DNA from: an uncultured cyanobacterium
Lineage (GTDB): Bacteria > Cyanobacteriota > Vampirovibrionia > Vampirovibrionales > JAGQHJ01
Length of the DNA stretch: 64,000 bases
NCBI GenBank assembly: GCA_937922745.1
Contig: CALAJO010000033.1
Location: forward strand, 2,250 to 66,249
Direction of reading: 5' to 3'
Shown: piece after piece, positions 1-64,000 of the stretch
How the letters are laid out: each line of letters opens with the position of its first letter
Position numbering within the stretch: the stretch's first letter is position 1
Made by a program: the position numbers and the translations under genes
The notes under the pieces: generated by a model
Seen by the model: only the letters and a program-made list of their open reading frames with translations
What the model was told of the DNA's origin: nothing
Databases searched by the model: none

Positions 1-353
1 AGAAAGTCCGGCAGTTTTTTCAGCTGCTTGGGCCCCTGGAACTGCAAAGAGAGTTCACCCAATTCAAAAATCTGCTCCTTGATTAAAAACCGGAAAAACA
101 TTTTCAGGGCGCTCAGTTTTCGGGCGATGCTGCTTTTGGCAAGCTGCTGGCTGTTGAGGAACTGGCTGAACTGTCCCGGTACCCGTCGCAGGTCATCCGG
201 CTCTATCACGTCCAGTTGGGAAAACCAATCGATAAACAGATCCAGATCCTTGCTATAGGCGCGGAGCGTATTGGGGGATAAATCCCGTTGCACGCTTAAA
301 TTGGTGAGAAAGGCTTCGCGCCCATCCTTAAACCGCTCTAAAACGCTTTCCAT
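1..353 (-). CDS. Tyrosine recombinase, XerC/XerD-like (N-terminal part; gene continues beyond window start)
   Basis: Own translation of the minus strand from the ATG at 353-351: MESVLERFKDGREAFLTNLSVQRDLSPNTLRAYSKDLDLFIDWF...SSIARKLSALKMFFRFL. This is the typical Xer/integrase SAM-like core-binding domain. It is absent from the ORF track because there is no stop in the window. Confidence 0.7.
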   Translation of the reverse strand, partial: MESVLERFKDGREAFLTNLSVQRDLSPNTLRAYSKDLDLFIDWFSQLDVIEPDDLRRVPGQFSQFLNSQQLAKSSIARKLSALKMFFRFLIKEQIFELGELSLQFQGPKQLKKLPDF

Positions 354-522
354 AGTAATCATTATAGCGATAATTTATCTTACTTTGGGCTTACAGGTGT
401 AGGAGTCTTTACTAGAAGGTGCAACAATGTTTAAATTTAGTGATTAATTTATAGAAAAATTGTACATACAGTAAATATTGGTAACTTACTCTCAGCTTTT
501 TGTAGTGAATAAGGAATTTCTG

Positions 523-1320
523 ATGAGAATCCAATCCTTACACCCTGGCATAACCGTGAAAATAAATGCCGCAACATCAATGAGACATCCCGTTGTTGAT
601 CCGGCGGTTCGGTTAGGACAAAGCAATGAGAGGAAAAAGCCTGAGATTTTGCAGGTCAAGGGTATCTCAATGGGTATTATAAGATACCCGATCACAACGG
701 TGGAAATAACAAATCCTGCGATTTTTATTGCAACGCAAATTCCTGAAATGAAGGATGTAGTGGTTGGATATAAAGAGAAGCTTAGAGTAGCGTTTGATCC
801 GCCCAGCGCGGCGATAAGTCATAGACTGAGACCAGTAATGGAATTTGAGTTGCCAGAAGAAATATTAAGACAAACCCGCTATGGTCAACCTATAGAATTG
901 ATTTTAAAGCCTGAGAGAGATCCTATTCACAGAATAATAAGTGGGCGACCTTATGTGGCGGAAGTAAACACAACTGAAATTTTGAAGCCCTCCAGCGACG
1001 TGGGCATAACTGATGAAACCACGAAGTTGACGATGCCCCCAGAGATAAGAGGTATTGTGGGCGGATTTTACTCCAACCAGAATAATAGCCGTTTTTATAT
1101 TAAGGTGTTTGTGGATGCCGTTGATGCAGCCCAAAAAAACATTGCTACCGAGCATACTTTTGAAGTAGACAAGAAAGTTTATGATGGGTTGCAAAACAAA
1201 GATGAAGTAGGCTTGGATCGAATTGAGCGCCGTAACCCATGGAAACGCTTTCGACAAGGCCGGTACGAAGTCGTATTGGATTATGCCGGGCTCATAAAGA
1301 AAATAATAGAAAATCAATAA
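523..1320 (+). CDS. Hypothetical protein
   Basis: 280-aa ORF in the track (TTG at 478). The first ATG is at 523 (MRIQSLHPG...). No motif recognised. Confidence 0.45.
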   Translation: MRIQSLHPGITVKINAATSMRHPVVDPAVRLGQSNERKKPEILQVKGISMGIIRYPITTVEITNPAIFIATQIPEMKDVVVGYKEKLRVAFDPPSAAISHRLRPVMEFELPEEILRQTRYGQPIELILKPERDPIHRIISGRPYVAEVNTTEILKPSSDVGITDETTKLTMPPEIRGIVGGFYSNQNNSRFYIKVFVDAVDAAQKNIATEHTFEVDKKVYDGLQNKDEVGLDRIERRNPWKRFRQGRYEVVLDYAGLIKKIIENQ

Positions 1321-1424
1321 TCTTGGTCAGACGGGGCTGTACATCTTTTGAAAGCGAAGGGCTTTTCCGCTACAATAGGCGGGTCATCTTATATTGACGT
1401 GTTTGCAAAGGAGAAACAAGGAAC

Positions 1425-2954
1425 ATGGTTGGAACTCAAACCGCTACGGGGGCTCAAACCGAGCAAACGTCGACACCAAAAGAATTTAAGAATTATATCA
1501 ACGGAAAATGGCAGCCTGCCAAATCCGGCAAAACCTTTCAAAGCATCAACCCGGCAAATCCTGCCGATATCGTTGGGATTTTCCCTGCATCCGACAAACA
1601 GGATGTGGATGAAGCCGTTGCTGCCGCAAAGAAAGCTTACGAAGACTGGCGTTTGTACCCGGCTCCCAAGCGTGCCGAAATCCTGTTCCGCGCCGGACAG
1701 ATCTTCATCGAGCGCAAAGAGGAATTGGCCCGCGAGTTGACCCGGGAGATGGGCAAGGTGCTGGCCGAGGCCCGCGGTGATGTGCAGGAAGTGATCGACA
1801 TGGTTTTCTACGCAGCCGGTGAAGGCCGCCGCTTGTTTGGGCAAACCACCCCTTCCGAATTGCGCAACAAGTTCGCCATGTCCGTTCGTGTGCCGCTGGG
1901 GGTTATTGGCTGTATTACGCCGTGGAACTTCCCGATGGCGATCCCCAGTTGGAAGATTGCACCTGCCCTGGTTTGCGGAAACACCATTGTGTTTAAACCC
2001 GCCAGCGATACGCCCCTGGTTGCAACCCGCTTTGTGGAAATCCTGGAAGAAGCCGGTCTTCCGCCGGGCGTCCTGAACCTGGTAACGGGTGGTGGCAGCG
2101 CTGTGGGCGATGCCATGCTGGAAAACCCGGAGATTAAGCTGATCTCCTTTACCGGCTCTTGCGATGTGGGCCGTCACGTTAACGAAAAATGCGCCCCGAG
2201 CTTCAAGCGCGTTTCTTTGGAAATGGGTGGAAAGAACGCCACCATCGTCCTGGATGACGCCAACCTGGATCTCGCCGTGGATGGGATTCTGTGGGGAGCG
2301 TTCGGCACGGCCGGGCAACGTTGTACCGCCACCAGCCGCGTGATCGTGCAAAAAGGCATCTATCCGCAATTGCGGGAGAAGCTCCTGGAGCGCGCCAAAA
2401 GCCTGAAATTGGGCTATGGCCTGGATGCCAACGTGGATGTGGGCCCCGTTATCAATGAATCCTCCCTCAAGAAAATTGAGAAATATGTCCAAATCGGGCA
2501 GGAAGAAGGCGCCAAGTTGCTGTTTGGCGGCCAGCGCGCCCCGGAAGCCGGCCCTGGCTGGTTCTTCCAACCTACTATTTTCGATGAGGTGAAGCCGAAC
2601 ATGCGGATTGCCCAAGAGGAAATCTTCGGGCCCGTAACCGCGCTCATCCCGGTGAGTGACCTGAAAGAAGCCCTCCATGTCGCTAACGATATCGAGTTTG
2701 GCCTTTCCACCGCCATTTATACCAAGGACGTGAACAAGGCATTCGAAGCCGTTCGCGACCTCGAATCCGGCCTGACGTACGTTAATGCGCCGACGATCGG
2801 GGCTGAGGTTCACCTCCCGTTCGGCGGCACCAAAAACACCGGCAATGGCCACCGCGAAGCGGCCGAGGCTTGCCTGGACATCTTTACGGAATGGAAAACG
2901 GTCTATATCGATTACAGCGACAAGCTCCAGCGCGCGCAAATCGATATCGAATAG
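1425..2954 (+). CDS. NAD(P)+-dependent aldehyde dehydrogenase (ALDH superfamily, ALDH7-like)
   Basis: 509 aa with RBS GGAGAAACAAGGAAC before the ATG. ALDH motifs are present: [38 protein letters not shown]. Confidence 0.92.
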
Positions 2955-2976
2955 TCGTTATCATTTCAATTTTAAA

Positions 2977-3002
2977 GGGAGAGCCTTGGCTCTCCCTTTT
3001 TG
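2977..3002. terminator. Bidirectional intrinsic terminator between the convergent ALDH and methyltransferase genes
   Basis: The hairpin is GGGAGAG-CCTTGG-CTCTCCC. It is flanked by AAA upstream and TTTTT downstream. Confidence 0.6.
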
Positions 3003-3027
3003 TATACGGTATTTTGCGCCGTTGCGC

Positions 3028-3621
3028 TCAAAAGCAAATGCTTAGTTTTTGCCGAACCGGCCCTTTGTAGCCAATGGCCCAAAGGTTAAAGCGGGTTTTG
3101 TTGACGTCAACCTCTGCGAAGCCAGCCTCTTCCAGCTTCTTTCTCAGGCTTTTTGCGGTAAAGCCGGTTTTATGAGCCATAAAGTGGTTTCCTTTGGCTA
3201 TCGGCGGACGATGGCCAAACAGGACGTCGATTGGGCTGATGGGCCCATCCGCGGACTGGTAAGCCGGTTCCTCCAACTGGTCATCCACAATGTATTGCGA
3301 AATATCCTGCAAATCCGGTACATTGACGATGGCGAAGCCGCCGGGCTTGAGAACCCGGTAAAACTCCTTTAAGGCAACAGGGACTTCGTGGGCGAACAGA
3401 TGCTCCAGGTTCTGGGCAGACCAGAGGGCATCCACGGATTGGGAAGGAACTGCCGCCATATCGGTAATGGAGGCAATAATATCCGGCGCCACGTCAGGAT
3501 CCAGATCCAGTCGCACCTCTCGCCAGTTCGCTGTCCGAAAGGGCTCCGGTAGTTTGTGAGGGTTATATCGCCCACAGCCGACATGCAGAATAATATGCTG
3601 CTGCTGTTCAGCAACGTCCAT
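3028..3621 (-). CDS. Class I SAM-dependent methyltransferase
   Basis: 197 aa. Motif I is LHVGCG, followed by VRLDLDP and LKPGGFAIV (post-I/II motifs of the Methyltransf_11 type). Confidence 0.8.
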   Translation of the reverse strand: MDVAEQQQHIILHVGCGRYNPHKLPEPFRTANWREVRLDLDPDVAPDIIASITDMAAVPSQSVDALWSAQNLEHLFAHEVPVALKEFYRVLKPGGFAIVNVPDLQDISQYIVDDQLEEPAYQSADGPISPIDVLFGHRPPIAKGNHFMAHKTGFTAKSLRKKLEEAGFAEVDVNKTRFNLWAIGYKGPVRQKLSICF

Positions 3622-3744
3622 TGTCTATGAATCCCCAAAATCGCTCCTACTGATATCCATTATAAGGATCAGTCCTTTGTATCGATGGATTGTGCCTGAA
3701 AATCCACTTTGCAGAGGACATGGCTGGCCCTTCAGTCCTGAGGT

Positions 3745-3906
3745 TTAGTAATAGGCTTTGGGCAGGTCCAGTGGCGGCAAGGTGGAGGTCGTGACGGGGT
3801 AAGGCCTGATCATCATCACAACGGCAGCCAGGAGGCCGGCAACCAAAAGCCAGCCCACAACAATCAGGCTGAAGCGAACAAGGGGGTGTTGGGTAAGAAT
3901 CGTCAT
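3745..3906 (-). CDS. Small membrane protein (hypothetical)
   Basis: Internal ATG at 3906 preceded by GGAGAACCCAAT. The 53-aa product has one strongly hydrophobic helix (FSLIVVGWLLVAGLLAAVVMMI). Confidence 0.35.
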   Translation of the reverse strand: MTILTQHPLVRFSLIVVGWLLVAGLLAAVVMMIRPYPVTTSTLPPLDLPKAYY

Positions 3907-4076
3907 ATTGGGTTCTCCTGTCATTATTTGGATAATTTCAGGATAACGCGGTGTAAGCCTTTGAGGGCTTGGGTTATGACAGTTTTTCCGGGTGTCATAT
4001 CGCGATTGGAAAAAATGGACGAACGAACCCATTTTTGCCGTATGCTAAAAAGGCACCGAATGGGAATAAGCCTGAG

Positions 4077-4496
4077 ATGCCTGGCCCGCTTTTGATTTTT
4101 TATGACGCCGATTGCAGCCTTTGCCAACATGCCAAGGCCCGACTGGAGCGGATTGACCGAAGCAACCAATTGCGTTTTGTCCCGCTCCAGGACCCGGTTG
4201 TGGCGGAAAAGCTGCCGGATGTGCCCGCCTATCAACTGCGGCAAACCATGCATGTGCTGAGGCCGGACGGGCAGTATTTTGCCGGGGCTGCGGCTTTTCG
4301 GGAGGTTGGCCAGGTGATTAGCCCGGCGTCGCCTGCGGGCTTGGGGTTAAGGCTGTTTGCCGGGCTGACGCGTGTTCCGGGTGTGCTGGACGTTGCGGAG
4401 TGGGTTTACCGAAAGGTGGCTGAAAACCGTTATAAATTCAGGTTTAACCCAACCGAATGCACGGTTTGCGATATCCGGGGGCCGCACCGGCACTAG
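4077..4496 (+). CDS. DCC-family thiol-disulfide oxidoreductase (DUF393)
   Basis: The sequence LLIFYDADCSLCQHAKARLERIDRSNQLRFVPLQ matches the D-C-x-x-C signature of the DCC1-like family. Start placed at Met37 of the track ORF. Confidence 0.7.
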   Translation: MPGPLLIFYDADCSLCQHAKARLERIDRSNQLRFVPLQDPVVAEKLPDVPAYQLRQTMHVLRPDGQYFAGAAAFREVGQVISPASPAGLGLRLFAGLTRVPGVLDVAEWVYRKVAENRYKFRFNPTECTVCDIRGPHRH

Positions 4497-5113
4497 GGCA
4501 CTGTAACAGTAGGCTTTTCCGCCGGGCGGATGGTTTTGACCAGCGAGGCGATAGACTGGCTGAGCGCGATGCCATCCGTTGAGACAAAATGCTGGTTCTC
4601 CCGTGTCAGGTTCCAGGGAAGATGCCCCCTGGTGTTGGAGGTAGACGACAATTTAACGATATTGCCGTCCTCAAAATCAAGCCGCAACACCCAGTTGGGA
4701 TAATCATCGGTGTGTTCGATCACTTCAACCGGCTTCGTTGTGGATTTCCAGGGTTCCGCCTGCACCGCGTCCATTAGCGCCTTGATTTGCCCGCTTTGAA
4801 CCACGCTTTGATGCGTCCGGGTCTGCTTGGGCTTGGTGCTGTCTCCGGGGATTTTGCTGAGTGTGGCCTGGGATTGATACGTTTGATGATCCGCCGCCAG
4901 GGTGAGGGCGTATTCCTCTCGGATGGCGTGGGGGCTTAATCCAAGCCAGGAGTAATGGATGAGAACCTGCTGCGGCAGATCGCTTTTGGGCAGGGCCGGT
5001 TTGCCAGGCGCTGCATTGTTACAACCAATGGTGAGAATTAAAAAAGAAATGCTGGATAAAAAAACAAAAATAACGGACACAACGCCCGGCGCGAGCGATG
5101 ATTTTTTCCGCAT
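4493..5113 (-). CDS. Putative lipoprotein (hypothetical)
   Basis: From Met33 the protein reads MRKKSSLAPGVVSVIFVFLSSISFLILTIGC, a signal peptide plus a lipobox-like L-T-I-G-C. Confidence 0.5.
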   Translation of the reverse strand: MRKKSSLAPGVVSVIFVFLSSISFLILTIGCNNAAPGKPALPKSDLPQQVLIHYSWLGLSPHAIREEYALTLAADHQTYQSQATLSKIPGDSTKPKQTRTHQSVVQSGQIKALMDAVQAEPWKSTTKPVEVIEHTDDYPNWVLRLDFEDGNIVKLSSTSNTRGHLPWNLTRENQHFVSTDGIALSQSIASLVKTIRPAEKPTVTVP

Positions 5114-5233
5114 GCCACGCTCCTGTTTCAACCTGATGCGACCCAATCCATTATAGCCCATCCCAGCCATAAGAGGGCTTGTGTGTATCGGGCAGACCAC
5201 TCCGGGCAATCGCGCCGGAAGTAAAGGGAAGGA

Positions 5234-5734
5234 ATGGGTTTGTCGATAAAAGGCTTAATCGAGGAAAATTGCCTGATGCCCCAAAATTGCCTCCATTGCC
5301 AGCAACCTTACCGGCCTCCCGAGAGCCTGAAAAAGCAGGAGTTTTGCGAAGCGTGTGCCGCTGCCTACGACGCGGCCTTTGTTAAAATCCACCAGTTTAT
5401 CCTGGATCACGACAAGCCGCAGGGCTACTCGGCAAAGGATATTGAGTGGGTCATGACGGCTAACGAATTGCCCAGACGCTTTGTTCAAAAATTTTTTAAC
5501 GAAAGCGGTTCGCAGAAAAGCCTGATTGAAGCCAGCCGAAGCACTTGTTCCCGCTGTAATAAGGATCTGTTGCCTCACGAACGCCGGTATTGCACAGCAT
5601 GCAGCCAAACCACGTTAAACCTGGCGCGGGAGATTGATGAAAACAGGGTAGATGTTGCAATACCAGGTCGAAAAACGTTGAAGCGCCGCAACGCGAACCG
5701 GAGTGAACATCGGTATGGCCTGCGCCGGGATTGA
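5234..5734 (+). CDS. Hypothetical protein with two CxxC...CxxC zinc-ribbon-like motifs
   Basis: 166 aa containing CLHCQ...CEAC and CSRCN...CTAC pairs. Confidence 0.45.
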   Translation: MGLSIKGLIEENCLMPQNCLHCQQPYRPPESLKKQEFCEACAAAYDAAFVKIHQFILDHDKPQGYSAKDIEWVMTANELPRRFVQKFFNESGSQKSLIEASRSTCSRCNKDLLPHERRYCTACSQTTLNLAREIDENRVDVAIPGRKTLKRRNANRSEHRYGLRRD

Positions 5735-6086
5735 TAATCCGGTGTAAAACAGGTGAATCGTAAGAAAAATGTATTGTGTTGGTTTTGGTATGGAGACTGT
5801 TCCCTTACTCGCGTGTCAGATACAAAACTCCACAGGTTCACTGCTTAGGGGGTAGCTGGCTTTCGCCACCGAAACCAACACATTTTTTATTATAGGCGTT
5901 ATTACCAGTGGATTGTATCGCTCCATCGGGCAGAATTTACACCTATAAACCGATTTTCGCGAAGGCGATGTTGGGTTTGCAGGATGGCGCAAATATGACC
6001 TGGAGCGGATTTACAGCTAACCTTGTCCTTGCCGGGTCATGCGTTTCGCCAGGTTTCTAAAAGGCGCTAGAAAAGTGGCTAGCGCT

Positions 6087-7583
6087 TTACGATTTGGAAG
6101 CGAGCGGTATCATAACCGTAAACTTGCTGCCTTTGCCCACTGAAGATTGAATGTGGAGCGTGCCGGCATGCAGTTCAATAATCCGTTTTACCAGCGCAAG
6201 GCCCAAGCCGGATCCTGTCATCCGCCGAACCCGCCGCTGGCTGCCCTGCTCAAAGGGATGGAAAATGCGCTCGATATCCTCCTGGGAAATGCCGGGGCCT
6301 TCGTCAATCACGTCAAAGATGAGGCATTGATGCCTGTCCATTCGGCATTGCAATTGGAGGGTCTTAGCTTCTGGCGTGTACTTGTTGGCATTGGAAAGCA
6401 GGTTGGTCATCACCTGCTTGAGCCTCAGCTTATCCATCGCAACCACTTCCGGTAAGCTCTTATCCAGGTGGATCCGTAATATTTGCTGTTTTTTCTCGAT
6501 TAACGGACTGACCAGCGCGCTAACCTCCTGGACAAATTCCTGGATATTAACGGCTTCCTTATGCAAGCTCATCTTGCCGGCGTCAATCTTGGAGATGTCC
6601 AGAATATCATTAATAATGGTCAGCAAATGCTGGCCGCCATCGTGGATCATGCTGATGTATTCGGCTTGTTTTGCGGTAAGTCCTCCGAAGACTTGCTCTG
6701 CCAGCATGGTGGAAGCGGAAATAATGGTGTGGAGCGGTGTGCGCAATTCGTGCGACATGCTGACCAGGAAGTTATTTTTGCGGCTATTGGCGAGTTTGGC
6801 GGCTTCTTTCTCTTTCCGTTCGGTTAAGTCCGTGGCGCAGACGATAATCTCATCGGTGCTGCCGTGTACCAGTGCGGCGTAGAGTTGAACATCAACGAGC
6901 GTCCCGGTTCGGTGGACATATTGCCATTCCACCGAGATGGGCCTGGAAGAATGCTGCAATTGCTCAAGCAGGTTCAGCCGTTCCATCTGGAGGTGTTCGG
7001 GAGACAATTGTTTCCAATCGATTTCACCATTCTCAAAGTCGGTTTTGCTGTAGCCGAGCATGTTGAGGAAAGCGTCGTTGGCGCACTTAATTTCGCAATC
7101 GGTGTTGGCAAAGGCAATCCCGATCATGTTGGCCTCAAAAATCTGTCGAAACCGGGCTTCGCTTTCCTGTAGGGCATGCAGGGCCGCTTTTCGCTCACGT
7201 CGGATCCGGGCTTCATTCAATTCCTTGTGAATCACGGGCACCAGCTTGTTCAGGTTGTCCTTCATCACGTAGTTGTTTACGCCGGCTCTCATCAAGGCAA
7301 TGGCGGATTCCTCCCCGATATGGCCCGATACCATGATAAACGGGATATCAATCCCATGTTCCTGCACAATCTCCAGGGCACGCTGCCCGCTGAAGCCCGG
7401 TAAATTATAATCCGCGAGGATGACATCCCATTTAGATTGGGACAGGGCCAGCATCATTTCGTTAGCGGTTTCCACCCGTTGAAAATGCAGCGGGCTGAAG
7501 CCGGGCTTCAGCGCTTTGATAACCAACTGCGCGTCCGACTCCGAATCCTCAACGATGAGGACGTTCAATTCCCGCTCTGCCAT
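6087..7583 (-). CDS. Hybrid sensor histidine kinase / response regulator (REC-PAS-HisKA-HATPase)
   Basis: N-terminal receiver domain (VLIVEDSESD...ILADYNLPG...K), a PAS-like middle, the H-box SHELRTPL, an N-box NLLSNANKY and a G-box DEGPGI...GSGLGLA. Confidence 0.9.
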   Translation of the reverse strand: MAERELNVLIVEDSESDAQLVIKALKPGFSPLHFQRVETANEMMLALSQSKWDVILADYNLPGFSGQRALEIVQEHGIDIPFIMVSGHIGEESAIALMRAGVNNYVMKDNLNKLVPVIHKELNEARIRRERKAALHALQESEARFRQIFEANMIGIAFANTDCEIKCANDAFLNMLGYSKTDFENGEIDWKQLSPEHLQMERLNLLEQLQHSSRPISVEWQYVHRTGTLVDVQLYAALVHGSTDEIIVCATDLTERKEKEAAKLANSRKNNFLVSMSHELRTPLHTIISASTMLAEQVFGGLTAKQAEYISMIHDGGQHLLTIINDILDISKIDAGKMSLHKEAVNIQEFVQEVSALVSPLIEKKQQILRIHLDKSLPEVVAMDKLRLKQVMTNLLSNANKYTPEAKTLQLQCRMDRHQCLIFDVIDEGPGISQEDIERIFHPFEQGSQRRVRRMTGSGLGLALVKRIIELHAGTLHIQSSVGKGSKFTVMIPLASKS

Positions 7584-7875
7584 TTTTCTGCCATATTCTT
7601 ACCGCCTTATTGAACCACATGGCCGTGTCATCAAAATGACACGCCCATGCAAAGTGCCTTTATTTTAACCGTGTCGATTGTTGAGTTGGTCGAGAAATGT
7701 TCGGTTTTTGTTATTGCTATTTTAATTCAAAAGAATTTTAGCCCATGTATATCACCGTCCTGATACTTAAGTACTATTACGGACATGGATTGCCATGGGG
7801 AATGATAAAAGCAAGGTGTTTGTGATAAACTCGTCCTAAGAGAGAGTAGCTGCCGCGCCTGACGCGGATGAGAGA

Positions 7876-8844
7876 ATGAGAAATTTGCCGAAGCAAGTTC
7901 TACTTTGGTATCTTCTGGCTGCCTGGTTTATTTTCAGCCCGGTTCGGGGGTTTGCCGCTATCAATGAGGATTTCAACGGCCCGATTGCGCTGGGTATTTA
8001 CGCCGAGGACAATGGCCCTGCCAATGAGCATATTCATTTGCTGGAGCGCCGTTTACAGTTCCGGTTCCCGATTATTCATCTCTATGCCGGTTTCGATCAG
8101 TCATTCCAGGCGTTTTACCTGAAAAACAAGCGGATTTTGCAGGATCCGGACAGAACCATCCTGCTGTCCTGGGCGCCCGGTGTGCCGAGTGGAACCCTTT
8201 ACAAGGAAATTGCGCAAGGCAAAACGGATCCTTTTATCCGGCAATGGGCAAAGTCGCTCAAATCGCTGGAGCGGCCGGTATATCTGCGTTTTGCGTACGA
8301 AATGAATATGACCAATATGGATTGGAACGCCACGGAGCAAAACGGCGGCCCGCAGGCTTTTATTGCCGCCTGGCGGCGGATTCACGATATATTTGAGGCA
8401 CAAGGCGCGGATAACATCCGTTGGGTGTGGTGCCCGCATGCCGATCAGCAATCGCCCCATTATACGGATGCCCGGCAATATTATCCCGGCGATGCTTATG
8501 TGGATTGGATCGGCCTGGATGGGTACGCCTGGCGCTCCCAGCAATCCTTCGACCAGATTTTTGGAGCGTCCTATCAGCAACTCGAAAAGCATCAAAAGCC
8601 CATGATGATTGCTGAAATCGGCACTGCCGCTACGGATAACCAGCCGGATCAGTGGATACAGAAGACATTTATGCAACTGCCTAAAAAATATCCGCGAATC
8701 AAGGCGCTTGTTTACTTCAATGCGGATTTTTCCCATCGCGGCGAGAAGGACTGGCGTTTTACGCATCACCCGAAAATGCTGGAGGCCTTTCGCACGGTGA
8801 CGCAGTTGCCCGTATTCTCCACCGCCACTTCCAGCGCGCTATAG
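7876..8844 (+). CDS. Secreted glycoside hydrolase, GH26-like (beta-mannanase family)
   Basis: Signal peptide, then YLRFAYEMN (acid/base Glu context), WVWCPH and MMIAEIG (nucleophile Glu context), all typical of GH26. Confidence 0.7.
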   Translation: MRNLPKQVLLWYLLAAWFIFSPVRGFAAINEDFNGPIALGIYAEDNGPANEHIHLLERRLQFRFPIIHLYAGFDQSFQAFYLKNKRILQDPDRTILLSWAPGVPSGTLYKEIAQGKTDPFIRQWAKSLKSLERPVYLRFAYEMNMTNMDWNATEQNGGPQAFIAAWRRIHDIFEAQGADNIRWVWCPHADQQSPHYTDARQYYPGDAYVDWIGLDGYAWRSQQSFDQIFGASYQQLEKHQKPMMIAEIGTAATDNQPDQWIQKTFMQLPKKYPRIKALVYFNADFSHRGEKDWRFTHHPKMLEAFRTVTQLPVFSTATSSAL

Positions 8845-8860
8845 TACAATAAAAGTGTCA

Positions 8861-9742
8861 ATGTCGGTGGGTTCAGGCTTTGGTATGACCTCCATCAGCG
8901 TCATCATCCCAACTTATAACGGGGCGCCGTTTATCCTTGATGCATTACGCAGCCTGGAAGCCAGCCTGGCTTATATGCAAGGCAGGTTTGCAGCCCATCC
9001 GGAGCTTTCCGGCTTCCAGGCGGAAGCCATTATCGTGGACGACCACTCTACGGATGATACCGTGGCCGTGGTGCAGGATTACATTGCACATAAGCCGCTT
9101 TTCCGGTTTACGATAACCGACCGGAACCGGGGCGTGGGCACGGCCCGTAACTTGGGCGTCAAAACCTCCCACGGCGAACTCATCTTCTATCTCGATCAGG
9201 ATGACACTTACCTGGAGAAGCATCTTTATTACTGCGTGCAGGCCTTGGCCTCCAACCCGCTGTTTGGCGCCGTGAAAACACAGGCCCGTCTGAGTGCGCC
9301 GGTGCATCCCTACTGGAAGCAGGTTATTGAATCCACCATCCCCATTACCACGTGCATCCGACGGGATGTGCATGACTTCATCGGCGGGTTTGTGGAAGAT
9401 CCCCGGCTAAAGGAGCTGAAATGCGAAGACAGTATTTACTTCCAGCTATTGCGCAACCTGTTTCGCATCATTCGCATCCAGGAAGAAACCGTGGTGCATA
9501 ACAAAACCCCCGGCAACGCGTTTGATCGCCAGTACGAGCGTTTTTCCAATCCGCCGGAGCAGAACATCAATGCCTTGAACGAGCGGGAGGCCGAGCTGCG
9601 GCCAGAGATCATCGCGCTGTTTAAGGAGCGCCTTGCCGAGCGCATCCTGCTTCGCGAACGCCTGCTTGCCCATAAATCCTTCGCCGACAAACCCGACTGC
9701 CACTTCGTAATTCAACCCTCGAAGCTGGAGCAGCAAAACTAA
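8861..9742 (+). CDS. Family 2 glycosyltransferase
   Basis: ISVIIPTYNGAPFI, VDDHSTDDT and YLDQDD are GT-A/GT2 signatures. The start is uncertain (GTG 8855, ATG 8861 or ATG 8885). Confidence 0.85.
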   Translation: MSVGSGFGMTSISVIIPTYNGAPFILDALRSLEASLAYMQGRFAAHPELSGFQAEAIIVDDHSTDDTVAVVQDYIAHKPLFRFTITDRNRGVGTARNLGVKTSHGELIFYLDQDDTYLEKHLYYCVQALASNPLFGAVKTQARLSAPVHPYWKQVIESTIPITTCIRRDVHDFIGGFVEDPRLKELKCEDSIYFQLLRNLFRIIRIQEETVVHNKTPGNAFDRQYERFSNPPEQNINALNEREAELRPEIIALFKERLAERILLRERLLAHKSFADKPDCHFVIQPSKLEQQN

Positions 9743-10191
9743 TCAGCAACATGCTCCCATTCCCAAACGAGCCCATCCTCCGCTGTTTCCTTAGGGCCGA
9801 GAAGCTGGAAATTAAGCTTTTTTAAAATGCAGGTCGATGCGTTCTCTTCCGGCAAGGTCTGCGCAAAAACAACAATATCCGGTTTCGTCTCTTTCGCGAT
9901 AGAAATGAGCTTTTTTGCCATCATCGTTGCATATCCCTGGCCTTCGTGGCCGGGGAAGGTAAAATACGCGATTTCAACCCGGCCATCTTGGGGAGGCCCT
10001 TTAAAGGCACAGGTGCCAATATATTCAGATTGATTCTGAACGAGATAGCCCACCCAAGGCCGTTGAAACCCTGTCTTCTGGTACATTCCCGAATTCGCCT
10101 GGCATACCATTGTAGCTATTTCAGGTAGTGGATGATCCAATTTGCCATCTTGAGGAATTGCCAAAAAAGAGAGCTTGTCGTCCATAGCCAT
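9739..10191 (-). CDS. GNAT-family N-acetyltransferase
   Basis: The acetyl-CoA motif A is HEGQGYATMMAKKLI. Start taken at MAMDDKL. Confidence 0.7.
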   Translation of the reverse strand: MAMDDKLSFLAIPQDGKLDHPLPEIATMVCQANSGMYQKTGFQRPWVGYLVQNQSEYIGTCAFKGPPQDGRVEIAYFTFPGHEGQGYATMMAKKLISIAKETKPDIVVFAQTLPEENASTCILKKLNFQLLGPKETAEDGLVWEWEHVAD

Positions 10192-10270
10192 GCCTTTACC
10201 GCGTGCGCAAGGCACTTTAAAAATAATGCGTTTTTAATTCCGGTAACCTTCTTAAAGAAGGCTTAAAAAA

Positions 10271-10315
10271 TGGTGGGCGATGACGGGCTCGAACCGCCGA
10301 CATCCTCCTTGTAAG
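10271..10315 (-). pseudogene. 3' half (nt 32-76, with CCA) of the host tRNA-Val(UAC), displaced by prophage insertion (attL)
   Basis: Minus strand reads CTTACAAGGAGGATGTCGGCGGTTCGAGCCCGTCATCGCCCACCA. It pairs perfectly with the 5' half at 53060-53022 (acceptor GGGCGAT/ATCGCCC). Confidence 0.9.
10308..10315. repeat. attL core (CTTGTAAG, the anticodon-loop sequence)
   Basis: Identical 8-mer to 53022-53029. Sequence identity between the two junctions stops exactly at its edges. Confidence 0.8.
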
Positions 10316-10410
10316 CCATGAGAGCATAGTAAGGGTTTCGGGTCAAGTAGAAGGCTGAAATAAAGACAGTACCTTGATCTCCACGTTAGAAAACGACAAG
10401 GAGATCTTGT

Positions 10411-11532
10411 ATGAAGTATGCAAAAAACGACCCTCAAACCACCAAAAGTGAGTACAAAGTGAGTAGTTTTTCAGGGGGTTTTTTGACCGTTTCCGAGGTT
10501 GCCCAGATCTTGGGGAAGACCCGGAAAACGATTACAGAGTGGTGTAAGAGCGGTAAGCTCATGGCGACTCCCAAAGAGTATGGTGGAGCAACCGCCTATC
10601 AGGTTCACCAACAAGCTGTTGAAGTGTACCTTCAGGGCCAAGCTGCCTTGGAGGAAATGAAACGCCGAAAAAAACAGATAGGTGTGGCGGACCATCGACC
10701 CTATATGGAAGGCTGGAAGAAGGCGGCTTCCGCTGGGCTCATTGGGAAAAGAGCCTACAGTAAGAACACTCTGAATGCCTATGAGTACAACATGAACCGG
10801 TACTTTGAGAAGTACGAGCTGGTGACCTTCAAGAACATCAAGGCAGAACTAGCAGAGTGGCCAAATCATCCGGCAAAACGACGGCTGTTTTACCGTGCCG
10901 TGATTTCCTATGCCAAGTATCTGATTATGGAAGAGGCATTGGACCCGGAGTTTTTGGAGAAAGCTATGGATAAAGAGTTTGCTCCAAAAGAAAACCCGAA
11001 TCCAAAACAGCATGTTGTCTCCGAGGATGACCTGTTCAAGCTGGTAGCGGCCTGTAAGAATCGGACGGATAGAGCCATCATTATGTTGTTGGCCAGTACC
11101 GGAATGCGGGCCAGTGAGCTGTGTGGTTTGACCCTAGAAGATATTGACCTGGAGAAACAAGAACTGAAGATTCGTCAGGCCAAGTGGGATAAGGCAAGAC
11201 CTCTGGGGTTCAATAAGGAAACTGCCATTGCCGTTCAAAGCTACCTATTGCATGAGCGGCCACAAACGCCTTTGCCGTATCTGTTTTTGAACCGGCATAA
11301 GAAACAAATGAGCCGGAGTGGTTTATTCCAAAGGGTTCAACGGATGGCCAAGGATGCCGGAATATATGCCTTTCCCCATGCCCTTCGGAGCCGGTTTGTA
11401 ACTCACAACCTAACAATGGGACGAAACCCAGAGGATGTACAGAAGGCGTGTGGGCACTCCAGCATCACTACGACCATTCGATACAACCGTCGGAAGACTC
11501 AGGAAATGGTGGACTCTATGAAAAATTGGTGA
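10411..11532 (+). CDS. Tyrosine integrase with N-terminal excisionase-type HTH domain (Int1)
   Basis: RBS AGGAGA before the ATG. HTH is LTVSEVAQILGKTRKTITEWCKSGKL. Catalytic residues are present: STGMRASEL (Arg), HALRSRF (H-x-x-R), GHSSITTTIRY (His...Tyr). Confidence 0.9.
   Translation: MKYAKNDPQTTKSEYKVSSFSGGFLTVSEVAQILGKTRKTITEWCKSGKLMATPKEYGGATAYQVHQQAVEVYLQGQAALEEMKRRKKQIGVADHRPYMEGWKKAASAGLIGKRAYSKNTLNAYEYNMNRYFEKYELVTFKNIKAELAEWPNHPAKRRLFYRAVISYAKYLIMEEALDPEFLEKAMDKEFAPKENPNPKQHVVSEDDLFKLVAACKNRTDRAIIMLLASTGMRASELCGLTLEDIDLEKQELKIRQAKWDKARPLGFNKETAIAVQSYLLHERPQTPLPYLFLNRHKKQMSRSGLFQRVQRMAKDAGIYAFPHALRSRFVTHNLTMGRNPEDVQKACGHSSITTTIRYNRRKTQEMVDSMKNW
10446..10467 (+). repeat. Tandem 11-bp repeat AAGTGAGTACA-AAGTGAGTAGT (site A), candidate integrase arm-type site
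   Basis: It has the same two-unit architecture as sites at 33481-33502 and 52880-52901. It lies ~135 bp from the attL core, inside the 5' end of int1. Confidence 0.5.
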
Positions 11533-12406
11533 AGCTGGTTTTCATGGCCTCAATGACCTCCTCTTCAGAAGTTTGGCAGTAGGACCGGGTAGTGGTAATC
11601 TCCCGATGCCCACAGGCAATCTGAAGATAAACCAGGGGAACTCCGTTACGGACATTGATGGTCACAAAAGCCCGTCTCAAGGCGTGGGGTGAAACTGTTA
11701 CATTCACCCTACGCCCTAATTTTTGGAGCCGCTGGTAAAGTCCACTACGGCACAATGGCTTTCTTAAAGAGTTCTGGAGGAGAATATCGCTTGGCTTCAT
11801 GTGAGGACGAACTTTCAGGTAGTTCTCCAAAGCCAGCATCAGCCCATCACCGATACCCACTTTGCGTTCTTTACCCCACTTCCCACACCGGACCTTGAGG
11901 CGTCGGTCTTCAAAGTCGATGTCCTCCAATCTGAGGTCACAAGCTTCTGAGGCTCGCAAGCCCGTGGAGGCCAAGAGAATCATCAGCAACCGATCCAGAG
12001 GGTTCTTACAGGCTCCAATGAGTCTTTGGACATCCCCTTCCTTCACCGATAGTCGTTTGGGTGGCTTGTGAGGCTTTGGCTTGATACTTTTGGCCTTCTC
12101 CAAGAAGGAGGGATGAAGAGTCCCTTCTTGAACCAGGAACTTCCCAAAGCAGATTATGGCCCGATGGACCGATTTCCGTTTGGCAAACTGATCCGCCTTG
12201 ATGGAGGCCAGCTCTGTCTTAAGGTTCTCAAACGAAACCTGCCCATATCGCTCCAGGAAGAGGGTAACGTAGTAGCAATACTGGTTGTAAGTATGCCTAC
12301 TAAAAGGACGACCGGTCATCAAACCGGTCGCCATCGCTTTCTGCCAATCTTCAAAGTAGTCCGAATGTTTTCGGAACAGCTTGAAATTTTGCATAAATGA
12401 CTCCAT
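11516..12406 (-). CDS. Tyrosine recombinase, paralogue of Int1 without the HTH domain (Int2)
   Basis: ASTGLRASEA, HALRRAFVT and GHREITTTRSY are present. It aligns by eye with Int1 over the core-binding and catalytic domains. The 3' ends of the two genes overlap by 17 bp. Confidence 0.85.
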   Translation of the reverse strand: MESFMQNFKLFRKHSDYFEDWQKAMATGLMTGRPFSRHTYNQYCYYVTLFLERYGQVSFENLKTELASIKADQFAKRKSVHRAIICFGKFLVQEGTLHPSFLEKAKSIKPKPHKPPKRLSVKEGDVQRLIGACKNPLDRLLMILLASTGLRASEACDLRLEDIDFEDRRLKVRCGKWGKERKVGIGDGLMLALENYLKVRPHMKPSDILLQNSLRKPLCRSGLYQRLQKLGRRVNVTVSPHALRRAFVTINVRNGVPLVYLQIACGHREITTTRSYCQTSEEEVIEAMKTSFTNFS

Positions 12407-12480
12407 ATAATGTTTTTTAAGTAATATAAGTTAAAGCTGATATGAGGATTTATCTGGCCCAGTAAAGCCGTTTATGGTAC

Positions 12481-12864
12481 ATGTCACTTAGTAAAGCTAT
12501 TATTGGAATTTGTGACATGCCAATCACTGATGATTCAAAGGCTAAGTTGAAAAATCGCCTTGTTAAAGCAATGGGTCATCTCAATGCTGTTCACCGAATG
12601 GTGGATGAAAAGCGCTACTGTATTGATGTTTTGCACCAGCTTAAAGCTGTGCAGGCAGCTTTAGATAAGGTGTCAGAGGAGATTTTGAAGCAGCACCTGG
12701 AGACCTGCGTTGTCGATGCCGTAAGAAACCAGGATGAACGTCGGGTTATAGATGAACTGGTACAAGTCTTTCGGCGGGCACCCCAACTTGATGTTTCGGT
12801 TGAAGATTTGAATATGATTTTCTATCAGAAGGAATGTTGCCATTCATCCCCACCGGGGGGTTAG
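12481..12864 (+). CDS. CsoR/RcnR-family metal-sensing transcriptional repressor with a C-terminal ECCH extension
   Basis: LKNRLVKAMGHLNAVHRMVDEKRYCIDVLHQLKAVQAALDKVSEEILKQHLETCV carries the C...H-x3-C ligand pattern of Cu(I)-sensing CsoR. An alternative start is at 12517. Confidence 0.8.
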   Translation: MSLSKAIIGICDMPITDDSKAKLKNRLVKAMGHLNAVHRMVDEKRYCIDVLHQLKAVQAALDKVSEEILKQHLETCVVDAVRNQDERRVIDELVQVFRRAPQLDVSVEDLNMIFYQKECCHSSPPGG

Positions 12865-13026
12865 CTTACTTGTCGGTTTTATTTCGGCTAGTGTAAGAAA
12901 ACTGGGAATAATCCTGAGAGGTACTTAACGTGTTTTGTGCTATTCACTGCCTAATCTGTCAGATGATGCCTGTATCTATTCCATTGCTCCTGGCTGTTAC
13001 GGGCTTTGTTTCTGCAAGACATTGTA

Positions 13027-14094
13027 ATGGTTGTTTCAGAAACCATGGCAAACGATTTTCAGTTAAGTAGCCCAGGCTACCAAGCCGAACTGAAAGCATT
13101 GCAAGATGCTGAAAAAGGCTTGGTATTCCAGTATCAGTGCAGGTTGTTTTCAGATTTTTTCCGTTCAGTATGGTTTAGAAATCCTTATACAATCCGAAGC
13201 CTGCCGGAAACAATACACAAACTTCGATTTTCATTCAAGTTTTCAGATCTACAACAAAGAAGAGCCTTGTTTAATTATCAAGCCAGTAAGGGAATGCCTC
13301 TATCCGAGAGTTTTATGGACAGCTTTCTTCCTTACCGGGCAGGCATCCGTTACAGCCCGGAATTCATGAAAGTTTATGAAAGCTATTTGGAAAGATTATC
13401 CAGGCAATTTCTGTTTTTCAAGGTGACGTACTATCCTCATTGTTGCGAGAAAGTCCCCCTTACAGACTGGTCTTCTATTCACCTATTTTGTGCCCAAGTC
13501 CTGGAAGTTTTTCGAAACCGACTTGATCTGGTGGACAGGCTACTCACGCAATGCCCGCATGGCTTTCACATTCAGTTCTGTACACAGACCTTGCGAACCT
13601 ACTTTGATCCGGGTTATATCCAAATCAACCCGATCGTTTTATGGGGAGAAACAACTTCTGAACAATCCCCAGGGGTGACTCACGCCATGTTGCACTTGTT
13701 AAGCCAAGGGCAGGATGGCAAGCAAACGGATTTTCTTCCTGATATGACGGATGCACAGCGCCATACAATTCGAGCGTTGAAAACACGTCTTGAACAACAG
13801 TTTGCAAAACAAGATACAGGTATCATGAGTGTTTTTCGAACGCTATTGACAAACAACACAACGATTGGCTTTAACGGGTATGCGTTCTTGGACCAGCAAG
13901 CTGAGTTTTTGACTACAGCAATTGAAAACTGTCTGAAACAACCAGAAGCAGTTCAGCAGACCGAAGCAGGTAAAACCGTATTGGATTTCTTTAGCGGGTA
14001 TTTCCGATGGGAGGAGCATGCTATCCGCAACGAAGAAAAATCGAGTTTTCATGAAGTTGGATTTTGTGATAAACTGACCCCATTAGTAAAATAA
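13027..14094 (+). CDS. Hypothetical Cys/His-rich protein (contains HCCEK)
   Basis: 362-aa ORF in the track (TTG 13006), with the first ATG at 13027. No family recognised. Contains YYPHCCEKV, CPHGFHIQFC and THAMLH. Confidence 0.5.
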   Translation: MVVSETMANDFQLSSPGYQAELKALQDAEKGLVFQYQCRLFSDFFRSVWFRNPYTIRSLPETIHKLRFSFKFSDLQQRRALFNYQASKGMPLSESFMDSFLPYRAGIRYSPEFMKVYESYLERLSRQFLFFKVTYYPHCCEKVPLTDWSSIHLFCAQVLEVFRNRLDLVDRLLTQCPHGFHIQFCTQTLRTYFDPGYIQINPIVLWGETTSEQSPGVTHAMLHLLSQGQDGKQTDFLPDMTDAQRHTIRALKTRLEQQFAKQDTGIMSVFRTLLTNNTTIGFNGYAFLDQQAEFLTTAIENCLKQPEAVQQTEAGKTVLDFFSGYFRWEEHAIRNEEKSSFHEVGFCDKLTPLVK

Positions 14095-14115
14095 ACAGAC
14101 AAGAGAGGTGATTCG

Positions 14116-14292
14116 ATGAAACTCCAATTCTCAGGCGCTATTCAGCAAGCTCAACAAGCGCTAGCTGGCTTTGTGAAACAGGCTCCTGCTAATACTTCAC
14201 AGAATCAGGGAGCCAATTTGCATTTCAACGGAATCAAGGCAAAACCTCAACTGAAGGCAGATGCTGTCCGATTTGGCGGTTGTTGCGGATAA
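14116..14292 (+). CDS. Small protein (58 aa) ending in ...VRFGGCCG
   Basis: Own translation: MKLQFSGAIQQAQQALAGFVKQAPANTSQNQGANLHFNGIKAKPQLKADAVRFGGCCG. RBS is AGAGAGGTGATTCG. It is below the ORF-track size cutoff and a terminator follows. Confidence 0.4.
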   Translation: MKLQFSGAIQQAQQALAGFVKQAPANTSQNQGANLHFNGIKAKPQLKADAVRFGGCCG

Positions 14293-14314
14293 GTTATCCA
14301 GGAACCCTATTAAC

Positions 14315-14346
14315 AAAAAAGGGACGCTGTTTAGTGTCCCTTTTTT
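14315..14346. terminator. Bidirectional intrinsic terminator between convergent cargo units
   Basis: The hairpin AAAAAAGGGAC-GCTGTTTAGT-GTCCCTTTTTT serves the plus-strand 58-aa gene. It also serves the minus-strand 87-aa gene, whose stop lies in the loop. Confidence 0.6.
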
Positions 14347-14594
14347 CCTTTTTGCTGAACCTTTTCCCGCCCTTGGCTTGTTGCAAAGAACCGGGGAGGT
14401 GGCCCTCCTTGTACTTGAGCATCGCCTGTTTCTTGTAGTTGAGACACGTCTCGAATAAATTCGTCCATTTCTATTTGACCTGGATAAGACTGCCGGGCTT
14501 GATAGAAGGTAATTGCACCAGGTTGACTCGCCAATGTTTGTAAGGTTTTGTCGACTTGGCCAAAGTGAATTGATTGAACAGCTTTGATATTCAT
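14331..14594 (-). CDS. Small hypothetical protein (87 aa, N-terminal SIHFG motif)
   Basis: ATGA start/stop overlap with the upstream 113-aa gene. Begins MNIKAVQSIHFGQ... Confidence 0.45.
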   Translation of the reverse strand: MNIKAVQSIHFGQVDKTLQTLASQPGAITFYQARQSYPGQIEMDEFIRDVSQLQETGDAQVQGGPPPRFFATSQGREKVQQKGKKGH

Positions 14595-14932
14595 GAGTTA
14601 CTTCCGTCCTGTTTTCTCTTTTTTCGTCTCTCAGTAAGGCAAGCCATTTCACCGCCATTGTTAGAAGAAGGGGATCTTTTACCGCCACCGTTACCACCTT
14701 CACAGCAACTATGCCCAATGGGTGCGGGAGAAACTGGAGCTGAGGTATTTAAGAAAGCTTTAGCTGGTGAAGCAAACATTAGAACTACTCCCATGAGCAT
14801 GACGGAAAAAACGGTGCGTATAGGCTTATGTGTTTTGGAAGTGCTTCCTGTAAAATGAATATTCGAAGAAATCGTTCTCGTTGGTGAAGCAAAGGTTTGA
14901 GTCTTTAAAAAAGAATGTTTGGTAACTCTCAT
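14591..14932 (-). CDS. Small membrane-anchored protein (113 aa) with SCCEGGNGGG motif
   Basis: ATG start, one hydrophobic helix (VFSVMLMGVVLMFA), then PIGHSCCEGGNGGG. The N-terminal part contains NIHFTG. Confidence 0.5.
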   Translation of the reverse strand: MRVTKHSFLKTQTFASPTRTISSNIHFTGSTSKTHKPIRTVFSVMLMGVVLMFASPAKAFLNTSAPVSPAPIGHSCCEGGNGGGKRSPSSNNGGEMACLTERRKKRKQDGSNS

Positions 14933-15005
14933 TAATCTTTCTCTTCATACCTGTATAACTACATTGTCTGAGACTATCGTAAACTATCCAAGTTGATTGG
15001 AAAGC

Positions 15006-15024
15006 TAACCCCTGGGTAGGGATA
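15006..15024. promoter_or_regulatory. Candidate CsoR-type operator (TAACCCCTGGGTAGGGATA)
   Basis: GC-rich pseudo-palindrome; its reverse complement TATCCCTACCCAGGGGTTA has the TATCCCT-N5-GGGGWTA pattern. It is 74 bp upstream of the 113-aa gene and is a near copy of 16759-16777. It resembles known CsoR boxes (TACCC..GGGTA type). Confidence 0.45.
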
Positions 15025-15066
15025 CTATTTTAGAAATACGGTAGTATAAACCCAATAAAACTAACC

Positions 15067-15471
15067 CTAATCCGACTTAGAGGCGGTAAAGATACGCTTT
15101 AAATCTTTCCAAAACCCAGTAAAGAGATGTTTAAACCAGTCGATGACTGATCGGAGCCAGCTTTTTTGGGGTTGGGTAGATTGGGTTTTGGGGCTTGCTT
15201 TAGAGGTTTTGTCAATCGTACAGGAATCTCCTTTGCAAACCGGCTCGATAGGAGAAGTTTCCATAATTTTGGCATTGGGTTCAGACATTCCTGCACAGCA
15301 CCCCTTGCCGGGGTTGAGATAAAAATTTCGGCAGCAAGGTGGTAAGGTTTCCCAAGCTTTCTTGAACTTGGCTGGCACATGTTCCGGTGGAGGAGGGATC
15401 TCTTCCTTGCCAAAGCGAACGTTAGAATTTTTCGAAGCAATAGCAGACGAAAATATTACACTATGAGGCAT
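15067..15471 (-). CDS. Cys-rich small protein (134 aa; PPCCRN and KGCCAG motifs)
   Basis: ATG start overlapping the upstream gene by 11 nt. Two vicinal Cys pairs plus CKGDSC. The N-terminus contains NVRFG. Confidence 0.5.
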   Translation of the reverse strand: MPHSVIFSSAIASKNSNVRFGKEEIPPPPEHVPAKFKKAWETLPPCCRNFYLNPGKGCCAGMSEPNAKIMETSPIEPVCKGDSCTIDKTSKASPKTQSTQPQKSWLRSVIDWFKHLFTGFWKDLKRIFTASKSD

Positions 15472-16432
15472 TGTTGGATGCCCCCGTATTATTGCCGAAA
15501 TGAGCCTTTATCCAGTTGCCAAAACCTCCCACAATATCTCCCAGGAGGCTGATACATATTACATTTCCACAGCCACAGTTTGCACCGACTATCATTGAAC
15601 CAAACATGACATTTTTCCCTTGTTTTGCCGTTGCCTGCGCCGCCTTTCCCAAAATACCCCATCGCCCTATGGCGTTAACCACTTTGGGGAACACCAGGAT
15701 ACTTGCCAATGTAAACCCAGTGGATACGATGATTTTAGTTACCAATTTTGGAATTTTGGCCTCTTCTTCCAAAGGAGAAGCGATTTTTTGATCCACATAA
15801 TTTGCAGCAGAAACCACACCAGCAACCAACGGTGCCATGATTCCTAATTCAATAAAATACCGCTTAGAGAAGCCAACCATTAATGCGTGGATTACCCCAA
15901 CCGTTTCCATTGCCTGGAGCCATACGGGGGGTTTCCAATCCATTCCTTTATTTAACTGATTGACAGCCAGAATGCCAGTCGCCACTCTCAGATAGGCTTT
16001 CCAGTCCGTAGGTAACAAGGAACGTCCCGGAAGTGTACGGACAGGCAATTGATGCGTCAACATACCAATTGTGAATAGCATGGCAGCCTCAGCCAGATAA
16101 CGCCACCGCATACTACTTTGATGTGTCGGTAAGGTGCAGTGTTTTTCAGAGCAAGACTCTTTCTTAATCTGGGCAATAGGCCGATAAGAAGAGTGCACCT
16201 TAAGGCCAGTATGGTTTTGCGTATTTATGCTGGAAATACCGACTTTAGCTGTGGGCTTTGGCTGTGATATAGAGGGGTAGAAGGTCTCGAATCTGGGTTG
16301 CGACAAAGTTGTATATGGAAGAGCGGCTTGAAGTTGATTGTTAGCAGGCATAGCAAAAGAACCTGGGTTAGTATACCAGCCAGGATAAGCAGAATAGGAC
16401 TGTGCAAATGCACTAAAGGGTGCTGCGCTCAT
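15461..16432 (-). CDS. Polytopic membrane protein (hypothetical; C-terminal CGCG and AHFG motifs)
   Basis: Start moved to the ATG at 16432, preceded by GAGGAGGAAAG. Several hydrophobic helices are visible (LAEAAMLFTIGML, VATGILAV, METVGVIHALMVGF, LGIMAPLVAGVV, IIVSTGFTLASILVF, MFGSMIVGANCGCGNVICISLLGDIVGG). Confidence 0.6.
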   Translation of the reverse strand: MSAAPFSAFAQSYSAYPGWYTNPGSFAMPANNQLQAALPYTTLSQPRFETFYPSISQPKPTAKVGISSINTQNHTGLKVHSSYRPIAQIKKESCSEKHCTLPTHQSSMRWRYLAEAAMLFTIGMLTHQLPVRTLPGRSLLPTDWKAYLRVATGILAVNQLNKGMDWKPPVWLQAMETVGVIHALMVGFSKRYFIELGIMAPLVAGVVSAANYVDQKIASPLEEEAKIPKLVTKIIVSTGFTLASILVFPKVVNAIGRWGILGKAAQATAKQGKNVMFGSMIVGANCGCGNVICISLLGDIVGGFGNWIKAHFGNNTGASNNAS

Positions 16433-16697
16433 CTGGCTTTCCTCCTCTCTTATCCTCTTGTAGCAAGTTTGTTTGATCAACAGCCTTCGGTTTTCTCCTA
16501 AGCTTGGATAATACCCAAGTTACTCCAACCCCGACTGTTCCGCTTCCCGCAAGCATCATTAGAATCTCCAAAATGGAATGCGCTTCGTTGTGATGACCAA
16601 ATCGGGGTAGCTGGTGACGGGTAGGCACTATATGAGAGCTTTTCTTGGGAAAAGCAAGCCTCTCATCAGAATGTAAAGACAAAGATTGTACTATCAT
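16413..16697 (-). CDS. Small membrane protein (94 aa, RFGHHNEAH motif)
   Basis: ATG start with one TM helix (ILEILMMLAGSGTVGVGVTWVL). It is the first gene of the unit behind the 16759-16777 operator. Confidence 0.4.
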   Translation of the reverse strand: MIVQSLSLHSDERLAFPKKSSHIVPTRHQLPRFGHHNEAHSILEILMMLAGSGTVGVGVTWVLSKLRRKPKAVDQTNLLQEDKRGGKPDERSTL

Positions 16698-16758
16698 CTG
16701 GTACTCTTGGATTAATGTAATAACTTCTATGTTAGTCGTTCAAAGAAATTCCAAAAGC

Positions 16759-16777
16759 TATCCCTGGGGTGGGGATA
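16759..16777. promoter_or_regulatory. Candidate CsoR-type operator (TATCCCTGGGGTGGGGATA)
   Basis: The arms TATCCC/GGGATA are inverted repeats around a G-rich spacer. It is 62 bp upstream of the 94-aa gene, preceded by AAAGCTA as at 15001. Confidence 0.45.
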
Positions 16778-16826
16778 ACTGGCACATCTTTAACACACAT
16801 GTTATGTTTTACGGAAAAGTATCAGA

Positions 16827-18578
16827 TTAATCAAAATGAAAACCAAAAAGACCCCCATCTTCACGATCAGAAAGTTTAGTTTCTAATATATATTCTTCGA
16901 GATTAAATCCATCAGAAAGTCCATCTGATGGTAAATCATCGGAATTCATTGTAACAATATATTGAACACCCAGTTCTTGACACTTTTGGTGTCCTATTTC
17001 AAGGGCTTTGGCTTTCTGACGTTCATCGACACCATCAAAGAGATGGCTATCATGGATAAGAAAACCGGGGCCGGGATGATGCTTTTGTGTTAATTCAAGT
17101 AACATCATATCGAAGCAAAATATTTTCATATTGCTAATCCCCTTGCTTCTGGAGGAGTCTAGCTTTACATCAAAGTGGGGACCATTTTCAGTAGGATCAA
17201 TAATTAAACTTCCAGCCTTTTCATATAGAGCATTGGATAATCTCTCAAAAATCAGAATGGCTTCTTTTCTAATATCGTCACGCTCAATGTAATCGTCTTG
17301 AAGCTGACGAGAAAGCTGTGCCCGTTCTATTTTTAGCGTGGTGGAGTCACGTTCAACCTGTTCTGCCACTTTTAATTTTTCGCTTAAGTGCTCAGCTTCG
17401 CCTCTTAGTCTGCTAAATTCCTCTTGAAGTTTCGTAAAATGGTCCAAAGCACCACCAGAACGTAATATCTGCATAATCTCGGATCTTCTTTTGTCCAGGG
17501 CAGCCTTTTCTCGGTCCCGATCCGAGATTCTGGTATTTACAGAAGTTATTTCTGAGCGTAAGTGAGCTTTTCTATTGGAAACAATTTTTTCATGAAATTC
17601 TTTGACATCTTCAAACCGTCTTATAATTTGATCAGGTAGAATTATACCTGCTTCTTCGTATAGTTTTTCCAAACTGGTAAAAGCGGGTTCTTGTTCTTGC
17701 GTAAGGCTGTCTTGAAGTTTGGATAATAGTTCTCCGTCTAAAGTATTATCGCTTGATAACTTCCCAATTTCTTTTGTTAGTTTAGAAGCCTCTTTTTCAA
17801 GCTCCTTATATTCAGGAACCACTTGAAATGATTCCAACTGCTCATACAGACTTTTTACCTTATCTTCAACAATGGTTAGTCGAGTTTTCAAATCCGAGGA
17901 TGAACTTAAAACTTCAGGCATATTGCCGGATTTTACTATCTTTTTAAGTTCTTTTATTCCCTTTTCTTTATCCCTAATTTGTTGGAAAGCCTGTGCAATA
18001 GACCAGTCAAGGCCAATTAAATAAGATATGCAAACCTGCTCATCCCAGGCTTGAGGCGTTTGATTACAGGATGTTGGAGAGGAGAAGCCTCCATCATTCA
18101 CACGTCTTGCAAAATAAGGAAAAAGCTTTCTAAAAGTTGGTTTATATTTGGATTGATCCTCTGTTGCCAAAGGGAAGTCAAACATGTAATAACCAAGCAA
18201 CTGTTTCCAGTTGTCATTTGTGATGTTATATTCGGTTTTACCCTTGGTGGGTTTAATGGGCCAGTCAGAATAATCCTGATTCGACAGATAAACCTTGCCA
18301 GAGTTCTTTCCAGAACGGCTAACCTCAATGGCTTTTCCAGCTAAGTCAAATTCAAGTAAAAATCTATAATCTTCGAGTTTTTGGTGAGAAAAAATAGTGT
18401 CCTTAACATTTGATCCCAACAAGAAATGAATAAGTTCAACAAAACTGCTTTTACCTGCTCCGTTTCTCGATTGGCGATCTGTTGCCCCTTTACTCTTTTC
18501 TGCTAATAAAATATTCAGTCCAGGATTGAATATTAAGGTTTTAAATGACTCAAGGTCACTGGAAACTTTCATAATCAT
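16827..18578 (-). CDS. ABC-type ATPase with long coiled-coil insert (DUF2326/YydD-like), ATPase component of an ABC-3C-type system
   Basis: Walker A is SRNGAGKSSF near the N-terminus. A ~300-aa heptad-rich region rich in Glu/Lys/Leu follows. Walker B/D-loop is PGFLIHDSHLFDGVD near the C-terminus. Confidence 0.75.
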   Translation of the reverse strand: MIMKVSSDLESFKTLIFNPGLNILLAEKSKGATDRQSRNGAGKSSFVELIHFLLGSNVKDTIFSHQKLEDYRFLLEFDLAGKAIEVSRSGKNSGKVYLSNQDYSDWPIKPTKGKTEYNITNDNWKQLLGYYMFDFPLATEDQSKYKPTFRKLFPYFARRVNDGGFSSPTSCNQTPQAWDEQVCISYLIGLDWSIAQAFQQIRDKEKGIKELKKIVKSGNMPEVLSSSSDLKTRLTIVEDKVKSLYEQLESFQVVPEYKELEKEASKLTKEIGKLSSDNTLDGELLSKLQDSLTQEQEPAFTSLEKLYEEAGIILPDQIIRRFEDVKEFHEKIVSNRKAHLRSEITSVNTRISDRDREKAALDKRRSEIMQILRSGGALDHFTKLQEEFSRLRGEAEHLSEKLKVAEQVERDSTTLKIERAQLSRQLQDDYIERDDIRKEAILIFERLSNALYEKAGSLIIDPTENGPHFDVKLDSSRSKGISNMKIFCFDMMLLELTQKHHPGPGFLIHDSHLFDGVDERQKAKALEIGHQKCQELGVQYIVTMNSDDLPSDGLSDGFNLEEYILETKLSDREDGGLFGFHFD

Positions 18579-18823
18579 TGTTTAACCCTCTTTACCAAGA
18601 GGCCACGTTCAAAGGTAATAGCGTCCAGTATAAAAAGTAAATCTATGGAAAGGATGAACCAGTCATAGTTAATAGGTGATTTTTGTCTTTGATGGGGAAT
18701 TGTTTTTCTGAATTCATCCCAAACCTTGGAAACCGTTTTTGGACGGTTTAAAAGCCGTAGAATTTCAGCACCCACTGAAATCAAGGCTCTGTCAGTTTTA
18801 AGATGCTTAGTTGGTAATATCAT
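18575..18823 (-). CDS. Small helical 'middle component' of the ABC-3C-type system
   Basis: 82 aa with 4-nt start/stop overlaps to both neighbours. Size and position match the three-component architecture. Confidence 0.55.
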   Translation of the reverse strand: MILPTKHLKTDRALISVGAEILRLLNRPKTVSKVWDEFRKTIPHQRQKSPINYDWFILSIDLLFILDAITFERGLLVKRVKQ

Positions 18824-19728
18824 ATTGCCTCCTTTGCATCTTCAAAAATGTCACAACGCTCGAAAAAATAACTCATAACGGCCAGTATTGCTGCTTCTCT
18901 AAGAGGCACATGTCTTTCTGAGCCACCAGTAAAAACTTGGAGAGCACGGAATATATCATCAGAAGATGAACCATGGGATTTCAACACTTGGTAGTAATCC
19001 CTGTAGCTTTGCGCTATTTGTTCTCCAAAGTCGGGATCAGGGTAGCCATTAAAAAACTGTTCAACAAGGTGTTCTTTCATCCGTCCGTGTCGCAACAGGA
19101 CTTCTACATCATATGATAAGCCATTAGCTTGTAATTTTTCCAGAGACGGAGCAGTAACTGGATAATTAGGATCCGGTTTATTTTTTTGTATATGGTCTAA
19201 AACAGGTTTTATATCATCAAATGTTAGGGTTTGAACTTGTTGAGAAGTGGGCATGGCTCCAAAAAGCTCGATTAGACGTTCCCTAGGAAGAAACAAAATT
19301 GTTTCTCTTATACTTTCATAACCAAAAACGCCAACAGAAATGACGGGTTCATTACCGTCCAGAGTATTTAAATGACGTACTACATCAGGGGGTAAAGAAC
19401 GCTGGTTGGTAACAAATCTCCAAACAGCCATCTCCGTCCAATGTGTTTTTGCTCCCGTAAAGTCTTCACCTATCTTTGTAAGCGTATCCCTTTGATCCAT
19501 TAACCCCTGGGGAGCATAACATTGATAGACAGTTTGCTCGGACTGCAAATACCCATCACACTTTCGGTCACCAATATTACCGTAATTCCTAACGACTATA
19601 AAATCGTCACCGTGCCTCATCAACATGAATCTTTCAAAAAAGCTTTGGAACTCATTGCCATGTTTTTCACAGCAAGCAAGTCTTATGTGTAGGCCATAGA
19701 AGCTTTTTTCCAATTCATCCATCATCAA
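18820..19728 (-). CDS. Putative effector component of the ABC-3C-type system
   Basis: 302 aa and first gene of the trio. The N-terminal NIGDRKCDGYL...VYQCY is reminiscent of an Mrr-like nuclease core, but the canonical Lys is not evident. Confidence 0.5.
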   Translation of the reverse strand: MMMDELEKSFYGLHIRLACCEKHGNEFQSFFERFMLMRHGDDFIVVRNYGNIGDRKCDGYLQSEQTVYQCYAPQGLMDQRDTLTKIGEDFTGAKTHWTEMAVWRFVTNQRSLPPDVVRHLNTLDGNEPVISVGVFGYESIRETILFLPRERLIELFGAMPTSQQVQTLTFDDIKPVLDHIQKNKPDPNYPVTAPSLEKLQANGLSYDVEVLLRHGRMKEHLVEQFFNGYPDPDFGEQIAQSYRDYYQVLKSHGSSSDDIFRALQVFTGGSERHVPLREAAILAVMSYFFERCDIFEDAKEAI

Positions 19729-19841
19729 GAACTCTTTTAGCCTGCCTTAAAACCACTTTTCTCTTATAAGGGACCACTTCCCCCACTCTATCAAGGGTAT
19801 TACAAATTGGTCTCCAGGCCAAGAGGAACTAGAGTTCCAGC

Positions 19842-20588
19842 CTATGATGGCTGTAAGATTAATGGTTGTTTTTTCTTGAAATCATAGTCCTTTGCTCTAA
19901 GGATACGGGAAACTTGGGCATGGCAAAGGGCCTCACTCTTGCTGTAACCTGCCTTAACAAATGCCTGTAATACATTTTCCCATGTTGCCCCTTTATCCAG
20001 GATATCAGCAGCCTTCTTGGGACCAATGCCAGGACACCCGGAGTAGCCGTCGGAGGAGTCTCCCGTCAGTGTCTGGAAGAAATGCCAGTAATCGGCTTCT
20101 TCTTCAGAGATTGAGTAGACACCCAGTTTCGGTTTATTGGTGTTGTAGTGAAGGCCGGGGACGGTCTTGAGGTCCTTATCGATAGACACGATGACTTTCT
20201 CTCCCTTGATGATCTTCTCCGTGGTAGCCAAGATTCCCAGGACATCATCACCCTCCAGGCTAGGACGTTCGTAAGACTTGTATTGGGTTTCCAGATGCTC
20301 CCGAAGTTCTCTCAGAATGATGGGTTTCCTTACCTTGTCTCTCCCCGCCTTATAGGTAGGCAGGATTTTCTTACGGAAGTAGTTTCGGGTTCTGTCAGAC
20401 AGAGCAATGACCAACTGATCTGCTTTCAGGTCTTCCTTGAGGCCAGCCAGGAAGTTGTCCATCTTGGCTTTGGCTTCCTTGCCATCGGCACGCAGGGTCC
20501 AGAGATCATCGCCCCAATGGATTGGGGTTTCGGCTGCCGTGGCGAACTGATAGGCCACGACATCGCCATCAATCAGTAGAGTTCTCAT
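19842..20588 (-). CDS. 5'-3' exonuclease / flap endonuclease (T7 gp6 analogue)
   Basis: From MRTLLIDGDVVAY (RBS GGAGAAATAACA): SIDKDL, and the H3TH motif GDSSDGYSGCPGIGPKKA. Confidence 0.85.
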   Translation of the reverse strand: MRTLLIDGDVVAYQFATAAETPIHWGDDLWTLRADGKEAKAKMDNFLAGLKEDLKADQLVIALSDRTRNYFRKKILPTYKAGRDKVRKPIILRELREHLETQYKSYERPSLEGDDVLGILATTEKIIKGEKVIVSIDKDLKTVPGLHYNTNKPKLGVYSISEEEADYWHFFQTLTGDSSDGYSGCPGIGPKKAADILDKGATWENVLQAFVKAGYSKSEALCHAQVSRILRAKDYDFKKKQPLILQPS

Positions 20589-20590
20589 TG

Positions 20591-21130
20591 TTATTTCTCC
20601 AAAGCTTTTACCAACAGGTGGAATCCGCTCCAATCAAACACCCGATACCCTTGCCACTCTTTGTTGTAAGGGGAGTCAAAGCAAATGGCTGTTCCATCAG
20701 GATAGGCTTTTTGCCAAGCTTCCAAGTTGTGCAAGCCATCGTCTAGCAAGACATCCCCTTGAATCAGTTCCTTGCGTTCGGCAAAGATAACGCTACTGAG
20801 GGGGAAGCCGGGTAAGTGGCGTTCTATCCACTTGCGTTTGTCCTCATGGCCGTACTTGCAATGGGTCACAAAGACCACATCATGGCCTTCCTGGATAAGC
20901 GTTTTCAGGGTGGAAAGGGCTCCAGGTATCGGTTCCAGGTGAAGGAAGAAGCCGGGGTCTTTGAGGAATTCTTCTACCTGGGCCTGGGTGAGATGAGGGG
21001 TCATCTTATGGATGTACCAATCAGTGACCTCCTCAGGCTTCAGATGGGTTCCATAGTAGCGGTTGATGAGGGACAACCAGTAAGGAACGAGATCCGCTGT
21101 TACCCCATCCATATCAATCAGGAGACGCAT
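20591..21130 (-). CDS. HAD-family 5'(3')-deoxyribonucleotidase
   Basis: Motif I is LIDMDGV. The overall pattern (...HLEPIPGA...VFVTH...DDG...) is typical of phage/cellular dNMP nucleotidases. Confidence 0.75.
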   Translation of the reverse strand: MRLLIDMDGVTADLVPYWLSLINRYYGTHLKPEEVTDWYIHKMTPHLTQAQVEEFLKDPGFFLHLEPIPGALSTLKTLIQEGHDVVFVTHCKYGHEDKRKWIERHLPGFPLSSVIFAERKELIQGDVLLDDGLHNLEAWQKAYPDGTAICFDSPYNKEWQGYRVFDWSGFHLLVKALEK

Positions 21131-21426
21131 CGGTCATCGGTTCCTATGGATTTGATTTCGTAAGCCAGGAGGAACAGGATGCCACAGCCCGCATGGGCCA
21201 AGTGGCTCAAGCCGGACTCAGGATCTCTATCCTCTCCTTGCATCCAGGCAAACAGGTGGCGAAGGATGCCCCCTACCAGACGGGTCCACTCCATCCCTTG
21301 ACGCCAGTTGTACCGTCCATATTTCTGAGCCCCGAAGGCCAGGACTTTGCCTACTTCAATCAGGGACTCAAAGGGCAGTAGTTCCAGGGGCACTTTGTCT
21401 GAATCGAGCTTTAATGCTTTTGACAT
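21118..21426 (-). CDS. MazG-like nucleotide pyrophosphohydrolase (DUF5664-type dATP/dGTP diphosphohydrolase-like)
   Basis: DSDKVPLELLP...GAQKYGRYNWRQG...HLFAW...DPESGLSHLAHA recalls the phage family annotated this way. The assignment is from memory only. Confidence 0.5.
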   Translation of the reverse strand: MSKALKLDSDKVPLELLPFESLIEVGKVLAFGAQKYGRYNWRQGMEWTRLVGGILRHLFAWMQGEDRDPESGLSHLAHAGCGILFLLAYEIKSIGTDDRCVS

Positions 21427-21428
21427 GA

Positions 21429-21911
21429 CTAGCCCTCCGGGTAATCCAAAAATCGGTGATCATCAAAGAGATGAACTTCCCGATGGCAGTTGGAGCAAAG
21501 CAGGTGGCATTTCTTGGCCTCTTCCCGGATGTAGGTCCAGGTTCGACCGGAAAGGATGTAGCCACTGAGCCTGCTTTCCTTGAATTTCGGGTCCCGGTGA
21601 TGCACATCAAACACTTGCGGGTGATAAGCCCGTTTACATCGTTCGCATTGGCCACCCAGAAGGGCCACCAGTTTGCATTTGACATAGGCTCGGCGCTTGT
21701 TCTGGTATTCGTTCCGGCTAGTGGGTTTCCGACCAGTTCTGTCCAATCTTGTACTCTCCTGTGATGGGGCATCGAAAATTGAAGTGCTGTCCGGCACGTT
21801 CGAAGCACCGGACGGCGATTTGTCCGATTTCATGGGCAAGTTCCTCTTTGACTTGAAGTTGGATTTCATCGTGAATATGGGCCACCTGTGCCCAATCCCG
21901 TCCCCAGACAA
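21429..21911 (-). CDS. HNH endonuclease
   Basis: CERCKRAY...DVHHRD...CSNCHREVH is an HNH/zinc-finger core. The longest ORF overlaps the DNAP 3' end by 194 nt, so the true start is probably internal (e.g. 21833). Confidence 0.7.
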   Translation of the reverse strand: MSGDGIGHRWPIFTMKSNFKSKRNLPMKSDKSPSGASNVPDSTSIFDAPSQESTRLDRTGRKPTSRNEYQNKRRAYVKCKLVALLGGQCERCKRAYHPQVFDVHHRDPKFKESRLSGYILSGRTWTYIREEAKKCHLLCSNCHREVHLFDDHRFLDYPEG

Positions 21912-23514
21912 AGCCCTTTTGGGTCAGTTCCTGGTAGAGAAACACGGTGGCTTGCTTGACCAGCAAGGCCCCTGCCGATTGAAGCAAGGTGTTTAATGCG
22001 GAATGTTGAGAACGAATATGCAGGTGACGGCCATCCAGGCCCTTGAGATAGCCTCGTTTTTCAATCGTTTTGGTGATTTCGTCCTTGAGCTGTCTAAGGG
22101 CAGGCGTTCTAGCCAGAAAGCGTTTCTTTAAGAATCTGCCGTCTTTGCCCCCCTTGCCTATAATGCTGCCGATCTTGGCGTCACCGGCTCCGTACAGGAA
22201 GGCGTAAATAAACTTTTTGGCTTGTTCCCGTGTTGGAAGCCCGGCAGCCTTTTGGTTGGCAACGTGGATGTCACCCTCTAAAAGTTCCTTGGCATAAGCG
22301 CCGCCATCATAACGAGCCATGTAATGAGCAAGGCAACGAAGCTCCAAGCTACTTGCATCAGCACCGAGGAGACAATAACCGTCAGGCACGGTAAAAAGAC
22401 TTCGACATTCTTTTCCATAAGGCACTCCTTTGGCAGGCACTTGGGCAATGTTGGGATACTTATGGGTACAGCGGCCTGTAACAGCTCCGTTGGTCACCAC
22501 TTGCCCGTGAATCCGGCCATTCTTTTCCATCTTGAGCCAAGCCTGTTGGCCTTCTGAAAGTTGGCCGATGCGTTTTTGAATCATCAGATATTCAGCCAAC
22601 AGCTTAGCTTCTGGCCATTCCAGCTTGTCTAGGAGGGTTTCGTCCACCTTGGGCTTACCGTCTTCGGTAAATTCAGAGGGCTTCCAGTCTCGTTGGGCTT
22701 TGAGTCTTAAGGCAATGTGGTCCCGGCTGCCGGGGTTAAACTCCACCCGCTTGACCTTTTCAGTGGGAATGCCCTTCCGGTAGCCCAGCTTGGTGTTGTT
22801 TACCTTTGGGACAAATTGGGTTCGTTCTTCCCACGCCGGGAAATAGCTTTGAATCTCCTGTTCCAGTTCCATCCGGCGCTGGCAGAGTTGAGAATAGAGT
22901 TTCTGAGCGGCCATCCGGTCAAAGCAGAAACCATGTTGCTCTTGTTTGAACAGGATGTGGGCAAAGTCATGTTCCAGTTGAATGGCTTGTTCACTGTATT
23001 GCTTGGATTGAAACTTCTTCCAGAGAGCATAAGTAACCCGTGTATCCTGTTCGCAATAGGCTTGCATGGCTTCGGACCAGTGGGACCAATCCCCAGATTG
23101 CTTAAACTCTCCCTTCAACACCCCCAGTCGATATCCCCAGGCTTCCAGCGAATGTCTTCCAATCATCTTGGTGGGGAAGTCCGGGGTCTTTTGGCGGTGC
23201 TTGAAATCTCGCTCGTTGAGATCCGTATAAATCAAGCGGCTGATGACGATGGTATCCCGGATCTGCCCTTGAGGCTGAAACCAGGGATAAAGCTTCTGGA
23301 TGGCTGGGATGTCAAACTTGATGATATTGTGACCGACGATGAGGTCCGCCTTCATGAGTTCACGAAGACCCTCTTCAATCGTCATCACAAAGGCGTATTT
23401 GTCGGGAGGACAGCTTATGATGTCCACTGTATCCAGATCCAACAGCACCAAGCAGTGAATCTGAGTTAAATCCTCCAAAAGACCGTCGGTCTCGATATCG
23501 AAGATGTATCGCAT
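21718..23514 (-). CDS. Family A DNA polymerase with 3'-5' exonuclease (T7 gp5 analogue)
   Basis: ExoI is FDIETDG. Motif A is GADASSLELR, motif B is REQAKKFIYAFLYGAG and motif C is HIHDEIQL. Confidence 0.95.
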   Translation of the reverse strand: MRYIFDIETDGLLEDLTQIHCLVLLDLDTVDIISCPPDKYAFVMTIEEGLRELMKADLIVGHNIIKFDIPAIQKLYPWFQPQGQIRDTIVISRLIYTDLNERDFKHRQKTPDFPTKMIGRHSLEAWGYRLGVLKGEFKQSGDWSHWSEAMQAYCEQDTRVTYALWKKFQSKQYSEQAIQLEHDFAHILFKQEQHGFCFDRMAAQKLYSQLCQRRMELEQEIQSYFPAWEERTQFVPKVNNTKLGYRKGIPTEKVKRVEFNPGSRDHIALRLKAQRDWKPSEFTEDGKPKVDETLLDKLEWPEAKLLAEYLMIQKRIGQLSEGQQAWLKMEKNGRIHGQVVTNGAVTGRCTHKYPNIAQVPAKGVPYGKECRSLFTVPDGYCLLGADASSLELRCLAHYMARYDGGAYAKELLEGDIHVANQKAAGLPTREQAKKFIYAFLYGAGDAKIGSIIGKGGKDGRFLKKRFLARTPALRQLKDEITKTIEKRGYLKGLDGRHLHIRSQHSALNTLLQSAGALLVKQATVFLYQELTQKGFVWGRDWAQVAHIHDEIQLQVKEELAHEIGQIAVRCFERAGQHFNFRCPITGEYKIGQNWSETH

Positions 23515-23524
23515 ATCGAGACTC

Positions 23525-24082
23525 CTATATGTTTATGTCACATTGAATCTCATTGCCCCAGCTATCCCAGCCAGATCGTTTCTGACGGGCAAATAGTTCC
23601 AGCTTTTGAGCATCAGGATACATAGCTTCAATTCGTTCATACTGCTCATCCGGCTTTCGGGAATGCTCTCGACGGGGTGAGAGGATGAGGCTGGAAATGG
23701 TATTGACTGTCGGTTTTACCACCGGGCCTTTGGTGGCCAGCAAGCAGACTTCCGCATTGCTTTTGGTGTAATAGCCAACGCCAAAGAAGGGTGTTTGAGA
23801 CTTGGGGTTCAGCTTGCACCAAGTAAAGCCAATGGTTTTGTATTGGAAACCCCAGGCTTTTATGACTTCCAGGGCATCTTCCAGCATGGGGAATGTCGCC
23901 CAGAGAAACAGGATGCAACCATTGGGATCGGCCAGCTCACCTACCGGCAAGTTGCAGATGTCCTTGGTGGACATCAGGTCATAGTGACCGCAAGCACCTC
24001 CCCGGAATCGGGTTTTGTGGTTGGCTCTGGAATTGTATCTCCAAGGCGGATCCGCCAGGATGACCTGATACTTAGTAGTCAT
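23525..24082 (-). CDS. MT-A70-family N6-adenine DNA methyltransferase
   Basis: The catalytic motif is ILADPPWRY. Its size and remaining sequence fit the MT-A70/Dam-like phage methylases. The start is uncertain (24097, 24091 or 24082). Confidence 0.85.
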   Translation of the reverse strand: MTTKYQVILADPPWRYNSRANHKTRFRGGACGHYDLMSTKDICNLPVGELADPNGCILFLWATFPMLEDALEVIKAWGFQYKTIGFTWCKLNPKSQTPFFGVGYYTKSNAEVCLLATKGPVVKPTVNTISSLILSPRREHSRKPDEQYERIEAMYPDAQKLELFARQKRSGWDSWGNEIQCDINI

Positions 24083-25667
24083 CCCCACCATCTCCACCGG
24101 ATTCCAAGAATGGATTCTCTTCCGTTAAGCGACCTGTTTCCGGGATGTAGCGAAGGTAACAGGTTACGCCTGTTTCCCCACTGAAACGGTTTTTCAGGAC
24201 TCGAACCAAGGTCACGTTGGACTCCTTGGTATCCTGTTGGTTGCGTTCCAGGCCAATCACCAGATCCGAAAGCTGGGCAATGCCTGCTGAACCTCGTAAT
24301 TGAGACAGGGAGGTTTGGGCTCCTTCCTCATGGCCTTTGTTGCCTTCCGGGCGTTTGAGGTGGGAAATGAGAATTAATCCAACACCCAGTTCTTCCACCA
24401 GGGAGCGCAATGCCGTCATCGTGTTATCAATAATCCGGCGTTCGTCCCCTTCACTGAGACCGGAAATCACAATGGACAGGTGGTCCAGGATGATCCAGTT
24501 GCAATCGAATCCACGGGCCAGGAAGCGAATCCGACGAACCAGGTTTTCGCTATCCAAAGATCCGAAGTGGTCATAGAAAAAGACCCTTCCAGTTCCGAGG
24601 GTTTGGTCAAAGGCCAAGCGGAGGTCTTCATCACTGACCCCACCTCGATCCAGGTGCAACGGTTTACTGAGATGAAGACCCATGAGCCCCAGGGCCGTCC
24701 GCTTGACGTTTTCTTCCAGGGCAATGTAACCAACGGTTTCGCCCTGCTGAATCAAATGATAGGCGATCTCTCGACACGTCAGGGACTTCCCGATTCCGCT
24801 GCCTGCCGTAAATGTCACCAGCTCCCCTTTTCGTAAGCCGTGGGTTTTGGTATTCAGTCCAGGCCAAGGATAGGGAATGGCTTGGGCATCATCATCCTGG
24901 GTGACGACCTCCCAGAGTTCATTGCCTGAGACAATGCCATCCGGGCGGAAAGTTCTGGCCTCCCAGATGGCATCCAGAAGTTCCTTACCACGGCCCGCAA
25001 CCAACATATCATTGGCATCCTTAAGCGGTAGCGACGCAATCTTCGCTTTGCCGGGGCTGAGTAGTAAGGCACATTCGGCGGCAGACTCACGACCTTGTTT
25101 GTCGTTGTCAAACATGAAAACCACCGTCTCAAATTGCTCAAGCCAGTCCAGATTTCGTTGAATAGCCTTCTTAGCGCCTTGAGCGCCATTTGGGACGGAG
25201 ACAACCGGCCACCGATGGTTTTGAAGTTGGGATACGGATAAAGCGTCAATCTCTCCCTCGGTGATCACCACCATCTTCCCGCCATCCCGCCAGAGCCATT
25301 GGCCGTAAAGGCTAACGGCTTGGGGATTGCCCAGGAATTTAAACGTCTTGTCCGCAAAACGGATCTTCTGGGCAATGACATCGCCTTTGTAATTCCGGTA
25401 GTTGGCAATCTGAACCGGTTGGCCCTGGAAGTGTCCCTGTTGGTAATCCCATTTGGCACAACTGGCCAGAGTCAGACAGCGCTTTTTAATTTCTCTGCAT
25501 TCTCCGGCTACCGGATTAAATCGGCGTTGGGGACGGTGACGATGTTTGAGTTTGGATTCCCAGTAGTTACAACCGGGTGTGAAACATTTGGCGTGACCAT
25601 CCGGCCAGCGGCTCAAATTATCAATACTGCCGCAAGCTGGACAGGGTTCGTGTTGAACGGCTTCCAT
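24072..25667 (-). CDS. Bifunctional primase-helicase (T7 gp4 analogue)
   Basis: Zinc ribbon CPACGS...CFTPGC, TOPRIM (ITEGEIDALS...FDNDKQG), helicase Walker A FTAGSGIGKS and Walker B ILDHLS. The ATG at 25667 is preceded by AGGAG. Confidence 0.95.
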   Translation of the reverse strand: MEAVQHEPCPACGSIDNLSRWPDGHAKCFTPGCNYWESKLKHRHRPQRRFNPVAGECREIKKRCLTLASCAKWDYQQGHFQGQPVQIANYRNYKGDVIAQKIRFADKTFKFLGNPQAVSLYGQWLWRDGGKMVVITEGEIDALSVSQLQNHRWPVVSVPNGAQGAKKAIQRNLDWLEQFETVVFMFDNDKQGRESAAECALLLSPGKAKIASLPLKDANDMLVAGRGKELLDAIWEARTFRPDGIVSGNELWEVVTQDDDAQAIPYPWPGLNTKTHGLRKGELVTFTAGSGIGKSLTCREIAYHLIQQGETVGYIALEENVKRTALGLMGLHLSKPLHLDRGGVSDEDLRLAFDQTLGTGRVFFYDHFGSLDSENLVRRIRFLARGFDCNWIILDHLSIVISGLSEGDERRIIDNTMTALRSLVEELGVGLILISHLKRPEGNKGHEEGAQTSLSQLRGSAGIAQLSDLVIGLERNQQDTKESNVTLVRVLKNRFSGETGVTCYLRYIPETGRLTEENPFLESGGDGGDDY

Positions 25668-25686
25668 AAAGCTTGCTCCTGTCTGC

Positions 25687-25729
25687 AAAAAGAAAAAGAG
25701 GGCAGCCTAAGCAACGCTCAAACTGCCCT
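25687..25729 (-). terminator. Intrinsic terminator after the alpha/beta-hydrolase gene
   Basis: Minus strand reads AGGGCAG-17 nt loop-CTGCCCT followed by CTTTTTCTTTTT. Confidence 0.5.
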
Positions 25730-25754
25730 TCAGGGGGTTAGCGAGGAGTATGGG

Positions 25755-26411
25755 TTAGGAGAAGAGAGGGGAAAATATGGCTTTTACAGCTTTTAGATAC
25801 GTTTGCATGTTGTGAAAAGACTTAATGGGGAACTGATCACCCGGCTTACACCCTAATCCGTCAATGTATCCGCTCAGGATGTCATCGGAACTGTATATAT
25901 TGAACCAATCCGTGACAACCGGGCGGTTGCGGTTAGGGACTTTGAGAAACTGTTTAACCAGTTTTTCCAAAGGCGGTGAACCCAGTGTGGAACCGATGGT
26001 GATGAGAACCGGTTTACCACCAATGCCAGGGTAGTTTTTGATGGTTTCATAGGCCACCACACTACCGAGGCTGAAGCCTATAACAATGGCATTGGGGTTT
26101 TGTCGAAGCACATTAGCCAGCCGGTTCAGGATTTTCTTACGGACACCGGGCACCAGAAAGTACACCAGGATGTCGTCTACATAGTCCTGGATGTAATTAG
26201 CGGCTAAACCAACAACCGGCTTGGCATAATAGAGGGCCGCAATCCGGGCACTCCAGACCAGGGCTTTATTAAGCCAGTTCTTTTCCATCAGGTCTTCATA
26301 GACAAACTCAATGAGTTGATCTTCCTGAATGCCCAGAGTTTCTTTCACTTGGACGTGTTTCGTCCACCCAGGATCAGCATTGCCAATCCCGTTTATCGCA
26401 ATCACTTTCAT
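25755..26411 (-). CDS. Small alpha/beta-fold serine hydrolase (esterase/lipase-like)
   Basis: Nucleophile elbow GFSLGS, with later SSDDILSG and SFHNM as candidate Asp/His of a triad. RBS is GGAGAGCG. Confidence 0.55.
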   Translation of the reverse strand: MKVIAINGIGNADPGWTKHVQVKETLGIQEDQLIEFVYEDLMEKNWLNKALVWSARIAALYYAKPVVGLAANYIQDYVDDILVYFLVPGVRKKILNRLANVLRQNPNAIVIGFSLGSVVAYETIKNYPGIGGKPVLITIGSTLGSPPLEKLVKQFLKVPNRNRPVVTDWFNIYSSDDILSGYIDGLGCKPGDQFPIKSFHNMQTYLKAVKAIFSPLFS

Positions 26412-26422
26412 ATAGCGCTCTC

Positions 26423-27103
26423 CTAGTCGTAACGAAGCAGAGCGCTCCAGGTCCGGGGACCGACAATGCCGTCATCCATCAGGCGTTCCCGTTGTTGAAA
26501 CGCCTTGACGACCTTGGTGGTTTCCGGGCCAAAGACACCATCGACCTGAATTTGATAGAATCGACTGAGCTTGGCCTGAAGGGTCTTGACCAGTGGTCCT
26601 TTGGAACCTTGTCTCAACACTGAATAGACCAGCGGTTTATAGGGCTTGGGCTCTTTTAAATTTGAGCCTTGACCATTGCCTAGAGCTTTTCGGCGTTCCT
26701 GCCAGTCTTTGACATTGAAGGAAGGACAGCCACGGCCTGGGTTTAAGTCTCGATGTCCAACCACTTTGGCTTTTGGAAACTGTTGCTCCAATTCGGCAAC
26801 CAGCTTTTCCAGGGTGAGCCACTGGGCTGGGGTATAGTTGTTTTCAGGGGTTTTGTTGTCATTGGCGACACCGCCAACAAGGCAGATGCCGATACTTCGC
26901 TCGTTAAAGCCTACGGCATGGGCTCCAACAGCGTTGAGTTCACGACCATACTCAATAGAGCCGTCCCGTCTAATCACAAAGTGATAGCCGATACGGAACC
27001 ACCCCTTTGCCCGATGCCAACGGTCGATTTCCTTGGCACCAATATCCATTCCGGCTGGGGTGGCCGAACAATGGATAACGATAAAATCTGTACTCTTTCT
27101 CAT
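26423..27103 (-). CDS. N-acetylmuramoyl-L-alanine amidase (T7 lysozyme gp3.5 analogue) fused to a C-terminal peptidoglycan-binding domain
   Basis: FIVIHCSATP, GYHFVIRRDG and VVGHRDL...CPSF are Amidase_2 motifs. LRQGSKGPLVKTLQAKL...DGVFGPETTKVVKAFQ...DGIVGPRTWSAL is a PG_binding_1 repeat. ATGA overlap with the endonuclease gene. Confidence 0.9.
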   Translation of the reverse strand: MRKSTDFIVIHCSATPAGMDIGAKEIDRWHRAKGWFRIGYHFVIRRDGSIEYGRELNAVGAHAVGFNERSIGICLVGGVANDNKTPENNYTPAQWLTLEKLVAELEQQFPKAKVVGHRDLNPGRGCPSFNVKDWQERRKALGNGQGSNLKEPKPYKPLVYSVLRQGSKGPLVKTLQAKLSRFYQIQVDGVFGPETTKVVKAFQQRERLMDDGIVGPRTWSALLRYD

Positions 27104-27564
27104 GGGGCAATTCCTTTTTCTTGAATCCACCCAGGTGGAATGTGCTTGTCTGCATACTGAAAGCCGTGCTTTTCGCACCACATGGCGTAGGTGGTGTTGG
27201 ATTTCTTGGAAATACGGCTTTTGGAATAGTTGAAGACAAAGCGGATATCCAGCTCAGGGCGTTGTTGTTTAATAAGCAGGTGCTTTTGCCGGTCCGCTGT
27301 CACAAAGCGGCCTTTGGTCTCCACGATAATGCCGTTGGGCAGAATAAAATCCGGGGTGTAGCGGCACTTCTTTTCCGGGCGGATATATTCGATGGAGAGC
27401 GATTCAAACGAAAAGGCGACTCCTTGAGCCGCCAATTCGTCTGCAATTTTTTCCTCAAGCCCGGAACGCCATCCCTCCTGGAGACCTTTGGCTCCAGAAT
27501 TTTTGGGTTTACGAGAAAGCCCAGGAAAAGGGGTCGAACGACCCTTAGAAGTCCGCTTCATCAT
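27100..27564 (-). CDS. Endonuclease I / Holliday-junction resolvase (T7 gp3 analogue)
   Basis: YTPDFILPNGIIVETKG...RQKHLLIKQ matches the T7 endonuclease I core. Start taken at MMKRTSKG. Confidence 0.85.
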   Translation of the reverse strand: MMKRTSKGRSTPFPGLSRKPKNSGAKGLQEGWRSGLEEKIADELAAQGVAFSFESLSIEYIRPEKKCRYTPDFILPNGIIVETKGRFVTADRQKHLLIKQQRPELDIRFVFNYSKSRISKKSNTTYAMWCEKHGFQYADKHIPPGWIQEKGIAP

Positions 27565-28180
27565 CCGAGGGCTCTTCAGTGGCTTCCGTGCCTGCTTGGG
27601 TATAGCCGGTTTCCACACCAAAGCCGAACTTGTCGGCACTTTGGCCCAGATATTCCACCAGCTCGATAATCTGAACGGCTTTTAACCGGAGGGTGACACC
27701 GGCTCCCACCAGATCGGTATGATACGGGGAGATGTCGGCACACACTTTGATTCGGCTACCACTGCCAATCCGAATATCTTTGGAAACAATGGGTGTTCCA
27801 GCGGCGTCAAAGAGCTTGGGTCTCAGTTCAATGGGTTCACCACCATTGCGAGGCGTGACTTTGGCTTTGAGCTTGAAGTTGAACTGAATGTCCACAGTCT
27901 CGTTGCCATCATCATCCGTCACCTCAAAATAGGGCGGCTTGGCCATTTGAATCTTCTTGGCCTTTTGTGGATTTTCTTTCTTAGCCTTCTCCAGGGAATC
28001 GGTCATAGCGGCATCAATGGCCTTCATCATCTCCTGGGCCTCGGTGGCGGATAACAACAACCCCACACGGTACTCACCATCCGAATCAAACTTGGTATCC
28101 GGGCGGGTGAGAAACGGATAGGACGCCGTACCAATCGGGGAAACGAGTTGAACGGCTTTTTCTTTAACTTTCGACGGCAT
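27545..28180 (-). CDS. ssDNA-binding protein (T7 gp2.5 analogue)
   Basis: It sits between RNAP and endonuclease I. It has an acidic C-terminal tail ending in Phe (EATEEPSDDEADF), as in gp2.5. The ATG at 28180 is preceded by AAAGGAGA. Confidence 0.7.
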   Translation of the reverse strand: MPSKVKEKAVQLVSPIGTASYPFLTRPDTKFDSDGEYRVGLLLSATEAQEMMKAIDAAMTDSLEKAKKENPQKAKKIQMAKPPYFEVTDDDGNETVDIQFNFKLKAKVTPRNGGEPIELRPKLFDAAGTPIVSKDIRIGSGSRIKVCADISPYHTDLVGAGVTLRLKAVQIIELVEYLGQSADKFGFGVETGYTQAGTEATEEPSDDEADF

Positions 28181-28196
28181 AATAACGGTCTCCTTT

Positions 28197-28220
28197 TCGT
28201 TCCTTAGTAGGGGAATATTC
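28197..28220 (-). promoter_or_regulatory. Phage RNAP promoter P1 (GAATATTCCCCTACTAAGGAACGA)
   Basis: One of four near-identical 24-mers. It is 17 nt upstream of the SSB start and resembles the T3 promoter AATTAACCCTCACTAAAGGGAGA. Confidence 0.6.
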
Positions 28221-28232
28221 AATGTTGTAATA

Positions 28233-28248
28233 AATTCAAAATTGAATT
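28233..28248. promoter_or_regulatory. Palindromic operator AATTCAA-AA-TTGAATT
   Basis: Perfect 7-bp inverted arms located 12 bp upstream of P1. It belongs to the TTCAAAATTGAA family found before the early genes. Confidence 0.4.
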
Positions 28249-28251
28249 AAT

Positions 28252-30732
28252 TTAAGCAAAGAAAAACGCACTCTGCTTGACGGCCTCCAGATCCAGTTGG
28301 CCTTTAGGCGGAATGGGCGGTACTTTGCCGGTGTGTTTCTCAGATAACAGGTCCAAGAGTTCCGCTCGAAACTTCTCCAGGACATCATCCTGGTACATGG
28401 TGACAAAGACATCCCGGATACACTGAGCGGAAATCTCGGTATCAGCGGCCAGGGTCCCGTAACTGTCATGAACCAGCGAAAAGCTTTCAATCCCTCGTTT
28501 CACCGCCTCGCAAATATAGAGATGCAAGGCGGCTGCATCCATAGAGTGAACAAAGTTAGGACTGATGCCATTGGCTTGCCTGCGGATATCAATCACATGA
28601 TTGCCTTCCTGAAGGGAAAGCTTGATGAGGCGTCCGCTCAACTGGGTATCGATTTGCCGTGACTTCAGCTCATGGTAGACCTGCTGAACCGGAAACCCGG
28701 ACGGTGTGGTCCAATTGATGGGGAGCCCTTCCTTGGCTGCCAATGAGGCCACTTTCCGAAGCCAGTCCATAGCGTTTCGGGCGGCCACAACAACTTCGCC
28801 AATGCTATCCCAGACAATGCCTGCCAGATATTCCGAGGCTTCAAAGATGCGATCCCGTTCCGGCAAGGCAAAGATATTCTCTTGGCCTTTGCTGATGCAC
28901 TCCCGAAGGTACTCTTCGATGTACTCCCGGCAGGCATAGCGGGTTCCACCATAGGGCAGAATCATCACAGGGCGCTTGGTGATATTGCGATTGACACCCA
29001 ATTGAATCCATTTTTTTGCTAATTCGGATTCAGGATCATGGGTTTCAACGGCCTGATGGAGCTTTTCCAGCACCACATCGGCCACCCGTTGGTAAATATC
29101 CTGAGGTTGCTCTGATGGAATCAGGTTGACGGCTTCCCCGCCAATATGATCCCGAAGCATGGCGGAAAAGTGTTGGAGGCCGTTGCAACTGCCATCCAGG
29201 GCAATGGGAAGATGGGAGACAAACCCGTATCCCTGTTTGAGAAAGCCTGCCCATTCAAAGCAGAAAGCCAGAAACTGCCAGGGCTTATCCGCCTCAGTCC
29301 ATTCCAGGTTAGACAGCGGATCGTCTGCCACCCGGCAGATGTCATCGTTCATGGCTTCAATGAACTGAACCCGCTCATCCAGACTGACTTTATCGTGACC
29401 ATACACGTTGGCTCCCTGAATGGCCAGCCAGTGGGCGGCTTTTTCGGTCTCAATGGGCTTGCCATGAGCAAAGGTCAGCAAGGCTTTGGCCAAATCGGTT
29501 CCCTGGGGATTGAGGAAATTGGGTATCGGGTAAACCCGGCCCCGGAAATCGAGCATGTGGGGAAAATAGATCTCCGGCTCGTCCTTGAATTTATCAGCCA
29601 GATAGAGAATTTTACTGAACATGAGCCGTTTTGAACGGTTGACGATGTTTTGCTCATAGACATAGGCGGCCTGACGCTTCCAATCTCTGAGTATGCTTTT
29701 CTGCTCTTCCGTCATCTCATCGATTTTCAGATCTTTTGGAAGCTGGCACGGAACAGGCATGCGGTCATCCCGGAATGGGAGATTTCCTACCTGGGTATCG
29801 CTGGCCCAAATTTCCTTGAGAATGGACAAGACATCGGTGTTTACTCTCCAGGCGGTTTGTTGAACCAGGTTTAAAGCCTGATACACAATGGGCATCGGGA
29901 TGTGTTTCAGCTCTTCCATATAAGTTCTGGAATACGTTTTGACGATGCGAGGTTTTCGTATCAACGAGCTGTAATACCCGCCCGATGTTGGGTTTGTCCA
30001 TTCTTTGGGCGGCACAATCATGGGATAAAACTGAGGCGACAATAATTCGTTATGGGCGTTGGCCTCACTAATCCAATCCATTGTTTTCTGGGTGGCCACC
30101 AGATAGTAAGGCGTATTATTTTTGCTTTCAGTGAGTTTGACGATTTCTACCAGTCCGGTGGACTCGATAAACAGATCAATGCATTTCATCCCGATATGAA
30201 GCTTGTCAACCAGTGGCCAAGGCTCCCAGTCGATGCCATCCTTGTTCATCGAATGAATGAGAACGGTTCGTTTGTAGCTATAGGATGATTTCGCCTGAAC
30301 CCGGTTATAGACACTCTGGTAAAATGCCCTGTTTTCCTTGGCAAAATAGCTGAACCGGAGTTCATCTTCCAGGTTATTGACGATATTGACCGCCACATGT
30401 TGCAGCTTGAGACGCTTGGTAATGGAGTTTAATACAGACTTGGCCGCAATAAAAGCGATGATATCCGACTCCAACAGGCTGAGATAAGTGGCTGCAACCT
30501 GGGGACGGCCCACTTTAACCACTTCCTGAGTTTGGATATAGTCCTCTATCGCTTTCGAGAAGGGATCAAAGGTTTCTTTGAGCAAACGAAGGCCAGTAGG
30601 TGTGGTCGTCTCCATATTGCTCTCGTTGGCCTTTTGCTGAATATTGCGATACCGGGTTATACTTGACTCCAGCATTTCCTCTTCAAGCTTCAATTGCCGG
30701 TCAAGTTTGGATTCAACAGTGTTTGTATTCAT
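28252..30732 (-). CDS. Single-subunit DNA-directed RNA polymerase (T7 gp1 analogue)
   Basis: 826 aa. Contains DGSCNGLQHFSAMLRD (motif A), TKRPVMILPYGGT (motif B), LVHDSYGT (motif C) and a C-terminal ...SAFFFA, comparable to the T7 ...FAFA end. Confidence 0.97.
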   Translation of the reverse strand: MNTNTVESKLDRQLKLEEEMLESSITRYRNIQQKANESNMETTTPTGLRLLKETFDPFSKAIEDYIQTQEVVKVGRPQVAATYLSLLESDIIAFIAAKSVLNSITKRLKLQHVAVNIVNNLEDELRFSYFAKENRAFYQSVYNRVQAKSSYSYKRTVLIHSMNKDGIDWEPWPLVDKLHIGMKCIDLFIESTGLVEIVKLTESKNNTPYYLVATQKTMDWISEANAHNELLSPQFYPMIVPPKEWTNPTSGGYYSSLIRKPRIVKTYSRTYMEELKHIPMPIVYQALNLVQQTAWRVNTDVLSILKEIWASDTQVGNLPFRDDRMPVPCQLPKDLKIDEMTEEQKSILRDWKRQAAYVYEQNIVNRSKRLMFSKILYLADKFKDEPEIYFPHMLDFRGRVYPIPNFLNPQGTDLAKALLTFAHGKPIETEKAAHWLAIQGANVYGHDKVSLDERVQFIEAMNDDICRVADDPLSNLEWTEADKPWQFLAFCFEWAGFLKQGYGFVSHLPIALDGSCNGLQHFSAMLRDHIGGEAVNLIPSEQPQDIYQRVADVVLEKLHQAVETHDPESELAKKWIQLGVNRNITKRPVMILPYGGTRYACREYIEEYLRECISKGQENIFALPERDRIFEASEYLAGIVWDSIGEVVVAARNAMDWLRKVASLAAKEGLPINWTTPSGFPVQQVYHELKSRQIDTQLSGRLIKLSLQEGNHVIDIRRQANGISPNFVHSMDAAALHLYICEAVKRGIESFSLVHDSYGTLAADTEISAQCIRDVFVTMYQDDVLEKFRAELLDLLSEKHTGKVPPIPPKGQLDLEAVKQSAFFFA

Positions 30733-30769
30733 GGCTCATACTCCTTTGGTTCACTAACGTGTGTTGCCC

Positions 30770-30793
30770 TCGTTCCTTAGTAGGGGGAAATTC
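30770..30793 (-). promoter_or_regulatory. Phage RNAP promoter P2 (GAATTTCCCCCTACTAAGGAACGA) upstream of the RNAP gene
   Basis: 22/24 identical to P1 and 38 nt upstream of the RNAP ATG. Confidence 0.6.
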
Positions 30794-30821
30794 AAAATTG
30801 AAATTGATTCAAAATTGAATT
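30789..30821. promoter_or_regulatory. Two tandem operators (AATTCAAAATTGAAATT and GATTCAAAATTGAATT) overlapping the upstream edge of P2
   Basis: Same TTCAAAATTGAA core as 28233-28248. The first copy shares its left arm with positions -17 to -13 of P2. Confidence 0.4.
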
Positions 30822-30921
30822 AAATTACCCAAAAAAAGAGCACCCAAGGGCTATATGCCCAAAGGAGATATCGTATAAACGTGTAAAAGCTTTAATTGAG
30901 AGGATTTACAGGCAGGTTATG

Positions 30922-31299
30922 CTATTTTTTCTTGCTTTTCTTGGCTTCAACCAGTTCTTTTTCCTCAAGAAGACTCAGTAACTGGTCTCTAACCTCTTCC
31001 CCCTTCTTGGTAAGGAATGCAATCTTGCGAACTCGGTTTTCCGGGTCTTCCTCGGTAGCCAATAAACCAAAGCCCTGTTCATAGCGATCCCGCTTGTAAA
31101 ATGCACGGCTTAGGGCAGACACATGACGGTGAACGGTGACTTGAGGCAAGTTCAAGCGCTCTCCAATCTGAGTCAACGGGATCCGCTCGTGATAACACAC
31201 AACGAAAAAGACGCCTGCCATTTCCAGGCTCATCTTGGGATAAATATCCCTGAGAGCGTCAATCACTCTCAACTGTTTGACAAATTCCTGTTCGAACAT
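30922..31299 (-). CDS. MarR-family winged-helix transcriptional regulator
   Basis: IPLTQIGERLNLPQVTVHRHVSAL (HTH) followed by a wing (...ATEEDPENRVRKIAFLTKKGEEV). The ATG at 31299 is preceded by GAGAAAGAG. Confidence 0.75.
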   Translation of the reverse strand: MFEQEFVKQLRVIDALRDIYPKMSLEMAGVFFVVCYHERIPLTQIGERLNLPQVTVHRHVSALSRAFYKRDRYEQGFGLLATEEDPENRVRKIAFLTKKGEEVRDQLLSLLEEKELVEAKKSKKK

Positions 31300-31313
31300 G
31301 GCGGCTCTTTCTC

Positions 31314-31344
31314 GCAAAATTGAAATTATTACAGAATTGAATCC
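31314..31344. promoter_or_regulatory. Two degenerate operator copies (GCAAAATTGAAATT, CAGAATTGAATCC) upstream of the MarR-like gene
   Basis: They carry the AAATTGAA half-site of the operator family and lie immediately upstream of the regulator start, so autoregulation is plausible. Confidence 0.3.
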
Positions 31345-31418
31345 ATTATATCAAAAAGGGGGTCGAGTGTATTATTCCCTCAGGGCAGGGGAGTTAATCC
31401 CCCCTGAATGAAGGAATG

Positions 31419-31631
31419 TTACACATCCCAACATTTGAGATACTCATAACGTGGTGTTGCCCTGGTGATTCCTGTTATGGTGAGGGCTTGAGGAACCATC
31501 TCTGTTGGGATTTCCCAAAAGCCACCCGTGCAATAGGTTTTCCAGGAGTAATACCCTTGCGGTTTTTCAGGCAACAGGGCAAAGAGTTTTTGTCTTGCCC
31601 TGTGAGATGCACAACGAATCAGTGTTTTCAT
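31419..31631 (-). CDS. Hypothetical protein (70 aa)
   Basis: ORF in line with the early operon. No motif recognised. Confidence 0.3.
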   Translation of the reverse strand: MKTLIRCASHRARQKLFALLPEKPQGYYSWKTYCTGGFWEIPTEMVPQALTITGITRATPRYEYLKCWDV

Positions 31632-31646
31632 ACCATGCCCTCCTGA

Positions 31647-32042
31647 TTAATACTCTTCCGGCAACAAAACAACGGTTTGAGCCATCGGATCATAGGCTCC
31701 TGAAGTCTCATTGATGGCCCAGAATTTCAAGCCCTCTGTGAGGTCCGTATAGTCGATGTCCTGTTGAATCAGGGTTTTATAGTGGTGGTTACCTTCCTGG
31801 TCGTATTCTTCCTGTTGAATGGTAAAGACAGCGCTTTGATCCGGCTTTACCCCAACCGTGACAATCAGGAAGTAATCAACGCCTTTACGCTTGGCTAGTG
31901 TGGGAACATAAGAGGCGATGGTATCCATAACCCAAAAGCATTTGTTTCGCTCACAGTAGGCCATTACCCCACCCGTAGTGATCCAATGCTTTGCAAAGGG
32001 GCTGAAACGGTAGTAAACATCCTGTTGGTATTGTGTATTCAT
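31647..32042 (-). CDS. Hypothetical protein, possibly the DUF6876 type that accompanies ArdC on plasmids
   Basis: The ATG at 32042 is preceded by AAAGGAG. The pattern YYRFSP...ITTGGVMAYCERNKCFWVMDTIASY recalls the ArdC-adjacent family. The assignment is from memory only. Confidence 0.5.
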   Translation of the reverse strand: MNTQYQQDVYYRFSPFAKHWITTGGVMAYCERNKCFWVMDTIASYVPTLAKRKGVDYFLIVTVGVKPDQSAVFTIQQEEYDQEGNHHYKTLIQQDIDYTDLTEGLKFWAINETSGAYDPMAQTVVLLPEEY

Positions 32043-32080
32043 GGCAATGCTCCTTTTCACGTTGAGGGAAGAGACAGCCC

Positions 32081-32959
32081 TTAGGCTGCCTCCTCCATTT
32101 CTTCTGACACTTCGGCTTTGATGATGAACTGATGGGCCTTGCTGGCCTCGGTGGCTGCCTTAAAGATGGCCTTTTTGTCGTTCTTTAGCACTCTGAGCCA
32201 TGAGGCAATGTAAGCGTCATGCTGTACTTGCCCTTCAAGCCCCAGATCGGCAAACAGGAAAGCCGATCCCATTTCGGCTATGAGTTCCTCAAAGGCATAG
32301 GCTTCATCCCCAAAGCGTCCCTTAAAGTCTCTGTTTAACCGGGAATGGTGGCCTGTCCAGTGGGTTAGCTCATGAAACAGGGTGCAATAGTAATCCCCTG
32401 AGTTCTTGAACCGTTCCTTTTTGGGCATGCTGATGAAATCAAAGCTTGGAGAGTAACAAGCCCTGATGCCTACCGATTCAAAGCGTAGATCGGCTTTACT
32501 GGCCTGGATAATCTCCTCAATGCGTTGAATGTCTTCCCATGTTTGCTCACGCTTTACGGGTGGTGTGAGGTCAATCCCTTCACATTGATCCAGGTTGAAC
32601 ACGTTATACCACTTGAGAAACGGGATCCGCTTGTGCTTGCCGTCTTCTTCCTTATCCAGGAAGTTCCAGTAAACAACGGTCGTGGCTTTTTCACCACGAA
32701 TCACATTGCCTCCCATCTGTTCGGCTTGTTTGTAGGAAACCCAGGCATTGGCTTGATAGCCTTTTTCTTGTTGTGTAGCCCAGAGAATGGGAATATTGAT
32801 GCCACGATAGGAAAAGCCGGTTTTGAGGTTGTAAGGGATACCCTCAAACCCTCCATAACTGCTTTGATCCCAAGGGCATTTCCAGGGTCTTACGCCTTGT
32901 TCCAGGGATTGAATGATCTTGTCGGTGATCTCCTGGTAGAGGTCTCGTTTTTGGGTCAT
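32081..32959 (-). CDS. ArdC-like antirestriction protein (N-terminal ssDNA-binding domain plus C-terminal zincin metalloprotease)
   Basis: DLYQEITDKIIQSLEQG..PW...YRGINIPILW is DUF1738/ArdC-N-like, and HELTHWTGH is a zincin HExxH. The ATG at 32959 is preceded by AAAGGAG. Confidence 0.85.
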   Translation of the reverse strand: MTQKRDLYQEITDKIIQSLEQGVRPWKCPWDQSSYGGFEGIPYNLKTGFSYRGINIPILWATQQEKGYQANAWVSYKQAEQMGGNVIRGEKATTVVYWNFLDKEEDGKHKRIPFLKWYNVFNLDQCEGIDLTPPVKREQTWEDIQRIEEIIQASKADLRFESVGIRACYSPSFDFISMPKKERFKNSGDYYCTLFHELTHWTGHHSRLNRDFKGRFGDEAYAFEELIAEMGSAFLFADLGLEGQVQHDAYIASWLRVLKNDKKAIFKAATEASKAHQFIIKAEVSEEMEEAA

Positions 32960-32983
32960 GGTGTTTGCTCCTTTCATTTCATT

Positions 32984-33047
32984 GACTCAAAATTGAATGA
33001 AGTAACAGAATAATTGAATCAATTTTGAAATTAATTCAATATTGCAT
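32984..33047. promoter_or_regulatory. Cluster of 3-4 operator copies upstream of the ArdC gene (GACTCAAAATTGAATG; GAATCAATTTTGAAAT, inverted; AATTCAATATTGCAT)
   Basis: Same core as the other operators. It is followed upstream by two TTGACA/TTGACT boxes (33055-33080) that could be host-type early promoters. Confidence 0.35.
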
Positions 33048-33480
33048 GAATGTAGTCAAATAAAAATTTTGTCAACCCCTCAATTTTTTAAATTTATTGT
33101 TTGATTAAGTCAGAAGGTGCATAAACACCGCATATTGAACCCATGCAAAACATCACTTCACGATTCTTTAATTTCTCATAGGCAACAAAAGGGGAAGCCA
33201 TGGAACCCTGTCTTTGCTCTAAAAACAGGGCTCCAAGCATTGGAATTTTCAAATACAAGATCTCCATAATCACGCATACGACCTCATAACATTTTGAAAT
33301 TGCACCGCTTATATCGGCAATATTCCACAAAACTTTAATTTTTAAACACTTAAATAAAAGACTATGATAGAGTTTCAGAGATATAAGGATAACTATAGAT
33401 GTCTAAAACAGGCTAGAATAAAAGAAATGGGGCTTGCGTTTGATCAGATGGTCCTCAAAGAAGCCCATGAATACAGGACA

Positions 33481-33502
33481 AAGTGAGTAGAAACTGAGTA
33501 GT
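33481..33502 (+). repeat. Tandem 11-bp repeat AAGTGAGTAGA-AACTGAGTAGT (site B)
   Basis: Same unit, period and orientation as sites A and E, but located in the central control region rather than near att. Confidence 0.45.
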
Positions 33503-33834
33503 TTGTTATTCTATTCATCACCTGTAGAGCCTGAAAAGCCTTGTAATTCCTGAGTTTTCAATTTTAGACATCATCCCTTGTAAGGGTACTGTTTGCGATG
33601 GTGGCCAGTGTTGGGAGTCGATGGGGTAGAGGGGGGAAGCCGGTCAAAACGCTATCGATATAGGCTTTCACAAATTTTGACCAAATAATTGGGTCAATAA
33701 AAAGAAGGAAGGCAGTGAACGCCGTTAGGTGGACACTGCCTTTGAGTAGAGAGGCATGAGTGTGAAAGGAGCATGGTTAGGCTAATTATCAGATCAACTC
33801 TTTAATTAATATCTATATCTCTGTGTTTTTATCT

Positions 33835-33858
33835 CCCCTCCATAGTAGGGGAAAATTC
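33835..33858 (-). promoter_or_regulatory. Phage RNAP promoter P3 (GAATTTTCCCCTACTATGGAGGGG), leftward
   Basis: Member of the 24-mer family. It points into an AT-rich tract and the early module. Confidence 0.55.
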
Positions 33859-33872
33859 GGCGAGCGGGTTTT

Positions 33873-33896
33873 TAATTTCCCCCTACTATCGAGGGA
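33873..33896 (+). promoter_or_regulatory. Phage RNAP promoter P4 (TAATTTCCCCCTACTATCGAGGGA), rightward, in front of the structural module
   Basis: Inverted copy of P3 located 14 bp away. It ends 8 nt before the ATG at 33905. Confidence 0.55.
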
Positions 33897-33904
33897 AAAG
33901 AACT

Positions 33905-34093
33905 ATGCACGATGAATCATTTCCGTTTATACCCAAAGTGTTGCTCGATGAACTGAATGAACGCTACCCGGAACGATCTCCTGAATTGGAGTGGTCGGAC
34001 CGGGAAATCTGGCTTCGTGCCGGTGAACGTCGGGTCATTCGCTTTCTCAACGAGATGTTTAAACGACAGAACGAAAACATTCTGGAGAATTAA
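33905..34093 (+). CDS. Hypothetical protein (62 aa), first gene of the late module
   Basis: ATG directly downstream of P4. No motif recognised. Confidence 0.45.
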   Translation: MHDESFPFIPKVLLDELNERYPERSPELEWSDREIWLRAGERRVIRFLNEMFKRQNENILEN

Positions 34094-34096
34094 TTG

Positions 34097-34384
34097 ATGT
34101 GTTTATCAAAACCAAGCCCACCCAAGATTATTCAAGTCCCAGCGCCTAGCCGCTCTTCAGGAGGTGGGTCAGGTAGCGGTTCCAGCGCCAGTTCGGTCGC
34201 TTCACAAGTTCCACCTCCGCCACCGCCTCCAGAACCAACCCCGGAAGCACCGGTATTGAATGATGAGGAACGTCGAAGAAAATCAGATACCTCTATCCAG
34301 AGTGCTCAACGAAGTGGAACGAGAGCCTTTCGAATTGATTTACTGATTCCCGGCCCTGGGTCTGGACTCAATATTCCCTATTAA
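34097..34384 (+). CDS. Low-complexity Gly/Ser/Pro-rich small protein (hypothetical virion or assembly protein)
   Basis: MCLSKPSPPK..., then GGGSGSGSS and PPPPPPPEPTPEAP tracts. Confidence 0.4.
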   Translation: MCLSKPSPPKIIQVPAPSRSSGGGSGSGSSASSVASQVPPPPPPPEPTPEAPVLNDEERRRKSDTSIQSAQRSGTRAFRIDLLIPGPGSGLNIPY

Positions 34385-34395
34385 GGTGAGCCCCA

Positions 34396-35952
34396 ATGGA
34401 CAACCATATCGGTACGGCTGAAGCCCGATACCGGGAATTGGAGCCGAAACGGCTGGTTTATCTGGAGCGTTCCAGAGAAGTTGCCAAGTTTACCATTCCC
34501 AGCCTGATGCCTCCCAATGGACACAATTCCACAACCAAACTGGAAACACCTTATCAAGGCGTGGGAGCCCGTGGTGTCAATAACTTGGCATCAAAGTTGC
34601 TTCTTGCGTTACTGCCGCCTAACAGCCCATTCTTCCGGCTCAAGATAGAGGACTATATTTTAGACGACCTGGAAGTGACCAATCCCGGCTTAAAGACGGA
34701 ATTGGAGACGGCGCTTTCCCGGATTGAAAACGCCGTGATGACAGAGATTGAAACGTCATCGGATCGGGTGGCTGTCTTTGAAGTTCTCAAACACCTGTTG
34801 GTTGCCGGGAATGTCTTGATGGATATGTCGCATGAGGAGGGTATGCGAGTCTTTCATCTGGACCGCTATGTCGTCCAGCGAGACCCGATGGGGAACATCC
34901 TTGAAATCATTATTCACGAAACTGTTGCCCCGGTGGCCCTTCCCAAAGCAGTTCGAAAGCTGGTTGGTGAAAAGCTAGAAGGGACAGAGAAAACCGTCAA
35001 CCTCTTCACCATGATCAAACGTAATGATAACCACTGGAAGGTTTTTCAAGAAGTAAAAGGATTAGTCATTCCTGATACGGTTGGCACGTACCCCTTAGAG
35101 CGTTCACCATTCATTCCCTTGCGTGGCAACCGGATTGATGGGGAAGACTATGGCCGGGGCTATGTTGAAGAATATCTGGGGGATCTGAAATCCCTTGAAG
35201 GGCTCTCCAGAGCCATTGTCGAAGGTTCGGCAGCGGCTGCCAAGGTGCTGTTTCTCGTTAATCCCAATGGGACGACCAGAGCTAAAACATTGGCTGAATC
35301 TCCCAATGGGGCGATTCGGGAAGGCAATGCCGAAGATGTGACAGTTTTACAGGTCGAGAAGTTTAACGACTTCCGAATTGCGTATGAACAGATCAACAAA
35401 ATTGAAGAACGTCTGAGCTTTGCATTCCTGCTGAATTCCTCAATCCAACGTAATGCAGAACGAGTGACTGCCGAAGAAGTCCGCTTTATGGCCCGTGAAT
35501 TGGAAGATGCCCTCGGTGGACTCTATTCCATCCTGGCTCAGGAATTCCAGTTACCGTATGTCAGACGCAAAATCCACCAGATGGAAAAGGGGAGAAAGCT
35601 CCCCTCATTGCCGAAGAATACAATCAAACCAATGATCATCACTGGCCTGGAGGCACTGGGAAGAGGACACGATTTAAACAAACTCGATATCTTCATTGGT
35701 GGCTTGGCTCAGACCTTGGGACCTGAAATCCTGGCGCAATATTTAAATCTCGAAGATTACATTGCCCGCCGGGCCACCGCTATTGGAATAGATACCAAGG
35801 GCCTCATCAAGACCAAAGAAGAAATTGAGGCTGCCCAGATGGCATCCCAGCAACAAAGCATGATCAGTCAATTTGGCCCGGAAGTCATTCGGCAGGCCGG
35901 AGGCTTAATGCAGAAAGGAATACAAAATGGCCAAGTCCCGCAAACAAGTTGA
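34396..35952 (+). CDS. Head-tail connector (portal) protein, T7 gp8 analogue
   Basis: 518 aa, positioned before the scaffold and capsid genes. The N-terminal ...RYRELEPKRLVYLERSREVAKFTIPSL...P is typical of podoviral gp8-type portals. Confidence 0.9.
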   Translation: MDNHIGTAEARYRELEPKRLVYLERSREVAKFTIPSLMPPNGHNSTTKLETPYQGVGARGVNNLASKLLLALLPPNSPFFRLKIEDYILDDLEVTNPGLKTELETALSRIENAVMTEIETSSDRVAVFEVLKHLLVAGNVLMDMSHEEGMRVFHLDRYVVQRDPMGNILEIIIHETVAPVALPKAVRKLVGEKLEGTEKTVNLFTMIKRNDNHWKVFQEVKGLVIPDTVGTYPLERSPFIPLRGNRIDGEDYGRGYVEEYLGDLKSLEGLSRAIVEGSAAAAKVLFLVNPNGTTRAKTLAESPNGAIREGNAEDVTVLQVEKFNDFRIAYEQINKIEERLSFAFLLNSSIQRNAERVTAEEVRFMARELEDALGGLYSILAQEFQLPYVRRKIHQMEKGRKLPSLPKNTIKPMIITGLEALGRGHDLNKLDIFIGGLAQTLGPEILAQYLNLEDYIARRATAIGIDTKGLIKTKEEIEAAQMASQQQSMISQFGPEVIRQAGGLMQKGIQNGQVPQTS

Positions 35953-36169
35953 AGATCCCTCAGAAGTTGAGCGCCTGAAAGCTCAATTGGAAGTTGAGAC
36001 ACAGGCCCGTATGGATGCGGAACGTCATGCACAACAGGTTGAAAGCCAGACGGATTTATCCCGGCTTCAATCCGTGGCCTCTGAAGCCAATGCCGTGGCC
36101 AAACTATCCGCTAATCGTCAGCCCAAAATCAGCCTGATGTCTCACGGAATTACAAGAATCGATTTCTAA
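35927..36169 (+). CDS. Hypothetical coiled-coil protein (80 aa)
   Basis: ATG preceded by AAAGGAA, overlapping the portal 3' end by 26 nt. Confidence 0.35.
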   Translation: MAKSRKQVEDPSEVERLKAQLEVETQARMDAERHAQQVESQTDLSRLQSVASEANAVAKLSANRQPKISLMSHGITRIDF

Positions 36170-36183
36170 ACAAGGAGAGTCCC

Positions 36184-36918
36184 ATGGTAGACCGTATTGA
36201 AATCAAGTCAGAACCGACAGGACCGGATGTACCGGTTGAAAATCAACCAGTGGATGGTCAAAATTCCACCCCTGAAGTACAAGATCCTAACCGCCCGGAA
36301 TGGCTCCCGGAGAAGTTTAACAGCCCTGAAGACTTGGCGAAAGCCTATGGTGAATTGGAAAAGAAACTGGGCGATAATGGCCAGCAACCTAACCAGGAGG
36401 CTGTTAATCAGGTTGTTGAAGATGCCGGTTTGAAAATGACCGATTTAACGACCGAATATGAACAGAGTGGCAGTCTTTCGGAAGACAGCTATGCCAAGCT
36501 GGAGAAGTTCGGCATTCCCCGTGAATACGTGGATGGTTACATCCGAGGACAGGAAGCTCTTTCAGAAAAGTACCAATCCGATATTTTCAACATGACGGAT
36601 GGCCGGGATGGCTATACCAATATGATTCAATGGGCTGCCCAGAACCTCAGAGCAGATGAAGTCCTGGCATACAACACCAGTGTCAACAGTGGTGATATCG
36701 AACAAGCCAAGTTGGCCGTCAAAGGTCTGTTTGCCCGCTTTTCTGAAAATGAAGGCCATGAGCCTCGCTTGGTAACTGGGACTTCTGGTGCCTACAGTAA
36801 TTCAGTTTTCCGTTCCACAGCAGAACTAACCCAAGCTATGGCAGATCCAAAATACAAAACGGATCCAGCCTACCGTCAGGATGTTATTAACAAGCTTTCT
36901 CGTTCAAACATTTTATAG
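36184..36918 (+). CDS. Capsid assembly scaffolding protein (T7 gp9 analogue)
   Basis: Acidic 244-aa protein between portal and major capsid. RBS is AAGGAGAG. Confidence 0.65.
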   Translation: MVDRIEIKSEPTGPDVPVENQPVDGQNSTPEVQDPNRPEWLPEKFNSPEDLAKAYGELEKKLGDNGQQPNQEAVNQVVEDAGLKMTDLTTEYEQSGSLSEDSYAKLEKFGIPREYVDGYIRGQEALSEKYQSDIFNMTDGRDGYTNMIQWAAQNLRADEVLAYNTSVNSGDIEQAKLAVKGLFARFSENEGHEPRLVTGTSGAYSNSVFRSTAELTQAMADPKYKTDPAYRQDVINKLSRSNIL

Positions 36919-37066
36919 CGCAACCATTAGCGCCCCTTTTTAGGGGGCTGATGCGCTACACACCCAACACATGGAAACCTGGCCGGGTGCGCCCGACAAC
37001 CTGTGTGGACGGTGTTTCTCGGTGATGTGGCCAACGTTACTCAAGAATTAACGGAGAAACTTGGCT

Positions 37067-38017
37067 ATGTCGAATGCAACCCCATCACGTCTTGGGGCGA
37101 TTAACGATACAACAGGTTCTTACGCCCAGGACAACGCTCTATTTCTCAAGGTCTATGCCGGGGAAGTTATGACGGCCTTCAAAGAAACCAACGTGATGGA
37201 AGACAAGCATATTATGCGAGTCATCCAACACGGGAAGTCCGCTCAATTCCCTGCAACATGGAAGGCCGATGCCGCTTACCACACGCCCGGTAACGAACTG
37301 AACGGTTCACAGAAAATCAAACATGCGGAAAGAATCATCAACATTGATGATCTTCTGGTGTCTGACACCTTCATCGCCAACATCGATGAGGCAAAGAATC
37401 ACTATGACGTTCGTTCCATCTACTCGACGGAACAAGGTCGAGCACTCGCCCGGAAGTTTGACAAACAACTGCTTCAGGTGGGTGTCCTTGCGGCTCGTGC
37501 TTCTGCAACGATTACGGGTGGTTTTGGTGGAACCAAACTGGTCAACGCTCAATTTGATATTGATGCGGAGTCCTTGGTTGCCGGTATCTTCAACGCTGCC
37601 CAGGTCATGGATGAAAAGGACATCCCGGAAGAAGACCGCTTTTGCTTCTTGAAACCGAAACACTACTACATGCTCGCTCAACTGACCAAAATCATGAACA
37701 AGGATTGGGGTGGTATGGGCGTCTATGCGGAAGGTAAGGTTATCAAAGTCGCAAACGTCACCATCGTTAAAACCAATAACCTGCCTAACTCCAACATTTC
37801 TGCCGTATCAGGTGAACAAAACACCTATAACGGTGACTTTACCAATACCGTGGCTCTGGTCATGCACCGATCCGCTATTGGTACAGTTAAACTGTTGGAT
37901 TTGGCAGTAGAGTCCGAGTACGAAATCTGGCGTCAAGGCACCCTCATGGTTGCAAAGTATGCCGTTGGACACGGCATCTTACGTCCTGAGTGTGCTGTTG
38001 AGCTGGCGAAAGCATAA
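37067..38017 (+). CDS. Major capsid protein (T7 gp10 analogue)
   Basis: The ATG at 37067 sits 10 nt after GGAG. LFLKVYAGEVMTAF...VIQHGKSAQFP matches the conserved N-terminal block of T7-like capsids. Confidence 0.9.
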   Translation: MSNATPSRLGAINDTTGSYAQDNALFLKVYAGEVMTAFKETNVMEDKHIMRVIQHGKSAQFPATWKADAAYHTPGNELNGSQKIKHAERIINIDDLLVSDTFIANIDEAKNHYDVRSIYSTEQGRALARKFDKQLLQVGVLAARASATITGGFGGTKLVNAQFDIDAESLVAGIFNAAQVMDEKDIPEEDRFCFLKPKHYYMLAQLTKIMNKDWGGMGVYAEGKVIKVANVTIVKTNNLPNSNISAVSGEQNTYNGDFTNTVALVMHRSAIGTVKLLDLAVESEYEIWRQGTLMVAKYAVGHGILRPECAVELAKA

Positions 38018-38031
38018 GGGAGGAACCGTAT

Positions 38032-38349
38032 ATGGCCATTAACCTTTTATCCGGTCAGACCTCAAACGGTTCCGGCAGTGCTGTCACACTCAACGCCAAA
38101 GAAGGCGGAAACAAAATCGGATTTAGCGCCTTCGGTACGTTCGGCAGTGGCACCATCACCATCGAACTGGCCTTGGATGGCACGAACTATACCGCTGTCA
38201 CCACCTTTACAGCCGCAGCTTACAAAATGGTTGAAATCGTGGCGGAAGCAGGGTCTAAGATTCGTGCAACCTTGTCTGGTGCAACCAGCCCGAACGTTAC
38301 AGTTCAGATGTCTGGTGCTTTTACTGGCATTACTCGAACTGACGCATAA
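38032..38349 (+). CDS. Small beta-rich protein downstream of the capsid gene (hypothetical, possibly capsid-associated)
   Basis: Own RBS AGGGAGGAACCGTAT and its own ATG. 105 aa rich in Gly/Thr/Ser/Ala. Confidence 0.5.
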   Translation: MAINLLSGQTSNGSGSAVTLNAKEGGNKIGFSAFGTFGSGTITIELALDGTNYTAVTTFTAAAYKMVEIVAEAGSKIRATLSGATSPNVTVQMSGAFTGITRTDA

Positions 38350-38359
38350 CACAAAACAC

Positions 38360-38400
38360 AGAGAGTCACTGGCTTTTGGCTGGTGGCTCTCTTGTTTTTA
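38360..38400 (+). terminator. Strong intrinsic terminator after the capsid block (Tphi-like position)
   Basis: AGAGAGTCACTGGC-TTTTG-GCTGGTGGCTCTCT followed by TGTTTTTATTT. Confidence 0.65.
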
Positions 38401-38414
38401 TTTGAGGATTTGAA

Positions 38415-38993
38415 ATGTCATCGACACCGCCGTTACTTACGATGCTGGAAGCTGTCAACATTATGCTTTCCGTGATCGGGGAAGCCCCAGTCAATACGTT
38501 AGAAGGGGCAGCGACCAACGATGTCATTCAGGCCACCTCTATCCTGAACGAAATCTCCCGTGAAGTGCAGTCGATGGGCTGGCATTTCAATACAGAGCGG
38601 GAGTATCCGCTGGTTCCTGATGTGAACCAGGAAATTATCCTGGCTTCCAATATGGTTCGGGTGGATGCGGATGCTTACCCGGAATTTGACGTGGTGCAAC
38701 GGGGATCCAAGCTATATGACAAGAAAAGTCACTCGTTCAAGTTCGATAGGACTCTGAAAGCGGAAATTATTTTCCTTCTGGGCTTCGAAGAAATTCCCCA
38801 GATTGCCCGGCAATATATCACCATTCGGGCAGCCCGGATTTTTCAGGACCGGATCGTCGGTTCTGAAGTGATTCACGGCTTCGGTGAAGACGATGAGAGA
38901 AAAGCCTATGCCGATTTGAAAGAAGCCGAAGGGGATACCGGGGACCCAACGATTTTTGATCACTATGACGCTGCAAGGCCCTTGATTAGGTAG
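38415..38993 (+). CDS. Tail tubular protein A (T7 gp11 analogue)
   Basis: LTMLEAVNIMLSVIGEAPVNTLEG...ILNEISREVQSMGWHFNTE is the conserved gp11 N-terminus. Confidence 0.85.
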   Translation: MSSTPPLLTMLEAVNIMLSVIGEAPVNTLEGAATNDVIQATSILNEISREVQSMGWHFNTEREYPLVPDVNQEIILASNMVRVDADAYPEFDVVQRGSKLYDKKSHSFKFDRTLKAEIIFLLGFEEIPQIARQYITIRAARIFQDRIVGSEVIHGFGEDDERKAYADLKEAEGDTGDPTIFDHYDAARPLIR

Positions 38994-39000
38994 GTTTGCC

Positions 39001-41370
39001 ATGCCGCTCATCAGTGGTTCCATCCCCAATTTAATCAATGGGGTGTCGCAACAGCCTGCTGCCATAAGGCTACCCTCCCAATCCGAAGAGCAGATCAATG
39101 CGTATTCCTCGGTGGTGGAAGGGCTCAAAAAGCGTCCACCTTTGGAGTATGTCGCTAAACTCAACAGCCTTCAGGTGGGAAGTGCGTTTGTCCTGACCAT
39201 TAACCGGGACACGTCTGAACGCTATGTGGTTATTGTCACCAATGGCGATTTGAAGGTGTATGACTTAACTGGGGTTCAGAAAACCGTCACGTTTCCCAAC
39301 GGAACGGCTTATTTAAATGCAACGGATCCCAAGTCCAGCTTTCGAGCCATTACCATTGCGGATTACACGTTTATGGTGAATCTCACCAAGATTCCTCAAC
39401 TCACAGCCTCCCTATCTCCCACCTATGGCAGTTCTGGACTGGTCTTGGTGAAGCAGGCCAATTCCAACAGCAATTACAAAGTCTTTGTGGATGGTGTCCA
39501 GAAGGCCAGCCATTCCACAACAACCAGTAACATCCAAACCGATTACATTGCAACCCAACTGGCATCTCAACTGGTAACCAACCTGGGAGCCGGATGGACT
39601 GTCACACGGGTAGAGTCCACCATTGAGATCAAGAAGAACGATGGAACAGCTTTTCGTTTGAGTGTCGAGGATAGCCAAGCAGGAACATCCCTCAAGGCGG
39701 CCAAGGAAAAACTCCAGCGATTTACAGATCTTCCTACTGTTGCCCCCAATGGGTTTATTATCGAAGTCACCGGAGACCAAAGTTCCAGTTTCGATAATTA
39801 TTTTGTGAAATTTGAGACCAATGATGCCGGAACCACGTTTGGCCCCGGTGTTTGGGTAGAAACCGTAAAACCGGGAATTAATTGGGAAATTGATCCGGCC
39901 ACGATGCCTTATGCCTTGATTCGGCAAGGGGATGGGACGTTCAAGTTTGAACAGATTACTTGGGGCAAACGGCTGGTCGGCGATCTGAAATCCGCTCCTG
40001 ACCCGTCTTTTATTGGAGCACCGATTAATGACATTGTATTCTACAAAAATCGGCTGGGCTTTTTAGCCGATGAGAATATCATCTTCTCACGGGCTGGCCA
40101 GTATTATGAGTTCTTCCCGGAAACGGTCACCACCATTCTGGATAGTGACCCCATTGATGTGGCGGCCAGTAGCAACCGGGTATCCATCTTGCGTCACGCC
40201 ATTCCGTTTGATGAAGACCTGCTCCTATTCTCCGATCAAACGCAATTCATTTTGCAGGGTGGTGATATTTTAACAGCCAAGACCGTTTCGATTACCCAGA
40301 AAACATCTTTTGATAACTCCAAGATGGCAAAACCTATTGGTGTAGGAAAGAACGTGTTGTTTGCCGTCACTAATGGTGAGTTTACCCAGGTCCGGGAATA
40401 CTTTGTTTCGGATTTAAACGAAACCAATGATGCTGCCGATATTACCGCTCACGTTCCGAAATACATTCCCAAGAATGTCTTTAAAATGGCCAATGCCACC
40501 AATGAAGATTTGGTGTGTACCATTACGACGGTTGAGCCTAACGCTATTTTTAGCTACAAGTTTTATTGGCGAGGGGACGAGAAATTGCAATCGGCCTGGA
40601 GCAAATGGACGTTTGGCAGTGATTGCACCATTCTGAACATCGACTTTATTGAGTCTATTTTATATGTGGTCACCCAACGGCCTGACGGGGTATTCCTGGA
40701 AAAACTCAATGTCTCTCCGAAACTGATTGACACTGATTCACGGTATTTAACCCACTTGGATCGCCGGGTTCAGGACAATACATCCGGCGTTAGTGTCTCA
40801 TATAATGCCGTGGATAACACCACCACCTGGACTTTACCTTATACCGTCTCAGGAACAATGCAGGTGGTGACCCGGTATAGTCTGACGGGATTGAACGAAG
40901 GGACCATCTTTCCGGTCATTCAACAAACCGGAAACACAGTGAAAGTAAGCGGCCAGTTTAATACCCAGGCGGTGTTTATTGGCCAACAATACGAAATGCG
41001 CTACCGGTTCAGTCACCAGTTTGTGAAAGAAAACAGTCAGGCCGGAGCTGGAAGCGGACAGGCCATTATTGGACAAGTGCGTTTGCAGATGCGGACTTGG
41101 ACGCTTTTATTTGAAGACACGGGGTTTTTCAAAGTGGAAGTCACGCCTAAATATCGAGCTACTTCCACCTATAAATATACCGGCAGTGTTTTGGGTTCCG
41201 GGAACAACCAATTGGGAACCATTCCGCTAGAAAACGGGACGTATATGTTTCCGGTCCAATCCAAAAACGATCAGGTCACTATTGACTTGGTGAACGATAC
41301 GTTTCTGCCATGCCACTTCTTAAGTGCCGAATGGGAAGCGCTGTTTGCCTCCAGGAGCCGTCGGTTCTGA
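39001..41370 (+). CDS. Tail tubular protein B (T7 gp12 analogue)
   Basis: 789 aa. The N-terminus LINGVSQQPAAIRLPSQSEEQINAYSSVVEGLKKRPP is typical of gp12-type proteins. Confidence 0.88.
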   Translation: MPLISGSIPNLINGVSQQPAAIRLPSQSEEQINAYSSVVEGLKKRPPLEYVAKLNSLQVGSAFVLTINRDTSERYVVIVTNGDLKVYDLTGVQKTVTFPNGTAYLNATDPKSSFRAITIADYTFMVNLTKIPQLTASLSPTYGSSGLVLVKQANSNSNYKVFVDGVQKASHSTTTSNIQTDYIATQLASQLVTNLGAGWTVTRVESTIEIKKNDGTAFRLSVEDSQAGTSLKAAKEKLQRFTDLPTVAPNGFIIEVTGDQSSSFDNYFVKFETNDAGTTFGPGVWVETVKPGINWEIDPATMPYALIRQGDGTFKFEQITWGKRLVGDLKSAPDPSFIGAPINDIVFYKNRLGFLADENIIFSRAGQYYEFFPETVTTILDSDPIDVAASSNRVSILRHAIPFDEDLLLFSDQTQFILQGGDILTAKTVSITQKTSFDNSKMAKPIGVGKNVLFAVTNGEFTQVREYFVSDLNETNDAADITAHVPKYIPKNVFKMANATNEDLVCTITTVEPNAIFSYKFYWRGDEKLQSAWSKWTFGSDCTILNIDFIESILYVVTQRPDGVFLEKLNVSPKLIDTDSRYLTHLDRRVQDNTSGVSVSYNAVDNTTTWTLPYTVSGTMQVVTRYSLTGLNEGTIFPVIQQTGNTVKVSGQFNTQAVFIGQQYEMRYRFSHQFVKENSQAGAGSGQAIIGQVRLQMRTWTLLFEDTGFFKVEVTPKYRATSTYKYTGSVLGSGNNQLGTIPLENGTYMFPVQSKNDQVTIDLVNDTFLPCHFLSAEWEALFASRSRRF

Positions 41371-41837
41371 TGCCTTACTTGAGATCGGCAACTATCGAGG
41401 ATGCGATTGCACTCTCGAAAAACTTACGTGCTGAAGATGAAGCCGAAGTGAAAGCCATGACGGGTGAAACCTCATTGGATGCTTTAACCCATGGGGTGCT
41501 GGCATCGGATCTACCCGTTAGCATTGTGGATGAGGATGGCCAGATTTTGGGTATGTTTGGGGCTGTCACAGCTTTCACACAACCACGCATTGGAACCGTC
41601 TGGATGTTGGCATCCCCGGACATCTTGAAATACAGACGGCGTTTTGCCAAAGAATCCAAGCAGTGGATAGAAGCCCTCCAAGAACATTACGACATCTTGT
41701 GCAATGTAGTGGATGAACGAAACACGGTCCATATCCGCTGGCTGCAATGGTGTGGCTTTACATTTATCCAGAGACACCCGGAATTTGGGGTGGAAAATCG
41801 TCCCTTTATTGAATTTGTGAGGATTAAACATGTGTAA
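41370..41837 (+). CDS. Internal virion protein A-like / acetyltransferase-fold protein (gp13 position)
   Basis: TGATG overlap with gp12. 155 aa. The call rests on synteny and on a DUF2833-like feel of the sequence. Confidence 0.45.
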   Translation: MPYLRSATIEDAIALSKNLRAEDEAEVKAMTGETSLDALTHGVLASDLPVSIVDEDGQILGMFGAVTAFTQPRIGTVWMLASPDILKYRRRFAKESKQWIEALQEHYDILCNVVDERNTVHIRWLQWCGFTFIQRHPEFGVENRPFIEFVRIKHV

Positions 41838-42429
41838 CCCAGCAACAGCCGTGTTGGCCCTGGGAGCCCTATCGATTGTCACCAGTGTTGCAACCGGCGT
41901 CATTCAGTATGTCGGGCAACAGCAGCAAGCCGAATCACAAGCACAATATCAATCGGCGCTTATGCAAGCTAGAAACCAGGAGATTCAAGACAATACTGCC
42001 ATTGCTAACGAAAGCTTTCTCCAACAGACTCAACAAATTAACCTTAGGCAACAGCAAGAGGATGAGAAAGCCTCACAGGACATTCAACAGGTTCAAATTG
42101 AAGCGGCCAAAGCCAGAGCAACCGCAAGAGTGTCCGCTGGTGAAGCCGGAGTTTCCGGTCTTTCCGTTGATAGTCTGCTTGCAGATTATTACCGTCAGGA
42201 AGATGTCTTCCGGGAAAGTGTCCGTCGAAACCGCCAACTGGGAAGGCTTCAGTCCAGAGAAGATATTAAGGGGCTGAAGGCACAGGCCGAAGGGCGGATT
42301 GCTTCCGTTCGTCCGTATGTTCCAGAACCCATCGTCCGGCCCAGCTTCCTGGGAACCGGCTTGCAGATCTTCACGGATGTGGCCACCAGAGGTTCTTCCT
42401 TGGCGGATCGGTTTAGGAGAGGGTCATGA
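41830..42429 (+). CDS. Internal virion protein B (gp14 analogue)
   Basis: N-terminal hydrophobic helix followed by a Gln-rich coiled coil. Position is syntenic with gp14. Confidence 0.55.
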   Translation: MCNPATAVLALGALSIVTSVATGVIQYVGQQQQAESQAQYQSALMQARNQEIQDNTAIANESFLQQTQQINLRQQQEDEKASQDIQQVQIEAAKARATARVSAGEAGVSGLSVDSLLADYYRQEDVFRESVRRNRQLGRLQSREDIKGLKAQAEGRIASVRPYVPEPIVRPSFLGTGLQIFTDVATRGSSLADRFRRGS

Positions 42430-44273
42430 AACGGCGTGCTCAAGTTGGGGACATCACCTCACCACAACCTTTGCAACCTCAAGCAAGGCCGGTAGATACC
42501 TATTACCAGCCACAGGAAGCCGGGGTGACACCTCCTGCCAGAACCAATAGCCTGCTCCAGCTAGCCGATGCGTTAAGTCAGATCCAGCCCGGCATTGATA
42601 AGTTTGTAACCAAGAAAAGCGATCAAATTCAGGAGGAAGAACTTAAGCGGGGTTCGGCAGCGGCGCTAAACAACAAGCTGGGATTCAATGAGGCCATTAA
42701 GCAGGGATTAATTCCTGCTGGTGTTTCTCCATGGTTTCGGATTGGGTTTCAACAGGAACGCCTTCGGGCGATTGGTCAGGAATATGATATCCAGCTTCGG
42801 GAAAAATGGGCGACCAGTGATGTTCGTAACTCTGACAAGCTGGAAGACTTTCAGAACTTCCTGCAAGATCAGCGAAGTGCTTTGTTTAACGGCCTGGGTA
42901 GTGATTTTGATAAACGGGATGTCCAAGATGTCTTGCTTCCCTTTGTTCAGAAGTCGGAAGCCAACTTAACCAATGAACACAGTAATTTCCGTCTCAAGCA
43001 AATTGAAGCCCAGGCTGAAGAAACCATGGCCACGGAAGTTGGAAATGTATTGGATGAATATTACAAGCCGGGCTTATCCGATAAAGACCGTTCGGCCATG
43101 TTGGCTCAGTTGGGGACAACCCTGACAGATCTGGGGAATCGTTCCGTCGGTCACGGGATGGTGGGAACTAAGGCCAATGAAATCCTGGTGGATGCCCTGG
43201 CCACGTATGCTTTGGACCATGAGGATATTCACGTTCGGGAACTGATGGATCAGATTAAAACTGGCAGTGGGGTTCTGGGTAAAACCGGTTATGCCCGTGA
43301 AAAATGGGCCAAAGTGGAAGACCAGATTTTGGATATTCAGGAGAAACGGGAACGCTTTTCTTGGGCCAAGGAAGACCGGGCGAAAGAGGAAAAAATTGAT
43401 ACGCTACAAAGCCGGATTATGATGAAGCTGATTCAAGACCCTACGGCAGACATCGTGGCCGATGTTAAAACCCTGGCGGTATTAGACCCGGAAAAGGCCA
43501 GAGCAATCTTTTCCTTCCAAGAGGCTCGACTGGATTCCCAATATAAAATCCGGGATAACCACTATCTCGTGACCGCCTTACAGGCTGGGATTTATACCAA
43601 CCAAACAACGCCTCACGATATCTTGATGTCCGTGGCCAATAAGGAAATCTCTGGCGATACCGGTGCTCGATTATTGGAAGACCTAAATCGCTTTCAACAG
43701 GATGGCCAGACCCGAACGGTGCTGGATAATGATTACCTCCGAATCCTTCGGGACAACTTGAAGAATGCCATAGTCAAAGGGGACGGGTTTGGTGGGTTTG
43801 ATAATGACTCCATCCTGAGAGCCAACCAAGCGGATATTCGCTTTGTGAAAGCGGCCCAGCAATACTTGCAAAAGAATCCCAATGCCGATCAGGAAGCCCT
43901 GTTTGACTATTTACGGGGCATTTACCAAGGTATCATCAATGACCCGGTTTATACCGATTCCAGTAAGCCTGTTCCTGGCAGTGAAGCAACGCCAAAACCG
44001 CAAGGCGGCACTTCATCCAAACCGTCCAGCCAACAGAAAAGACCAGCTTCCAGTTCATCAACACCAAAGACACAGAGCACGACATTTACACGACCCAAGT
44101 TTTACACCACGGTGGCTGCCTATAATGCAGCGGTGAAGTCCGGTGAGATTCAGAAACAAATAAACGATCTGGGTGTTCCCCCTCAGAACCGACAATTCTT
44201 TATGGAAAAGATGCGTCGCTATGCCGAAATCCAGGAACAACTCCAGAAAATCAGAAAGCTTAAAGGAGGGTAA
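42426..44273 (+). CDS. Internal virion (core) protein C (gp15 analogue)
   Basis: 615 aa with ATGA overlap to gp14. Called on synteny. Confidence 0.55.
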   Translation: MKRRAQVGDITSPQPLQPQARPVDTYYQPQEAGVTPPARTNSLLQLADALSQIQPGIDKFVTKKSDQIQEEELKRGSAAALNNKLGFNEAIKQGLIPAGVSPWFRIGFQQERLRAIGQEYDIQLREKWATSDVRNSDKLEDFQNFLQDQRSALFNGLGSDFDKRDVQDVLLPFVQKSEANLTNEHSNFRLKQIEAQAEETMATEVGNVLDEYYKPGLSDKDRSAMLAQLGTTLTDLGNRSVGHGMVGTKANEILVDALATYALDHEDIHVRELMDQIKTGSGVLGKTGYAREKWAKVEDQILDIQEKRERFSWAKEDRAKEEKIDTLQSRIMMKLIQDPTADIVADVKTLAVLDPEKARAIFSFQEARLDSQYKIRDNHYLVTALQAGIYTNQTTPHDILMSVANKEISGDTGARLLEDLNRFQQDGQTRTVLDNDYLRILRDNLKNAIVKGDGFGGFDNDSILRANQADIRFVKAAQQYLQKNPNADQEALFDYLRGIYQGIINDPVYTDSSKPVPGSEATPKPQGGTSSKPSSQQKRPASSSSTPKTQSTTFTRPKFYTTVAAYNAAVKSGEIQKQINDLGVPPQNRQFFMEKMRRYAEIQEQLQKIRKLKGG

Positions 44274-47200
44274 TGGTGAACCCTGATCAATTAGAAACCG
44301 AGGCCGCCCAACTCGAATCCGAGTTAATGGGTCTATCGCAACAACAGGCAACACCGGAAAACACCCCTGTTCCTCAAGAAGCTCAATTGGAAGAGATACC
44401 CCCTCAGGAAGAACCTGTCTTGAAGGGGCAGGTCAGTGCCCAGGGAAGCCCGAAAGAAGACAAAAGCTTCAACCTGTTGGATTTTTTACGGGATATTCTT
44501 ACAGGCATTATTGGTGGTGGTCGGAATGCCGTTCAAAATACCGGCAGCCTCATTCATGATTTGTCGGGTGGCGATTATCAACCCACCGTCTCCATTGGTC
44601 CGGCAGCCTCTCCCGAAGAGCAACAGGTAATCGATGAATCGCCCTTTAAGATTCCTGGTGTCTTTGCCTATGTCCCCTCAGATCTGGCTCAAAAACACGA
44701 TATCAAAAGCCAACAGATTATTGATCTGCCGGAAGTTGAGCAACCCAAAACCATTGCCGGGCAAATCACACAAGGCGTCACCCAATTTGGAGCCGGGTTT
44801 GTTGGGGGCGGTCGTTTGCTCCAGGGATTGAGCTGGGCCAAGGGAGCTGCTCCGTTAATCCGGGCAGGAACGGCAGGGGCTATTTCTGACTTCACTGTCT
44901 TTGATGCCCATGAGCAACGCCTCTCCAACTTGATTGAGCAATTCCCGGTTCTGCATAACCCCATCTCGGATTATCTCAAGGCGGATCCAAAAGACGCTCA
45001 AGCGGAAGGGCGTTTCAAAAACGTTCTGGAAGGTATTCTTCTGGGGGGAGCAACCGATCTGCTTTTTAAGGGCGTGAAACAACTTAAACAGGTTCGTCAG
45101 ATCCGGGCGACAGAAGGCGATGAGGCGGCGGCTAAGTTCCTAGCCAAGAATGTCGGGGAAGTCGATGATGTCCTGAAAAAGTCCAATGATGAACTGTTGG
45201 ATGACATCTTTGGTGTTTCAAAACCGAAACAGCAACGAGTGCCGGTTGAAGCCCGTGTTCAGGAAATTCCGTCACCCAAAACGGATGGGGCTGAAACAGC
45301 CTCAATAACAGCGGTGGTTCAGGAGCAACCGATACCCAGAAATACAACACCCCTCAATGAAGAACAGATTGCAGCGTTTCGAAAACAATTGCAAGAATCC
45401 GGCGGTAAAGAAGCGGATACCCTCATTGATTTCAATGCGGATACGATGGTGACGGGGAATGAGGTCAAGCAGGTTCTGGACACCATGTCCAAAATTAACC
45501 GAGAGGAGTTGTTTAAGCTCAAGGGCGGTACACAAAGCCTGGATGAGATTGAATACAAAGCGGTTCAGATTTTGGAGTCCGAAGGCAAGGACGTTGCTGA
45601 TCTGTTGGGAACCGATGCCACAAATCTGCTTACGTCGTTGGGACGAGATGCCAAGAATGTTAGTGAACAGGCGTCACGATTGGTTGCCGGAAAACAGTTC
45701 ATGCAGTCTCTTGCCCGAAGAATCAATGACTTGGCGATTAAAATTGATAGCGGTGTGGGAACCGACAAGGAGCAACTGGAACTCCTCAGGCATATCGACA
45801 TACTCTCTGATGTCGAAGCAAACTTAAAGGCCATCCAGACCGGCTCTGCACGAACCACAAGTGCCGGACGGATACGAACAGGGGATGTTCTTTTCGATGA
45901 GGATATTGCTGCCATTCTGGAGCAGGTAGGTGGTTCGGACAATGTGCGTAAGCTGGCCCGTCGGATTACAGGGGCTGGGAAAGACGGAGGCAATCGAGGT
46001 ATTATTCAACTGGTGCGTAAAAGCTGGCTGGATAAGCTGGTGGATGTTCACAATGAAGTCTGGATGAATGCCATTCTCTCTGGCCCGAAGACTCATGCGG
46101 TCAACATTTTAGGAAACGGTATCAACACGCTATTCTTGCCGGGGGAACGTATCCTGGGTGGGGCGCTTTCCGGGAACAAGGATGTCATTATCGAAGGAGC
46201 ATCCACCTATTATGGTTTGATGCAAGCCTTGGGAGACAGCTTCAATATGGCTTGGCGGTCCTTTCAGATGGAAGACAACGTGCTGGATCCCTTGGGACGA
46301 ATGTGGGATGCCGATAGCCGCCGGGCAATATCCGCTCGAAACTTCGACATGCCGGAAGGCTCCATGTTGGCTCATGGGGTAAACTGGCTGGGTAATTTGA
46401 CCCGTCTCTCTGGGCGCTTCCTGATGAGTGAGGATGAGTTTTTCAAACAGATCAACTACCGGGCTTCGGTTCGGGCCAAGGCCATTAAGGAAGGACTCCA
46501 ACAAGGCTTTACAGGTAAGGAATTAGGTGAATTTGTAGAGAATCGTTTTCAGCAAGCCTTTGATGAAAAGGGGCTGGCCACTCAGTTGGACCCGTTGAAA
46601 TACTCACGAGAAGCCACCTTTACTCAGGAACTCACAGACGATACGTTCTTGGGCAGTGTTGGCTCAACCATTCAAAAGGCGGTAAACCGTCATCCGGTCT
46701 TGGGACGGGCCATCTTTCCGTTTGTGAAAGTCCCTACCAACCTGCTTCAGTTTGTGGCGGATAGAACCCCCTTCATTGCTCCACTGAATCGGCAGTTTAG
46801 AACCGATATATTGGCTGGGGGTGAACGCCGTGCTCAGGCATTGGGGAAGGTTGCCACAGGCTCCATGTTTTATACCTATGCCACGATGCTGGCCATGGAA
46901 GGAAAAATCACCGGCTCCGGCCCCTCTGACCCTGAACTCCGGCAACAACTGATGAGTACCGGCTGGCGTCCTTATTCCTTTATGGATACGCTGCCGGATG
47001 GGTCCAAGAAATACACACCCTTTAATCGAATCGACCCCTTTGGCATGTTCTTTGGCTTGGTAGCAGACTTTGCTCAAACTGCCGGGCAGAATGATGAACG
47101 CTCCAACGAAGATTTGGCGACAGCCATGGTATTATCTCTGGCCAATAACATTAACAACAAAGCCTATTTCAAGGGCTTGGTAGATGTGATGTCCGTCTTT

Positions 47201-47911
47201 GGCTGGAATAACTACAATCAGGAGGGCTCTGCTCAACACCTGATTGAATCCCGGATGGCCTCTTATATTCCCAATTCTCTGCAAATCATGCGGGATGACC
47301 CTTATCTCCGGGAAACTCGGAACTGGATGGACCGAATCAACAACAAGCTGGGCTTCGGTCAATCCAAAGCGTTGGATCCTAAGCGGAATATGTTCGGTGA
47401 ACCTATCCTCTTACCCCCTGGTTATGGAGCTTTTGACGTTCAGCCTTTTGTCTCATCCACTCAGAAAAAAGATCCGGTTTTAGATGAGTTGGCCCGATTG
47501 ACTCACTTGGGCGTTCGTTTCACATTGCCTGCCAACACCATTCAGGAAGGACGAGTCGATCTCACTCAGTTTCGTAATGCCAATGGCCAGACAGCGGCAG
47601 ATAGACGGCGTGAGTTGATGAACGTTCAGATTAAAGGCCACCCTACATTGAAAGAAAAGCTTGCCGAAGTGATGCAATCCGACAAATACAAGCAAGCCTC
47701 TGATGATGTGGGTGATTATGACGGCGGGAAAGCCACCTTGTTGAAGCGTGTGTATGAAAAATACAAGCAGGCAGCTTTGATGCAACTGATGCAGGAAGAA
47801 TTCCTAAATGAAGCCGGTCAGACCCTCCGGGATACCTTCCAAACAGACCGTCGAAACAAGGTTCGGGTCTTACGCAATCAGCTAGACCAGCTTATCGACA
47901 TCCAAAAATAA
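44273..47911 (+). CDS. Internal virion (core) protein D (gp16 analogue)
   Basis: 1212 aa, the largest structural gene, with TAATG overlap. Called on synteny. No lytic transglycosylase motif recognised. Confidence 0.65.
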   Translation: MVNPDQLETEAAQLESELMGLSQQQATPENTPVPQEAQLEEIPPQEEPVLKGQVSAQGSPKEDKSFNLLDFLRDILTGIIGGGRNAVQNTGSLIHDLSGGDYQPTVSIGPAASPEEQQVIDESPFKIPGVFAYVPSDLAQKHDIKSQQIIDLPEVEQPKTIAGQITQGVTQFGAGFVGGGRLLQGLSWAKGAAPLIRAGTAGAISDFTVFDAHEQRLSNLIEQFPVLHNPISDYLKADPKDAQAEGRFKNVLEGILLGGATDLLFKGVKQLKQVRQIRATEGDEAAAKFLAKNVGEVDDVLKKSNDELLDDIFGVSKPKQQRVPVEARVQEIPSPKTDGAETASITAVVQEQPIPRNTTPLNEEQIAAFRKQLQESGGKEADTLIDFNADTMVTGNEVKQVLDTMSKINREELFKLKGGTQSLDEIEYKAVQILESEGKDVADLLGTDATNLLTSLGRDAKNVSEQASRLVAGKQFMQSLARRINDLAIKIDSGVGTDKEQLELLRHIDILSDVEANLKAIQTGSARTTSAGRIRTGDVLFDEDIAAILEQVGGSDNVRKLARRITGAGKDGGNRGIIQLVRKSWLDKLVDVHNEVWMNAILSGPKTHAVNILGNGINTLFLPGERILGGALSGNKDVIIEGASTYYGLMQALGDSFNMAWRSFQMEDNVLDPLGRMWDADSRRAISARNFDMPEGSMLAHGVNWLGNLTRLSGRFLMSEDEFFKQINYRASVRAKAIKEGLQQGFTGKELGEFVENRFQQAFDEKGLATQLDPLKYSREATFTQELTDDTFLGSVGSTIQKAVNRHPVLGRAIFPFVKVPTNLLQFVADRTPFIAPLNRQFRTDILAGGERRAQALGKVATGSMFYTYATMLAMEGKITGSGPSDPELRQQLMSTGWRPYSFMDTLPDGSKKYTPFNRIDPFGMFFGLVADFAQTAGQNDERSNEDLATAMVLSLANNINNKAYFKGLVDVMSVFGWNNYNQEGSAQHLIESRMASYIPNSLQIMRDDPYLRETRNWMDRINNKLGFGQSKALDPKRNMFGEPILLPPGYGAFDVQPFVSSTQKKDPVLDELARLTHLGVRFTLPANTIQEGRVDLTQFRNANGQTAADRRRELMNVQIKGHPTLKEKLAEVMQSDKYKQASDDVGDYDGGKATLLKRVYEKYKQAALMQLMQEEFLNEAGQTLRDTFQTDRRNKVRVLRNQLDQLIDIQK

Positions 47912-47979
47912 CCCATTTCAAGCCATTTACCCCACAGCCCTGACGAATCCGTTGGGGCTTATTACTTTGGAGGAAATCC

Positions 47980-49587
47980 ATGCCACTTAGCTACGTGCAA
48001 TATAACGGGGATGGGTCAACGGATACCTTCAACATCCCCTTCTCCTACATCAGCAAAAGCCATATCCAGGTGAAAGTGAATGGCGTTGTTGATTCCGGGA
48101 TTACCTTCCCCACCAGCTCCACAGTCAAAACCTCTTCTATTCCCAGTAGCGGCATTATTGTTGAAGTCCGAAGAATCACGCCAAACACTACCAAGCTGGT
48201 GGACTTTCAGGATGGAACCCTGTTATCAGAGGGTGATCTGGACAAGACATCGGATCAGATGCTCTTTGTGGTCCAGGAAACCGTGGATACGGTAGATTCA
48301 AAGCTCCCTTTGGACAGTGCTTCTAACAAGTGGGATGCCCAGAACAAAGTTATCAAGAACGTAGCCAATGGCACACAGTCAAACGATGCTGTTAATTACA
48401 ACCAAACACTGGGCATTGTTGATCAGGCAACAACTCAGGCCATTAATGCAGCGGCATCTGCCGGTAGTGCAGCGAGTTCAGCAACCACATCCCAGGACTG
48501 GGCTACGAAGACCAATGGAACAGTGGATGGTTCCGATTACAGTTCGAAAGCTTATGCCATTGGAGGCAGTGTCAATCCACCTACTGGTAATGCCAAAGAC
48601 TGGGCGAGTAAAACCACAGGAAACGTGGATGGCAGCGCCTTTTCATCCAAGGAATATGCCCAGGGAACCCAGGCTGGAACAGGTGGTTCTGCAAAGAATT
48701 GGGCGACTCAGACAGGCAGTGTCGTTTCTGGTCAGGCCACCGAATACTCTTCTAAAGAATATGCAACCGGTAATACCATTCCAACTGGATCCGCAAAAAA
48801 CTGGGCAAGCAAAACCAGCGGTAATGTTGATGGGACAGAATTCTCTGCCAAAGAGTATGCCCAGGGCATTCAAGCCGGAACAGGCGGCTCTGCTAAAGAC
48901 TGGGCCACGAAAGTGGAAGACTCCCCTGTTATCACTTCTCCCTCCAACAAGTATTCGGCCATGCATTGGGCTAACAAGGCGGCAGCTTCGGCAGCCTCCA
49001 TTAACATACCTGCTATAGCCGGAAACGGCTTGAAATACCTTCGGGCAAAGCAAGATGAAACGGGCTTTGAGTACCTTACCAAGCTCAATGTCAAAGCAGA
49101 CCTTCGAGAAATTGGGGAAGTATCAGACTTTTCAGGGGCCACGGCCCCAAGTGGTTGGCTTCTTTGTTATGGCCAAGCTGTGTCCCGAACAACCTATACA
49201 TGGCTCTTTAGTATCCTTGGAACTACTTATGGGGCTGGGGACGGCTCAACTACCTTTAACCTTCCTGATCTTCGGGGAAGATTTGCTTTAGGGAAGGATG
49301 ATATGGGCGGTTCAGCCGCTGGACGAGTGACCTCATCTTCAACCGGTGGTGCAAACTCTACAACATTGGGTGGTACGGGAGGTGCAGAAACACATACCTT
49401 AACCATTAGCCAAATGCCGAGCCACGATCATACCTATACGAAACTGGTTTCAAGTGGCCCGATTTCCACTGGGGGTTCTGCCTACCAGTTTAGTACCCAG
49501 AACACTGGTAATACAGGTGGTGGTTCAGCACACAGCAACACGCCTCCATGGATTTCACTCAACAAAATCATCTTTACAGGAGTCTAA
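47980..49587 (+). CDS. Tail fibre protein (T7 gp17-type N-terminal adaptor, internal fibre repeats, C-terminal phage-tail-collar domain)
   Basis: N-terminus YNGDGSTDTFNIPFSYI...VRRITPNTTKLVDFQDGTLL aligns with T7 gp17. It has 4-5 repeats of (D/N)WA(S/T)KT.G.VDG..(F/Y)S.KEYA. The C-terminus GWLLCYGQAVSRTTYTWLFSILGTTYGAGDGSTTFNLPDLRGR is a collar domain. Confidence 0.9.
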   Translation: MPLSYVQYNGDGSTDTFNIPFSYISKSHIQVKVNGVVDSGITFPTSSTVKTSSIPSSGIIVEVRRITPNTTKLVDFQDGTLLSEGDLDKTSDQMLFVVQETVDTVDSKLPLDSASNKWDAQNKVIKNVANGTQSNDAVNYNQTLGIVDQATTQAINAAASAGSAASSATTSQDWATKTNGTVDGSDYSSKAYAIGGSVNPPTGNAKDWASKTTGNVDGSAFSSKEYAQGTQAGTGGSAKNWATQTGSVVSGQATEYSSKEYATGNTIPTGSAKNWASKTSGNVDGTEFSAKEYAQGIQAGTGGSAKDWATKVEDSPVITSPSNKYSAMHWANKAAASAASINIPAIAGNGLKYLRAKQDETGFEYLTKLNVKADLREIGEVSDFSGATAPSGWLLCYGQAVSRTTYTWLFSILGTTYGAGDGSTTFNLPDLRGRFALGKDDMGGSAAGRVTSSSTGGANSTTLGGTGGAETHTLTISQMPSHDHTYTKLVSSGPISTGGSAYQFSTQNTGNTGGGSAHSNTPPWISLNKIIFTGV

Positions 49588-49591
49588 AACA

Positions 49592-50062
49592 ATGGCATTG
49601 AAAGCAAATTTTGTGAAAAACAACATTGGTTTACCTGTCCCAGATTGCTATATCAAGATTGAAACCGTCTTTTACGATAGCTTGGACAAGGTAATTCGTC
49701 TTGGTGTGGTCTTTTATGTCAACGAAGCTCAACGTTTAAACGATATCCGAGAAAAGCGAAAGCTGGCAGAAGTTGAGTTAGAAGGTAAAAAAGCGGAGAT
49801 TATAGCTGAGTTAAGTAAACCAGAAGCCGATGACAGCAAGTTGGAAACCTTGTATAGCGAGAAAAATACGCTGCAAGCTCAACTGGAAGCTGTTACTGGA
49901 GAATCCCCGTTCTTTGCCAAGGTATTTGAATTCCCAGTAACCGGAACTGAAGCTGAAAACATTGTGAGTCTTGGTTATCAGAAACTGAAAATCACTAACT
50001 TCGCTGGTGTGGATGATGGCAAGCTCATCGAGTTGGATTTCACCAAGGCATTGGATGTGTAG
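49592..50062 (+). CDS. Hypothetical protein (possible fibre assembly/accessory protein)
   Basis: ATG at 49592, 156 aa, located immediately after the fibre gene. Confidence 0.4.
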   Translation: MALKANFVKNNIGLPVPDCYIKIETVFYDSLDKVIRLGVVFYVNEAQRLNDIREKRKLAEVELEGKKAEIIAELSKPEADDSKLETLYSEKNTLQAQLEAVTGESPFFAKVFEFPVTGTEAENIVSLGYQKLKITNFAGVDDGKLIELDFTKALDV

Positions 50063-50064
50063 CC

Positions 50065-50289
50065 ATGCAGCAACGTTCCAACCAAGCGGAAATCTTCCTC
50101 CACCTGGGGCGATTGGAAGGCAAAGTGGATGCCATCCTCAGTAATCAAAGCCTTATTGTCAACCAGCTTGATGAACACGATAAACGAATCGGCAGCCTGG
50201 AAATGTTTAAAGCTTGGCAACTGGGTGCTTCTGCTGTCATTGCAAGCTTAGTAGCGTCCTGTATTGCCTACTTCAGAGGAGGAAATTAA
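50065..50289 (+). CDS. Holin-like small membrane protein (gp17.5 position)
   Basis: 74 aa with a single C-terminal TM helix (LGASAVIASLVASCIAYF). Called on synteny. Confidence 0.4.
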   Translation: MQQRSNQAEIFLHLGRLEGKVDAILSNQSLIVNQLDEHDKRIGSLEMFKAWQLGASAVIASLVASCIAYFRGGN

Positions 50290-50517
50290 ATGTCCTCACA
50301 CGATGAAAAGATGAAGGACCTCTATGATGCCTTTCTCAACGACCTGCTTGCCCTCGTTAAATCCGGCAAAGTCAAAGCCAGTGACCGGGCGGTGATACGT
50401 CAATTCCTCAGGGACCACGATATGGCTTCCAAACAACCGAAACCAACGACCTTGGAAGCCCTGGTAGATAAAATACCCCATTTCAATGACGACGATGAAG
50501 TCCCCGATGACCAATAA
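50290..50517 (+). CDS. Small terminase subunit (gp18 analogue)
   Basis: 75 aa with an acidic tail, located directly upstream of and overlapping the large terminase gene. Confidence 0.5.
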   Translation: MSSHDEKMKDLYDAFLNDLLALVKSGKVKASDRAVIRQFLRDHDMASKQPKPTTLEALVDKIPHFNDDDEVPDDQ

Positions 50518-52198
50518 ACCCAAAGACCCGTTAGCAGACTTCCGGGTCTTTTTATTTATCACCTGGAAGTTTCTGGGATTGCCTGACCCAACGCCCATCC
50601 AATATGACATTGCCCATTACCTGCAAAACATCTTCTACGGCAAGGGGCCAAGACGGGCTATCATCGAAGCATTCCGTGGTGTCGGAAAAAGCTGGATTAC
50701 GGTTACCTTTGTCTGCTGGGTTCTCTATATCAATCCTCAATTGAAGATCCTTGTTGTCTCTGCCTCCAAGTTTCATGCGGATAACTTCACGACCTTCTGT
50801 ATGCGTCTCATTCTGGAGATGCCTGAACTTCAGCACCTCAAGCCCAGAGAAGAACAGCGAAACTCCAAAGTCAGCTTTGACGTGGCACCAGCCAACCCGG
50901 ACCATTCCCCTTCAGTTAAGTCCGTAGGCATCACCGGGCAGCTCACCGGGAGCCGGGCAGACATCATTGTTGTCGATGACGTTGAAGTCCCCAACAATTC
51001 CATGACCCAGGTAATGCGAGAGAAGCTGGCTGAATCGGTTAAGGAGTTCGATGCCATCCTGAAACCCAATGGGATTGTGGTGTATCTTGGAACTCCACAA
51101 ACAGAGATGAGCCTTTACAACGTCCTCCCGGAACGAGGCTATGCTCTGAGAATCTGGCCAGCCCGTTACCCGGACAAGGATCTCCTGAGCTACTACGGAG
51201 ACCGACTCTCACCAAAGGTTCTCAAAGCCCTGGAAGGGAATGCTTTATTGGAGGGAAAACCGACAGACCCCAAAAGGTTCTCGGATTGGGACCTGATGGA
51301 GCGGGAAGCCTCCTATGGTCGTTCAGGCTTCCAGTTACAGTTTATGCTAAACACCCGCCTTTCAGATGCGGAACGCTATCCTCTAAAACTCAATGACCTC
51401 ATTGTGATGGACTGTGACTCGGAGATGGCTCCTGAGAAAGTCATCTGGGCTGGTTCACAGGAAACCAATATCAACGACCTCCCTAATGTGGGACTGGGTG
51501 GAGATAAGTTTCACCGGCCTATGGCGATTCAAGGCCAATGGATTCCCTATACAGGTTCTGTTATGGCCATTGACCCAGCGGGCCGGGGCAAGGATGAAAC
51601 CGCCTATGCCGTGGTAAAAATCATTAACAGCCAGTTGTTCTTATTGGAATCCGGTGGCTTTCACGGTGGTTATACGGAGGAGATTCTGGGGAAACTCTCT
51701 GAAATCGCCAAGCGGCAGAAGGTGAACAAGGTCATTGTGGAAGCCAACTTTGGGGATGGGATGTTCCTGCAACTCCTTAAGCCTGTCATGGCCAAGATAT
51801 ACCCAGTTACGATGGAGGAGATCCGAAGCACGGGGCAGAAAGAGAAACGAATCATCGATACTCTGGAGCCCGTGATGAACCAACATCGGCTTGTTGTTGA
51901 CCGTCGTTTGGTGGAACAGGACTACAAATCCGCCCAACAACGCCCTTCAGAACAAGCCCTGAAATACCAGCTCTTTTATCAGATGACCCGAATTACCAAA
52001 GACCGAGGCGCATTGGCTCACGATGACCGCTTGGATGCTCTGGCAATGGCCGTCGGGTACTGGGTGGAACAGATGGCACGAGACATTGACCGGGCTATTG
52101 AGGATGAGAAAGAACAAAGACTCAAGACTGCACTGGAATCGTTCATAAACCATGTCGTAGGAAGCAAGCCCAAAGGGAACACTTGGATGGACGTTTGA
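50486..52198 (+). CDS. Large terminase subunit (gp19 analogue)
   Basis: Walker A is AFRGVGKSW and Walker B is ADIIVVDDVE. A C-terminal RNase-H-like nuclease region is present (MAIDPAGRGKDETA...). The start is ambiguous (50486, 50495 or 50507). Confidence 0.92.
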   Translation: MTTMKSPMTNKPKDPLADFRVFLFITWKFLGLPDPTPIQYDIAHYLQNIFYGKGPRRAIIEAFRGVGKSWITVTFVCWVLYINPQLKILVVSASKFHADNFTTFCMRLILEMPELQHLKPREEQRNSKVSFDVAPANPDHSPSVKSVGITGQLTGSRADIIVVDDVEVPNNSMTQVMREKLAESVKEFDAILKPNGIVVYLGTPQTEMSLYNVLPERGYALRIWPARYPDKDLLSYYGDRLSPKVLKALEGNALLEGKPTDPKRFSDWDLMEREASYGRSGFQLQFMLNTRLSDAERYPLKLNDLIVMDCDSEMAPEKVIWAGSQETNINDLPNVGLGGDKFHRPMAIQGQWIPYTGSVMAIDPAGRGKDETAYAVVKIINSQLFLLESGGFHGGYTEEILGKLSEIAKRQKVNKVIVEANFGDGMFLQLLKPVMAKIYPVTMEEIRSTGQKEKRIIDTLEPVMNQHRLVVDRRLVEQDYKSAQQRPSEQALKYQLFYQMTRITKDRGALAHDDRLDALAMAVGYWVEQMARDIDRAIEDEKEQRLKTALESFINHVVGSKPKGNTWMDV

Positions 52199-52213
52199 GA
52201 ATCATCCTGTGAG

Positions 52214-52627
52214 TTACTTCTTGATAAGAGACTCCCCTTCTTTGGCTGCATCAAGTCTGTCTGCAAGTAGTGACCAGCAAGTTATCAACTCTGAATAGTT
52301 GCCACCGGGGTTATAACAACTCGACATCTCCGTGTTTAAGCGTTTTTTGTCGATTGTAGGATCATTCAAATAATGGCTAATTCGAGACAAGGCTCTTTTC
52401 TCTTGCTCCCAAAGTATCTCCAAAAGCTTTTTACATCTTGTTTCTGAACCTGACTTCAATAAGCAATCATTCCATTCTCGCTCTACAGCAGCTTTCTTAA
52501 GTCGAATAGCCGCACCCATTACTTTCTCTGGATCAACCGATGGGGAATCTTGGGCAAATCCAGGAAGTCCGAGAGCGATTAGCACTATGATGCAGTATAT
52601 GACATATCTTGGGTGTCTAAAAACCAT
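52214..52627 (-). CDS. Secreted Cys-containing helical protein (moron; possibly DUF1311/LprI-like)
   Basis: Signal peptide IYCIIVLIALGLPGFAQD and four Cys residues. RBS is GGAGA. The gene is convergent with terL. Confidence 0.5.
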   Translation of the reverse strand: MVFRHPRYVIYCIIVLIALGLPGFAQDSPSVDPEKVMGAAIRLKKAAVEREWNDCLLKSGSETRCKKLLEILWEQEKRALSRISHYLNDPTIDKKRLNTEMSSCYNPGGNYSELITCWSLLADRLDAAKEGESLIKK

Positions 52628-52640
52628 TATATGAATCTCC

Positions 52641-52660
52641 AGTGTGTAAAAGTGAGTAAT
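52641..52660 (+). repeat. Degenerate tandem repeat AGTGTGTAAA-AGTGAGTAAT (site C)
   Basis: Related to the AAGTGAGTAG unit and lies ~365 bp from the attR core. Confidence 0.35.
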
Positions 52661-52665
52661 TCCTA

Positions 52666-52695
52666 AAAACGGTAAAAGCCTCTTTGAGAGAGGCT
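52666..52695 (-). terminator. Intrinsic terminator downstream of the prophage tRNA-Val
   Basis: Minus strand reads AGCCTCT-CTCAA-AGAGGCT followed by TTTTACCGTTTTT. Confidence 0.5.
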
Positions 52696-52717
52696 CTTAT
52701 CTGTTTTTTTCTTTGAA

Positions 52718-52728
52718 AAGTGAGTAGT
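52718..52728 (+). repeat. Single AAGTGAGTAGT unit (site D)
   Basis: Exact copy of the second unit of sites A and E, ~300 bp from the attR core. Confidence 0.4.
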
Positions 52729-52767
52729 TTTTTGTTCAATTTTTTCACTTTACCTTTTGAAGAAATA

Positions 52768-52843
52768 TGGTGGGCGTTGACAGGCTCGAACTGCCGACAT
52801 CCTCCTTGTAAGGGAGGCGCTCTACCAACTGAGCTAAACGCCC
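52768..52843 (-). tRNA. tRNA-Val (anticodon UAC), prophage-borne, complete with encoded CCA
   Basis: GGGCGTTTAGCTCAGTTGGTAGAGCGCCTCCCTTACAAGGAGGATGTCGGCAGTTCGAGCCTGTCAACGCCCACCA folds as a canonical 76-nt cloverleaf (7/4/5/5-bp stems, loop CTTACAA). Confidence 0.93.
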
Positions 52844-52879
52844 GTAGCAGGTTTCCAGGGTTTGGAAGACTTTAATCAT

Positions 52880-52901
52880 AACTGAGTAAAAAGTGAGTAG
52901 T
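52880..52901 (+). repeat. Tandem 11-bp repeat AACTGAGTAAA-AAGTGAGTAGT (site E)
   Basis: Same architecture as sites A and B. It lies ~120 bp from the attR core, between the prophage tRNA and the core. Confidence 0.5.
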
Positions 52902-53021
52902 CCAGTCTTGCGAAGGAAAAAATCAGGGGCTATAATGCCCATGAGCCGTTGGCTTGAGATCATTGTACCAGCTAGCATTTTGGCTCTTTCTCCTTTCTGG
53001 ACTTTTACTAATCAAATCATG

Positions 53022-53029
53022 CTTGTAAG
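53022..53029. repeat. attR core (CTTGTAAG)
   Basis: Identical to 10308-10315. Confidence 0.8.
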
Positions 53030-53060
53030 GGAGGCGCTCTACCAACTGAGCTAATCGCCC
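53022..53060 (-). pseudogene. 5' half (nt 1-39) of the host tRNA-Val(UAC) at attR
   Basis: Minus strand reads GGGCGATTAGCTCAGTTGGTAGAGCGCCTCCCTTACAAG, then continues into non-tRNA sequence CATGATTTGATT. Confidence 0.9.
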
Positions 53061-53157
53061 GTAACAAGACACTGATATAGGATACGAAAACCGAAGCGAA
53101 AAATCAACGAAGAATTTTCGGCTGCGTCTGTGAGAATTCACAGGCTTTCCGGAGGCG

Positions 53158-53191
53158 TAAAAAAGCGGGCTAAACAGGTTAGCCCGCTTTT
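53158..53191 (-). terminator. Intrinsic terminator of the aconitase gene
   Basis: Minus strand reads GCGGGCTAA-CCTGT-TTAGCCCGC followed by TTTTTT. Confidence 0.65.
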
Positions 53192-53211
53192 GGGAAAGAG
53201 TGACTACAAAC

Positions 53212-55488
53212 CTACTTTAATACAGGTTGGTTTGCGGCGTTAATGGCCGAACCGGCTTTAAACCAGCCAATCTGCTCGTTGGTCATAGAGTGGTTCAGGG
53301 TCAGTTCAACCGTGCTGCCATCGGCTTTATGCACCCGTGCGGTCATCGGCTGGCCTTGCTTGAGATCCTTCAGGTTGGGGATATCAATGCGATCGCCCTT
53401 GCTTACCTTGTCGTAATCCGCGGGGTTGGCAAAGGTAAAGGGAAGGATGCCCTGCTTCTTCAGGTTGGTTTCGTGGATTCGGGCAAAGCTGCGAACAATG
53501 ACGGCCTTGACGCCCAGGAAGCGGGGAGACATCGCGGCATGCTCGCGGCTGCTGCCTTCGCCGTAGTTTTCATCACCCACAATGATGCTGCCGCCAATTT
53601 CCGGATCCTTCTGGTATTCCATCGCCTTCAGCGCCCAAGGGGAAACGCCACGCTCACGGCCCAGTATGGTCATGCGGATGGGTTCGGCTTTTTGGCCGGT
53701 TTCCGCATCCACGGCGCCCAGCAGCATGTTGTTACTGATGCCGGCGAGGTGCCCCCGAAGCGGCAGCCAGTCAATCCCGGCAGGGGAGATGTGATCCGTG
53801 GTGGTCTGCCCCTTGGTCTTAATCAGCACAGGCAGGCTGGTGAAGTCTTTCCCGTCCCAGGGCTTAAAGGGTTCCAGCAGTTGCAGGCGCTCGCTGGCGG
53901 GAGAAATCTCGACCTCTACGCCTTGGCCGTTTTCAGCCGGCGGGAGATACCCTTCCGACGTGATCGAGAACCCGTTGGGTGGAATGTCCGCAGCGGTTGG
54001 CGCATCCAGTTTGATGCCTTCAATACTGTCCTTCATCGGGTTAAAGTGCAGGTCGCCGGAGAGGGCGTACACCATCACGAAGTCCGGGCTGGCCAGGAAG
54101 GATAATGTATCGGTGCGGCCATCGTTTCTGCCGGGGAAATTGCGGTTAAAGGACGATACGATGGAATTCTTAACGCCAGCCGGGAAATCGGTCCTGTCCC
54201 AGTTGCCGATACAAGGCCCGCAGGCGTTAGCCAGGACGGTGGCGCCGATATCGGTCAAGTCGGCGAGTTGCCCGTTTTCCTTAATGGTTTCCAGTACTTG
54301 CTGGGAGCCGGGTGTAATGAGGAGCTTGGTTTTCAGCTTAAGCCCCTTTTGCTTGGCCTGCCGCGCCAGGTTAGCCACCCGCTCCAAATCTTCGTAGGAG
54401 GAGTTGGTGCAACTTCCGATGAGGGCAGCGCTGGGTTGGGCCGGGTAGCCTTCGCTATCCACGCTGCTGGCAAACTGGCTTAAGGAATGTGCCTTGTCCG
54501 GGGAATGTGGCCCCACGATGTAAGGCTCCAGTTCGGACAGGTTGATTTCGATCAGCTCATCGTAATAAGCAGCGGGGTTGGCATCAACCTGCGGATCCGG
54601 ACGCAAGTGCTGCTGATGTGCTTCGGCCATGGCGGCAATTTCCTCTCGGCCGGTGGCACGCAGGTACGCGGCCATCTTGGCGTCAAACGCGAAGATGGAG
54701 CAGGTTGCGCCGAGTTCCGCGCCCATATTGGTGATGGTGGCCTTTCCTGTTGCGCTGATGCTTTCTGCGCCAGGGCCAAAGTATTCGATAATCTTATTGG
54801 TGCCGCCCTTGGTCGTCATTTTGCCCAGAATGTAGAGGATAATGTCTTTCGGGGTTGTCCAGCCCTGGAGTTGGCCGGTCAGCTTGACGCCGACCATTTT
54901 CGGCGCACGCACTTCCCAAGGAAGGCCCGCCATGGTTTCGGCTGCGTCGGAGCCGCCAACACCGATGGCCGCCATGCCCAGGCCGCCTGCATTGGGGGTA
55001 TGGCTGTCGGTTCCAATCATCAACCCGCCGGGGAAGGCGTATTTTTCCAGCACAACCTGGTGAATGATCCCGCTGCCGGGCTTCCAGAACCCGATGCCGT
55101 ACTTGGCCGCCGCAGAACGCAGGAAGTTGTAAACCTCGGCGTTTTCCTGGATGGCCCGTTCCATGTCTTCCTTCACGCCGGATTGCGCACGGATGAGGTG
55201 GTCGCAATGCACGGTCGAAGGAACGGCCGCTTTCTGCCGACCGGACTGCATAAATTGCAGCATGGCCATCTGGGCGGTTGCGTCCTGCATCGCCACGCGA
55301 TCCGGGCGCAAGGCCAGGGTACTCTGCCCTCGGATGACTTCCGTCGGGTATTTTTCAGGGTCAAAGTGGGAAAACAAAATTTTCTCGCCTAATGTCAAGG
55401 CATCCTTGCCAAACGTTTTACGGGCCTTCTCATGCGCGGACGCCAATTGGTCGTAAAGCGCCCTGATGCGGTTTTCAATGTCTGTCAT
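53212..55488 (-). CDS. Aconitate hydratase (monomeric ~760-aa, mitochondrial-type aconitase)
   Basis: From MTDIENRIRALYDQL: DRVAMQDATAQMAMLQF, GTDSHTPNAGGLG, CGPCIGNW and SSFNRNFPGRNDG are aconitase Fe-S cluster and substrate motifs. Confidence 0.92.
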   Translation of the reverse strand: MTDIENRIRALYDQLASAHEKARKTFGKDALTLGEKILFSHFDPEKYPTEVIRGQSTLALRPDRVAMQDATAQMAMLQFMQSGRQKAAVPSTVHCDHLIRAQSGVKEDMERAIQENAEVYNFLRSAAAKYGIGFWKPGSGIIHQVVLEKYAFPGGLMIGTDSHTPNAGGLGMAAIGVGGSDAAETMAGLPWEVRAPKMVGVKLTGQLQGWTTPKDIILYILGKMTTKGGTNKIIEYFGPGAESISATGKATITNMGAELGATCSIFAFDAKMAAYLRATGREEIAAMAEAHQQHLRPDPQVDANPAAYYDELIEINLSELEPYIVGPHSPDKAHSLSQFASSVDSEGYPAQPSAALIGSCTNSSYEDLERVANLARQAKQKGLKLKTKLLITPGSQQVLETIKENGQLADLTDIGATVLANACGPCIGNWDRTDFPAGVKNSIVSSFNRNFPGRNDGRTDTLSFLASPDFVMVYALSGDLHFNPMKDSIEGIKLDAPTAADIPPNGFSITSEGYLPPAENGQGVEVEISPASERLQLLEPFKPWDGKDFTSLPVLIKTKGQTTTDHISPAGIDWLPLRGHLAGISNNMLLGAVDAETGQKAEPIRMTILGRERGVSPWALKAMEYQKDPEIGGSIIVGDENYGEGSSREHAAMSPRFLGVKAVIVRSFARIHETNLKKQGILPFTFANPADYDKVSKGDRIDIPNLKDLKQGQPMTARVHKADGSTVELTLNHSMTNEQIGWFKAGSAINAANQPVLK

Positions 55489-55709
55489 CGAACTAAGCCT
55501 TCTCTTTAATTTGACTGAACCTACTACTATAGAACTATACGAAAATAACGATCGGACTTCAACCAAAGCCCTGCCGCGCCAGGCCAGGTTGCTTCAACGT
55601 CAGGCCGGGTGGTTGTTCAGTTTCTTGAAAATGCCGGCAGCAGCTTCATTATCCGACAACGCATCAATTTATACCAAACAAGGGATGTGGTTTAACGCCG
55701 TGCATCGCT

Positions 55710-57794
55710 ATGATGCAAGAGGCTGATCAGGTTTCATTTTCTGTATTGAAAAAAAGAAGTGAGTTAAATCCGTCCATGGCTGGCATTAATTCGTTAATTG
55801 CACAGGTAAACCGGCGTAAAAGCTGGATGATTGCGTCTGCAATCGTGTTGCCGCTGGCTACTTATGGGGTATGGCTGGCTTTGCCAAAACCGGTTACTGC
55901 CGCAAGTGTGGTCCAGTTCAGAACCCAGGCCGGGCAGCCACGAGCGAACATTAACCTGGATCGGATTGTTGCCAGGATGCAGCACGCTAAAAACTTGCTG
56001 GAACTTGAAAAAGCCGCTTCCGTTGAAAGTCTGGATCCCCATCATATTGCTTACCGTGTAAACCCATCCCAGCAGTCGATTACGATTACCGTGACAGATG
56101 AGCCTGCCCGCCGGGCAGAAGCACTGGCAAATGCCGGTGCTAAACAGATGGCCGATTCATTTAACGCAGCGCAAAAAGCGCATCTTGCGAAAGAAATAGC
56201 CCGTGTCCAAGAAGAAATTAATGCGTTAAAGCTTCATCAAAACCATCCGGCAATGGACGAAACACAACATGTCCCCTCAATCTCTACGGTTGAAAAGCAT
56301 CCCGCCGCTTCTTCCCTTGATCAGTTGCACCAGCTTTATGTTCGCCAGGAGCGGGAGAAAGCCCGGGTCGCCGCACTCCAGGGGCGTGTCAAAAAGCTTC
56401 TGCCATTGCTGAATCCGCCTCCTGCCAAAGTTCCCTTGGAAGCAACGAACGCTACGACCCAGGAAATCGAGAAACTCAAAAAGGCCTTGGCTGAAGCCAA
56501 GGTTAACCTGACATTATTGCAGGCTAAATACGGGCCACAGCATCCACGGTTGCAGCAAGGCCAATACCTGGTCAGCTCCCTGGAGCTTCAGCTTCTGGAC
56601 GCGATGGAAAAACAAGCGAAGAAGGCCGAAAGCAAGACGAGTTCACGACCTGGTAGCCATATTCCGCAGATCCGAAGTGAGCTGAACGCCATTCAGCAGG
56701 AACTGGGCCAGCACCAACAGGCCATGGCCGCCATCCAAAATGGGATCAGCGCCCTGGAACGGAACCTGTCTGAAGTGCCCCAGATGAATGAGACGGTACA
56801 TACGGAAGAAAAACAACCCCAGGCCAAGCCTGAACCAAACGAACCGGCCCTGAAGGCACTTAAGGATGAAGAAGCGCAGCTTAAAACCCAACTGCAACAT
56901 CCCAGCCCTTATGCCTATATCAGCAAAAAGGCGTCCGTTTCCCAGCCTTTACCCTGGCTATGGCTGTTGGGTAGCCTGCTCATTTCCCCCTTTGTTGGCC
57001 TGGCTTTGGCCTGCCTGTTTGAGAAAGCCAGGCGAAATCCCTATAACCCCGCCAAGATTGAAGATATTATCCACCTTCCCATCTTGCAGGAGATCCCCTT
57101 TGATGATCGGCTGTTTGCTTCGATGCCAGGCCATAAGAGCGACTACGAGGACTATATGCCCGAAACCCAACTATCCATTGCCCTGGTTCAAGATCAAAAT
57201 TCGGCAGCGGTGTATGATGCGTTGCTGGAGTTAAAGAATCGCCTGGCAGGCTATGCCACTAAAACCGAAAAGGTGTTTACCGTTCTCAGCCCATCCCAAG
57301 GCAGCGGCACAACGTTTTTGGCAGCTAATTTGGCCTGCCTGTTCGCGAAAGATGGATATCGGACGCTGCTCGTGGACGCCAACCTGATTCAACCGGAGAT
57401 CCATTCGGCCTTTTCCTTGTTGGAATCTCCGGGATTGATGAACGTATTGGATGATTCCGCCTCTATCAAGGACGCTATCAAGCCTGTAAAGCAGTTTGGT
57501 AAGCTGGCGGTGTTGCCGGCAGGTCAAGGATATGCCGATTCTCTGGACTATCTGAACCATCCCAGGTTGCATACGCTGATTGAAAGCCTGAAGAAGCATT
57601 TTGATGTGATCTTCTTCAATGCCCCGTCCGGTATGGATGCCATTGATTCCACGATTATTGCCAACCTGTCTCAAAAAGTCCTTTTGAATATGCGCCAGAA
57701 AGACGCCACGCTTCCCAATATCCGGCGCTGGCAAAAACAGCTGAGCCATGTTCAGCCTGAAAAAGTAGGACTGGTCATCAATTTCAAACAGTAA
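55710..57794 (+). CDS. Polysaccharide chain-length determinant / BY-kinase (Wzz domain, coiled coil, C-terminal P-loop tyrosine autokinase-like domain)
   Basis: N-terminal TM plus Wzz-like region, a long coiled coil, a second TM, then VLSPSQGSGTTFLAANLACLFAKDGYRTLLVDANL (Walker A-like) and FDVIFFNAPS (Walker B-like). Confidence 0.75.
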   Translation: MMQEADQVSFSVLKKRSELNPSMAGINSLIAQVNRRKSWMIASAIVLPLATYGVWLALPKPVTAASVVQFRTQAGQPRANINLDRIVARMQHAKNLLELEKAASVESLDPHHIAYRVNPSQQSITITVTDEPARRAEALANAGAKQMADSFNAAQKAHLAKEIARVQEEINALKLHQNHPAMDETQHVPSISTVEKHPAASSLDQLHQLYVRQEREKARVAALQGRVKKLLPLLNPPPAKVPLEATNATTQEIEKLKKALAEAKVNLTLLQAKYGPQHPRLQQGQYLVSSLELQLLDAMEKQAKKAESKTSSRPGSHIPQIRSELNAIQQELGQHQQAMAAIQNGISALERNLSEVPQMNETVHTEEKQPQAKPEPNEPALKALKDEEAQLKTQLQHPSPYAYISKKASVSQPLPWLWLLGSLLISPFVGLALACLFEKARRNPYNPAKIEDIIHLPILQEIPFDDRLFASMPGHKSDYEDYMPETQLSIALVQDQNSAAVYDALLELKNRLAGYATKTEKVFTVLSPSQGSGTTFLAANLACLFAKDGYRTLLVDANLIQPEIHSAFSLLESPGLMNVLDDSASIKDAIKPVKQFGKLAVLPAGQGYADSLDYLNHPRLHTLIESLKKHFDVIFFNAPSGMDAIDSTIIANLSQKVLLNMRQKDATLPNIRRWQKQLSHVQPEKVGLVINFKQ

Positions 57795-58039
57795 GGATAT
57801 CCGGGAACAATTGAATCCCTGTCATCAGTGGAAATTTGGCTAACCAAAAGAAATGTAAAATCGCGACAGCTTTGATGACATTGTGTAAGCATTGTTCCTA
57901 TGCGCGGTTTTCGAGAAAAAATGCTTCCTTTTGGATAAAATATTTTCAAATCCCCTCTTTTACTTTTATATTTGCCGGGTAAAATCTTTCTTGTTAAGAT
58001 ACTTTGTTAAACGGGTATAAAGCAGTTCTGCCTAAACCT

Positions 58040-58067
58040 GTTGACATGTGGGATTGACCTAATAAGA
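58040..58067 (+). promoter_or_regulatory. Sigma70-like promoter for the tRNA-tuf cluster (TTGACA-16 nt-TAAGAT)
   Basis: The -35 TTGACA is at 58040-58045 and the -10 TAAGAT at 62-67, ~15 nt before the tRNA-Thr 5' end. Confidence 0.4.
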
Positions 58068-58081
58068 TTAAATCCCCGCCT

Positions 58082-58153
58082 GCCGGTGTAGCTCAATGGC
58101 AGAGCAACGGTTTTGTAAACCGTAGGTTGCGGGTTCGAGTCCCATCACCGGCT
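58082..58153 (+). tRNA. tRNA-Thr (anticodon UGU)
   Basis: GCCGGTGTAGCTCAATGGCAGAGCAACGGTTTTGTAAACCGT...CACCGGCT with anticodon loop TTTGTAA. No encoded CCA. Confidence 0.9.
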
Positions 58154-58177
58154 CACTTCAATGTTCTCCTCTCCTAT

Positions 58178-58261
58178 GGGCAGGTGTCCGAGTGGTTAAA
58201 GGAGGCGGTCTGTAAAACCGTTGCATACGCTACGTTGGTTCGAATCCAACCCTGCCCACCA
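58178..58261 (+). tRNA. tRNA-Tyr (anticodon GUA), long variable arm
   Basis: GGGCAGGTGTCCGAGTGGTTAAAGGAGGCGGTCTGTAAAACCGT...CCTGCCCACCA with loop CTGTAAA. Confidence 0.9.
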
Positions 58262-58322
58262 CTCTTAAGCAAGAACTAGCAGCCGTGCGTTGATTGGACT
58301 TGCAGACGAACAAAGAAGTAAT

Positions 58323-58394
58323 GCCCATGTGGCGCAGAGGTAGCGCATCCCCTTGGTAAGGGGAAGGCCACGAGTTCGAATCTCGTCATGGGCT
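58323..58394 (+). tRNA. tRNA-Thr (anticodon GGU)
   Basis: GCCCATGTGGCGCAGAGGTAGCGCATCCCCTTGGTAAGGGGA...CATGGGCT with loop TTGGTAA. Confidence 0.9.
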
Positions 58395-58512
58395 TTTTTC
58401 TTTCATATCTTTGTGTTTTATTGTGTATGCTTTTGTGATTAAAATTGAAGCCAAAGTTCCAAATCTGTTAGCAACGATAAGGGAAAGTCATTAGAAAAAG
58501 GAGATAACGAGA

Positions 58513-59727
58513 ATGGCCCGGGAAAAGTTTGAACGGAAGAAGCCACACGTCAATATCGGAACAATTGGTCACGTTGACCACGGTAAAACAACACTCACCG
58601 CTGCAATCACCTTCGTATTGTCTGCAGCCGGTGGTGCGCAAGCAAGAGCATTCGACGAAATTGACTCTGCGCCGGAAGAGAAAGCACGCGGTATTACCAT
58701 TGCAACCGCCCACGTTGAATACGAAACCGACAATCGTCACTACGCCCACGTAGATTGCCCCGGCCACGCCGACTACGTTAAGAACATGATTACCGGTGCT
58801 GCCCAGATGGATGGCGCGATCCTGGTTATCTCCGCAGCCGATGGCCCGATGCCCCAGACTCGCGAGCATATTCTGCTGGCCCGTCAGGTTGGTGTTCCCA
58901 ACATGGTTGTCTTCCTCAACAAATGCGACATGGTTGACGATCCCGAGTTGCTCGACCTGGTTGAAATGGAAGCCCGCGAACTGCTGAGCCAATACCAGTT
59001 CGATGGCGACAACATTCCGTTCGTCCGTGGTTCTGCCTTGAAAGCGCTGGAGCAAATGCAAGCCAACTCCGCCAGCAAGCGCGGCGATAACGAGTGGATC
59101 GACAAAATTTACGAACTGATGGATGCTGTTGACAGCTTCATTCCAGTTCCGGATCGTCCGATCGACCAGCCTTTCCTGATGCCGATCGAGGACGTGTTCA
59201 CCATCCCCGGTCGCGGTACCGTTGTAACCGGCCGTATCGAGCGTGGTCAAATCAAGGTTGGCGACGAAGTCGAAATCATCGGTATGGGTGATACCCGTAA
59301 GACCACTGTCACCGGTGTTGAGATGTTCCGTAAGCAGCTCGACCATGGTATGGCGGGTGATAACGTGGGTACCTTGCTCCGTGGTATTGATAAGAGCTCC
59401 GTTGAGCGTGGTCAGGTTCTGGCAGCTCCCGGTAGCATCAAGCCCCACACCAAGTTCAAGGCCAACATCTACGTTCTGACCAAAGAAGAAGGCGGTCGTC
59501 ACACCCCGTTCTTCAAAGGATACCGCCCTCAGTTCTACGTCAGAACGACCGACGTGACCGGCACCATTACGCTGCCCGAGAACGTTGAAATGGTAATGCC
59601 TGGCGACAACATTATGATCGAGGTTGAGCTCGTGACCCCTGTTGCTATGGAAACCGGGATGCGCTTCGCGATCCGCGAAGGCGGCAGAACCGTTGGTTCC
59701 GGCATTATCGATAGCATCACCGAATAA
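58513..59727 (+). CDS. tuf: Elongation factor Tu
   Basis: [17 protein letters not shown] and NKCD are present. It contains the cyanobacterial/plastid-type insertion [23 protein letters not shown]. Confidence 0.98.
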
Positions 59728-59764
59728 TTACGATAGATATACAGAAAACGTAGGAAGAAGGAAT

Positions 59765-60091
59765 ATGGCAACACCTCGTAAACAGAAAAAACAACGTATC
59801 CGGGTTCGGTTACAGGCGTTTGATCATCGCTTGCTGGACAGTTCAGCCGAAAGATTGGTTGAAGTTGCCCGCCAAAGCAATTGCAAGGTTGTTGGCCCGA
59901 TTCCTCTTCCTACGCATCGTCAAATCTTCTGCGTGTTGCGTTCGCCGCATGCAGATAAAAAGTCCCGCGAACACTTTGAGATCCGTACGCACAAGCGCAT
60001 CATCGATATCGAAGACCCAACCCATGAGACTATGGAACAGTTGAGTCGTCTCGATATGCCTGCGGGTGTGGATATCGAGGTTAAGCTCTAA
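59765..60091 (+). CDS. rpsJ: 30S ribosomal protein S10
   Basis: From the ATG at 59765: ...[24 protein letters not shown]...GPIPLPT...[28 protein letters not shown]. Confidence 0.95.
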
Positions 60092-60097
60092 GCTCTA

Positions 60098-60135
60098 AAG
60101 GGAAATGGTGCCGTTTACAAAGCACCATTTCCCTT
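60098..60135 (+). other. Perfect 14-bp hairpin in the unusually long rpsJ-rplC spacer
   Basis: AAGGGAAATGGTGC-10 nt-GCACCATTTCCCTT. No U-tract follows it. Confidence 0.5.
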
Positions 60136-60262
60136 ATTAAGCAATTCAATCCACATGCTTGATATTAAAATCCGATTGTACTACATTTATATTCCCCAGT
60201 AATCACACCTTATTGCTCCCTTTACGTCGTCAAAGGAAGAAGCGTAAGAAAGAGAAGGAACC

Positions 60263-60919
60263 ATGACCTTACAAGGAACGATAGGCAAAAAAGCCGGAAT
60301 GACGCAAGTCTTCAACGAAAACGGAGATGCCGTGCCCGTTACGGTGATTGAGCTTCTTCCGCTCACCGTTGCCCAAGTTAAAACCAAGGAAAACGACGGA
60401 TATTCCGCAATCCAGGTTGCATATCAGGAAGGTAAAGAAAAACACCTGTCCAAGGCTGAGCAAGGCCACTTTAAAAAGAACGGCCTGTCACTGTTCCGTC
60501 ATTTGCAAGAATTTCGTATTGCCCAGTCCGAGGAAGCGTCCTTCCAGGTGGGGCAATTGATTGCTCCGGATTTCCTGGCTGATTTGGCCCGTGTGAATGT
60601 GACCGGTCGCTCTATCGGTAAGGGGTTTGCTGGTCGTATTAAGCGTCACAATTTTGCTCGGGGCCCGATGACCCACGGTTCCAAATCCCACCGTCTCCCT
60701 GGTTCGATTGGGGCTGGTACAACGCCAGGCCGCGTCTTTAAGGGGTTGAGAATGGCTGGGCACATGGGTGATGAGCAAGTGACCGTTGAAAACCTCCAAG
60801 TGGTTCTGGTGGATTCCGAGAAGAATTTGTTGTTAGTAAAAGGTGCTGTTCCAGGGAAGACCGGTAGTATCCTTTTCATCCGCCCCCGCAAGGTCATCGG
60901 CGGAAAGCAGGAGCAATAA
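60263..60919 (+). CDS. rplC: 50S ribosomal protein L3
   Basis: GKKAGMTQVF...VTVIE... and KGFAGRIKRHNF..GP.THGS.SHR.PGSIG. Confidence 0.96.
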   Translation: MTLQGTIGKKAGMTQVFNENGDAVPVTVIELLPLTVAQVKTKENDGYSAIQVAYQEGKEKHLSKAEQGHFKKNGLSLFRHLQEFRIAQSEEASFQVGQLIAPDFLADLARVNVTGRSIGKGFAGRIKRHNFARGPMTHGSKSHRLPGSIGAGTTPGRVFKGLRMAGHMGDEQVTVENLQVVLVDSEKNLLLVKGAVPGKTGSILFIRPRKVIGGKQEQ

Positions 60920-60922
60920 GCT

Positions 60923-61573
60923 ATGGCAGTTAAAGTTAAAAAGATTGATGCTCAAGGCAAAGAAGCCGGTGCCATTGAATTGATGGATGAAGTGTTTGGC
61001 ACCCAGCCCAACCTTCATGTAATGCACCTGGCCGTTAAGCGTGAATTGGCAAACGGTCGTGCTGGTACCGCCAGTACATTAACCCGCGGTGAAGTTCGTG
61101 GGGGTGGTAAAAAGCCCTGGAAGCAAAAAGGAACAGGTCGTGCCCGTGCCGGTAGTATCCGTAGTCCGTTATGGAAGGGCGGCGGTGTTATCTTTGGACC
61201 GAAGCCGCGCAGCTTTGAAATGAGCATGCCGAAGAAAATGCGTCGTCTGGCAATCAAGTCCGCTCTGTCGGTTGCTGCTACCGAAGGTAAATTGCAAGTG
61301 GTAGATAGCTTCACCTTTTTGTCCGAGCCTAAGACGAAATTGATGAACAATTTTATCGCCGGTATGGGGCTGAAAGAGAAAAAAGTCCTTATCCTGGTTG
61401 ATTACAAGGATGATGCAAACAAGAATCTGGGTTTAGCTGCCCGTAACCTGCCGGAGATCAAGTTGCGTCTCCCGCTGAATTTGAGCGTTAAGGATCTGAT
61501 TTTGGCGGATGCGGTGATTGCAACGGAGCAAGCCCTTCAGGAAATCAACGAAAGGTTTGGCAATCATGTCTAG
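60923..61573 (+). CDS. rplD: 50S ribosomal protein L4
   Basis: GGGKKPWKQKGTGRARAGSIRSPLWKGGGVIFGPKPR. Confidence 0.96.
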   Translation: MAVKVKKIDAQGKEAGAIELMDEVFGTQPNLHVMHLAVKRELANGRAGTASTLTRGEVRGGGKKPWKQKGTGRARAGSIRSPLWKGGGVIFGPKPRSFEMSMPKKMRRLAIKSALSVAATEGKLQVVDSFTFLSEPKTKLMNNFIAGMGLKEKKVLILVDYKDDANKNLGLAARNLPEIKLRLPLNLSVKDLILADAVIATEQALQEINERFGNHV

Positions 61574-61862
61574 TCGTGAGCAATACTATAAATTGATCAA
61601 GCGCCCTATCGTTACTGAGAAGGCAATGGCGTTGACCGCAGAAAACCAATACACCTTCGAAGTAGATATCAATGCCAATAAAATTGAGTTGACAAAGGCT
61701 TTTGAATTGATTTACCCCGATCGCAAGGTGGTCAAGATTCAAACCGTCAAAATGTATCCGCAGGAAAAAAGGGTAGGTCGCCGTTCAGGCCACACATCTG
61801 TTGGTAAAAAGGCAATTTTTACTATCCAGGGTGAACCTATCGAAGTATTTACAGGAGCTTAA
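61566..61862 (+). CDS. rplW: 50S ribosomal protein L23
   Basis: From the ATG at 61566: [14 protein letters not shown]...[17 protein letters not shown]. Confidence 0.93.
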
Positions 61863-61867
61863 CGGCA

Positions 61868-62698
61868 ATGGGTATTAAGACATTAAAACCAACCTCCCCT
61901 GGCCAGCGCGGCATGTCTGTCTCCGACTTCGAGGAGATTACGACAGATAAGCCTTATAAGCCTTTATTAGCAAAATTGGCAAACCGTTCAGGCCGTAACA
62001 ACTATGGCCGCATTACCTGCCGTCATAAAGGGAATCGCCATAAGCGCGCTTATCGCATTATCGATTTCAAGCGTAACAAGCTGGGTATTCCTGCTACGGT
62101 TGAGACCATTGAGTATGATCCAAACCGTAACGTTCGGATTGCTTTGCTTTTGTACGCAGATGGTGAAAGACGATATATTCTTCATCCGCAAGGCGTTAAA
62201 GTTGGCGATTCTATTTTCGCTGGCCCTGAAGCCGAAATAAGCAATGGGAATGCGCTGCCGCTGAAAAATGTTCCTTTGGGTTCGTTTGTTCATAATATTG
62301 AGCTCGTTCCGGGGAATGGCGGTAAAATTGTCCGCAGTGCTGGGTGTGGTGCTCAGTTGGTTGCAAAAGAAAATGGCTACGCCACGTTAAAGCTGCCCAG
62401 TGGCGAAATGCGGATGGTTTCAGAAAAATGCTATGCCACCTTGGGAAGTCTAGGTAATGCAGAGCACAAAAACATCAAAATTGGTAAAGCCGGTAGAAAG
62501 CGCCATATGGGTATTCGTCCCACCGTTCGCGGTGTGGTGATGAACCCGGTTGATCACCCGCACGGCGGTGGTGAAGGAAAGGCTCCTATTGGCCGTCCTG
62601 CTCCCGTTACGCCTTGGGGTAAAGTTGCTTTGGGTTATAAGACCAGAAAGCGTAAGAAGCTTTCTAACAAGTATATTGTAAGACGCCGCACACGTTAG
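61868..62698 (+). CDS. rplB: 50S ribosomal protein L2
   Basis: ...GRNN.GRIT.RHKGG.HKR.YR.IDFKR... and [13 protein letters not shown]. Confidence 0.97.
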
Positions 62699-62709
62699 GA
62701 ATATAAGAC

Positions 62710-62991
62710 ATGCCTCGTTCATTGAAAAAAGGCCCGTTTGTAGACGATCATCTTCAAGATAAAGTTGAAGCCCTCAATGAGAGCGGAGACAAAAAGGTTA
62801 TCAAAACCTGGTCTCGTCGCTCTATGATCATCCCGGATATGATTGGCCATACTATTGCTGTCCATAATGGTAATAAGCATGTGCCGGTCTACATCACCGA
62901 GCAGATGATTGGTCACAAGTTGGGTGAGTTTGCGCCCACCCGCTACTTCAGAGGTCATGCCGGTTCAGACAAGAAAGCGAAGAAGAGGTAA
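62710..62991 (+). CDS. rpsS: 30S ribosomal protein S19
   Basis: [13 protein letters not shown]...[41 protein letters not shown]. Confidence 0.97.
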
Positions 62992-62996
62992 GACCG

Positions 62997-63353
62997 ATGG
63001 AAGCAAAAGCACAATCTCGTCAAAAATTTATCTTGATGTCCCATCGTAAATTGCGTCGGGTTGTCAATGAGATTCGTGGCAAGAATGCCATTGAAGCGGT
63101 ACATATCCTTCGTTTTATGCCTTATTTTGCATCGAATGTGGTTTTGAAAAATCTGCAGGCCGCAATTAGTAATGCACAGCAAAAGTATGGCGACCTGGCT
63201 TCTCCGGAGCGTCTCTATGTGAGTGCTGTTATGGTTGATGAAGGCCCTGCTTATAAACGTTTTCGTCCCCGGGCTCAAGGGCGAATCTATAAAATCGAAA
63301 AACCAACCGCCCACCTCACACTGGAAGTCAAGGTAAGAGCAAAGGAGTCATAA
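62997..63353 (+). CDS. rplV: 50S ribosomal protein L22
   Basis: ...MS.RKLRRVVNEIRGK....A..IL.FMP......V.K.L.SA..NA......MVDEGP..KRFRPRA.GR...I.K.T.H. Confidence 0.95.
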   Translation: MEAKAQSRQKFILMSHRKLRRVVNEIRGKNAIEAVHILRFMPYFASNVVLKNLQAAISNAQQKYGDLASPERLYVSAVMVDEGPAYKRFRPRAQGRIYKIEKPTAHLTLEVKVRAKES

Positions 63354-63354
63354 C

Positions 63355-64000
63355 GTGGGACAGAAGGTACATCCAAAAGGTCTTCGACTCGGCATTGTTC
63401 AAGCTTGGGAAAGCAATTGGATTGCTTTTGACAAGGATTATGCCAAGAATGTGAAAGAAGATTATGATATTCGGGCTTACCTGAAGAAGAAGCTGAAGAA
63501 TGCTTTCATTAGCCGGATTGAAGTTGATCGCAAAGCCTCCAAGTTGATTATTCGTATTATCACTGGTCGTCCAGGCATGATTGTCGGTCGTGGTGGGCAA
63601 GGACTTGAGCAACTTCGTAAAGAATTGACCCGTTTGACCCAGCGGAAAGATATTCAGTTGGATGTGATGGAAGTTGCCCGTGTTGATGCCGATGCGCAAC
63701 TTGTGGCTGAAGCCATTGCGTTCCAGTTGGAAAAGCGTGTTGCATTCCGTCGCGCTATGAAGCAAGCAATTCTCCGGACAATGCGCTCTGGCGCCAAGGG
63801 AATTAAAGTTATGATTGCGGGACGCCTTGGTGGTGCTGAAATCGCTCGTACCGAATGGGCAAAAGAAGGTCGGATTCCCCTTCATACATTTAGAGCCAAT
63901 ATCGATTACGGTTATGCGCAAGCATTTACCTTGTTTGGGATTATTGGCGTAAAGGTATGGATCTTCAAAGGGGAAGTCCTTCCGGGTGAAGTTGCAGATA
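63355..64000 (+). CDS. rpsC: 30S ribosomal protein S3 (5' part; continues beyond window end)
   Basis: GTG start 1 nt after the rplV stop. Own translation: VGQKVHPKGLRLGIVQAWESNW...KH domain...GRLGGAEIARTEW..EGRIPLHT.RANIDYG. Confidence 0.93.
   Translation, partial: MGQKVHPKGLRLGIVQAWESNWIAFDKDYAKNVKEDYDIRAYLKKKLKNAFISRIEVDRKASKLIIRIITGRPGMIVGRGGQGLEQLRKELTRLTQRKDIQLDVMEVARVDADAQLVAEAIAFQLEKRVAFRRAMKQAILRTMRSGAKGIKVMIAGRLGGAEIARTEWAKEGRIPLHTFRANIDYGYAQAFTLFGIIGVKVWIFKGEVLPGEVAD

Follow-up and report, generated by a model that had tools for sequence, protein, structure and literature searches.

Between 12.5 and 16.7 kb of the window, by which we mean the whole 64-kb stretch of DNA analysed here, lie eight adjacent genes that form part of a 42.5-kb element delimited by tRNA-Val att repeats (Table 1). 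The gene calls confirm the view of the first-pass annotation that eight neighbouring genes are flanked by integrases and an ABC-3C system, with the 87-aa gene as the eighth. Judging by layout, the genes other than csoR fall into three transcription units (M90-like and 58-aa; 113-aa and 87-aa; 94-aa, membrane protein and 134-aa), and the hairpin between the convergent units is a candidate bidirectional terminator.

Table 1. Features of the csoR cassette and its surroundings (window positions)
Feature	Position	Strand	Remarks
attL, 50-nt direct repeat of tRNA-Val 3' part	10266-10315	.	blastn 92% identity to 52763-52812
Integrase 1, tyrosine; N-terminal excisionase/HTH-like region	10411-11532	+	NCBIfam XerA/XerD-like; PHROG integrase
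Integrase 2, tyrosine	11516-12406	-	NCBIfam match; convergent with, and overlapping, integrase 1
csoR	12517-12864	+	115 aa from called start M13; 127-aa ORF begins at 12481
Predicted operator C, ATCCCCACCGGGGGGTTAGCTT	12846-12867	+	overlaps csoR last codons and stop; upstream of M90-like/58-aa unit
M90-like protein	13027-14094	+	355/362 aa
58-aa peptide	14116-14292	+	C-terminal ..DAVRFGGCCG
Hairpin, T/A runs on either side	14315-14346	.	between convergent units
87-aa protein	14331-14594	-	no Cys; IHFGQ..PPRFFAT
113-aa protein	14591-14932	-	GHSCCEGG patch
Predicted operator A	15002-15023	-	70 nt upstream of 113-aa gene
134-aa protein	15067-15471	-	PPCCRN and KGCCAG
323-aa membrane protein	15461-16432	-	NCGCGNVIC
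94-aa protein	16413-16697	-	RFGHHNEAH
Predicted operator B	16755-16776	-	58 nt upstream of 94-aa/membrane/134-aa unit
ABC-3C system	16827-19728		DUF2326+CTD10, MC6, CTD10
attR and intact tRNA-Val(TAC)	52763-52843	-	

The regulator had been called a CsoR-type repressor, and this call holds. It matches PF02583 (E=3e-26); its best matches in the PDB are the CsoR structures of Thermus, M. tuberculosis and Geobacillus (E=1e-15 to 1e-13, with the 'HLETC' motif aligned), followed by weaker matches to InrS (5e-11) and FrmR (5e-5), and its best NCBIfam model is RicR (E=2e-14). The sequence and its alignment with the PDB matches place the ligands at C35/H60/C64 and the second shell at Y34/E80, corresponding to M. 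tuberculosis Y35/E81, and show that the N-terminal 'W' position lacks a His. Judged by its sequence, the protein is a genuine CsoR, with x-C-H-C ligands and a Tyr/Glu second shell that predict the Cu(I) type; the x-C-H-C set is also common to InrS, the cyanobacterial Ni sensor. The C-terminal tail reads ECCHSSPPGG.

Exactly three copies of a 22-nt G/C-tract operator (consensus ATCCCY-N5-GGGGWTAGCTT) are present in the window, one per transcription unit, located 58-160 nt 5' of each unit and in the same orientation as the unit. The pattern AAGCTAWCCCNNNGGTRGGGAT matches three times in 64 kb and not once in 100 shuffles. The sites have the same build as CsoR type 2 sites, which are G/C-tract pseudopalindromes with A/T flanks (PMC3902906). 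The two operators annotated earlier, at 15006 and 16759, are both real; operator C is an additional copy, and the sites are kept 5' of homologous genes in other organisms. An identical 22-mer precedes such genes in loci L001, L002, L003, L006 and L009 (G+C 39% to 61%), operator C being identical in sequence to the sites 5' of the L002 and L006 operons, and the operator is absent from L004 and L005 (M90-like and peptide genes) and from L007. We regard the regulation of the cassette units by CsoR as well supported, the sites themselves being predicted operators.

The cassette gene families co-occur in about 10 contigs, and the operator together with homologous genes was found on five unrelated metagenomic contigs, none of them viral. 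The module is not phage-specific: in relatives, a few uncultivated bacteria, it is a chromosomal regulon. No csoR adjoins these chromosomal copies. In none of the loci is a known copper gene (copA, copZ, cueO) linked to the cluster. A link to metals is seen in L003, where an RcnA-like efflux gene precedes the cluster.

The cassette effectors represent seven families, none with a characterised member. The 58-aa peptide, whose gene is preceded by the Shine-Dalgarno sequence GAGAGGTG, is hydrophilic and probably disordered and has two Cys in 58 residues; its homologues in six other loci all terminate in CC plus one or two residues. The 134-aa protein has six Cys in 134 residues, among them two invariant pairs (LPPCCRNFYLNPGKGCCAG; C46, C47, C58 and C59 kept in eight homologues), and a C-terminal amphipathic helix with a hydrophobic moment of 0.66. 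The polytopic membrane protein carries a Cys triad (CGCGNVIC) within its last hydrophobic helix, kept as CxCx4C or Cx3Cx6C in homologues from six loci (40-66% identity). The 87-aa protein is 43% identical to a 90-aa protein of L006. No homologue of the 113-aa protein is detectable by sequence (L009 match, BLAST E=0.11); its L009 counterpart, which has the operator 5' of the gene and no CC, is positional and architectural only. With a single hydrophobic segment (residues 41-59), the 113-aa protein is predicted to be single-pass or secreted. The 94-aa protein is single-pass, with RFGHHNEAH directly before the TM helix, and in L002 and L007 analogous small RFG[HC]+TM proteins, without significant sequence similarity to the 94-aa protein, are encoded 5' of the membrane gene. 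The 113-aa and 94-aa 'families' are grouped by position and architecture only.

The first-pass annotation recognised no family besides CsoR, which stands except for the 362-aa protein: profile searches uncovered a remote relationship to Peptidase_M90 (hhalign probability 99.9%, E=4e-33) where Pfam gives no direct match. The homology, to PF06167-positive proteins, covers its C-terminal ~190 aa. H219-x3-H223 and E293 are retained, Ala stands in place of the catalytic Glu, as Ala, Thr or Val does throughout the cluster-type members, and C140, H178 and H181 are invariant. An AF2 model reached a pLDDT of 88.5, and Foldseek did not confirm a zincin fold. On these alignments the protein is a predicted divergent M90 (MtfA-like) pseudo-zincin that has lost the catalytic Glu. 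It aligns with the metal ligands of the MtfA-like gluzincins, both His and the Glu downstream of them, but differs from these proteins in lacking the HExxH catalytic Glu, in its new invariant PHGFH and C140, and in the pairing of its gene with that of a CC-tailed peptide.

Cys-Cys pairs occur in five of the eight cassette proteins (six pairs in 1279 aa, ~40-fold above background), one protein fewer than originally counted, as the membrane protein has CxC (CxCx4C) rather than CC. That this recurrence exceeds chance was borne out: a single CC is found in the 17,171 aa of the window's 52 other long ORFs, five or more CC-bearing proteins arose in none of 20,000 within-protein shuffles, and the rate in 865 ORFs from unrelated genomes (0.11 per 1000 aa, 3.8% of ORFs with one) gives a Poisson P of ~1e-8 for the cluster count. 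Conservation of the pairs is confirmed in part: CC is invariant in the 58-aa family across seven loci and in the 134-aa family across eight (CCRNFYLNPGKGCC), but not conserved in the 362-aa and 113-aa proteins, the second Cys of the M90-like pair alone being invariant. Lipidation, an early suggestion for the role of the pairs, finds no support, the cassette proteins having neither a lipobox nor a CaaX motif.

Most likely, the cassette genes handle copper(I) in a previously undescribed way. We favour, with moderate confidence, a CsoR-repressed, probably Cu(I)-inducible, thiolate-rich and membrane-associated module that became phage cargo along with its repressor. Without inducer, a tetramer of the phage-encoded CsoR on the three operators would repress the three units; Cu(I), the presumed inducer, would bind in the C35/H60/C64 site, take CsoR off the DNA and allow the units to be expressed. 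The products would form a thiolate-rich set at or in the cytoplasmic membrane. In this set the probably disordered 58-aa peptide would offer a terminal Cys-Cys 'arm', the 134-aa protein would be peripheral, with its Cys-Cys pairs on a predicted hairpin and its amphipathic helix as membrane anchor, the polytopic protein would contribute the three Cys of its last helix, the zincin-derived protein would retain a metal site but not the catalytic Glu, and the small single-pass proteins would add His/Cys patches. Together they most likely capture cytoplasmic Cu(I), which would be buffered or exported once handed to, or passed through, the membrane protein. Because the seven effector families have no characterised member, we infer metal binding by the products from motif chemistry alone.

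The phage-cargo claim survives in so far as the cassette lies inside an att-bounded prophage with a complete T7-like gene set and is of foreign composition, with 43.6% G+C compared with 49% in the phage and 51% in the host; at the other loci, cluster G+C is no lower than that of the flanks. It is possible but rather unlikely that the cassette belongs to a separate integrative island (integrase 2, the csoR cluster and ABC-3C) that shares the tRNA-Val site with the T7-like prophage as a tandem fusion; this alternative bears on carriage and not on function. The two integrases are paralogous (42% identical), the G+C of the 12.4-19.7 kb segment is 38-44% against 49% in the phage core, an additional partial copy of tRNA-Val (53016-53066) indicates earlier events at this site, and the cluster is absent from all IMG/VR contigs, as it is from the GenBank phage collection. 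However, a single att pair surrounds everything with no internal att copy found, the total of 42.5 kb fits the size range of T7-like phage genomes, and accessory genes adjoining the integrase occupy the usual moron position. Like other prophage morons and lysogenic-conversion cassettes, this one is an independently regulated accessory block of foreign G+C beside the integrase inside att, alongside a defence system (here ABC-3C), but it carries a metal-sensor regulon complete with its repressor.

We consider it improbable that the same architecture answers to, and handles, another metal, be it Ni(II)/Co(II) as in InrS and RcnR, or Ag, Hg, Cd or Zn. InrS does share the C-H-C residues with the regulator and is among its structural matches, the nearest labelled relative is a 'Cyanobacteria bacterium' MAG, and the sole metal gene found nearby, directly upstream of the L003 cluster, encodes an RcnA-like Ni/Co efflux protein with a CCHHNHDH loop; vicinal Cys pairs, moreover, are a hallmark of Hg(II) handling (MerT, MerF and the MerA C-terminus). 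Yet the regulator lacks the W-position His used by RcnR and InrS and has the Tyr/Glu second shell that typifies Cu(I) CsoR, CsoRs head the structural-database matches, the MerR, MerA and MerT families have no match (Pfam, NCBIfam), and all-thiolate low-coordination motifs favour Cu(I).

Somewhat more doubtful still is a peptide-product pathway, in which the 58-aa peptide would be a precursor or a secreted, metallophore-like thiol peptide whose ..RFGGCC tail is recognised by the M90-like protein and which is exported by the membrane protein. M90-like and peptide genes lie side by side or close together in the window, L001, L004 and L007, the D-x-V-R-F-G-G tail motif resembles N-terminal motifs of active M90-like relatives, and a fold derived from a protease could act as a scaffold for peptide binding. 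Against this, every cluster-type M90-like member lacks the catalytic Glu, no RiPP maturase family (MNIO/DUF692, radical SAM, YcaO) was found with Pfam and NCBIfam, the peptide lacks a signal sequence, no transporter family matches the membrane protein, and the available sequence of L002, L003 and L009 has the peptide and/or 134-aa gene without an M90-like gene.

It is highly improbable that a lineage-specific export or flagellum-linked system, with phi-[RKHQ]-F-[GS] as its mark, has the small proteins as its substrates or accessories, CsoR control being a regulatory overlay and no sign of metal handling. This motif is present in 19 of the 23 small-protein sequences, drawn from five families (shuffle mean 3); its density there is 11.6 per 1000 aa, compared with 0.35 for the other ORFs of the window. 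It also occurs N-terminally in distant active M90-like proteins, two of which adjoin flgBC-fliEFGHI operons, as the L001 cluster adjoins flagellar rod/ring genes, but it was defined post hoc from inspected sequences, is C-terminal rather than N-terminal in the 58-aa family, comes with flagellar linkage at three loci only, and leaves both the invariant Cys pairs and the conserved CsoR operator unexplained.

The favoured Cu(I)-responsive module shares with the CsoR copper-sensitive operons (M. tuberculosis cso, B. subtilis and Streptomyces copZA) the repressor family, the C-H-C Cu(I) site, the Tyr/Glu shell and G/C-tract pseudopalindromic operators near the regulated genes. It differs in having neither a P-type ATPase nor a CopZ chaperone, in the seven uncharacterised families that it regulates and in the invariant TAGCTT extension of its operator. 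In M. tuberculosis, the CsoR paralogue RicR controls scattered units (lpqS, mymT, socAB, mmcO) that encode small orphan proteins, a Cys-rich metal-binding protein and membrane proteins; the cassette effectors have no sequence relationship to these, and the cassette units are clustered and mobile, with common vicinal-Cys motifs. The mercury relay uses vicinal Cys in the membrane helices of MerT/MerF and a C-terminal Cys-Cys arm of MerA, and the cassette is similar in its flexible C-terminal Cys pairs, TM-helix Cys and logic of thiol-to-thiol soft-metal hand-over, but it has no homology to these proteins (Pfam, NCBIfam), a CsoR instead of a MerR regulator and no reductase. Adjacent or closely spaced cysteines also serve as low-coordination Cu(I) ligands in Cox17/metallothionein-type sites, to which the cassette proteins have no sequence or fold relationship, their Cys content (6/134; 2/58) being far below that of metallothioneins.

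As for the origin and direction of transfer, we infer that a chromosomal regulon of a small uncultivated lineage was the source and that a lower-GC copy was captured by a temperate T7-like phage, next to its integrase end. The captured copy carries its own csoR, and the cassette is therefore self-contained. If the Cu(I) reading is true, the cassette would confer a copper-responsive (tolerance) trait on the lysogen.

The regulator encoded by the first cassette gene matches the CsoR family (PF02583, E = 3.2e-26; score 92 bits, cut-off 22.8), its top NCBIfam model is RicR, and its nearest solved structures are the Cu(I) sensors of Thermus, M. tuberculosis and Geobacillus (E = 1e-15 to 1e-13), with weaker matches to InrS (5e-11) and FrmR (5e-5). 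Numbered from M13, residues C35, H60 and C64 align with C36, H61 and C65 of the M. tuberculosis protein, the 'YC' and 'HLETC' motifs coinciding, in good agreement with the first-pass annotation, which had described a CsoR/RcnR-type repressor with a C...H-x3-C ligand set. In the second shell, Y34 directly precedes C35 and E80 is aligned to the Glu of M. tuberculosis 'IEEL'; the second-shell Tyr and Glu of that protein (Y35 and E81) couple copper binding to DNA release. The link between fingerprint and effector is well established in the CsoR family: x-C-H-C marks a Cu(I)-sensing CsoR, and the Ni/Co sensors RcnR and InrS have H-C-H-H or H-C-H-C, with His at the N-terminal W position. Here this position is Ile3, and the NCBIfam RcnR model (E = 3.5e-11) scores far below its cut-off. 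By its aligned residues the regulator thus carries the x-C-H-C fingerprint of a Cu(I)-sensing CsoR, for which Cu(I)-dependent release from DNA is predicted. A formaldehyde sensor would account for the Met-Pro start, since the FrmR fingerprint is Pro2 plus Cys35, both present here, with no thiolate at position 64; Cys64 and the much weaker match speak against it. With Ile3, Cys64 and CsoR proteins as the best match, the regulator is probably not of the RcnR/FrmR type that had been named as the case against a metal-responsive module. The same protein also matches phrog_6180 (E = 2e-9), a PHROG with no assigned function, which means that other phages, too, encode CsoR-like proteins.

From the gene arrangement, csoR is probably accompanied by three transcription units: M90-like plus 58-aa on the forward strand and, on the reverse strand, 113-aa plus 87-aa (which overlap by 4 nt) and 94-aa plus membrane plus 134-aa. 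Tyrosine integrases flank the cassette on one side and an ABC-3C system on the other.

Coordinates of the cassette genes, operators and flanking features in the window
Feature	Position	Strand	Remarks
Tyrosine integrase 1	10411-11532	+	
Tyrosine integrase 2	11516-12406	-	
csoR	12517-12864	+	115 aa; public gene call begins at M13
Operator C	12846-12867	+	Upstream of M90-like/58-aa unit; overlaps csoR end
M90-like	13027-14094	+	355 aa; 362 if read from upstream TTG
58-aa	14116-14292	+	C-terminal GGCCG
Hairpin	14315-14346		Between two convergent units; T/A runs on either side
87-aa	14331-14594	-	Without Cys
113-aa	14591-14932	-	HSCCEGG
Operator A	15002-15023	-	Upstream of 113-aa/87-aa unit
134-aa	15067-15471	-	PPCCRN and KGCCAG
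Membrane protein, 323 aa	15461-16432	-	NCGCGNVIC
94-aa	16413-16697	-	RFGHHNEAH
Operator B	16755-16776	-	Upstream of 94-aa/membrane/134-aa unit
ABC-3C	16827-19728		DUF2326+CTD10, MC6, CTD10; strong PADLOC match to PDC-M68

The pattern AAGCTAWCCCNNNGGTRGGGAT matches at exactly three places in the 64-kb window and at none in 100 shuffles. In the orientation of the gene that follows, each 22-nt match reads ATCCCY-N5-GGGGWTAGCTT and lies 58-160 nt ahead of a start, one per unit; two of these operators had already been proposed (at 15006 and 16759) and are real, and operator C is new. All three are G/C-tract pseudopalindromes flanked by A/T, the form of CsoR type 2 sites (PMC3902906). Operator C contains the last six csoR codons (SSPPGG) and the stop, and its sequence is identical to intergenic operators of two relative contigs, L002 and L006; since the end of csoR is here operator sequence, part of the 'CCHSSPPGG' tail of the regulator may be a by-product of fusion. 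A sigma-70 consensus scan revealed no convincing promoter at the operators. TAGCTT might conceivably serve as a -10 element, but no conserved -35 was seen at these sites.

Seven of the eight cassette proteins have no direct family in Pfam, PHROGs, NCBIfam or PADLOC, csoR being the sole exception. The earlier statement that none but CsoR has a recognisable family therefore holds for direct searches of curated collections, but not for profiles, by which the M90-like protein could be linked remotely to Peptidase_M90. We rejected chance ORFs because the genes are conserved across loci that differ in G+C.

Vicinal cysteines recur among the proteins. CC occurs in five of the eight (six pairs in 1279 aa), whereas the window's remaining 52 long ORFs, 17,171 aa in all, have a single CC. 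None of 20,000 within-protein shuffles gave five or more proteins with CC, and at the background rate of 865 ORFs from unrelated genomes (0.11 CC per 1000 aa; 3.8% of ORFs with one) the cluster count has P ~1e-8, which upholds the view that the recurrence is not chance. The count of six proteins with adjacent cysteines has to be lowered to five, as the membrane protein has CxC and not CC. Conservation in homologues, too, differs between families. All 7 distinct loci of the 58-aa family have the CC at the end of the peptide, and all eight members of the 134-aa family keep both pairs (LP[PGA]CCR[NS]FY[LE][NSK]PG..GCC). By contrast, CC occurs in only two of six M90-like proteins, the second Cys of the pair alone being invariant, and the positional counterpart of the 113-aa protein in contig L009 has C..CPHH instead, its similarity not being significant (E = 0.11). 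In the membrane family every member has a Cys triad, CGCGNVIC or C-ARG-C-SPGSII-C, within its final hydrophobic helix; the counterparts of the 94-aa protein are architectural only. Lipidation, an idea of the first-pass annotation, and prenylation were both rejected for the C-terminal CC in view of the lack of a lipobox, CaaX motif or eukaryote-type signals.

An exhaustive profile search from the 362-aa protein, which itself has no direct Pfam match, collected 30 relatives. Peptidase_M90 (PF06167) is matched by 15 of the 23 aligned relatives (best E = 2e-16), and hhalign of the cluster-type subfamily against the M90-positive relatives gave a probability of 99.9% (E = 4e-33). The relatives read HEF[IVA]H, and all 5-6 cluster-type members read H-[ATV]-x-x-H (H-A-M-L-H in the window), so that the catalytic Glu is replaced by Ala, Thr or Val in every one of them. 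Both His are retained, the third metal ligand, E293 (AEFLTT), is nearly invariant across the 23 sequences, and the cluster-type proteins have new invariant residues, PHGFH and C140. Judged by these alignments, the window's protein is probably a zincin that has degenerated. AF2 pLDDT was 35 with 2 sequences and 88.5 with the 23-sequence alignment. Foldseek of this model against PDB and BFVD gave nothing significant (best LTA4 hydrolase and 'lethal factor', E >=1), so the zincin fold is assigned on sequence profiles only; PDB profile searches with the M90-like and membrane families found nothing either. Flagellar genes occur on related contigs: active (HExxH) M90-like relatives lie divergently beside flgBC-fliEFGHI in two organisms (L092, 8001-9314; L104, 7001-8383), and the L001 cluster (11563-20099) abuts flagellar rod/ring genes. 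The M90-like component may be of flagellum-linked origin.

The C-terminal helix of the 134-aa protein, IDWFKHLFTGFWKDLKRI, is strongly amphipathic (hydrophobic moment 0.66) and the protein has no signal peptide, and it is therefore probably cytoplasmic and membrane-peripheral. Hydrophobic segments are absent from the 58-aa peptide and number one each in the 94-aa and 113-aa proteins, with a His/Cys patch before it in the former and after it in the latter. A motif defined after inspecting the sequences, phi-[RKHQ]-F-[GS]-x (VRFGG, IHFTG and PRFGH are examples), is present in 19 of 23 sequences from five unrelated small-protein families (shuffle mean 3), at a density of 11.6 per 1000 aa versus 0.35 in other ORFs of the window. 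It also occurs at the N-termini of distant active M90-like proteins, and may serve as a signal for docking, sorting or processing.

Searches with the membrane, 362-aa and 134-aa proteins retrieved very few relatives out of 5.8 billion clusters, and a metagenome scan added two further contigs. Only one relative has a label, that of a 'Cyanobacteria bacterium' MAG. No relatives were found when IMG/VR was scanned with the families of the membrane protein and the 134-aa protein, or among 185,579 GTDB species representatives scanned with membrane-protein family motifs, and blastn of the region against GenBank phages gave no match. An operator scan of IMG/VR gave 9 matches, approximately the chance number by a rough estimate, none beside a cluster homologue. 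The flanking aconitase is at most 62% identical to those of GTDB representatives, from many phyla.

Gene order in loci carrying relatives of the cassette proteins
Contig	Genes
L001	operator, M90-like, membrane, 48-aa ..RFGGCCG, 114-aa
L002	operator, 96-aa, 93-aa, membrane, 53-aa ..KFSSCCK, 146-aa
L003	RcnA-like efflux gene, 80-aa, operator, membrane, 141-aa
L006	140-aa, 90-aa (homologue of window 87-aa), 49-aa ..RFSGCCG, operator
L007/L008	71-aa, membrane, 134-aa; convergent 60-aa ..RFGGCCG and M90-like
L009	membrane, 137-aa, operator, 112-aa
L091/L090	membrane, 69-aa ..FSGCCH, 139-aa
L004/L005	M90-like, 69-aa ..KFAGCCDP

In five of these contigs (L001, L002, L003, L006 and L009), with cluster-region G+C of about 45% to 61%, the 22-nt operator stands in the same orientation upstream of homologous units. 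None of the relative contigs is viral. As to whether the genes co-occur with csoR elsewhere, the families recur together, and csoR was found in none of the relative contigs within their sequenced stretches; it stands beside the gene set in the window only. A conserved operator with no csoR nearby argues that in the relatives the gene set is a conserved chromosomal regulon, predicted to be under a trans-encoded CsoR. Three further observations concern the neighbourhoods of these loci. In L003 a gene at 2152-2871, directly upstream of the cluster homologue, encodes a Ni/Co efflux protein that resembles RcnA (NF007454, E = 4e-18) and has a CCHHNHDH loop. In L090, a CC-bearing 169-aa ORF (338-847, reverse strand) with the C-terminus ..DHCCGRGCHTCGNRGG is convergent to the 134-aa homologue. 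In L007 (3030-5281, reverse strand) the M90-like and peptide genes follow genes for an ABC ATPase and an HI0933-like flavoprotein, all in one direction, and the four may form an operon.

In the window the cassette is most likely cargo of a T7-like phage, as the first-pass annotation had it. Two copies of a 50-nt stretch from the 3' part of tRNA-Val (10266-10315 and 52763-52812, 92% identity) mark the ends of an element of 42.5 kb containing the integrases, the cassette, the ABC-3C system and a complete T7-like set: single-subunit RNAP (~42% identical to that of LUZ100-type phages), primase-helicase, DNA polymerase, exonuclease, portal, capsid, tail, internal virion protein, fibre and terminase. 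By its direct repeats at a tRNA, its integrases, its RNAP and its full gene set, the element is an integrated temperate T7-like phage. Its genes at 19842-52198 are divergent: the RNAP and replication module occupies the reverse strand (~33.0 to 19.8 kb), the structural and packaging module the forward strand (34.4 to 52.2 kb); canonical T7-like genomes have a single-direction gene order. An anti-restriction-like protein (phrog_7245, E = 8e-87; 32081-32977, reverse strand) heads the leftward early module. At a distance of 217 nt from the intact tRNA-Val gene there is a second, partial one (5' half, 53016-53066; 92% identical to 52799-52849), which may go back to a previous integration or rearrangement here.

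G+C is 43.6% in the cassette, 38.5% in ABC-3C (the window's lowest), 49% in the phage core and 51% in the host flanks. In the other loci the G+C of the cluster equals or exceeds that of the flanks, and by this contrast the cassette is foreign in the window and native elsewhere; ABC-3C looks like a separate acquisition beside it. In L001 the cluster lies directly downstream of an aconitase gene whose product is 75% identical to that of the window, where tRNA-Val and the prophage are on the same aconitase side. This geometry would be compatible with capture by imprecise excision. The analysis supports the conclusion that a temperate T7-like phage captured, together with a repressor gene, a CsoR regulon that is chromosomal and conserved elsewhere and that encodes orphan proteins with Cys pairs. 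The element may instead be a fused island and phage, its two integrases the trace of two elements joined at one att site; we keep this possibility because the integrases, which are convergent and overlap by 17 nt, are paralogues (42% identical). A defence system was rejected, as the homologues are chromosomal and lie outside defence islands; the only PADLOC matches, for two cassette proteins (E about 5e-4), are weak and were taken as spurious.

Most likely, the cassette is a CsoR-repressed regulon inducible by Cu(I). CsoR would repress the regulon, Cu(I) would most likely relieve repression, the thiolate-rich, membrane-associated products would bind and then relay or buffer the metal, and regulon and repressor would travel on the phage as a cassette for lysogenic conversion. 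For the regulation there is good support from the CsoR family assignment, the ligand set and predicted operators conserved across genomes. The metal, its binding and the direction of transfer we infer from motif chemistry and from precedents, namely the Cu(I) thiolate sites of Cox17 and metallothionein and the vicinal-Cys relays of Mer proteins. Speaking against this explanation, or at any rate not in its favour, no copA or copZ is linked in any locus, the only neighbouring metal gene (in L003) is of the Ni/Co efflux type, and two loci (L004/L005 and L007) lack the operator. As for known systems, no cassette protein matches MerT, MerC or MerF in Pfam or NCBIfam. A RiPP cluster would account for the small peptide, but no known maturase family was found (Pfam, NCBIfam) and the sole enzyme-like protein lacks the catalytic residue; an MNIO/methanobactin-like RiPP was rejected for want of a DUF692 protein, and a metallothionein for its too low Cys content.

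Bacterial copper homeostasis is generally described in terms of a few components: P-type ATPases, CopZ/CupA chaperones, multicopper oxidases, Cus/Pco and storage/metallothionein proteins; unlike the known systems, the cassette regulon is without any of these parts. Its effector families are all undescribed, and the regulon is of the CsoR-controlled metal-response kind. A bolder proposal, which we put forward tentatively and consider rather unlikely, is a new Cu(I)-trafficking or sequestration machinery of vicinal-Cys proteins in a little-known lineage: a CC-arm peptide (the 58-aa product, hydrophilic and probably disordered) that docks on a dead zincin, a four-Cys hairpin protein tethered to the membrane (the 134-aa product) and an intramembrane Cys-triad protein, with phi-R-F-G as the docking motif they have in common, spread between hosts by a temperate T7-like phage as a cassette that regulates itself, and replacing or supplementing CopA/CopZ.

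If it does handle copper, the conserved CsoR regulon would add new copper-handling families based on invariant Cys-Cys motifs, in a compact transferable set in which one repressor acts through three operators on seven genes. With about ten contigs among billions of predicted proteins the family is rare, and its immediate reach is therefore narrow. The pairing of the pseudo-zincin with a CC-tailed peptide, and the phi-RFG motif that the components share, offer leads on how a protease fold can be reused for metal or peptide binding. Finally, the temperate phage would carry a complete sensor-plus-effector metal-response unit, and a tolerance trait could thus move by lysogeny.

Follow-up and report, generated by a model that had tools for sequence, protein, structure and literature searches.

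[quoted passage not shown] Anti-phage activity of the Lamassu family has been validated, including that of an Mrr-type member, and cryo-EM structures together with an activation model were published in 2025. Lamassu protects by abortive infection, which needs all three genes, and the products assemble into an A1B2C1 complex; DdmABC acts against both plasmids and phages. The LmuB ATPase of the short Lamassu systems is SMC-like, has about 600 aa, an intact Walker A motif, a Walker B motif hhhhD[Q/S/T/E], and zero to two zinc hooks, and SbcCD has been proposed as the origin of Lamassu. In the Lamassu-Mrr system of Escherichia coli O150:H5 SE15 (Millman et al. 2022), which leads to abortive infection and requires all three genes, the order is effector, middle component, and SMC-like ATPase. 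Its LmuA combines an Mrr head with a CTD6 tail, its LmuC is a 168-aa MC2 protein, and its LmuB matches the PADLOC model PDLC03863 and carries a CxxC motif (CSLC). The solved systems are DdmABC/LmuACB from Vibrio cholerae, LmuACB from Salmonella, and LmuAB from Bacillus, with Cap4 heads and CTD7-MC3 or CTD12. PADLOC contains in addition PDC-M68, a computational candidate from an embedded-gene approach (Payne et al. 2024), which is a two-family cassette with an MC6 protein outside its definition.

A three-gene locus was compared with these systems. It is situated in a window of 64,000 nucleotides, the whole stretch of DNA analyzed here, which originates from a contig of an uncultured cyanobacterium. 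Three open reading frames on the minus strand encode an LmuA-like effector of 302 aa with a TTG start codon (positions 18820-19728), an LmuC-like middle component of 82 aa (18575-18823), and an LmuB-like ATPase of the DUF2326/YydD type with 583 aa (16827-18578). In the public gene call, P0001, the start codon of the effector is placed two codons later, which gives 300 aa. Neighboring genes share 4 nt, at positions 18820-18823 between effector and middle component and at 18575-18578 between middle component and ATPase, exactly as given in an earlier note on this DNA, which had been made from the sequence alone. That reading also depended on co-occurrence of the three genes in other genomes, which was indeed observed: in every one of 80 loci (80/80) taken from GTDB representative genomes of species in many phyla, a homologue of the middle component directly followed that of the effector, and the ATPase homologue came next wherever the contig continued. 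The −4 overlap was retained at 71 of the 79 effector-middle component junctions and 72 of the 75 middle component-ATPase junctions. The trio is a strictly conserved, translationally coupled operon. Its branch was found in 176 of 185,579 species representatives (about 0.1%). The operon likely ends at a terminator-like hairpin on the minus strand (16753-16779), which has an 8-bp stem and a 7-nt loop followed by TTTT and is located 48 nt past the stop codon of the ATPase gene; the 141-nt segment around it folds at −29.3 kcal/mol (z = −2.47).

The composition of the operon agrees with that of an ABC-3C system: an effector with a CTD10 tail, a small MC6 gene in between, and a coiled-coil ABC ATPase at the end. 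This identity had been proposed in the earlier note and is now supported by Pfam matches to CTD10 (PF20275; effector residues 172-296, 1.5e-18, 68 bits at a cutoff of 28.1), MC6 (PF20293; 2.5e-19), and DUF2326 (4.6e-44), and by a full-length match of the ATPase to the PADLOC candidate PDC-M68B (2.2e-170). The claim in the same note that the mechanism of these systems is experimentally uncharacterised is outdated, because the structures and the activation mechanism of Lamassu were published in 2025; the CTD10/MC6/DUF2326 branch itself is listed in PADLOC only as a candidate. CTD10 and MC6 are families other than the tails and middle components of the solved systems and have no solved representative. 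None of the three proteins gave a sequence-level match to the solved Lamassu chains. For the middle component, which is conserved in its N-terminus MILPTKH and in W35 and W55, there was also no match among the PADLOC models, including those for LmuC, or among the PDB sequences.

The product of the last gene is an ABC ATPase that is SMC-like and conforms to the short-LmuB type. [quoted passage not shown] In the AlphaFold2 (AF2) model (pLDDT 83.2), this coiled coil (about residues 192-451) consists of two helices, 192-294 and 316-451, inserted between the halves of the head. A signature-like motif, S478-K-G, is present at residues 478-480. Ser511 stands at the position where the catalytic glutamate is expected; H509, D510, and S511 are invariant, and hhhHDS occurred in 68 of 72 homologues. 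No zinc-hook CxxC was found in any of the 72. A length of about 600 aa, a Walker B motif of the hhhhD[Q/S/T/E] kind, and no zinc hook fit the published description of short Lamassu. The solved systems follow the same operon logic and likewise have an LmuB-type ATPase that is short, at about 600 aa, and whose Walker B motif lacks the glutamate; LmuB from V. cholerae also has no zinc hook. The SE15 LmuB, in contrast, belongs to another clade than the DUF2326/PDC-M68B-type ATPase with no CxxC described here, and the PADLOC LmuB model PDLC03859 matched far more weakly (1.2e-11) than PDC-M68B. When the model was compared with solved structures using Foldseek, the best match was YydD from Bacillus subtilis (9a6c_A, 1.3e-25, TM 0.55), followed by five LmuB chains (9uxh_F, 9hqx, 9nyg_B, 9hqu, and 9ux7; 1e-13 to 7e-11), and all of them ranked above SMC, Rad50, and JetC. 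YydD is a DUF2326 protein of similar length (586 aa), albeit with an identity of only 19%, and relatives of the ATPase carry the JGI name "YydD (DUF2326 family)." Its partner YydB, which is joined to YydD in the integrative model 9a6c in the PDB, is an effector protein different from that of the trio, and a literature search turned up no function for YydBCD. Identity with a housekeeping SMC, RecN, or RecF protein was considered and rejected on the basis of the lacking CxxC, the D-S of the Walker B motif, and the MC6 and CTD10 partners. The structural ranking points the same way, with YydD and LmuB as best matches instead of these three families. No NCBIfam equivalog matched the ATPase near its cutoff.

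The effector consists of a conserved Mrr-related head and an ABC-3C C-terminal domain. It shares with LmuA the arrangement of an N-terminal effector domain followed by a C-terminal domain, which by analogy may serve in sequestration and oligomerization. The CTD10 tail was recognized in all 46 effector homologues (46/46) and terminates in an invariant SYFFERCDIFED. Two PADLOC PDC-M68A models also matched the tail only (residues 162-297, 4.1e-22 and 4.7e-15). Since these models stop short of the head, PDC-M68 shares with the trio the full-length ATPase but only the tail of the effector, and the head differs or has been swapped. Within the head itself, residues 23-109 were weakly matched (9e-4) by PDLC03852, the PADLOC model for the LmuA of the experimentally validated SE15 Lamassu-Mrr system, which also matched 38 of the 46 homologues. 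The two heads are akin, and their GDxxxD…YQC cores can be aligned, but the canonical YQCK of SE15 LmuA is YQCY in the trio, the tail is CTD10 instead of CTD6, and an MC6 protein of 82 aa takes the place of the 168-aa MC2 protein as middle component. The heads of the solved systems are Cap4 and not Mrr-related.

In the alignment of 46 homologues, the head signature G53-D54-x-K56-C57-D58-G59…Q69-C70-Y71 is invariant, as are K85, D89, and N108. The position of the lysine in the canonical Q-x-K is occupied by an invariant tyrosine, so that the catalytic triad D…(Q/E)-x-K is incomplete and a nuclease activity of the effector is to be regarded as putative. Among 150 relatives, 127 contained QxY and a single one QxK. 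About 1100 representative clusters (1144) with several architectures show strict conservation of GDxKxDG…QxY, and this widespread head is also present on large NTPase sensors. The motif marks a large conserved family, and its deviation from the canonical form is therefore not the result of decay. The earlier description of the motif as a degenerate Mrr-like pattern consequently holds with regard to its non-canonical nature, a tyrosine for a lysine, but not with regard to degeneration. Invariant K56 and K85 could be stand-ins for the missing lysine. The AF2 model (pLDDT 82.9), a structure prediction of the kind suggested earlier as a check, displays two domains, the N-terminal one comprising about residues 1-165. 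D58 is placed just ahead of strand 59-61 and Q69-x-Y71 closes strand 66-71 in this model, and the order of its secondary structure elements fits the restriction-endonuclease (REase) fold. The top Foldseek matches were the REase-fold nucleases EcoT38I, the Avs4 nuclease domain, Mus81/XPF, and Can2, all of them weak with a best E value of 0.09, and neither the CTD10 tail nor the whole model retrieved the solved LmuA structures.

The trio is carried by a 42.5-kb, att-bounded T7-like prophage integrated at a tRNA-Val gene. The attR site (52763-52843, minus strand) lies in the intact tRNA-Val(TAC) gene (52768-52843), as indicated by ARAGORN, Rfam, and the repeat pair D5. The attL site (10266-10315) repeats the 3′ half of this gene; its 50 nt are 92% identical to positions 52763-52812 (repeat family D5). 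A search with 31-mers yielded two matches for the att repeat versus zero expected, and no third copy was found inside the prophage. Directly upstream of the trio on the same strand, with a distance of 113 nt between its stop codon and the start of the effector gene, is the gene for a phage 5′-3′ exonuclease (19842-20633, minus strand; Pfam 5_3_exonuc_N and 5_3_exonuc), the product of which shares 63 to 84% identity with its counterparts in sister prophages. It is the last conserved backbone gene ahead of a variable, AT-rich cargo interval of 7.5 kb (12359-19873), which contains the trio, six orphan ORFs (13006-16697), and a gene for a CsoR-like repressor (12481-12864). On its opposite side, the interval is bordered by a pair of tyrosine-recombinase (integrase) genes (10411-11532, plus strand, HTH_17 and Phage_integrase; and 11516-12406, minus strand; both from Pfam). 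The same integrase pair is kept in the sister prophage L127 (94% at the amino acid level), in L172, in L002, and on the P0416 contig. Homology to L127 breaks off at position 19874 and restarts at 12358, so the trio is absent from a sister backbone with 85 to 90% nucleotide identity. It was also not found in any of the related T7-like phages compared. The same position in sister prophages harbors CBASS together with restriction-modification (R-M), MmeI R-M, BREX, metal efflux, or nothing. The GC content is 0.385 for the trio, 0.436 for the cargo interval, 0.49 to 0.50 for the phage arms, and 0.51 for the host flanks; GC3 is 0.31 to 0.34 for the trio versus 0.55 to 0.58 for phage genes. The locus has a foreign composition, and in sister prophages other defence systems are exchanged for it. 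The location on a prophage, the high AT content compared to the phage genes, and the position directly downstream of the exonuclease gene, all pointed out in the earlier note, are borne out by these data.

Taken together, the trio is probably a Lamassu-family (ABC-3C) system of a CTD10/MC6/DUF2326 branch directed against phages or other mobile elements, which was acquired horizontally by a temperate T7-like phage into its cargo hotspot. By analogy to the solved Lamassu systems, two ATPase protomers and MC6 would grip one effector monomer via its CTD10 tail and keep it inactive. The ATPase head would detect an invader by its DNA ends or by aberrant structures arising in its replication, with ATP binding as a slow switch because the catalytic glutamate is missing. 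The effector would then be set free and oligomerize through CTD10, and the assembled heads may cleave DNA indiscriminately, aborting the infection. In the lysogen, this would shield the host, and therefore also the prophage, against superinfection by other phages and perhaps against plasmids. A T7-like phage generates linear DNA ends itself, so that tolerance of a sensor for DNA ends upon induction would be puzzling.

Evaluation of this mechanism needs to consider the nature of the effector head. A Lamassu-like sensor may be coupled to an effector that is no DNase but acts on RNA or nucleotides, or in a non-catalytic manner, for instance by binding and blocking DNA. The near-universal tyrosine at the lysine position and the weak support for a REase fold are in agreement with such an effector, and Pfam nuclease models matched the head in none of the 46 members. 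On the other hand, all top structural matches were nucleases, the head can be aligned with that of a validated Lamassu effector, which is an Mrr nuclease, D54, D58, and Q69 are predicted at the canonical PD-(D/E)xK positions in the model, and K56 and K85 are available as replacements, which makes a non-DNase effector rather unlikely. Slightly less probable still is that the trio chiefly serves the mobile element, as an addiction or stabilization module or as a weapon against plasmids or other prophages. Such a function would agree with the elimination of plasmids by DdmABC, with the prophage location, and with the presence of relatives on integrative, mobilisable, or Tn3-type elements. The Lamassu-family defence system is favored, in turn, by defence and mobile-element genes near relatives, where sampled neighborhoods contained a Type ISP R-M system, a large helicase, and HipA; an integrase, MobA, and Eco57I R-M; Tn3, an OLD-type ATPase, ParDE, and MmeI; or DruA, reverse transcriptases, and transposases; one of the five, however, was purely metabolic, which speaks against it. 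A trio chiefly serving the mobile element differs from a Lamassu-family defence system in emphasis more than in mechanism; moreover, the systems that take the same place in sister prophages, CBASS, R-M, and BREX, are classical anti-phage systems, and no features of an autoregulation similar to that of toxin-antitoxin systems were found.

Alternatively, the ATPase might be the phage's own Rad50/SbcC-like protein for recombination or repair, and the trio would aid phage replication like gp46/47 of T4. Rad50-Mre11, SbcCD, and gp46/47 have in common with it an SMC-like ABC fold into which a coiled coil is inserted, and the ATPase gene belongs to a cluster directly 3′ of the exonuclease gene in the DNA-metabolism arm, with no terminator in between; the 132 nt separating exonuclease and effector genes showed no significant structure on folding (z = −0.89). 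The model also matched viral Rad50/SMC-like ATPases at about 5e-14, a similarity of the same order as that to LmuB, and the sequence matched the PHROG family phrog_5467, annotated as unknown function, at 1.2e-55. However, a tblastn search over 50,697 phage genomes gave no match, and the absence of the trio from the related T7-like phages and sister prophages as well as its foreign composition do not agree with a backbone function. Neither an Mre11/SbcD-like partner nor a Walker B glutamate nor a zinc hook is present, and the ATPase is strictly paired with ABC-3C MC6 and CTD10 proteins in non-phage contexts, in a mobile, defence-linked setting. A phage repair protein is hence very improbable.

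For annotation, "Lamassu-family (ABC-3C) defence system" is the appropriate label for the trio, and not that of an entity with an unknown mechanism. The trio would belong to this known family within a candidate CTD10/MC6/DUF2326 (YydD-like) branch, and its nuclease-like head is unusual. More tentatively, the GDxK(C/N)DG…Q-x-Y head might represent a distinct Mrr-derived effector class common to Lamassu-like ABC-3C systems and large P-loop (STAND/Avs-like) sensors, with a catalytic lysine that may be relocated or a chemistry that may be altered; identifying its substrate would annotate more than 1000 protein clusters. As part of the same tentative proposal, the interval between exonuclease and integrase genes is a defence hotspot, so that its six orphan ORFs may hold new defence genes. 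In temperate T7-like phages, this interval offers a compact and sharply bounded site for mining new cargo. The finding also raises the question of how a phage whose replicating DNA is linear can coexist with a presumed sensor of DNA ends. As a candidate, the branch would allow the model of sequestration, release, and oligomerization to be tested on another tail, another middle component, and another clade of ATPases.

The earlier note had described a three-gene ABC-3C system, and this identification was correct. The three reading frames of the trio and their two 4-nt overlaps, at 18820-18823 and 18575-18578, were found at the same positions when the minus strand was read again: the gene of the effector (LmuA-like, 302 aa) at 19728-18820, that of the middle component (LmuC-like, 82 aa) at 18823-18575, and that of the ATPase (LmuB-like, 583 aa) at 18578-16827. 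The effector frame starts with TTG-ATG-ATG, and the public gene call P0001 begins at the second ATG, resulting in 300 aa. Pfam assigned the C-terminal domain, or tail, of the effector to CTD10 (1.5e-18), the 82-aa protein to MC6 (2.5e-19), and the C-terminal half of the ATPase head to DUF2326 (4.6e-44). The PADLOC candidate model PDC-M68B covered the ATPase from end to end (2.2e-170) and PDC-M68A matched the effector tail; the PADLOC Lamassu models were far weaker on the trio, with 1.2e-11 for LmuB and 9e-4 for LmuA. PDC-M68 originates from a guilt-by-embedding screen, where this two-family cassette was "assigned as candidate" (Payne et al. 2024). None of the three proteins had a family in NCBIfam, and sequence and profile searches of the PDB chains with all three gave no informative match. 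Proteins of this branch already carry the NCBI name "ABC-three component system protein."

Relatives of the effector formed 205 clusters, and those of the ATPase at least 1962 clusters, in a large protein collection. When one genome per species was scanned, 176 effector relatives were found among 185,579 species, with a highest identity of at most 48%, and their phyla include Alphaproteobacteria, Acidobacteriota, Spirochaetia, Chloroflexota, Myxococcota, and Latescibacterota. The three genes also occurred together in other genomes: an MC6 homologue was located 3' of the effector gene in 80 of the 80 fetched loci, and the ATPase gene came next wherever the contig continued. The ATGA-type 4-nt overlap was retained at 71 of 79 and 72 of 75 junctions. 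This constant order, together with the retained overlaps, indicates a strictly co-inherited, translationally coupled operon. The neighborhoods of the more distant relatives were mostly mobile or defense-rich, and one was metabolic.

Some loci were arranged differently. MC6 and the ATPase were called as a single 670-aa protein in one lineage (P0123 and the P0005 locus), and in two genomes the ATPase alignment ended early despite a continuing contig (L073, 9148-10218; L077, 9154-10551), which suggests possible pseudogenes. The sole effector relatives on IMG/VR contigs, at L085 (10001-12886) and L086 (10001-12637), had 26 to 27% identity. The ATPase-like and MC-like genes there run toward the effector gene from the opposite strand, a different layout of a distant ABC-3C-like system.

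The ATPase possesses a conserved Walker A motif, N39-G-A-G-K43-S, a likewise conserved signature-like S478-K-G, and a Walker B motif, F-L-I-H-D510, followed by an invariant Ser where the catalytic Glu would be expected; the form hhhHDS was present in 68 of 72 homologues. The coiled coil lacks CxxC in all 72 of these proteins. In the AlphaFold model (pLDDT 83.2), the head is split, with helices 192-294 and 316-451 between its halves. The identity of the ATPase had to be decided between a defense protein and a housekeeping SMC, RecN, or RecF protein, a match the earlier note had named as evidence against its reading. The top match of the model in the PDB was Bacillus subtilis YydD in the YydD-YydB integrative model (9a6c, 1.3e-25), followed by five LmuB chains of Lamassu (9uxh, 9hqx, 9nyg, 9hqu, and 9ux7; 1e-13 to 7e-11), and the SMC heads, Smc5/6, Rad50, JetC, and MukB ranked below these. 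The housekeeping alternative was ruled out because the YydD and LmuB structures matched better. Among viral predicted structures, phage Rad50/SMC-like proteins matched at about 5e-14, so that the fold alone cannot separate a LmuB-like from a Rad50-like protein; this distinction rests on the DUF2326/YydD match and on the obligate MC6 and CTD10 partners. The PHROG family phrog_5467 (unknown function) matched the ATPase over nearly its full length (1.2e-55), indicating that some (pro)viral genomes in the PHROG set encode related ATPases. A tblastn search of 50,697 deposited phage genomes with the ATPase gave no match, and nothing functional was found in the literature for YydD/YydB and DUF2326. 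Pfam CTD10 also matched the apex of the ATPase coiled coil, residues 285-395 (5e-14), as in all relatives. An origin of the effector tail as a paralog of this coiled coil was dropped, since hhalign and hmmsearch between the family alignments found nothing.

The effector model (pLDDT 82.9, pTM 0.81) contains two domains. The helix-strand order of the N-terminal domain, the "head," is predicted to be that of a restriction-endonuclease fold, with D58 directly preceding the second strand and Q69-C-Y71 ending the third. Foldseek matches were weak (best E 0.09), and they consistently were nucleases of this fold, EcoT38I, the Avs4 nuclease domain, Mus81/XPF/ERCC1, Can2, and EcoO109I. No Pfam domain was found on the head in any of the 46 family members; the PADLOC LmuA model PDLC03852 matched it in 38 of them (best 3.4e-6). 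When only the head was used as the query of a full HMMER search, 1144 representative clusters were returned, 495 of these at 1e-10 or better. The earlier note had regarded the Mrr-like pattern of the head as degenerate, but GDxK(C/N)DG…Q-x-Y was kept in 127 of the best 150 of these relatives, and QxK occurred in 1. Judged by this conservation, the QxY motif is a signature and not decay. The invariant K56 or K85 could be a candidate replacement for the missing catalytic lysine.

Among the same 150 relatives, 20 were proteins of 500 to 1480 aa that begin with the head or carry it close to the N-terminus, and 11 of the 20 contained a P-loop motif, which in ten was located some 200 to 280 residues into the protein. 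The CTD10 motif "SYFFERC" ended only 12 of the 130 short ones. The occurrence of the QxY head in several architectures suggests a mobile effector module that may serve several sensor types, as is also known for the Cap4, Mrr, and Sir2 heads. The large proteins, which include P0261, P0282, P0286, P0289, P0319, P0343, and P0360, are probably STAND/Avs-like sensors, judged by their architecture; a sequence search of the PDB with two of them gave nothing informative.

ABC-3C systems are the Lamassu or DdmABC family of the literature. This family is already known; it has been predicted since 2020, and its mechanism is understood for other branches. Anti-phage abortive infection was found for several of its systems, including Lamassu-Mrr of Escherichia coli SE15, with ATPase, effector, and LmuC all needed for defense (Millman et al. 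2022). In the structures from 2025, a LmuB dimer plus LmuC holds one LmuA monomer by its C-terminal domain; DNA ends are bound, LmuA is released, and an active LmuA tetramer results. "Short" Lamassu systems have a LmuB of about 600 aa with a Walker B motif hhhhD[Q/S/T/E] and zero to two zinc hooks, and Mrr is among their effectors (PNAS, PMC12663957; preprint 10.1101/2025.04.02.646746). Every ATPase trait listed there fits the ATPase of the trio. The statement of the earlier note that the mechanism was uncharacterized is thus outdated for the family and holds for the branch of the trio, which so far is catalogued only as a candidate, PDC-M68.

The SE15 sequences, which Millman et al. provide in their supplement, allowed a direct comparison. 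SE15 LmuA matched PDLC03852 over its full length (1.4e-105), the model that also matched the head family of the window, so that a Mrr-type head is common to the window system and a validated Lamassu. The effector link is based on this model and not on hhalign, where a comparison of the effector family with SE15 LmuA as one sequence was not significant and aligned the YQC core alone, with YQCK in SE15 versus YQCY in the window. In contrast, the two systems differ in tail, middle component, and ATPase clade: SE15 LmuA combines a weak Mrr_cat match with CTD6, the SE15 LmuC belongs to MC2, and the SE15 LmuB is hit by a different PADLOC model. A comparison of MC6 with SE15 LmuC found nothing.

The trio is located in a T7-like element with genes for a single-subunit RNA polymerase, primase-helicase, Pol A, exonuclease, portal, tail tube proteins, an internal virion protein, a fiber, and the large terminase. 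A 50-nt repeat, 10266-10315 and 52763-52812 (92% identical), borders the element on both sides; it is the 3' half of tRNA-Val, with the intact gene at 52768-52843. Two tyrosine recombinase genes are positioned at the left end of the element. An Rfam search found only tRNAs. With a GC content of 0.385 and a GC3 of 0.31 to 0.34, the trio was indeed more AT-rich than its surroundings (adjacent phage genes, GC3 of 0.55 to 0.58; phage arms, GC of 0.49 to 0.50; host flanks, GC of 0.51). It also lies directly downstream of the phage 5'-3' exonuclease gene, with the effector gene starting 113 nt past that gene and in the same orientation. No significant structure was found in the 132 nt separating these two genes (z = -0.89), so that transcription from the phage replication arm could read through. 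A simple promoter/terminator scan of the locus gave promoter-like sites at no more than chance level. A hairpin with a U-run is present 48 nt past the ATPase stop (16779-16753; segment z = -2.47).

The trio region was compared with that of related prophages, obtained through protein look-ups. One sister prophage, L127, has a DNA polymerase 95% identical to that of the window. It shows 85 to 90% nucleotide identity from 33418 to 19874 and matches once more over the integrases, 12358 to 11061, and the stretch between is unrelated. This interval (12359-19873) contains in the window a CsoR-like metal-sensing repressor gene (12481-12864), six adjoining orphan open reading frames, and the trio. In L127 (13642-20499; exonuclease 84% identical to that of the window), it carries CD-NTase and SAVED genes (CBASS), an HTH/M78 pair, and a BsoBI-type restriction-modification system; on the P0416 contig (72%), an AAA_15/21 ATPase, a C5 methylase, a T5orf172 protein, a DEAD helicase, and a MmeI-type restriction-modification system. 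L171 (10756 up to the end of the locus; 67%) harbors BrxL and PglZ (BREX), L170 (10841 up to the end of the locus; 72%) an outer-membrane factor and RND-type metal-efflux genes, and L172 (10777-11336; 63%) two small genes only, followed by the integrase pair. Distant colinear T7-like contigs had no such cargo, the exonuclease gene being followed by the portal gene, and a metagenome scan with the exonuclease found relatives at 53% identity or less only and no sister prophages. The trio also occurred, at 79% nucleotide identity, in a different element that has a related pair of integrases; its neighbors there are a Type ISP restriction enzyme, a helicase of 1624 aa, and HipA.

On the basis of these comparisons, the exonuclease-integrase interval serves one lineage of temperate T7-like phages as a cargo hotspot. 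The swapped contents indicate that the trio is recently acquired cargo in the defense hotspot of this lineage, which supports a defense role and the view that the trio is carried by the prophage. A separate tandem island was ruled out as an explanation of the trio region by the backbone and integrase synteny, which sister prophages keep around their variable cargo, and by the absence of a third att copy inside the element. The six orphan frames (13006-14094, 14116-14292, plus strand; 14331-14594, 15067-15471, 15461-16480, 16413-16697, minus strand) had no Pfam, PADLOC, or PHROG match and, given their location, could be unknown cargo or defense genes.

Other features of the element were observed. 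The 5' half of tRNA-Val occurs once more at 53016-53066, 176 bp beyond the intact gene; this fragment and the 3'-half copy at 10266-10315 overlap at tRNA positions 43-50. It may reflect the precise right end of the element or an earlier integration. The replication arm (19842-32977, minus) and the structural arm (34396-52198, plus) diverge from a central region at about 33.0 to 34.4 kb, unlike in related T7-like contigs, where the arms are colinear on one strand. AT-rich repeats of about 43 nt with the core ATTCAAAATTGAATTAA (28220-28262, 30793-30835, 31315-31357, 32971-33013, and 33020-33062) are intergenic in the early/replication arm and may be phage promoters or operator sites. The motif AAAGTGAGTAGT (10443-10471, 33478-33506, 52717-52732, and 52877-52901) lies near both att sites and within the central divergent region and may represent recombinase arm sites or regulator binding sites. 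A 190-aa frame after the primase-helicase gene (23525-24097) is a 93% ortholog of the MT-A70 family methyltransferase gene of L127, which is conserved in all sister prophages. The early gene at 32081-32977 matches the anti-restriction family phrog_7245 (7.8e-87), and its L127 orthologue, 95% identical, contains ArdcN and MPTase-PolyVal domains; the prophage thus has both counter-defense and defense genes.

The observed operon structure, domain composition, motif states, and mobility of the trio can now be combined with the Lamassu analogy into a proposed mechanism. As in the solved Lamassu complexes, two ATPase protomers and MC6 would sequester the CTD10 tail of one effector in the resting state. 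The ATPase head would sense DNA ends or aberrant structures of an invader, and ATP binding without efficient hydrolysis would act as a one-way switch. The freed effector would oligomerize through CTD10 and cleave nucleic acids non-specifically, which would abort the infection. The weakest links of this mechanism are the trigger and the chemistry of a head without the canonical lysine. Replication of T7-like phages itself produces DNA ends and concatemers, and this is a problem for the proposed mechanism, because the T7-like phage must tolerate the system on induction. The interest in the trio lies in a CTD10/MC6/YydD-like architecture not yet tried experimentally, in its conserved QxY head, and in a clean cargo hotspot in temperate T7-like phages.

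Follow-up and report, generated by a model that had tools for sequence, protein, structure and literature searches.

Four T7-type promoter-like sites, two of them back to back, in a temperate prophage with divergent arms

Four copies of a 24-nt element, two of them placed back to back, very probably constitute the complete promoter set of the T7-type RNA polymerase (RNAP) encoded by a temperate prophage, and this is the best overall explanation of what we find in the window, i.e., the 64-kb stretch of DNA that was analysed. The prophage is a T7-like element of about 42.7 kb residing in a Vampirovibrio-type bacterium. All four copies listed in the first-pass annotation were recovered exactly, letter for letter: P1 (28220->28197), P2 (30793->30770) and P3 (33858->33835) on the minus strand, and P4 (33873->33896) on the plus strand. 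Their core, CCCCTACTA, occurs exactly four times in the window. The weight-matrix scan for weaker copies that had been suggested was run on both strands of the 64 kb and yielded none beyond P1-P4: with a 20-nt matrix built from P1-P4 themselves, the four sites score 26.5-28.9 bits, and the next-best match reaches 13.1 bits, which is at the level of shuffled sequence (best matches of 12.2-19.8 bits in 20 shuffled windows).

Architecture of the sites and of the prophage

P1-P4 are all intergenic and co-oriented with the genes downstream of them. The copies have 20 of 24 positions in common, conservation continues through the predicted +1, and each site is one contiguous element, reaching from about -18 to +6. 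From its upstream part, the AT-rich (G/T)AATWT, it passes through five C at -12 to -8, which form the specificity block, and TACTAW at -7 to -2 to a G start. There is no split into -35 and -10 boxes, and in this the sites resemble the T7-group promoters, whose contiguous element of about 19-23 bp extends slightly beyond the start of transcription. Two classes can be told apart by the start region, which reads ..TAAGGAACGA in P1 and P2 and ..TATNGAGGG in P3 and P4. P1 (28197-28220; class 'TAAGGAAC') has its predicted +1 G near 28202, giving a 22-nt leader to the ATG of the SSB gene at 28180, and P2 (30770-30793), directly upstream of the RNAP gene, has a predicted +1 near 30775 and a 43-nt leader to the ATG at 30732. 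P3 (33835-33858; class 'TATGGAGGGG'; predicted +1 near 33840) and P4 (33873-33896; predicted +1 near 33891, 14 nt before the ORF at 33905) are the leftward and rightward halves of the back-to-back pair. The exact starts are guesses, because P4 carries a C at -1 and P1-P3 begin with GGA instead of GGG. As had been claimed, P3 and P4 face away from each other across a gap of 14 bp (33859-33872), which places 51 bp between the predicted starts. The predicted P4 transcript would begin with GAGGGA, which is also the Shine-Dalgarno sequence of the ORF at 33905; in all relatives the late-direction sites are likewise followed by GGAG or GAGG and then, 13-18 nt on, by an ATG.

The likeness to known phage promoters extends over the whole element. 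The count of 15 identities in 23 positions between P2 and the T3 consensus is correct, and annotated T3 phi1.05, CATTAACCCTCACTAACGGGAGA, shares with P2 the ATT at -16 to -14, the CCC at -11 to -9, the ACTAA at -6 to -2 and the G at +1. Like the class II and III promoters of T3, T7, K11 and SP6, the sites in the window are contiguous from -17 to +6 with C at -5, T at -4 and G at +1, and as in T3/T7-type systems they fall into two classes differing in the initially transcribed sequence. What distinguishes them from T3 and T7 is the C5 block at -12 to -8 and the T at -7. That P1 precedes the SSB gene, as the earlier annotation stressed, is true but not special: just after the RNAP gene is the position of T7 phi1.1A and T3 phi1.05, the ordinary place of the first class-II promoter. 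Gene 1 of T7 and T3, in contrast, lacks a phage promoter in front of it, and these phages are transcribed in one direction only, whereas here P2 precedes the RNAP gene and the promoters point in two directions.

The polymerase gene (28252-30732, minus strand; 826 aa; phrog_414, E 1.6e-273; Pfam RPOL_N and RNA_pol) sits between P2 and P1. In the alignment, the catalytic and essential residues (T7 D537, K631, Y639, H784 and D812) and the C-terminal FAFA are invariant; the enzyme is intact, and it is the predicted cognate polymerase of P1-P4. It is about 36% identical to the T7 and T3 enzymes, has a specificity loop three residues shorter, and finds its best match among cultured phages in LUZ100 (42% identity). 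The gp2.5-like SSB gene (27545-28180, minus strand; phrog_112, E 7.5e-32), with its ATG and an AAGGAG ribosome-binding site read in the sequence, is the first of the replication block downstream of P1. Two arms, each in T7 gene order, diverge from the region of the pair. The early/replication arm runs leftward (19842-33330, minus strand) through a small ORF, ArdC, DUF6876, the MarR-like gene, RNAP, SSB, endonuclease I, amidase and primase-helicase, followed by MT-A70, DNA polymerase, HNH, MazG-like, nucleotidase and exonuclease genes. The structural/packaging arm runs rightward (33905-52198, plus strand) through portal, scaffold, capsid, tail tube A/B, internal virion proteins, fibre and large terminase, and P4 is the only promoter copy serving these 18 kb.

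The window and L001-L007 thus depart from the one-strand collinear Autographiviridae plan, in that their arms lie on opposite strands. A divergent promoter pair had been called unusual for T7-like phages, and the layout is indeed real: it is seen in seven independent assemblies, is missing from the next more distant relatives, and is confined to the clade formed by the window and its close relatives. The integrases (10411-12406) lie at the att end, about 19-20 kb from the MarR-like regulator and adjacent neither to it nor to the RNAP gene, whereas L011 and L012 show the usual adjacency of integrase to regulator and RNAP. Two oppositely transcribed arms together with a T7-type RNAP are also known from Xanthomonas phage Xp10. 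However, Xp10 belongs to the lambda-like siphoviruses and has structural genes unlike those of T7, whereas both arms in the window keep T7 gene content and order. The element was not found in RNA sequencing runs, two of which hold stray fragments of relatives; its sequence matches are otherwise in DNA metagenomes only.

P3 and its conserved leader

What might P3 transcribe? The two divergent sites had been proposed to fire into the early and late arms. P4 does face the late ORF at 33905, but a role for P3 as promoter of the early arm is doubtful, because no gene is present in the roughly 500 nt past it, where a strong hairpin with a U-run also lies. This conserved non-coding leader is 87% identical to that of L001, the closest relative, and holds no ORF of more than 57 aa. 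The hairpin (33709-33742, minus strand), folded with a 9-bp outer stem AAGGCAGUG/CACUGCCUU, lies 98-131 nt past the predicted P3 start and, together with the neighbouring U-run (33695-33708), occupies +98 to +145. It is 100% identical in L001 and is kept with altered stem sequence in L003, L002 and L007. We take it to be a terminator or, alternatively, the point at which a short RNA made from P3 has its 3' end.

Possibly, then, P3 is a genuine phage-RNAP promoter that makes a short RNA, either a replication primer or a small regulatory RNA, instead of expressing the early arm, although we advance this only tentatively. Models for a primer are the transcription-activated origins at T7 phi1.1A/B and T3 phi1.05, and the mitochondrial LSP; P3 and P4 would then mark a bidirectional origin from which, in either arm, replication and transcription proceed in one common direction. 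As a regulator, the RNA could act through UGCUCCUUUCA, a sequence complementary to that read at the ribosome-binding site of ArdC, UGAAAGGAGCA. Consistent with a short RNA are the conservation of the ORF-poor leader and of the hairpin, the AT-richness of the 50 nt or so just past P3 in all loci, the annotated primary origin of T3, which directly follows a phage promoter, and the retention of CTCCTTTC, which the window shares with L001, L003 and L002 on the upstream side of the hairpin. On the other hand, strand skews are confounded by coding-strand bias, and the anti-Shine-Dalgarno match is short and missing in L005, L006 and L007. Moreover, T7-type RNAPs partly read through many hairpin terminators, so that transcription from P3 may still reach the early arm.

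The mitochondrial parallel is one of arrangement. Human and yeast mitochondria use closely spaced divergent promoters, LSP and HSP, for the T7-related POLRMT; short transcripts from one of them prime replication, and initiation needs TFAM and TFB2. There, as in the window, a divergent pair for a single-subunit RNAP of the T7 family occupies a non-coding control region, but the DNA elements share no homology, and a replication role in the window is hypothetical. Mitochondrial promoters of this kind are the subject of PMC13734867.

The best-conserved stretch of the control region across the seven loci is a block of invariant columns, TTGGTCAAAATTTGTGAAAGCCTATATCG (33656-33684, minus strand). It is possibly a host-RNAP early promoter (a -35-like TTGGTC, 16 nt, TATATC) or the site of a host factor; in the sigma-70 scan it stays below threshold.

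Co-variation with the polymerase and candidate operators

Comparison with relatives ties the sites to the polymerase. A promoter-like motif stands at the same four places in six related prophages, namely in a back-to-back pair, before RNAP and before SSB, with the exception that the fourth copy of L007 lies before ArdC and not before RNAP. In L001, whose RNAP is 77% identical, the same motif occupies the same four places and reads TAATTTCCCCCTACTATAGGGAGA, equal to the -6 to +6 sequence of T7 and T3, ACTATAGGGAGA, in which its late-type sites end. In five more distant prophages, with RNAPs 59-63% identical, the four-site arrangement is preserved but the motif is one of three others, ATACGCCTTWAGA, GTAGCACTCATGGGAGA and GGTTGC(A/C)CT(R)TAGGA. 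In an ungapped alignment of 27 sites from seven loci, C at -5 and T at -4 are invariant, A at -17 and T at -14 reach at least 90%, and G at +1 is present in 25 of the 27; T at -14, C at -5, T at -4 and G at +1 are found in the T3 and T7 promoters as well (T7 phi1.1A and T3 phi1.05/phi1.1 were read). Four classes can also be made out in the part of the enzymes that aligns with the T7 specificity loop (residues 739-770), and they correspond to the four classes of promoter, in a small sample of seven enzymes whose loop alignment contains indels and is therefore uncertain. At the column of T7 N748 the window and L001 enzymes have Asp, the residue found in T3, and their sites carry C at -11 and -10, again as in T3; residue 748 is known to govern the preference at -10 and -11 (Raskin et al. 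1992). The promoter motif thus appears to change among relatives in step with the specificity loop of the RNAP.

How might such a set be kept silent in a lysogen? Upstream of P2 lies the gene for a MarR-like regulator of 131 aa (30922-31317, minus strand; phrog_9665, transcriptional regulator), a candidate lysogeny repressor with 33% identity (E 3e-15) to the MarR-family regulator gp10 of LUZ100 and no Pfam match at E <= 0.001. Two exact TTCAAAATTGAA palindromes, 17 bp apart (30791-30819), stand at -27 to -16 and -44 to -33 of P2, the proximal one overlapping the GAA at the promoter's upstream end, and a pair in the same register, one member degenerate, lies upstream of P1 (28218-28246). A further operator-like copy before the MarR-like gene (31315-31357) overlaps a sigma-70-like promoter, TTGATA-18-AATAAT, and two more precede the ArdC-type anti-restriction gene (32971-33062). 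Palindromes border both P1 and P2 and the early sigma-70-like promoters, and in relatives the same places are occupied by palindromes of a different sequence in each. The palindromes at P1 and P2 are likely binding sites of the MarR-like regulator. A terminator would be expected to separate the MarR gene from P2; the window shows a weak hairpin there (z -0.46) with a run of seven T, whereas in L005 and L007 the corresponding place holds a clear terminator made of a hairpin and a T-run.

These palindromes bear on an alternative view of the 24-nt motif itself, namely that it is an operator for a phage or host regulator, with the P3/P4 repeat forming one large palindromic operator. P3 and P4 do compose a 29-nt inverted repeat (83% complementary), and a prophage needs its lytic genes silenced. 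However, P1 and P2 each stand alone in one orientation and lack an inverted partner, the copies are aimed at the next gene, with 14-43 nt to the start codon for P1, P2 and P4, and the likeness to T3/T7 promoters extends right up to the start site. Considering also that the motif co-varies with the specificity loop and that separate true palindromes, differing by locus, already fill the operator positions, we regard this view as very improbable. That the sites are promoters of the host multisubunit polymerase, used with a special sigma factor or activator, is scarcely credible: nothing direct speaks for it beyond the possible host promoter block nearby (33656-33684), and against it stand the missing bipartite -35/-10 structure, conservation that is contiguous over 20 nt and into the transcribed region, the lack of any sigma gene found in the prophage, and a motif that varies among relatives of related hosts while that block stays constant.

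With P1-P4 read as promoters of the phage RNAP, we envision that read-through by host RNA polymerase from the early and MarR promoters would supply a little phage RNAP, which would then boost its own synthesis from P2 and switch on the replication genes via P1 and the late genes via P4. In the lysogen, the MarR-like protein bound to its operators may hold P2 and P1 shut, and P3 and P4 would be silent merely for want of RNAP. A bolder and rather unlikely scenario is that this clade has rebuilt the T7 plan around a central control region, in which P3/P4 form a transcription-activated bidirectional origin, a terminated P3 RNA of about 130 nt acts as primer or regulator, the arms are transcribed along the direction of fork movement, and the RNAP gene behind its own operator-gated promoter makes a bistable 'autogene' switch between lysis and lysogeny. 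A corollary would be that the one-way, transcription-coupled entry of the genome that is a hallmark of T7 could not proceed in the same manner in these phages.

Comparison with LUZ100

The first-pass annotation had placed P2 before the RNAP gene as a source of positive feedback. The placement stands, but the idea is not new: LUZ100 has phi1 ahead of its RNAP gene and phi2/phi3 between that gene and SSB, phi1 and phi2 were mapped by ONT-cappable-seq, and feedback on RNAP, linked to a MarR-type repressor, is an already published proposal (PMC10134795). The MarR-based switch, or LUZ100/Pasto model of temperate T7-like phages, is set out by Putzeys et al. 2023, who cite Boeckman et al. 2022 as its original source (PMC10134795). 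P2 and P1 occupy the positions of LUZ100 phi1 and phi2, respectively. Both phages are temperate and T7-like, with homologous MarR regulators besides the related polymerases. Each has one phage-specific promoter immediately in front of the RNAP gene, a second in front of SSB, and repeated sites near these promoters. A terminator stands upstream of the RNAP promoter of LUZ100, where the window has the weak hairpin and T-run. What is new here is the divergent genome layout, the back-to-back promoter pair and the host phylum.

The two systems also differ in several respects. The promoter sequence in the window is unrelated to ATTACCACACAG of LUZ100. LUZ100 is collinear on one strand, as opposed to the two divergent arms and back-to-back pair described here, and its MarR gene adjoins the integrase, which in the window lies about 20 kb away, at the att end. 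LUZ100 has eight phage promoters, one of them for the capsid gene, and the window only four. In both T7 and LUZ100 late promoters are more numerous than the one that serves 18 kb here, an observation that counts against reading the four sites as the promoter set.

Four motif copies and the polymerase gene

The first-pass annotation described four copies of a promoter-like motif, and the quoted sequences P1 (28197..28220, minus strand), P2 (30770..30793, minus), P3 (33835..33858, minus) and P4 (33873..33896, plus) are present in the window exactly as given, with the core CCCCTACTA occurring four times without mismatch. A 20-nt weight matrix made from P1-P4 and scanned over the 64 kb on either strand confirmed this observation. 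It scored the four copies at 26.5-28.9 bits, whereas the runner-up reached 13.1 bits, within the level of 20 shuffled windows (top score 12.2-19.8 bits); thus a search for weaker copies, suggested as a check, returned none above chance. All copies are intergenic and each is directed at the next gene. As had been proposed, P1 precedes the SSB gene (27545..28180, minus; 22 nt from motif end to ATG), P2 precedes the RNAP gene (28252..30732, minus; 43 nt to the ATG), and P3 and P4 face away from each other across 14 bp. Between the end of P4 and the first late ORF there are 14 nt. Start sites are predicted, being placed by analogy. A search of E. coli genomes gave no match, and an Rfam search of 27-35 kb returned nothing.

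The window contains a temperate T7-like prophage. Its early arm (19842..33330, minus) runs leftward from about 33.3 kb through a small ORF, an ArdC-type anti-restriction gene, DUF6876, a small regulator, an 826-aa T7-type RNAP and a gp2.5-like SSB, and continues with endonuclease I, an amidase, a primase-helicase, an MT-A70 methylase, DNA polymerase, HNH, MazG-like, nucleotidase and exonuclease genes. The RNAP retains every catalytic residue of T7 RNAP. No enzyme from a cultured phage exceeds 42% identity to it, and the top matches belong to LUZ100, Lo5R7ANS and Pasto, all temperate T7-like phages. An apparent terminator 3' of the RNAP gene was dropped, as it is the conserved FAFA coding end. 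The element was found in none of the RNA runs searched, two of which yielded only four short fragments of relatives.

Co-variation of promoter and specificity loop

A contig scan with exact RNAP peptides found no relative. Relatives were instead found via the protein database, in which the closer RNAPs come from metagenomes and MAGs labelled Vampirovibrionales and Melainabacteria, followed by contig look-up, and seven relatives' contigs were fetched. In the related prophage L001 (RNAP 77% identical), the window's motif recurs at the four corresponding positions; the paired sites are (T/G)AATTTCCCCCTACTATAGGGA(G/A)A, matching T7/T3 ACTATAGGGA at -6..+4, with ACTATAGGGAGA in the late-direction copy. 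Elsewhere in the clade the places are kept and the sequence is changed, to ..CATACGCCTTWAGA in L003, ..GTAGCACTCATGGGAGA in L002 and ..ATAGGTTGC(A/C)CT(R)TAGGA in L005, L006 and L007, with the fourth copy in L007 preceding ArdC and its RNAP gene preceded only by a variant site. When 27 sites are aligned ungapped on their predicted starts, C at -5 and T at -4 never vary, A at -17 and T at -14 each occur in at least 90%, and G stands at +1 in 25/27. The records of T7 phi1.1A and of T3 phi1.05 and phi1.1 show these same bases at -14, -5, -4 and +1.

The specificity-loop segment of the RNAP (aligned to T7 residues 739-770) falls into four classes, which pair one-to-one with the four promoter classes. 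A 3-residue deletion, and Asp at the column of T7 N748, are common to the enzymes of the window and L001; T3 RNAP also has Asp in this column, with C at -11 and -10, as in the window. Residue 748 is said, in the work of Raskin et al. 1992, to set the -10/-11 preference. Sites that stay in place as their sequence co-varies are what polymerase-promoter pairs should show, and P1-P4 are very probably promoters of the prophage's own T7-type RNAP. The pattern is expected neither of host-sigma promoters nor of an operator, and both of these readings of the 24-mer were rejected. At every locus the paired sites have a G-rich start (GGGAGA, GAGGG, GGAGGA) and the RNAP and SSB sites a GAAC- or GAAT-like one, two start types that recall the class III and class II promoters of T7, respectively. 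At late-direction sites, the first bases of the predicted transcript also serve as the Shine-Dalgarno sequence of the first late ORF.

From a broader perspective, the clade represents a compact natural experiment, in which seven closely related polymerases (59-77% identical) display four promoter specificities with visible loop-promoter co-variation, and it is useful both for studying how specificity evolves and for obtaining orthogonal RNAP/promoter pairs. The stretch before the RNAP gene of L007 (9925-9955) lacks that locus's own GGTTGCACTA motif and holds ..ATCACGCCTTGAGAGAGGG, resembling the L003-type ATACGCCTTWAGA, which hints at mosaic exchange of promoter modules among clade members.

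Operator-like palindromes and proposed autoregulation

How might these promoters be controlled? At P1 and P2 alike, a pair of TTCAAAATTGAA palindromes with centres 17 bp apart lies at -27..-16 and -44..-33, the proximal one overlapping the upstream GAA of the promoter. Further copies lie over a sigma-70-like promoter before the MarR-like gene (30922..31317, minus) and before ArdC; P3 and P4 of the window have no such palindromes. In relatives the same places are occupied by a different palindrome each (GTAACTAAGTGAC, ATCAGATTCTGAT, TCACTTAGTGA). We envision that the MarR-like protein, through putative binding at these palindromes, would block the contact that the RNAP makes with the AT-rich upstream part of P1 and P2. 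Every RNAP/promoter pair has its own matching, putative MarR-type operator, placed upstream to gate a T7-type promoter.

P1 is the ordinary counterpart of the promoter after the RNAP gene in T7 and T3, where the records annotate a phage promoter 26-29 nt past the RNAP stop codon. In the Pseudomonas temperate T7-like phage LUZ100, ONT-cappable-seq located phi1 immediately before the RNAP gene, with terminator T4 preceding it, and phi2/phi3 in the interval from RNAP to SSB (PMC10134795). The same paper proposes for this phage that host RNAP reads through, that phi1 provides positive feedback and that a MarR-like protein represses by way of promoter-flanking sites, a model it attributes to Boeckman et al. 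2022 (PMC10134795). The suggestion that P2 would give positive feedback is correct yet not new, because phi1 feedback has already been proposed and the 131-aa regulator in the window is homologous to the LUZ100 MarR protein (33% identity, E 3e-15). Phage promoters and an autoregulated RNAP are known concepts. New, as far as checked, are the divergent architecture with its back-to-back promoter pair, the minimal four-promoter set and the host phylum, as well as the clade-wide co-variation of promoter with loop and of operators.

Divergent layout, P3 leader and prophage ends

The early arm and the late arm (33905..52198, plus) point away from each other, and this layout recurs in all of L001-L007, whose RNAPs are 59-77% identical to the window's. 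L013, whose RNAP falls within these limits, is a remnant from which the structural arm is gone. Judged from these sequence comparisons, the divergent plan is real, and not an assembly artefact, because it is common to L001-L007, and it is derived and belongs to a single clade, because the next more distant relatives, L011 (RNAP 51%) and L012 (48%), keep all genes on one strand as is usual for T7, and their MarR and integrase genes directly precede the RNAP gene. Literature searches (Boeckman et al. 2022 being outside their scope) found no divergent T7-like layout and no T7-like prophage of Vampirovibrionales. The prophage extends temperate T7-like phages to non-photosynthetic cyanobacteria (Vampirovibrionales/Melainabacteria) and indicates that the T7 plan, supposedly fixed as one-way, can be divided into two divergent arms, with one back-to-back pair of predicted promoters to fire both, raising testable questions about the mode of phage replication and DNA entry into the cell.

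P3 was thought to fire into the early arm. Its orientation agrees with this, but that it feeds the arm is doubtful: the ~500 nt downstream hold no gene, and a strong predicted hairpin at +98..+131 (33709..33742), followed by a U-run, interrupts a leader that begins AT-rich and shares 87% identity with L001. L001 has this hairpin unchanged, and L003, L002 and L007 keep it with other stem sequences. P3 may therefore make a short RNA (primer or regulator) instead, a reading that we hold only tentatively and consider rather unlikely. After the hairpin, TTGGTCAAAATTTGTGAAAGCCTATATCG (33656-33684, minus), which contains TGTGA, is the most conserved block of the region and nearly invariant in all seven loci. 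Since it stays the same from locus to locus and the promoters and operators do not, its probable reader is a host factor, and it is a candidate early promoter for host RNAP. Within the leader, TGCTCCTTTCA (33762-33772, minus) is a perfect complement of the ArdC ribosome-binding region TGAAAGGAGCA (32964-32974, minus), and CTCCTTTC is kept in the leaders of L001, L003 and L002; TGCTCCTTTCA is possibly part of an anti-SD small RNA, or the match arose by chance. A 40-codon ORF (MIEFQRYKDNYRCLKQARIKEM...) at 33364-33486 (plus) lies inside the control region on the strand opposite the early arm; its 5' two-thirds are DNA-conserved in L001, and a 10-nt indel alters its end.

Halves of a host tRNA-Val (10271-10315 and 53022-53062) flank the element. 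The break lies in the anticodon loop, with an 8-bp CTTGTAAG repeat, and the host tRNA-Val is not rebuilt; the element's own intact tRNA-Val (52768-52843) has an acceptor stem unlike that of the host copy. Two integrase genes lie at the left end, together with defence or cargo genes. Where the replication arm reaches its far end (16827-19728), the cargo includes ABC-3C (Lamassu-type) defence genes (CTD10, DUF2326), and the equivalent position in L001, L002 and L003 is taken by other cargo, namely CBASS-like SMODS, BrxL or an integrase. The window contains the 9-mer AAGTGAGTA six times without mismatch, every time on the plus strand. It forms pairs 11 bp apart at 10446-10465, 33481-33500 and 52880-52899, two of them with a one-mismatch unit AACTGAGTA, and stands singly at 52650 and 52718. 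Pairs adjoin each prophage end, and the internal pair lies unexpectedly in the P3 leader, where it is kept in L001; the copies are probably integrase or excisionase arm-type sites.

L005 (14880-17805), L006 (15139-17503) and L013 (12553-16875) are decayed prophages from which replication and/or structural genes are gone. An arsenic-resistance-like cassette (ArsR, ArsC-like, glyoxalase, ACR3) lies on the opposite strand in L006 and L013, and other inserted genes are found there in L005. All three retain an intact 823-827-aa RNAP, its promoters and the ArdC-regulator block, which may reflect domestication of the polymerase module.
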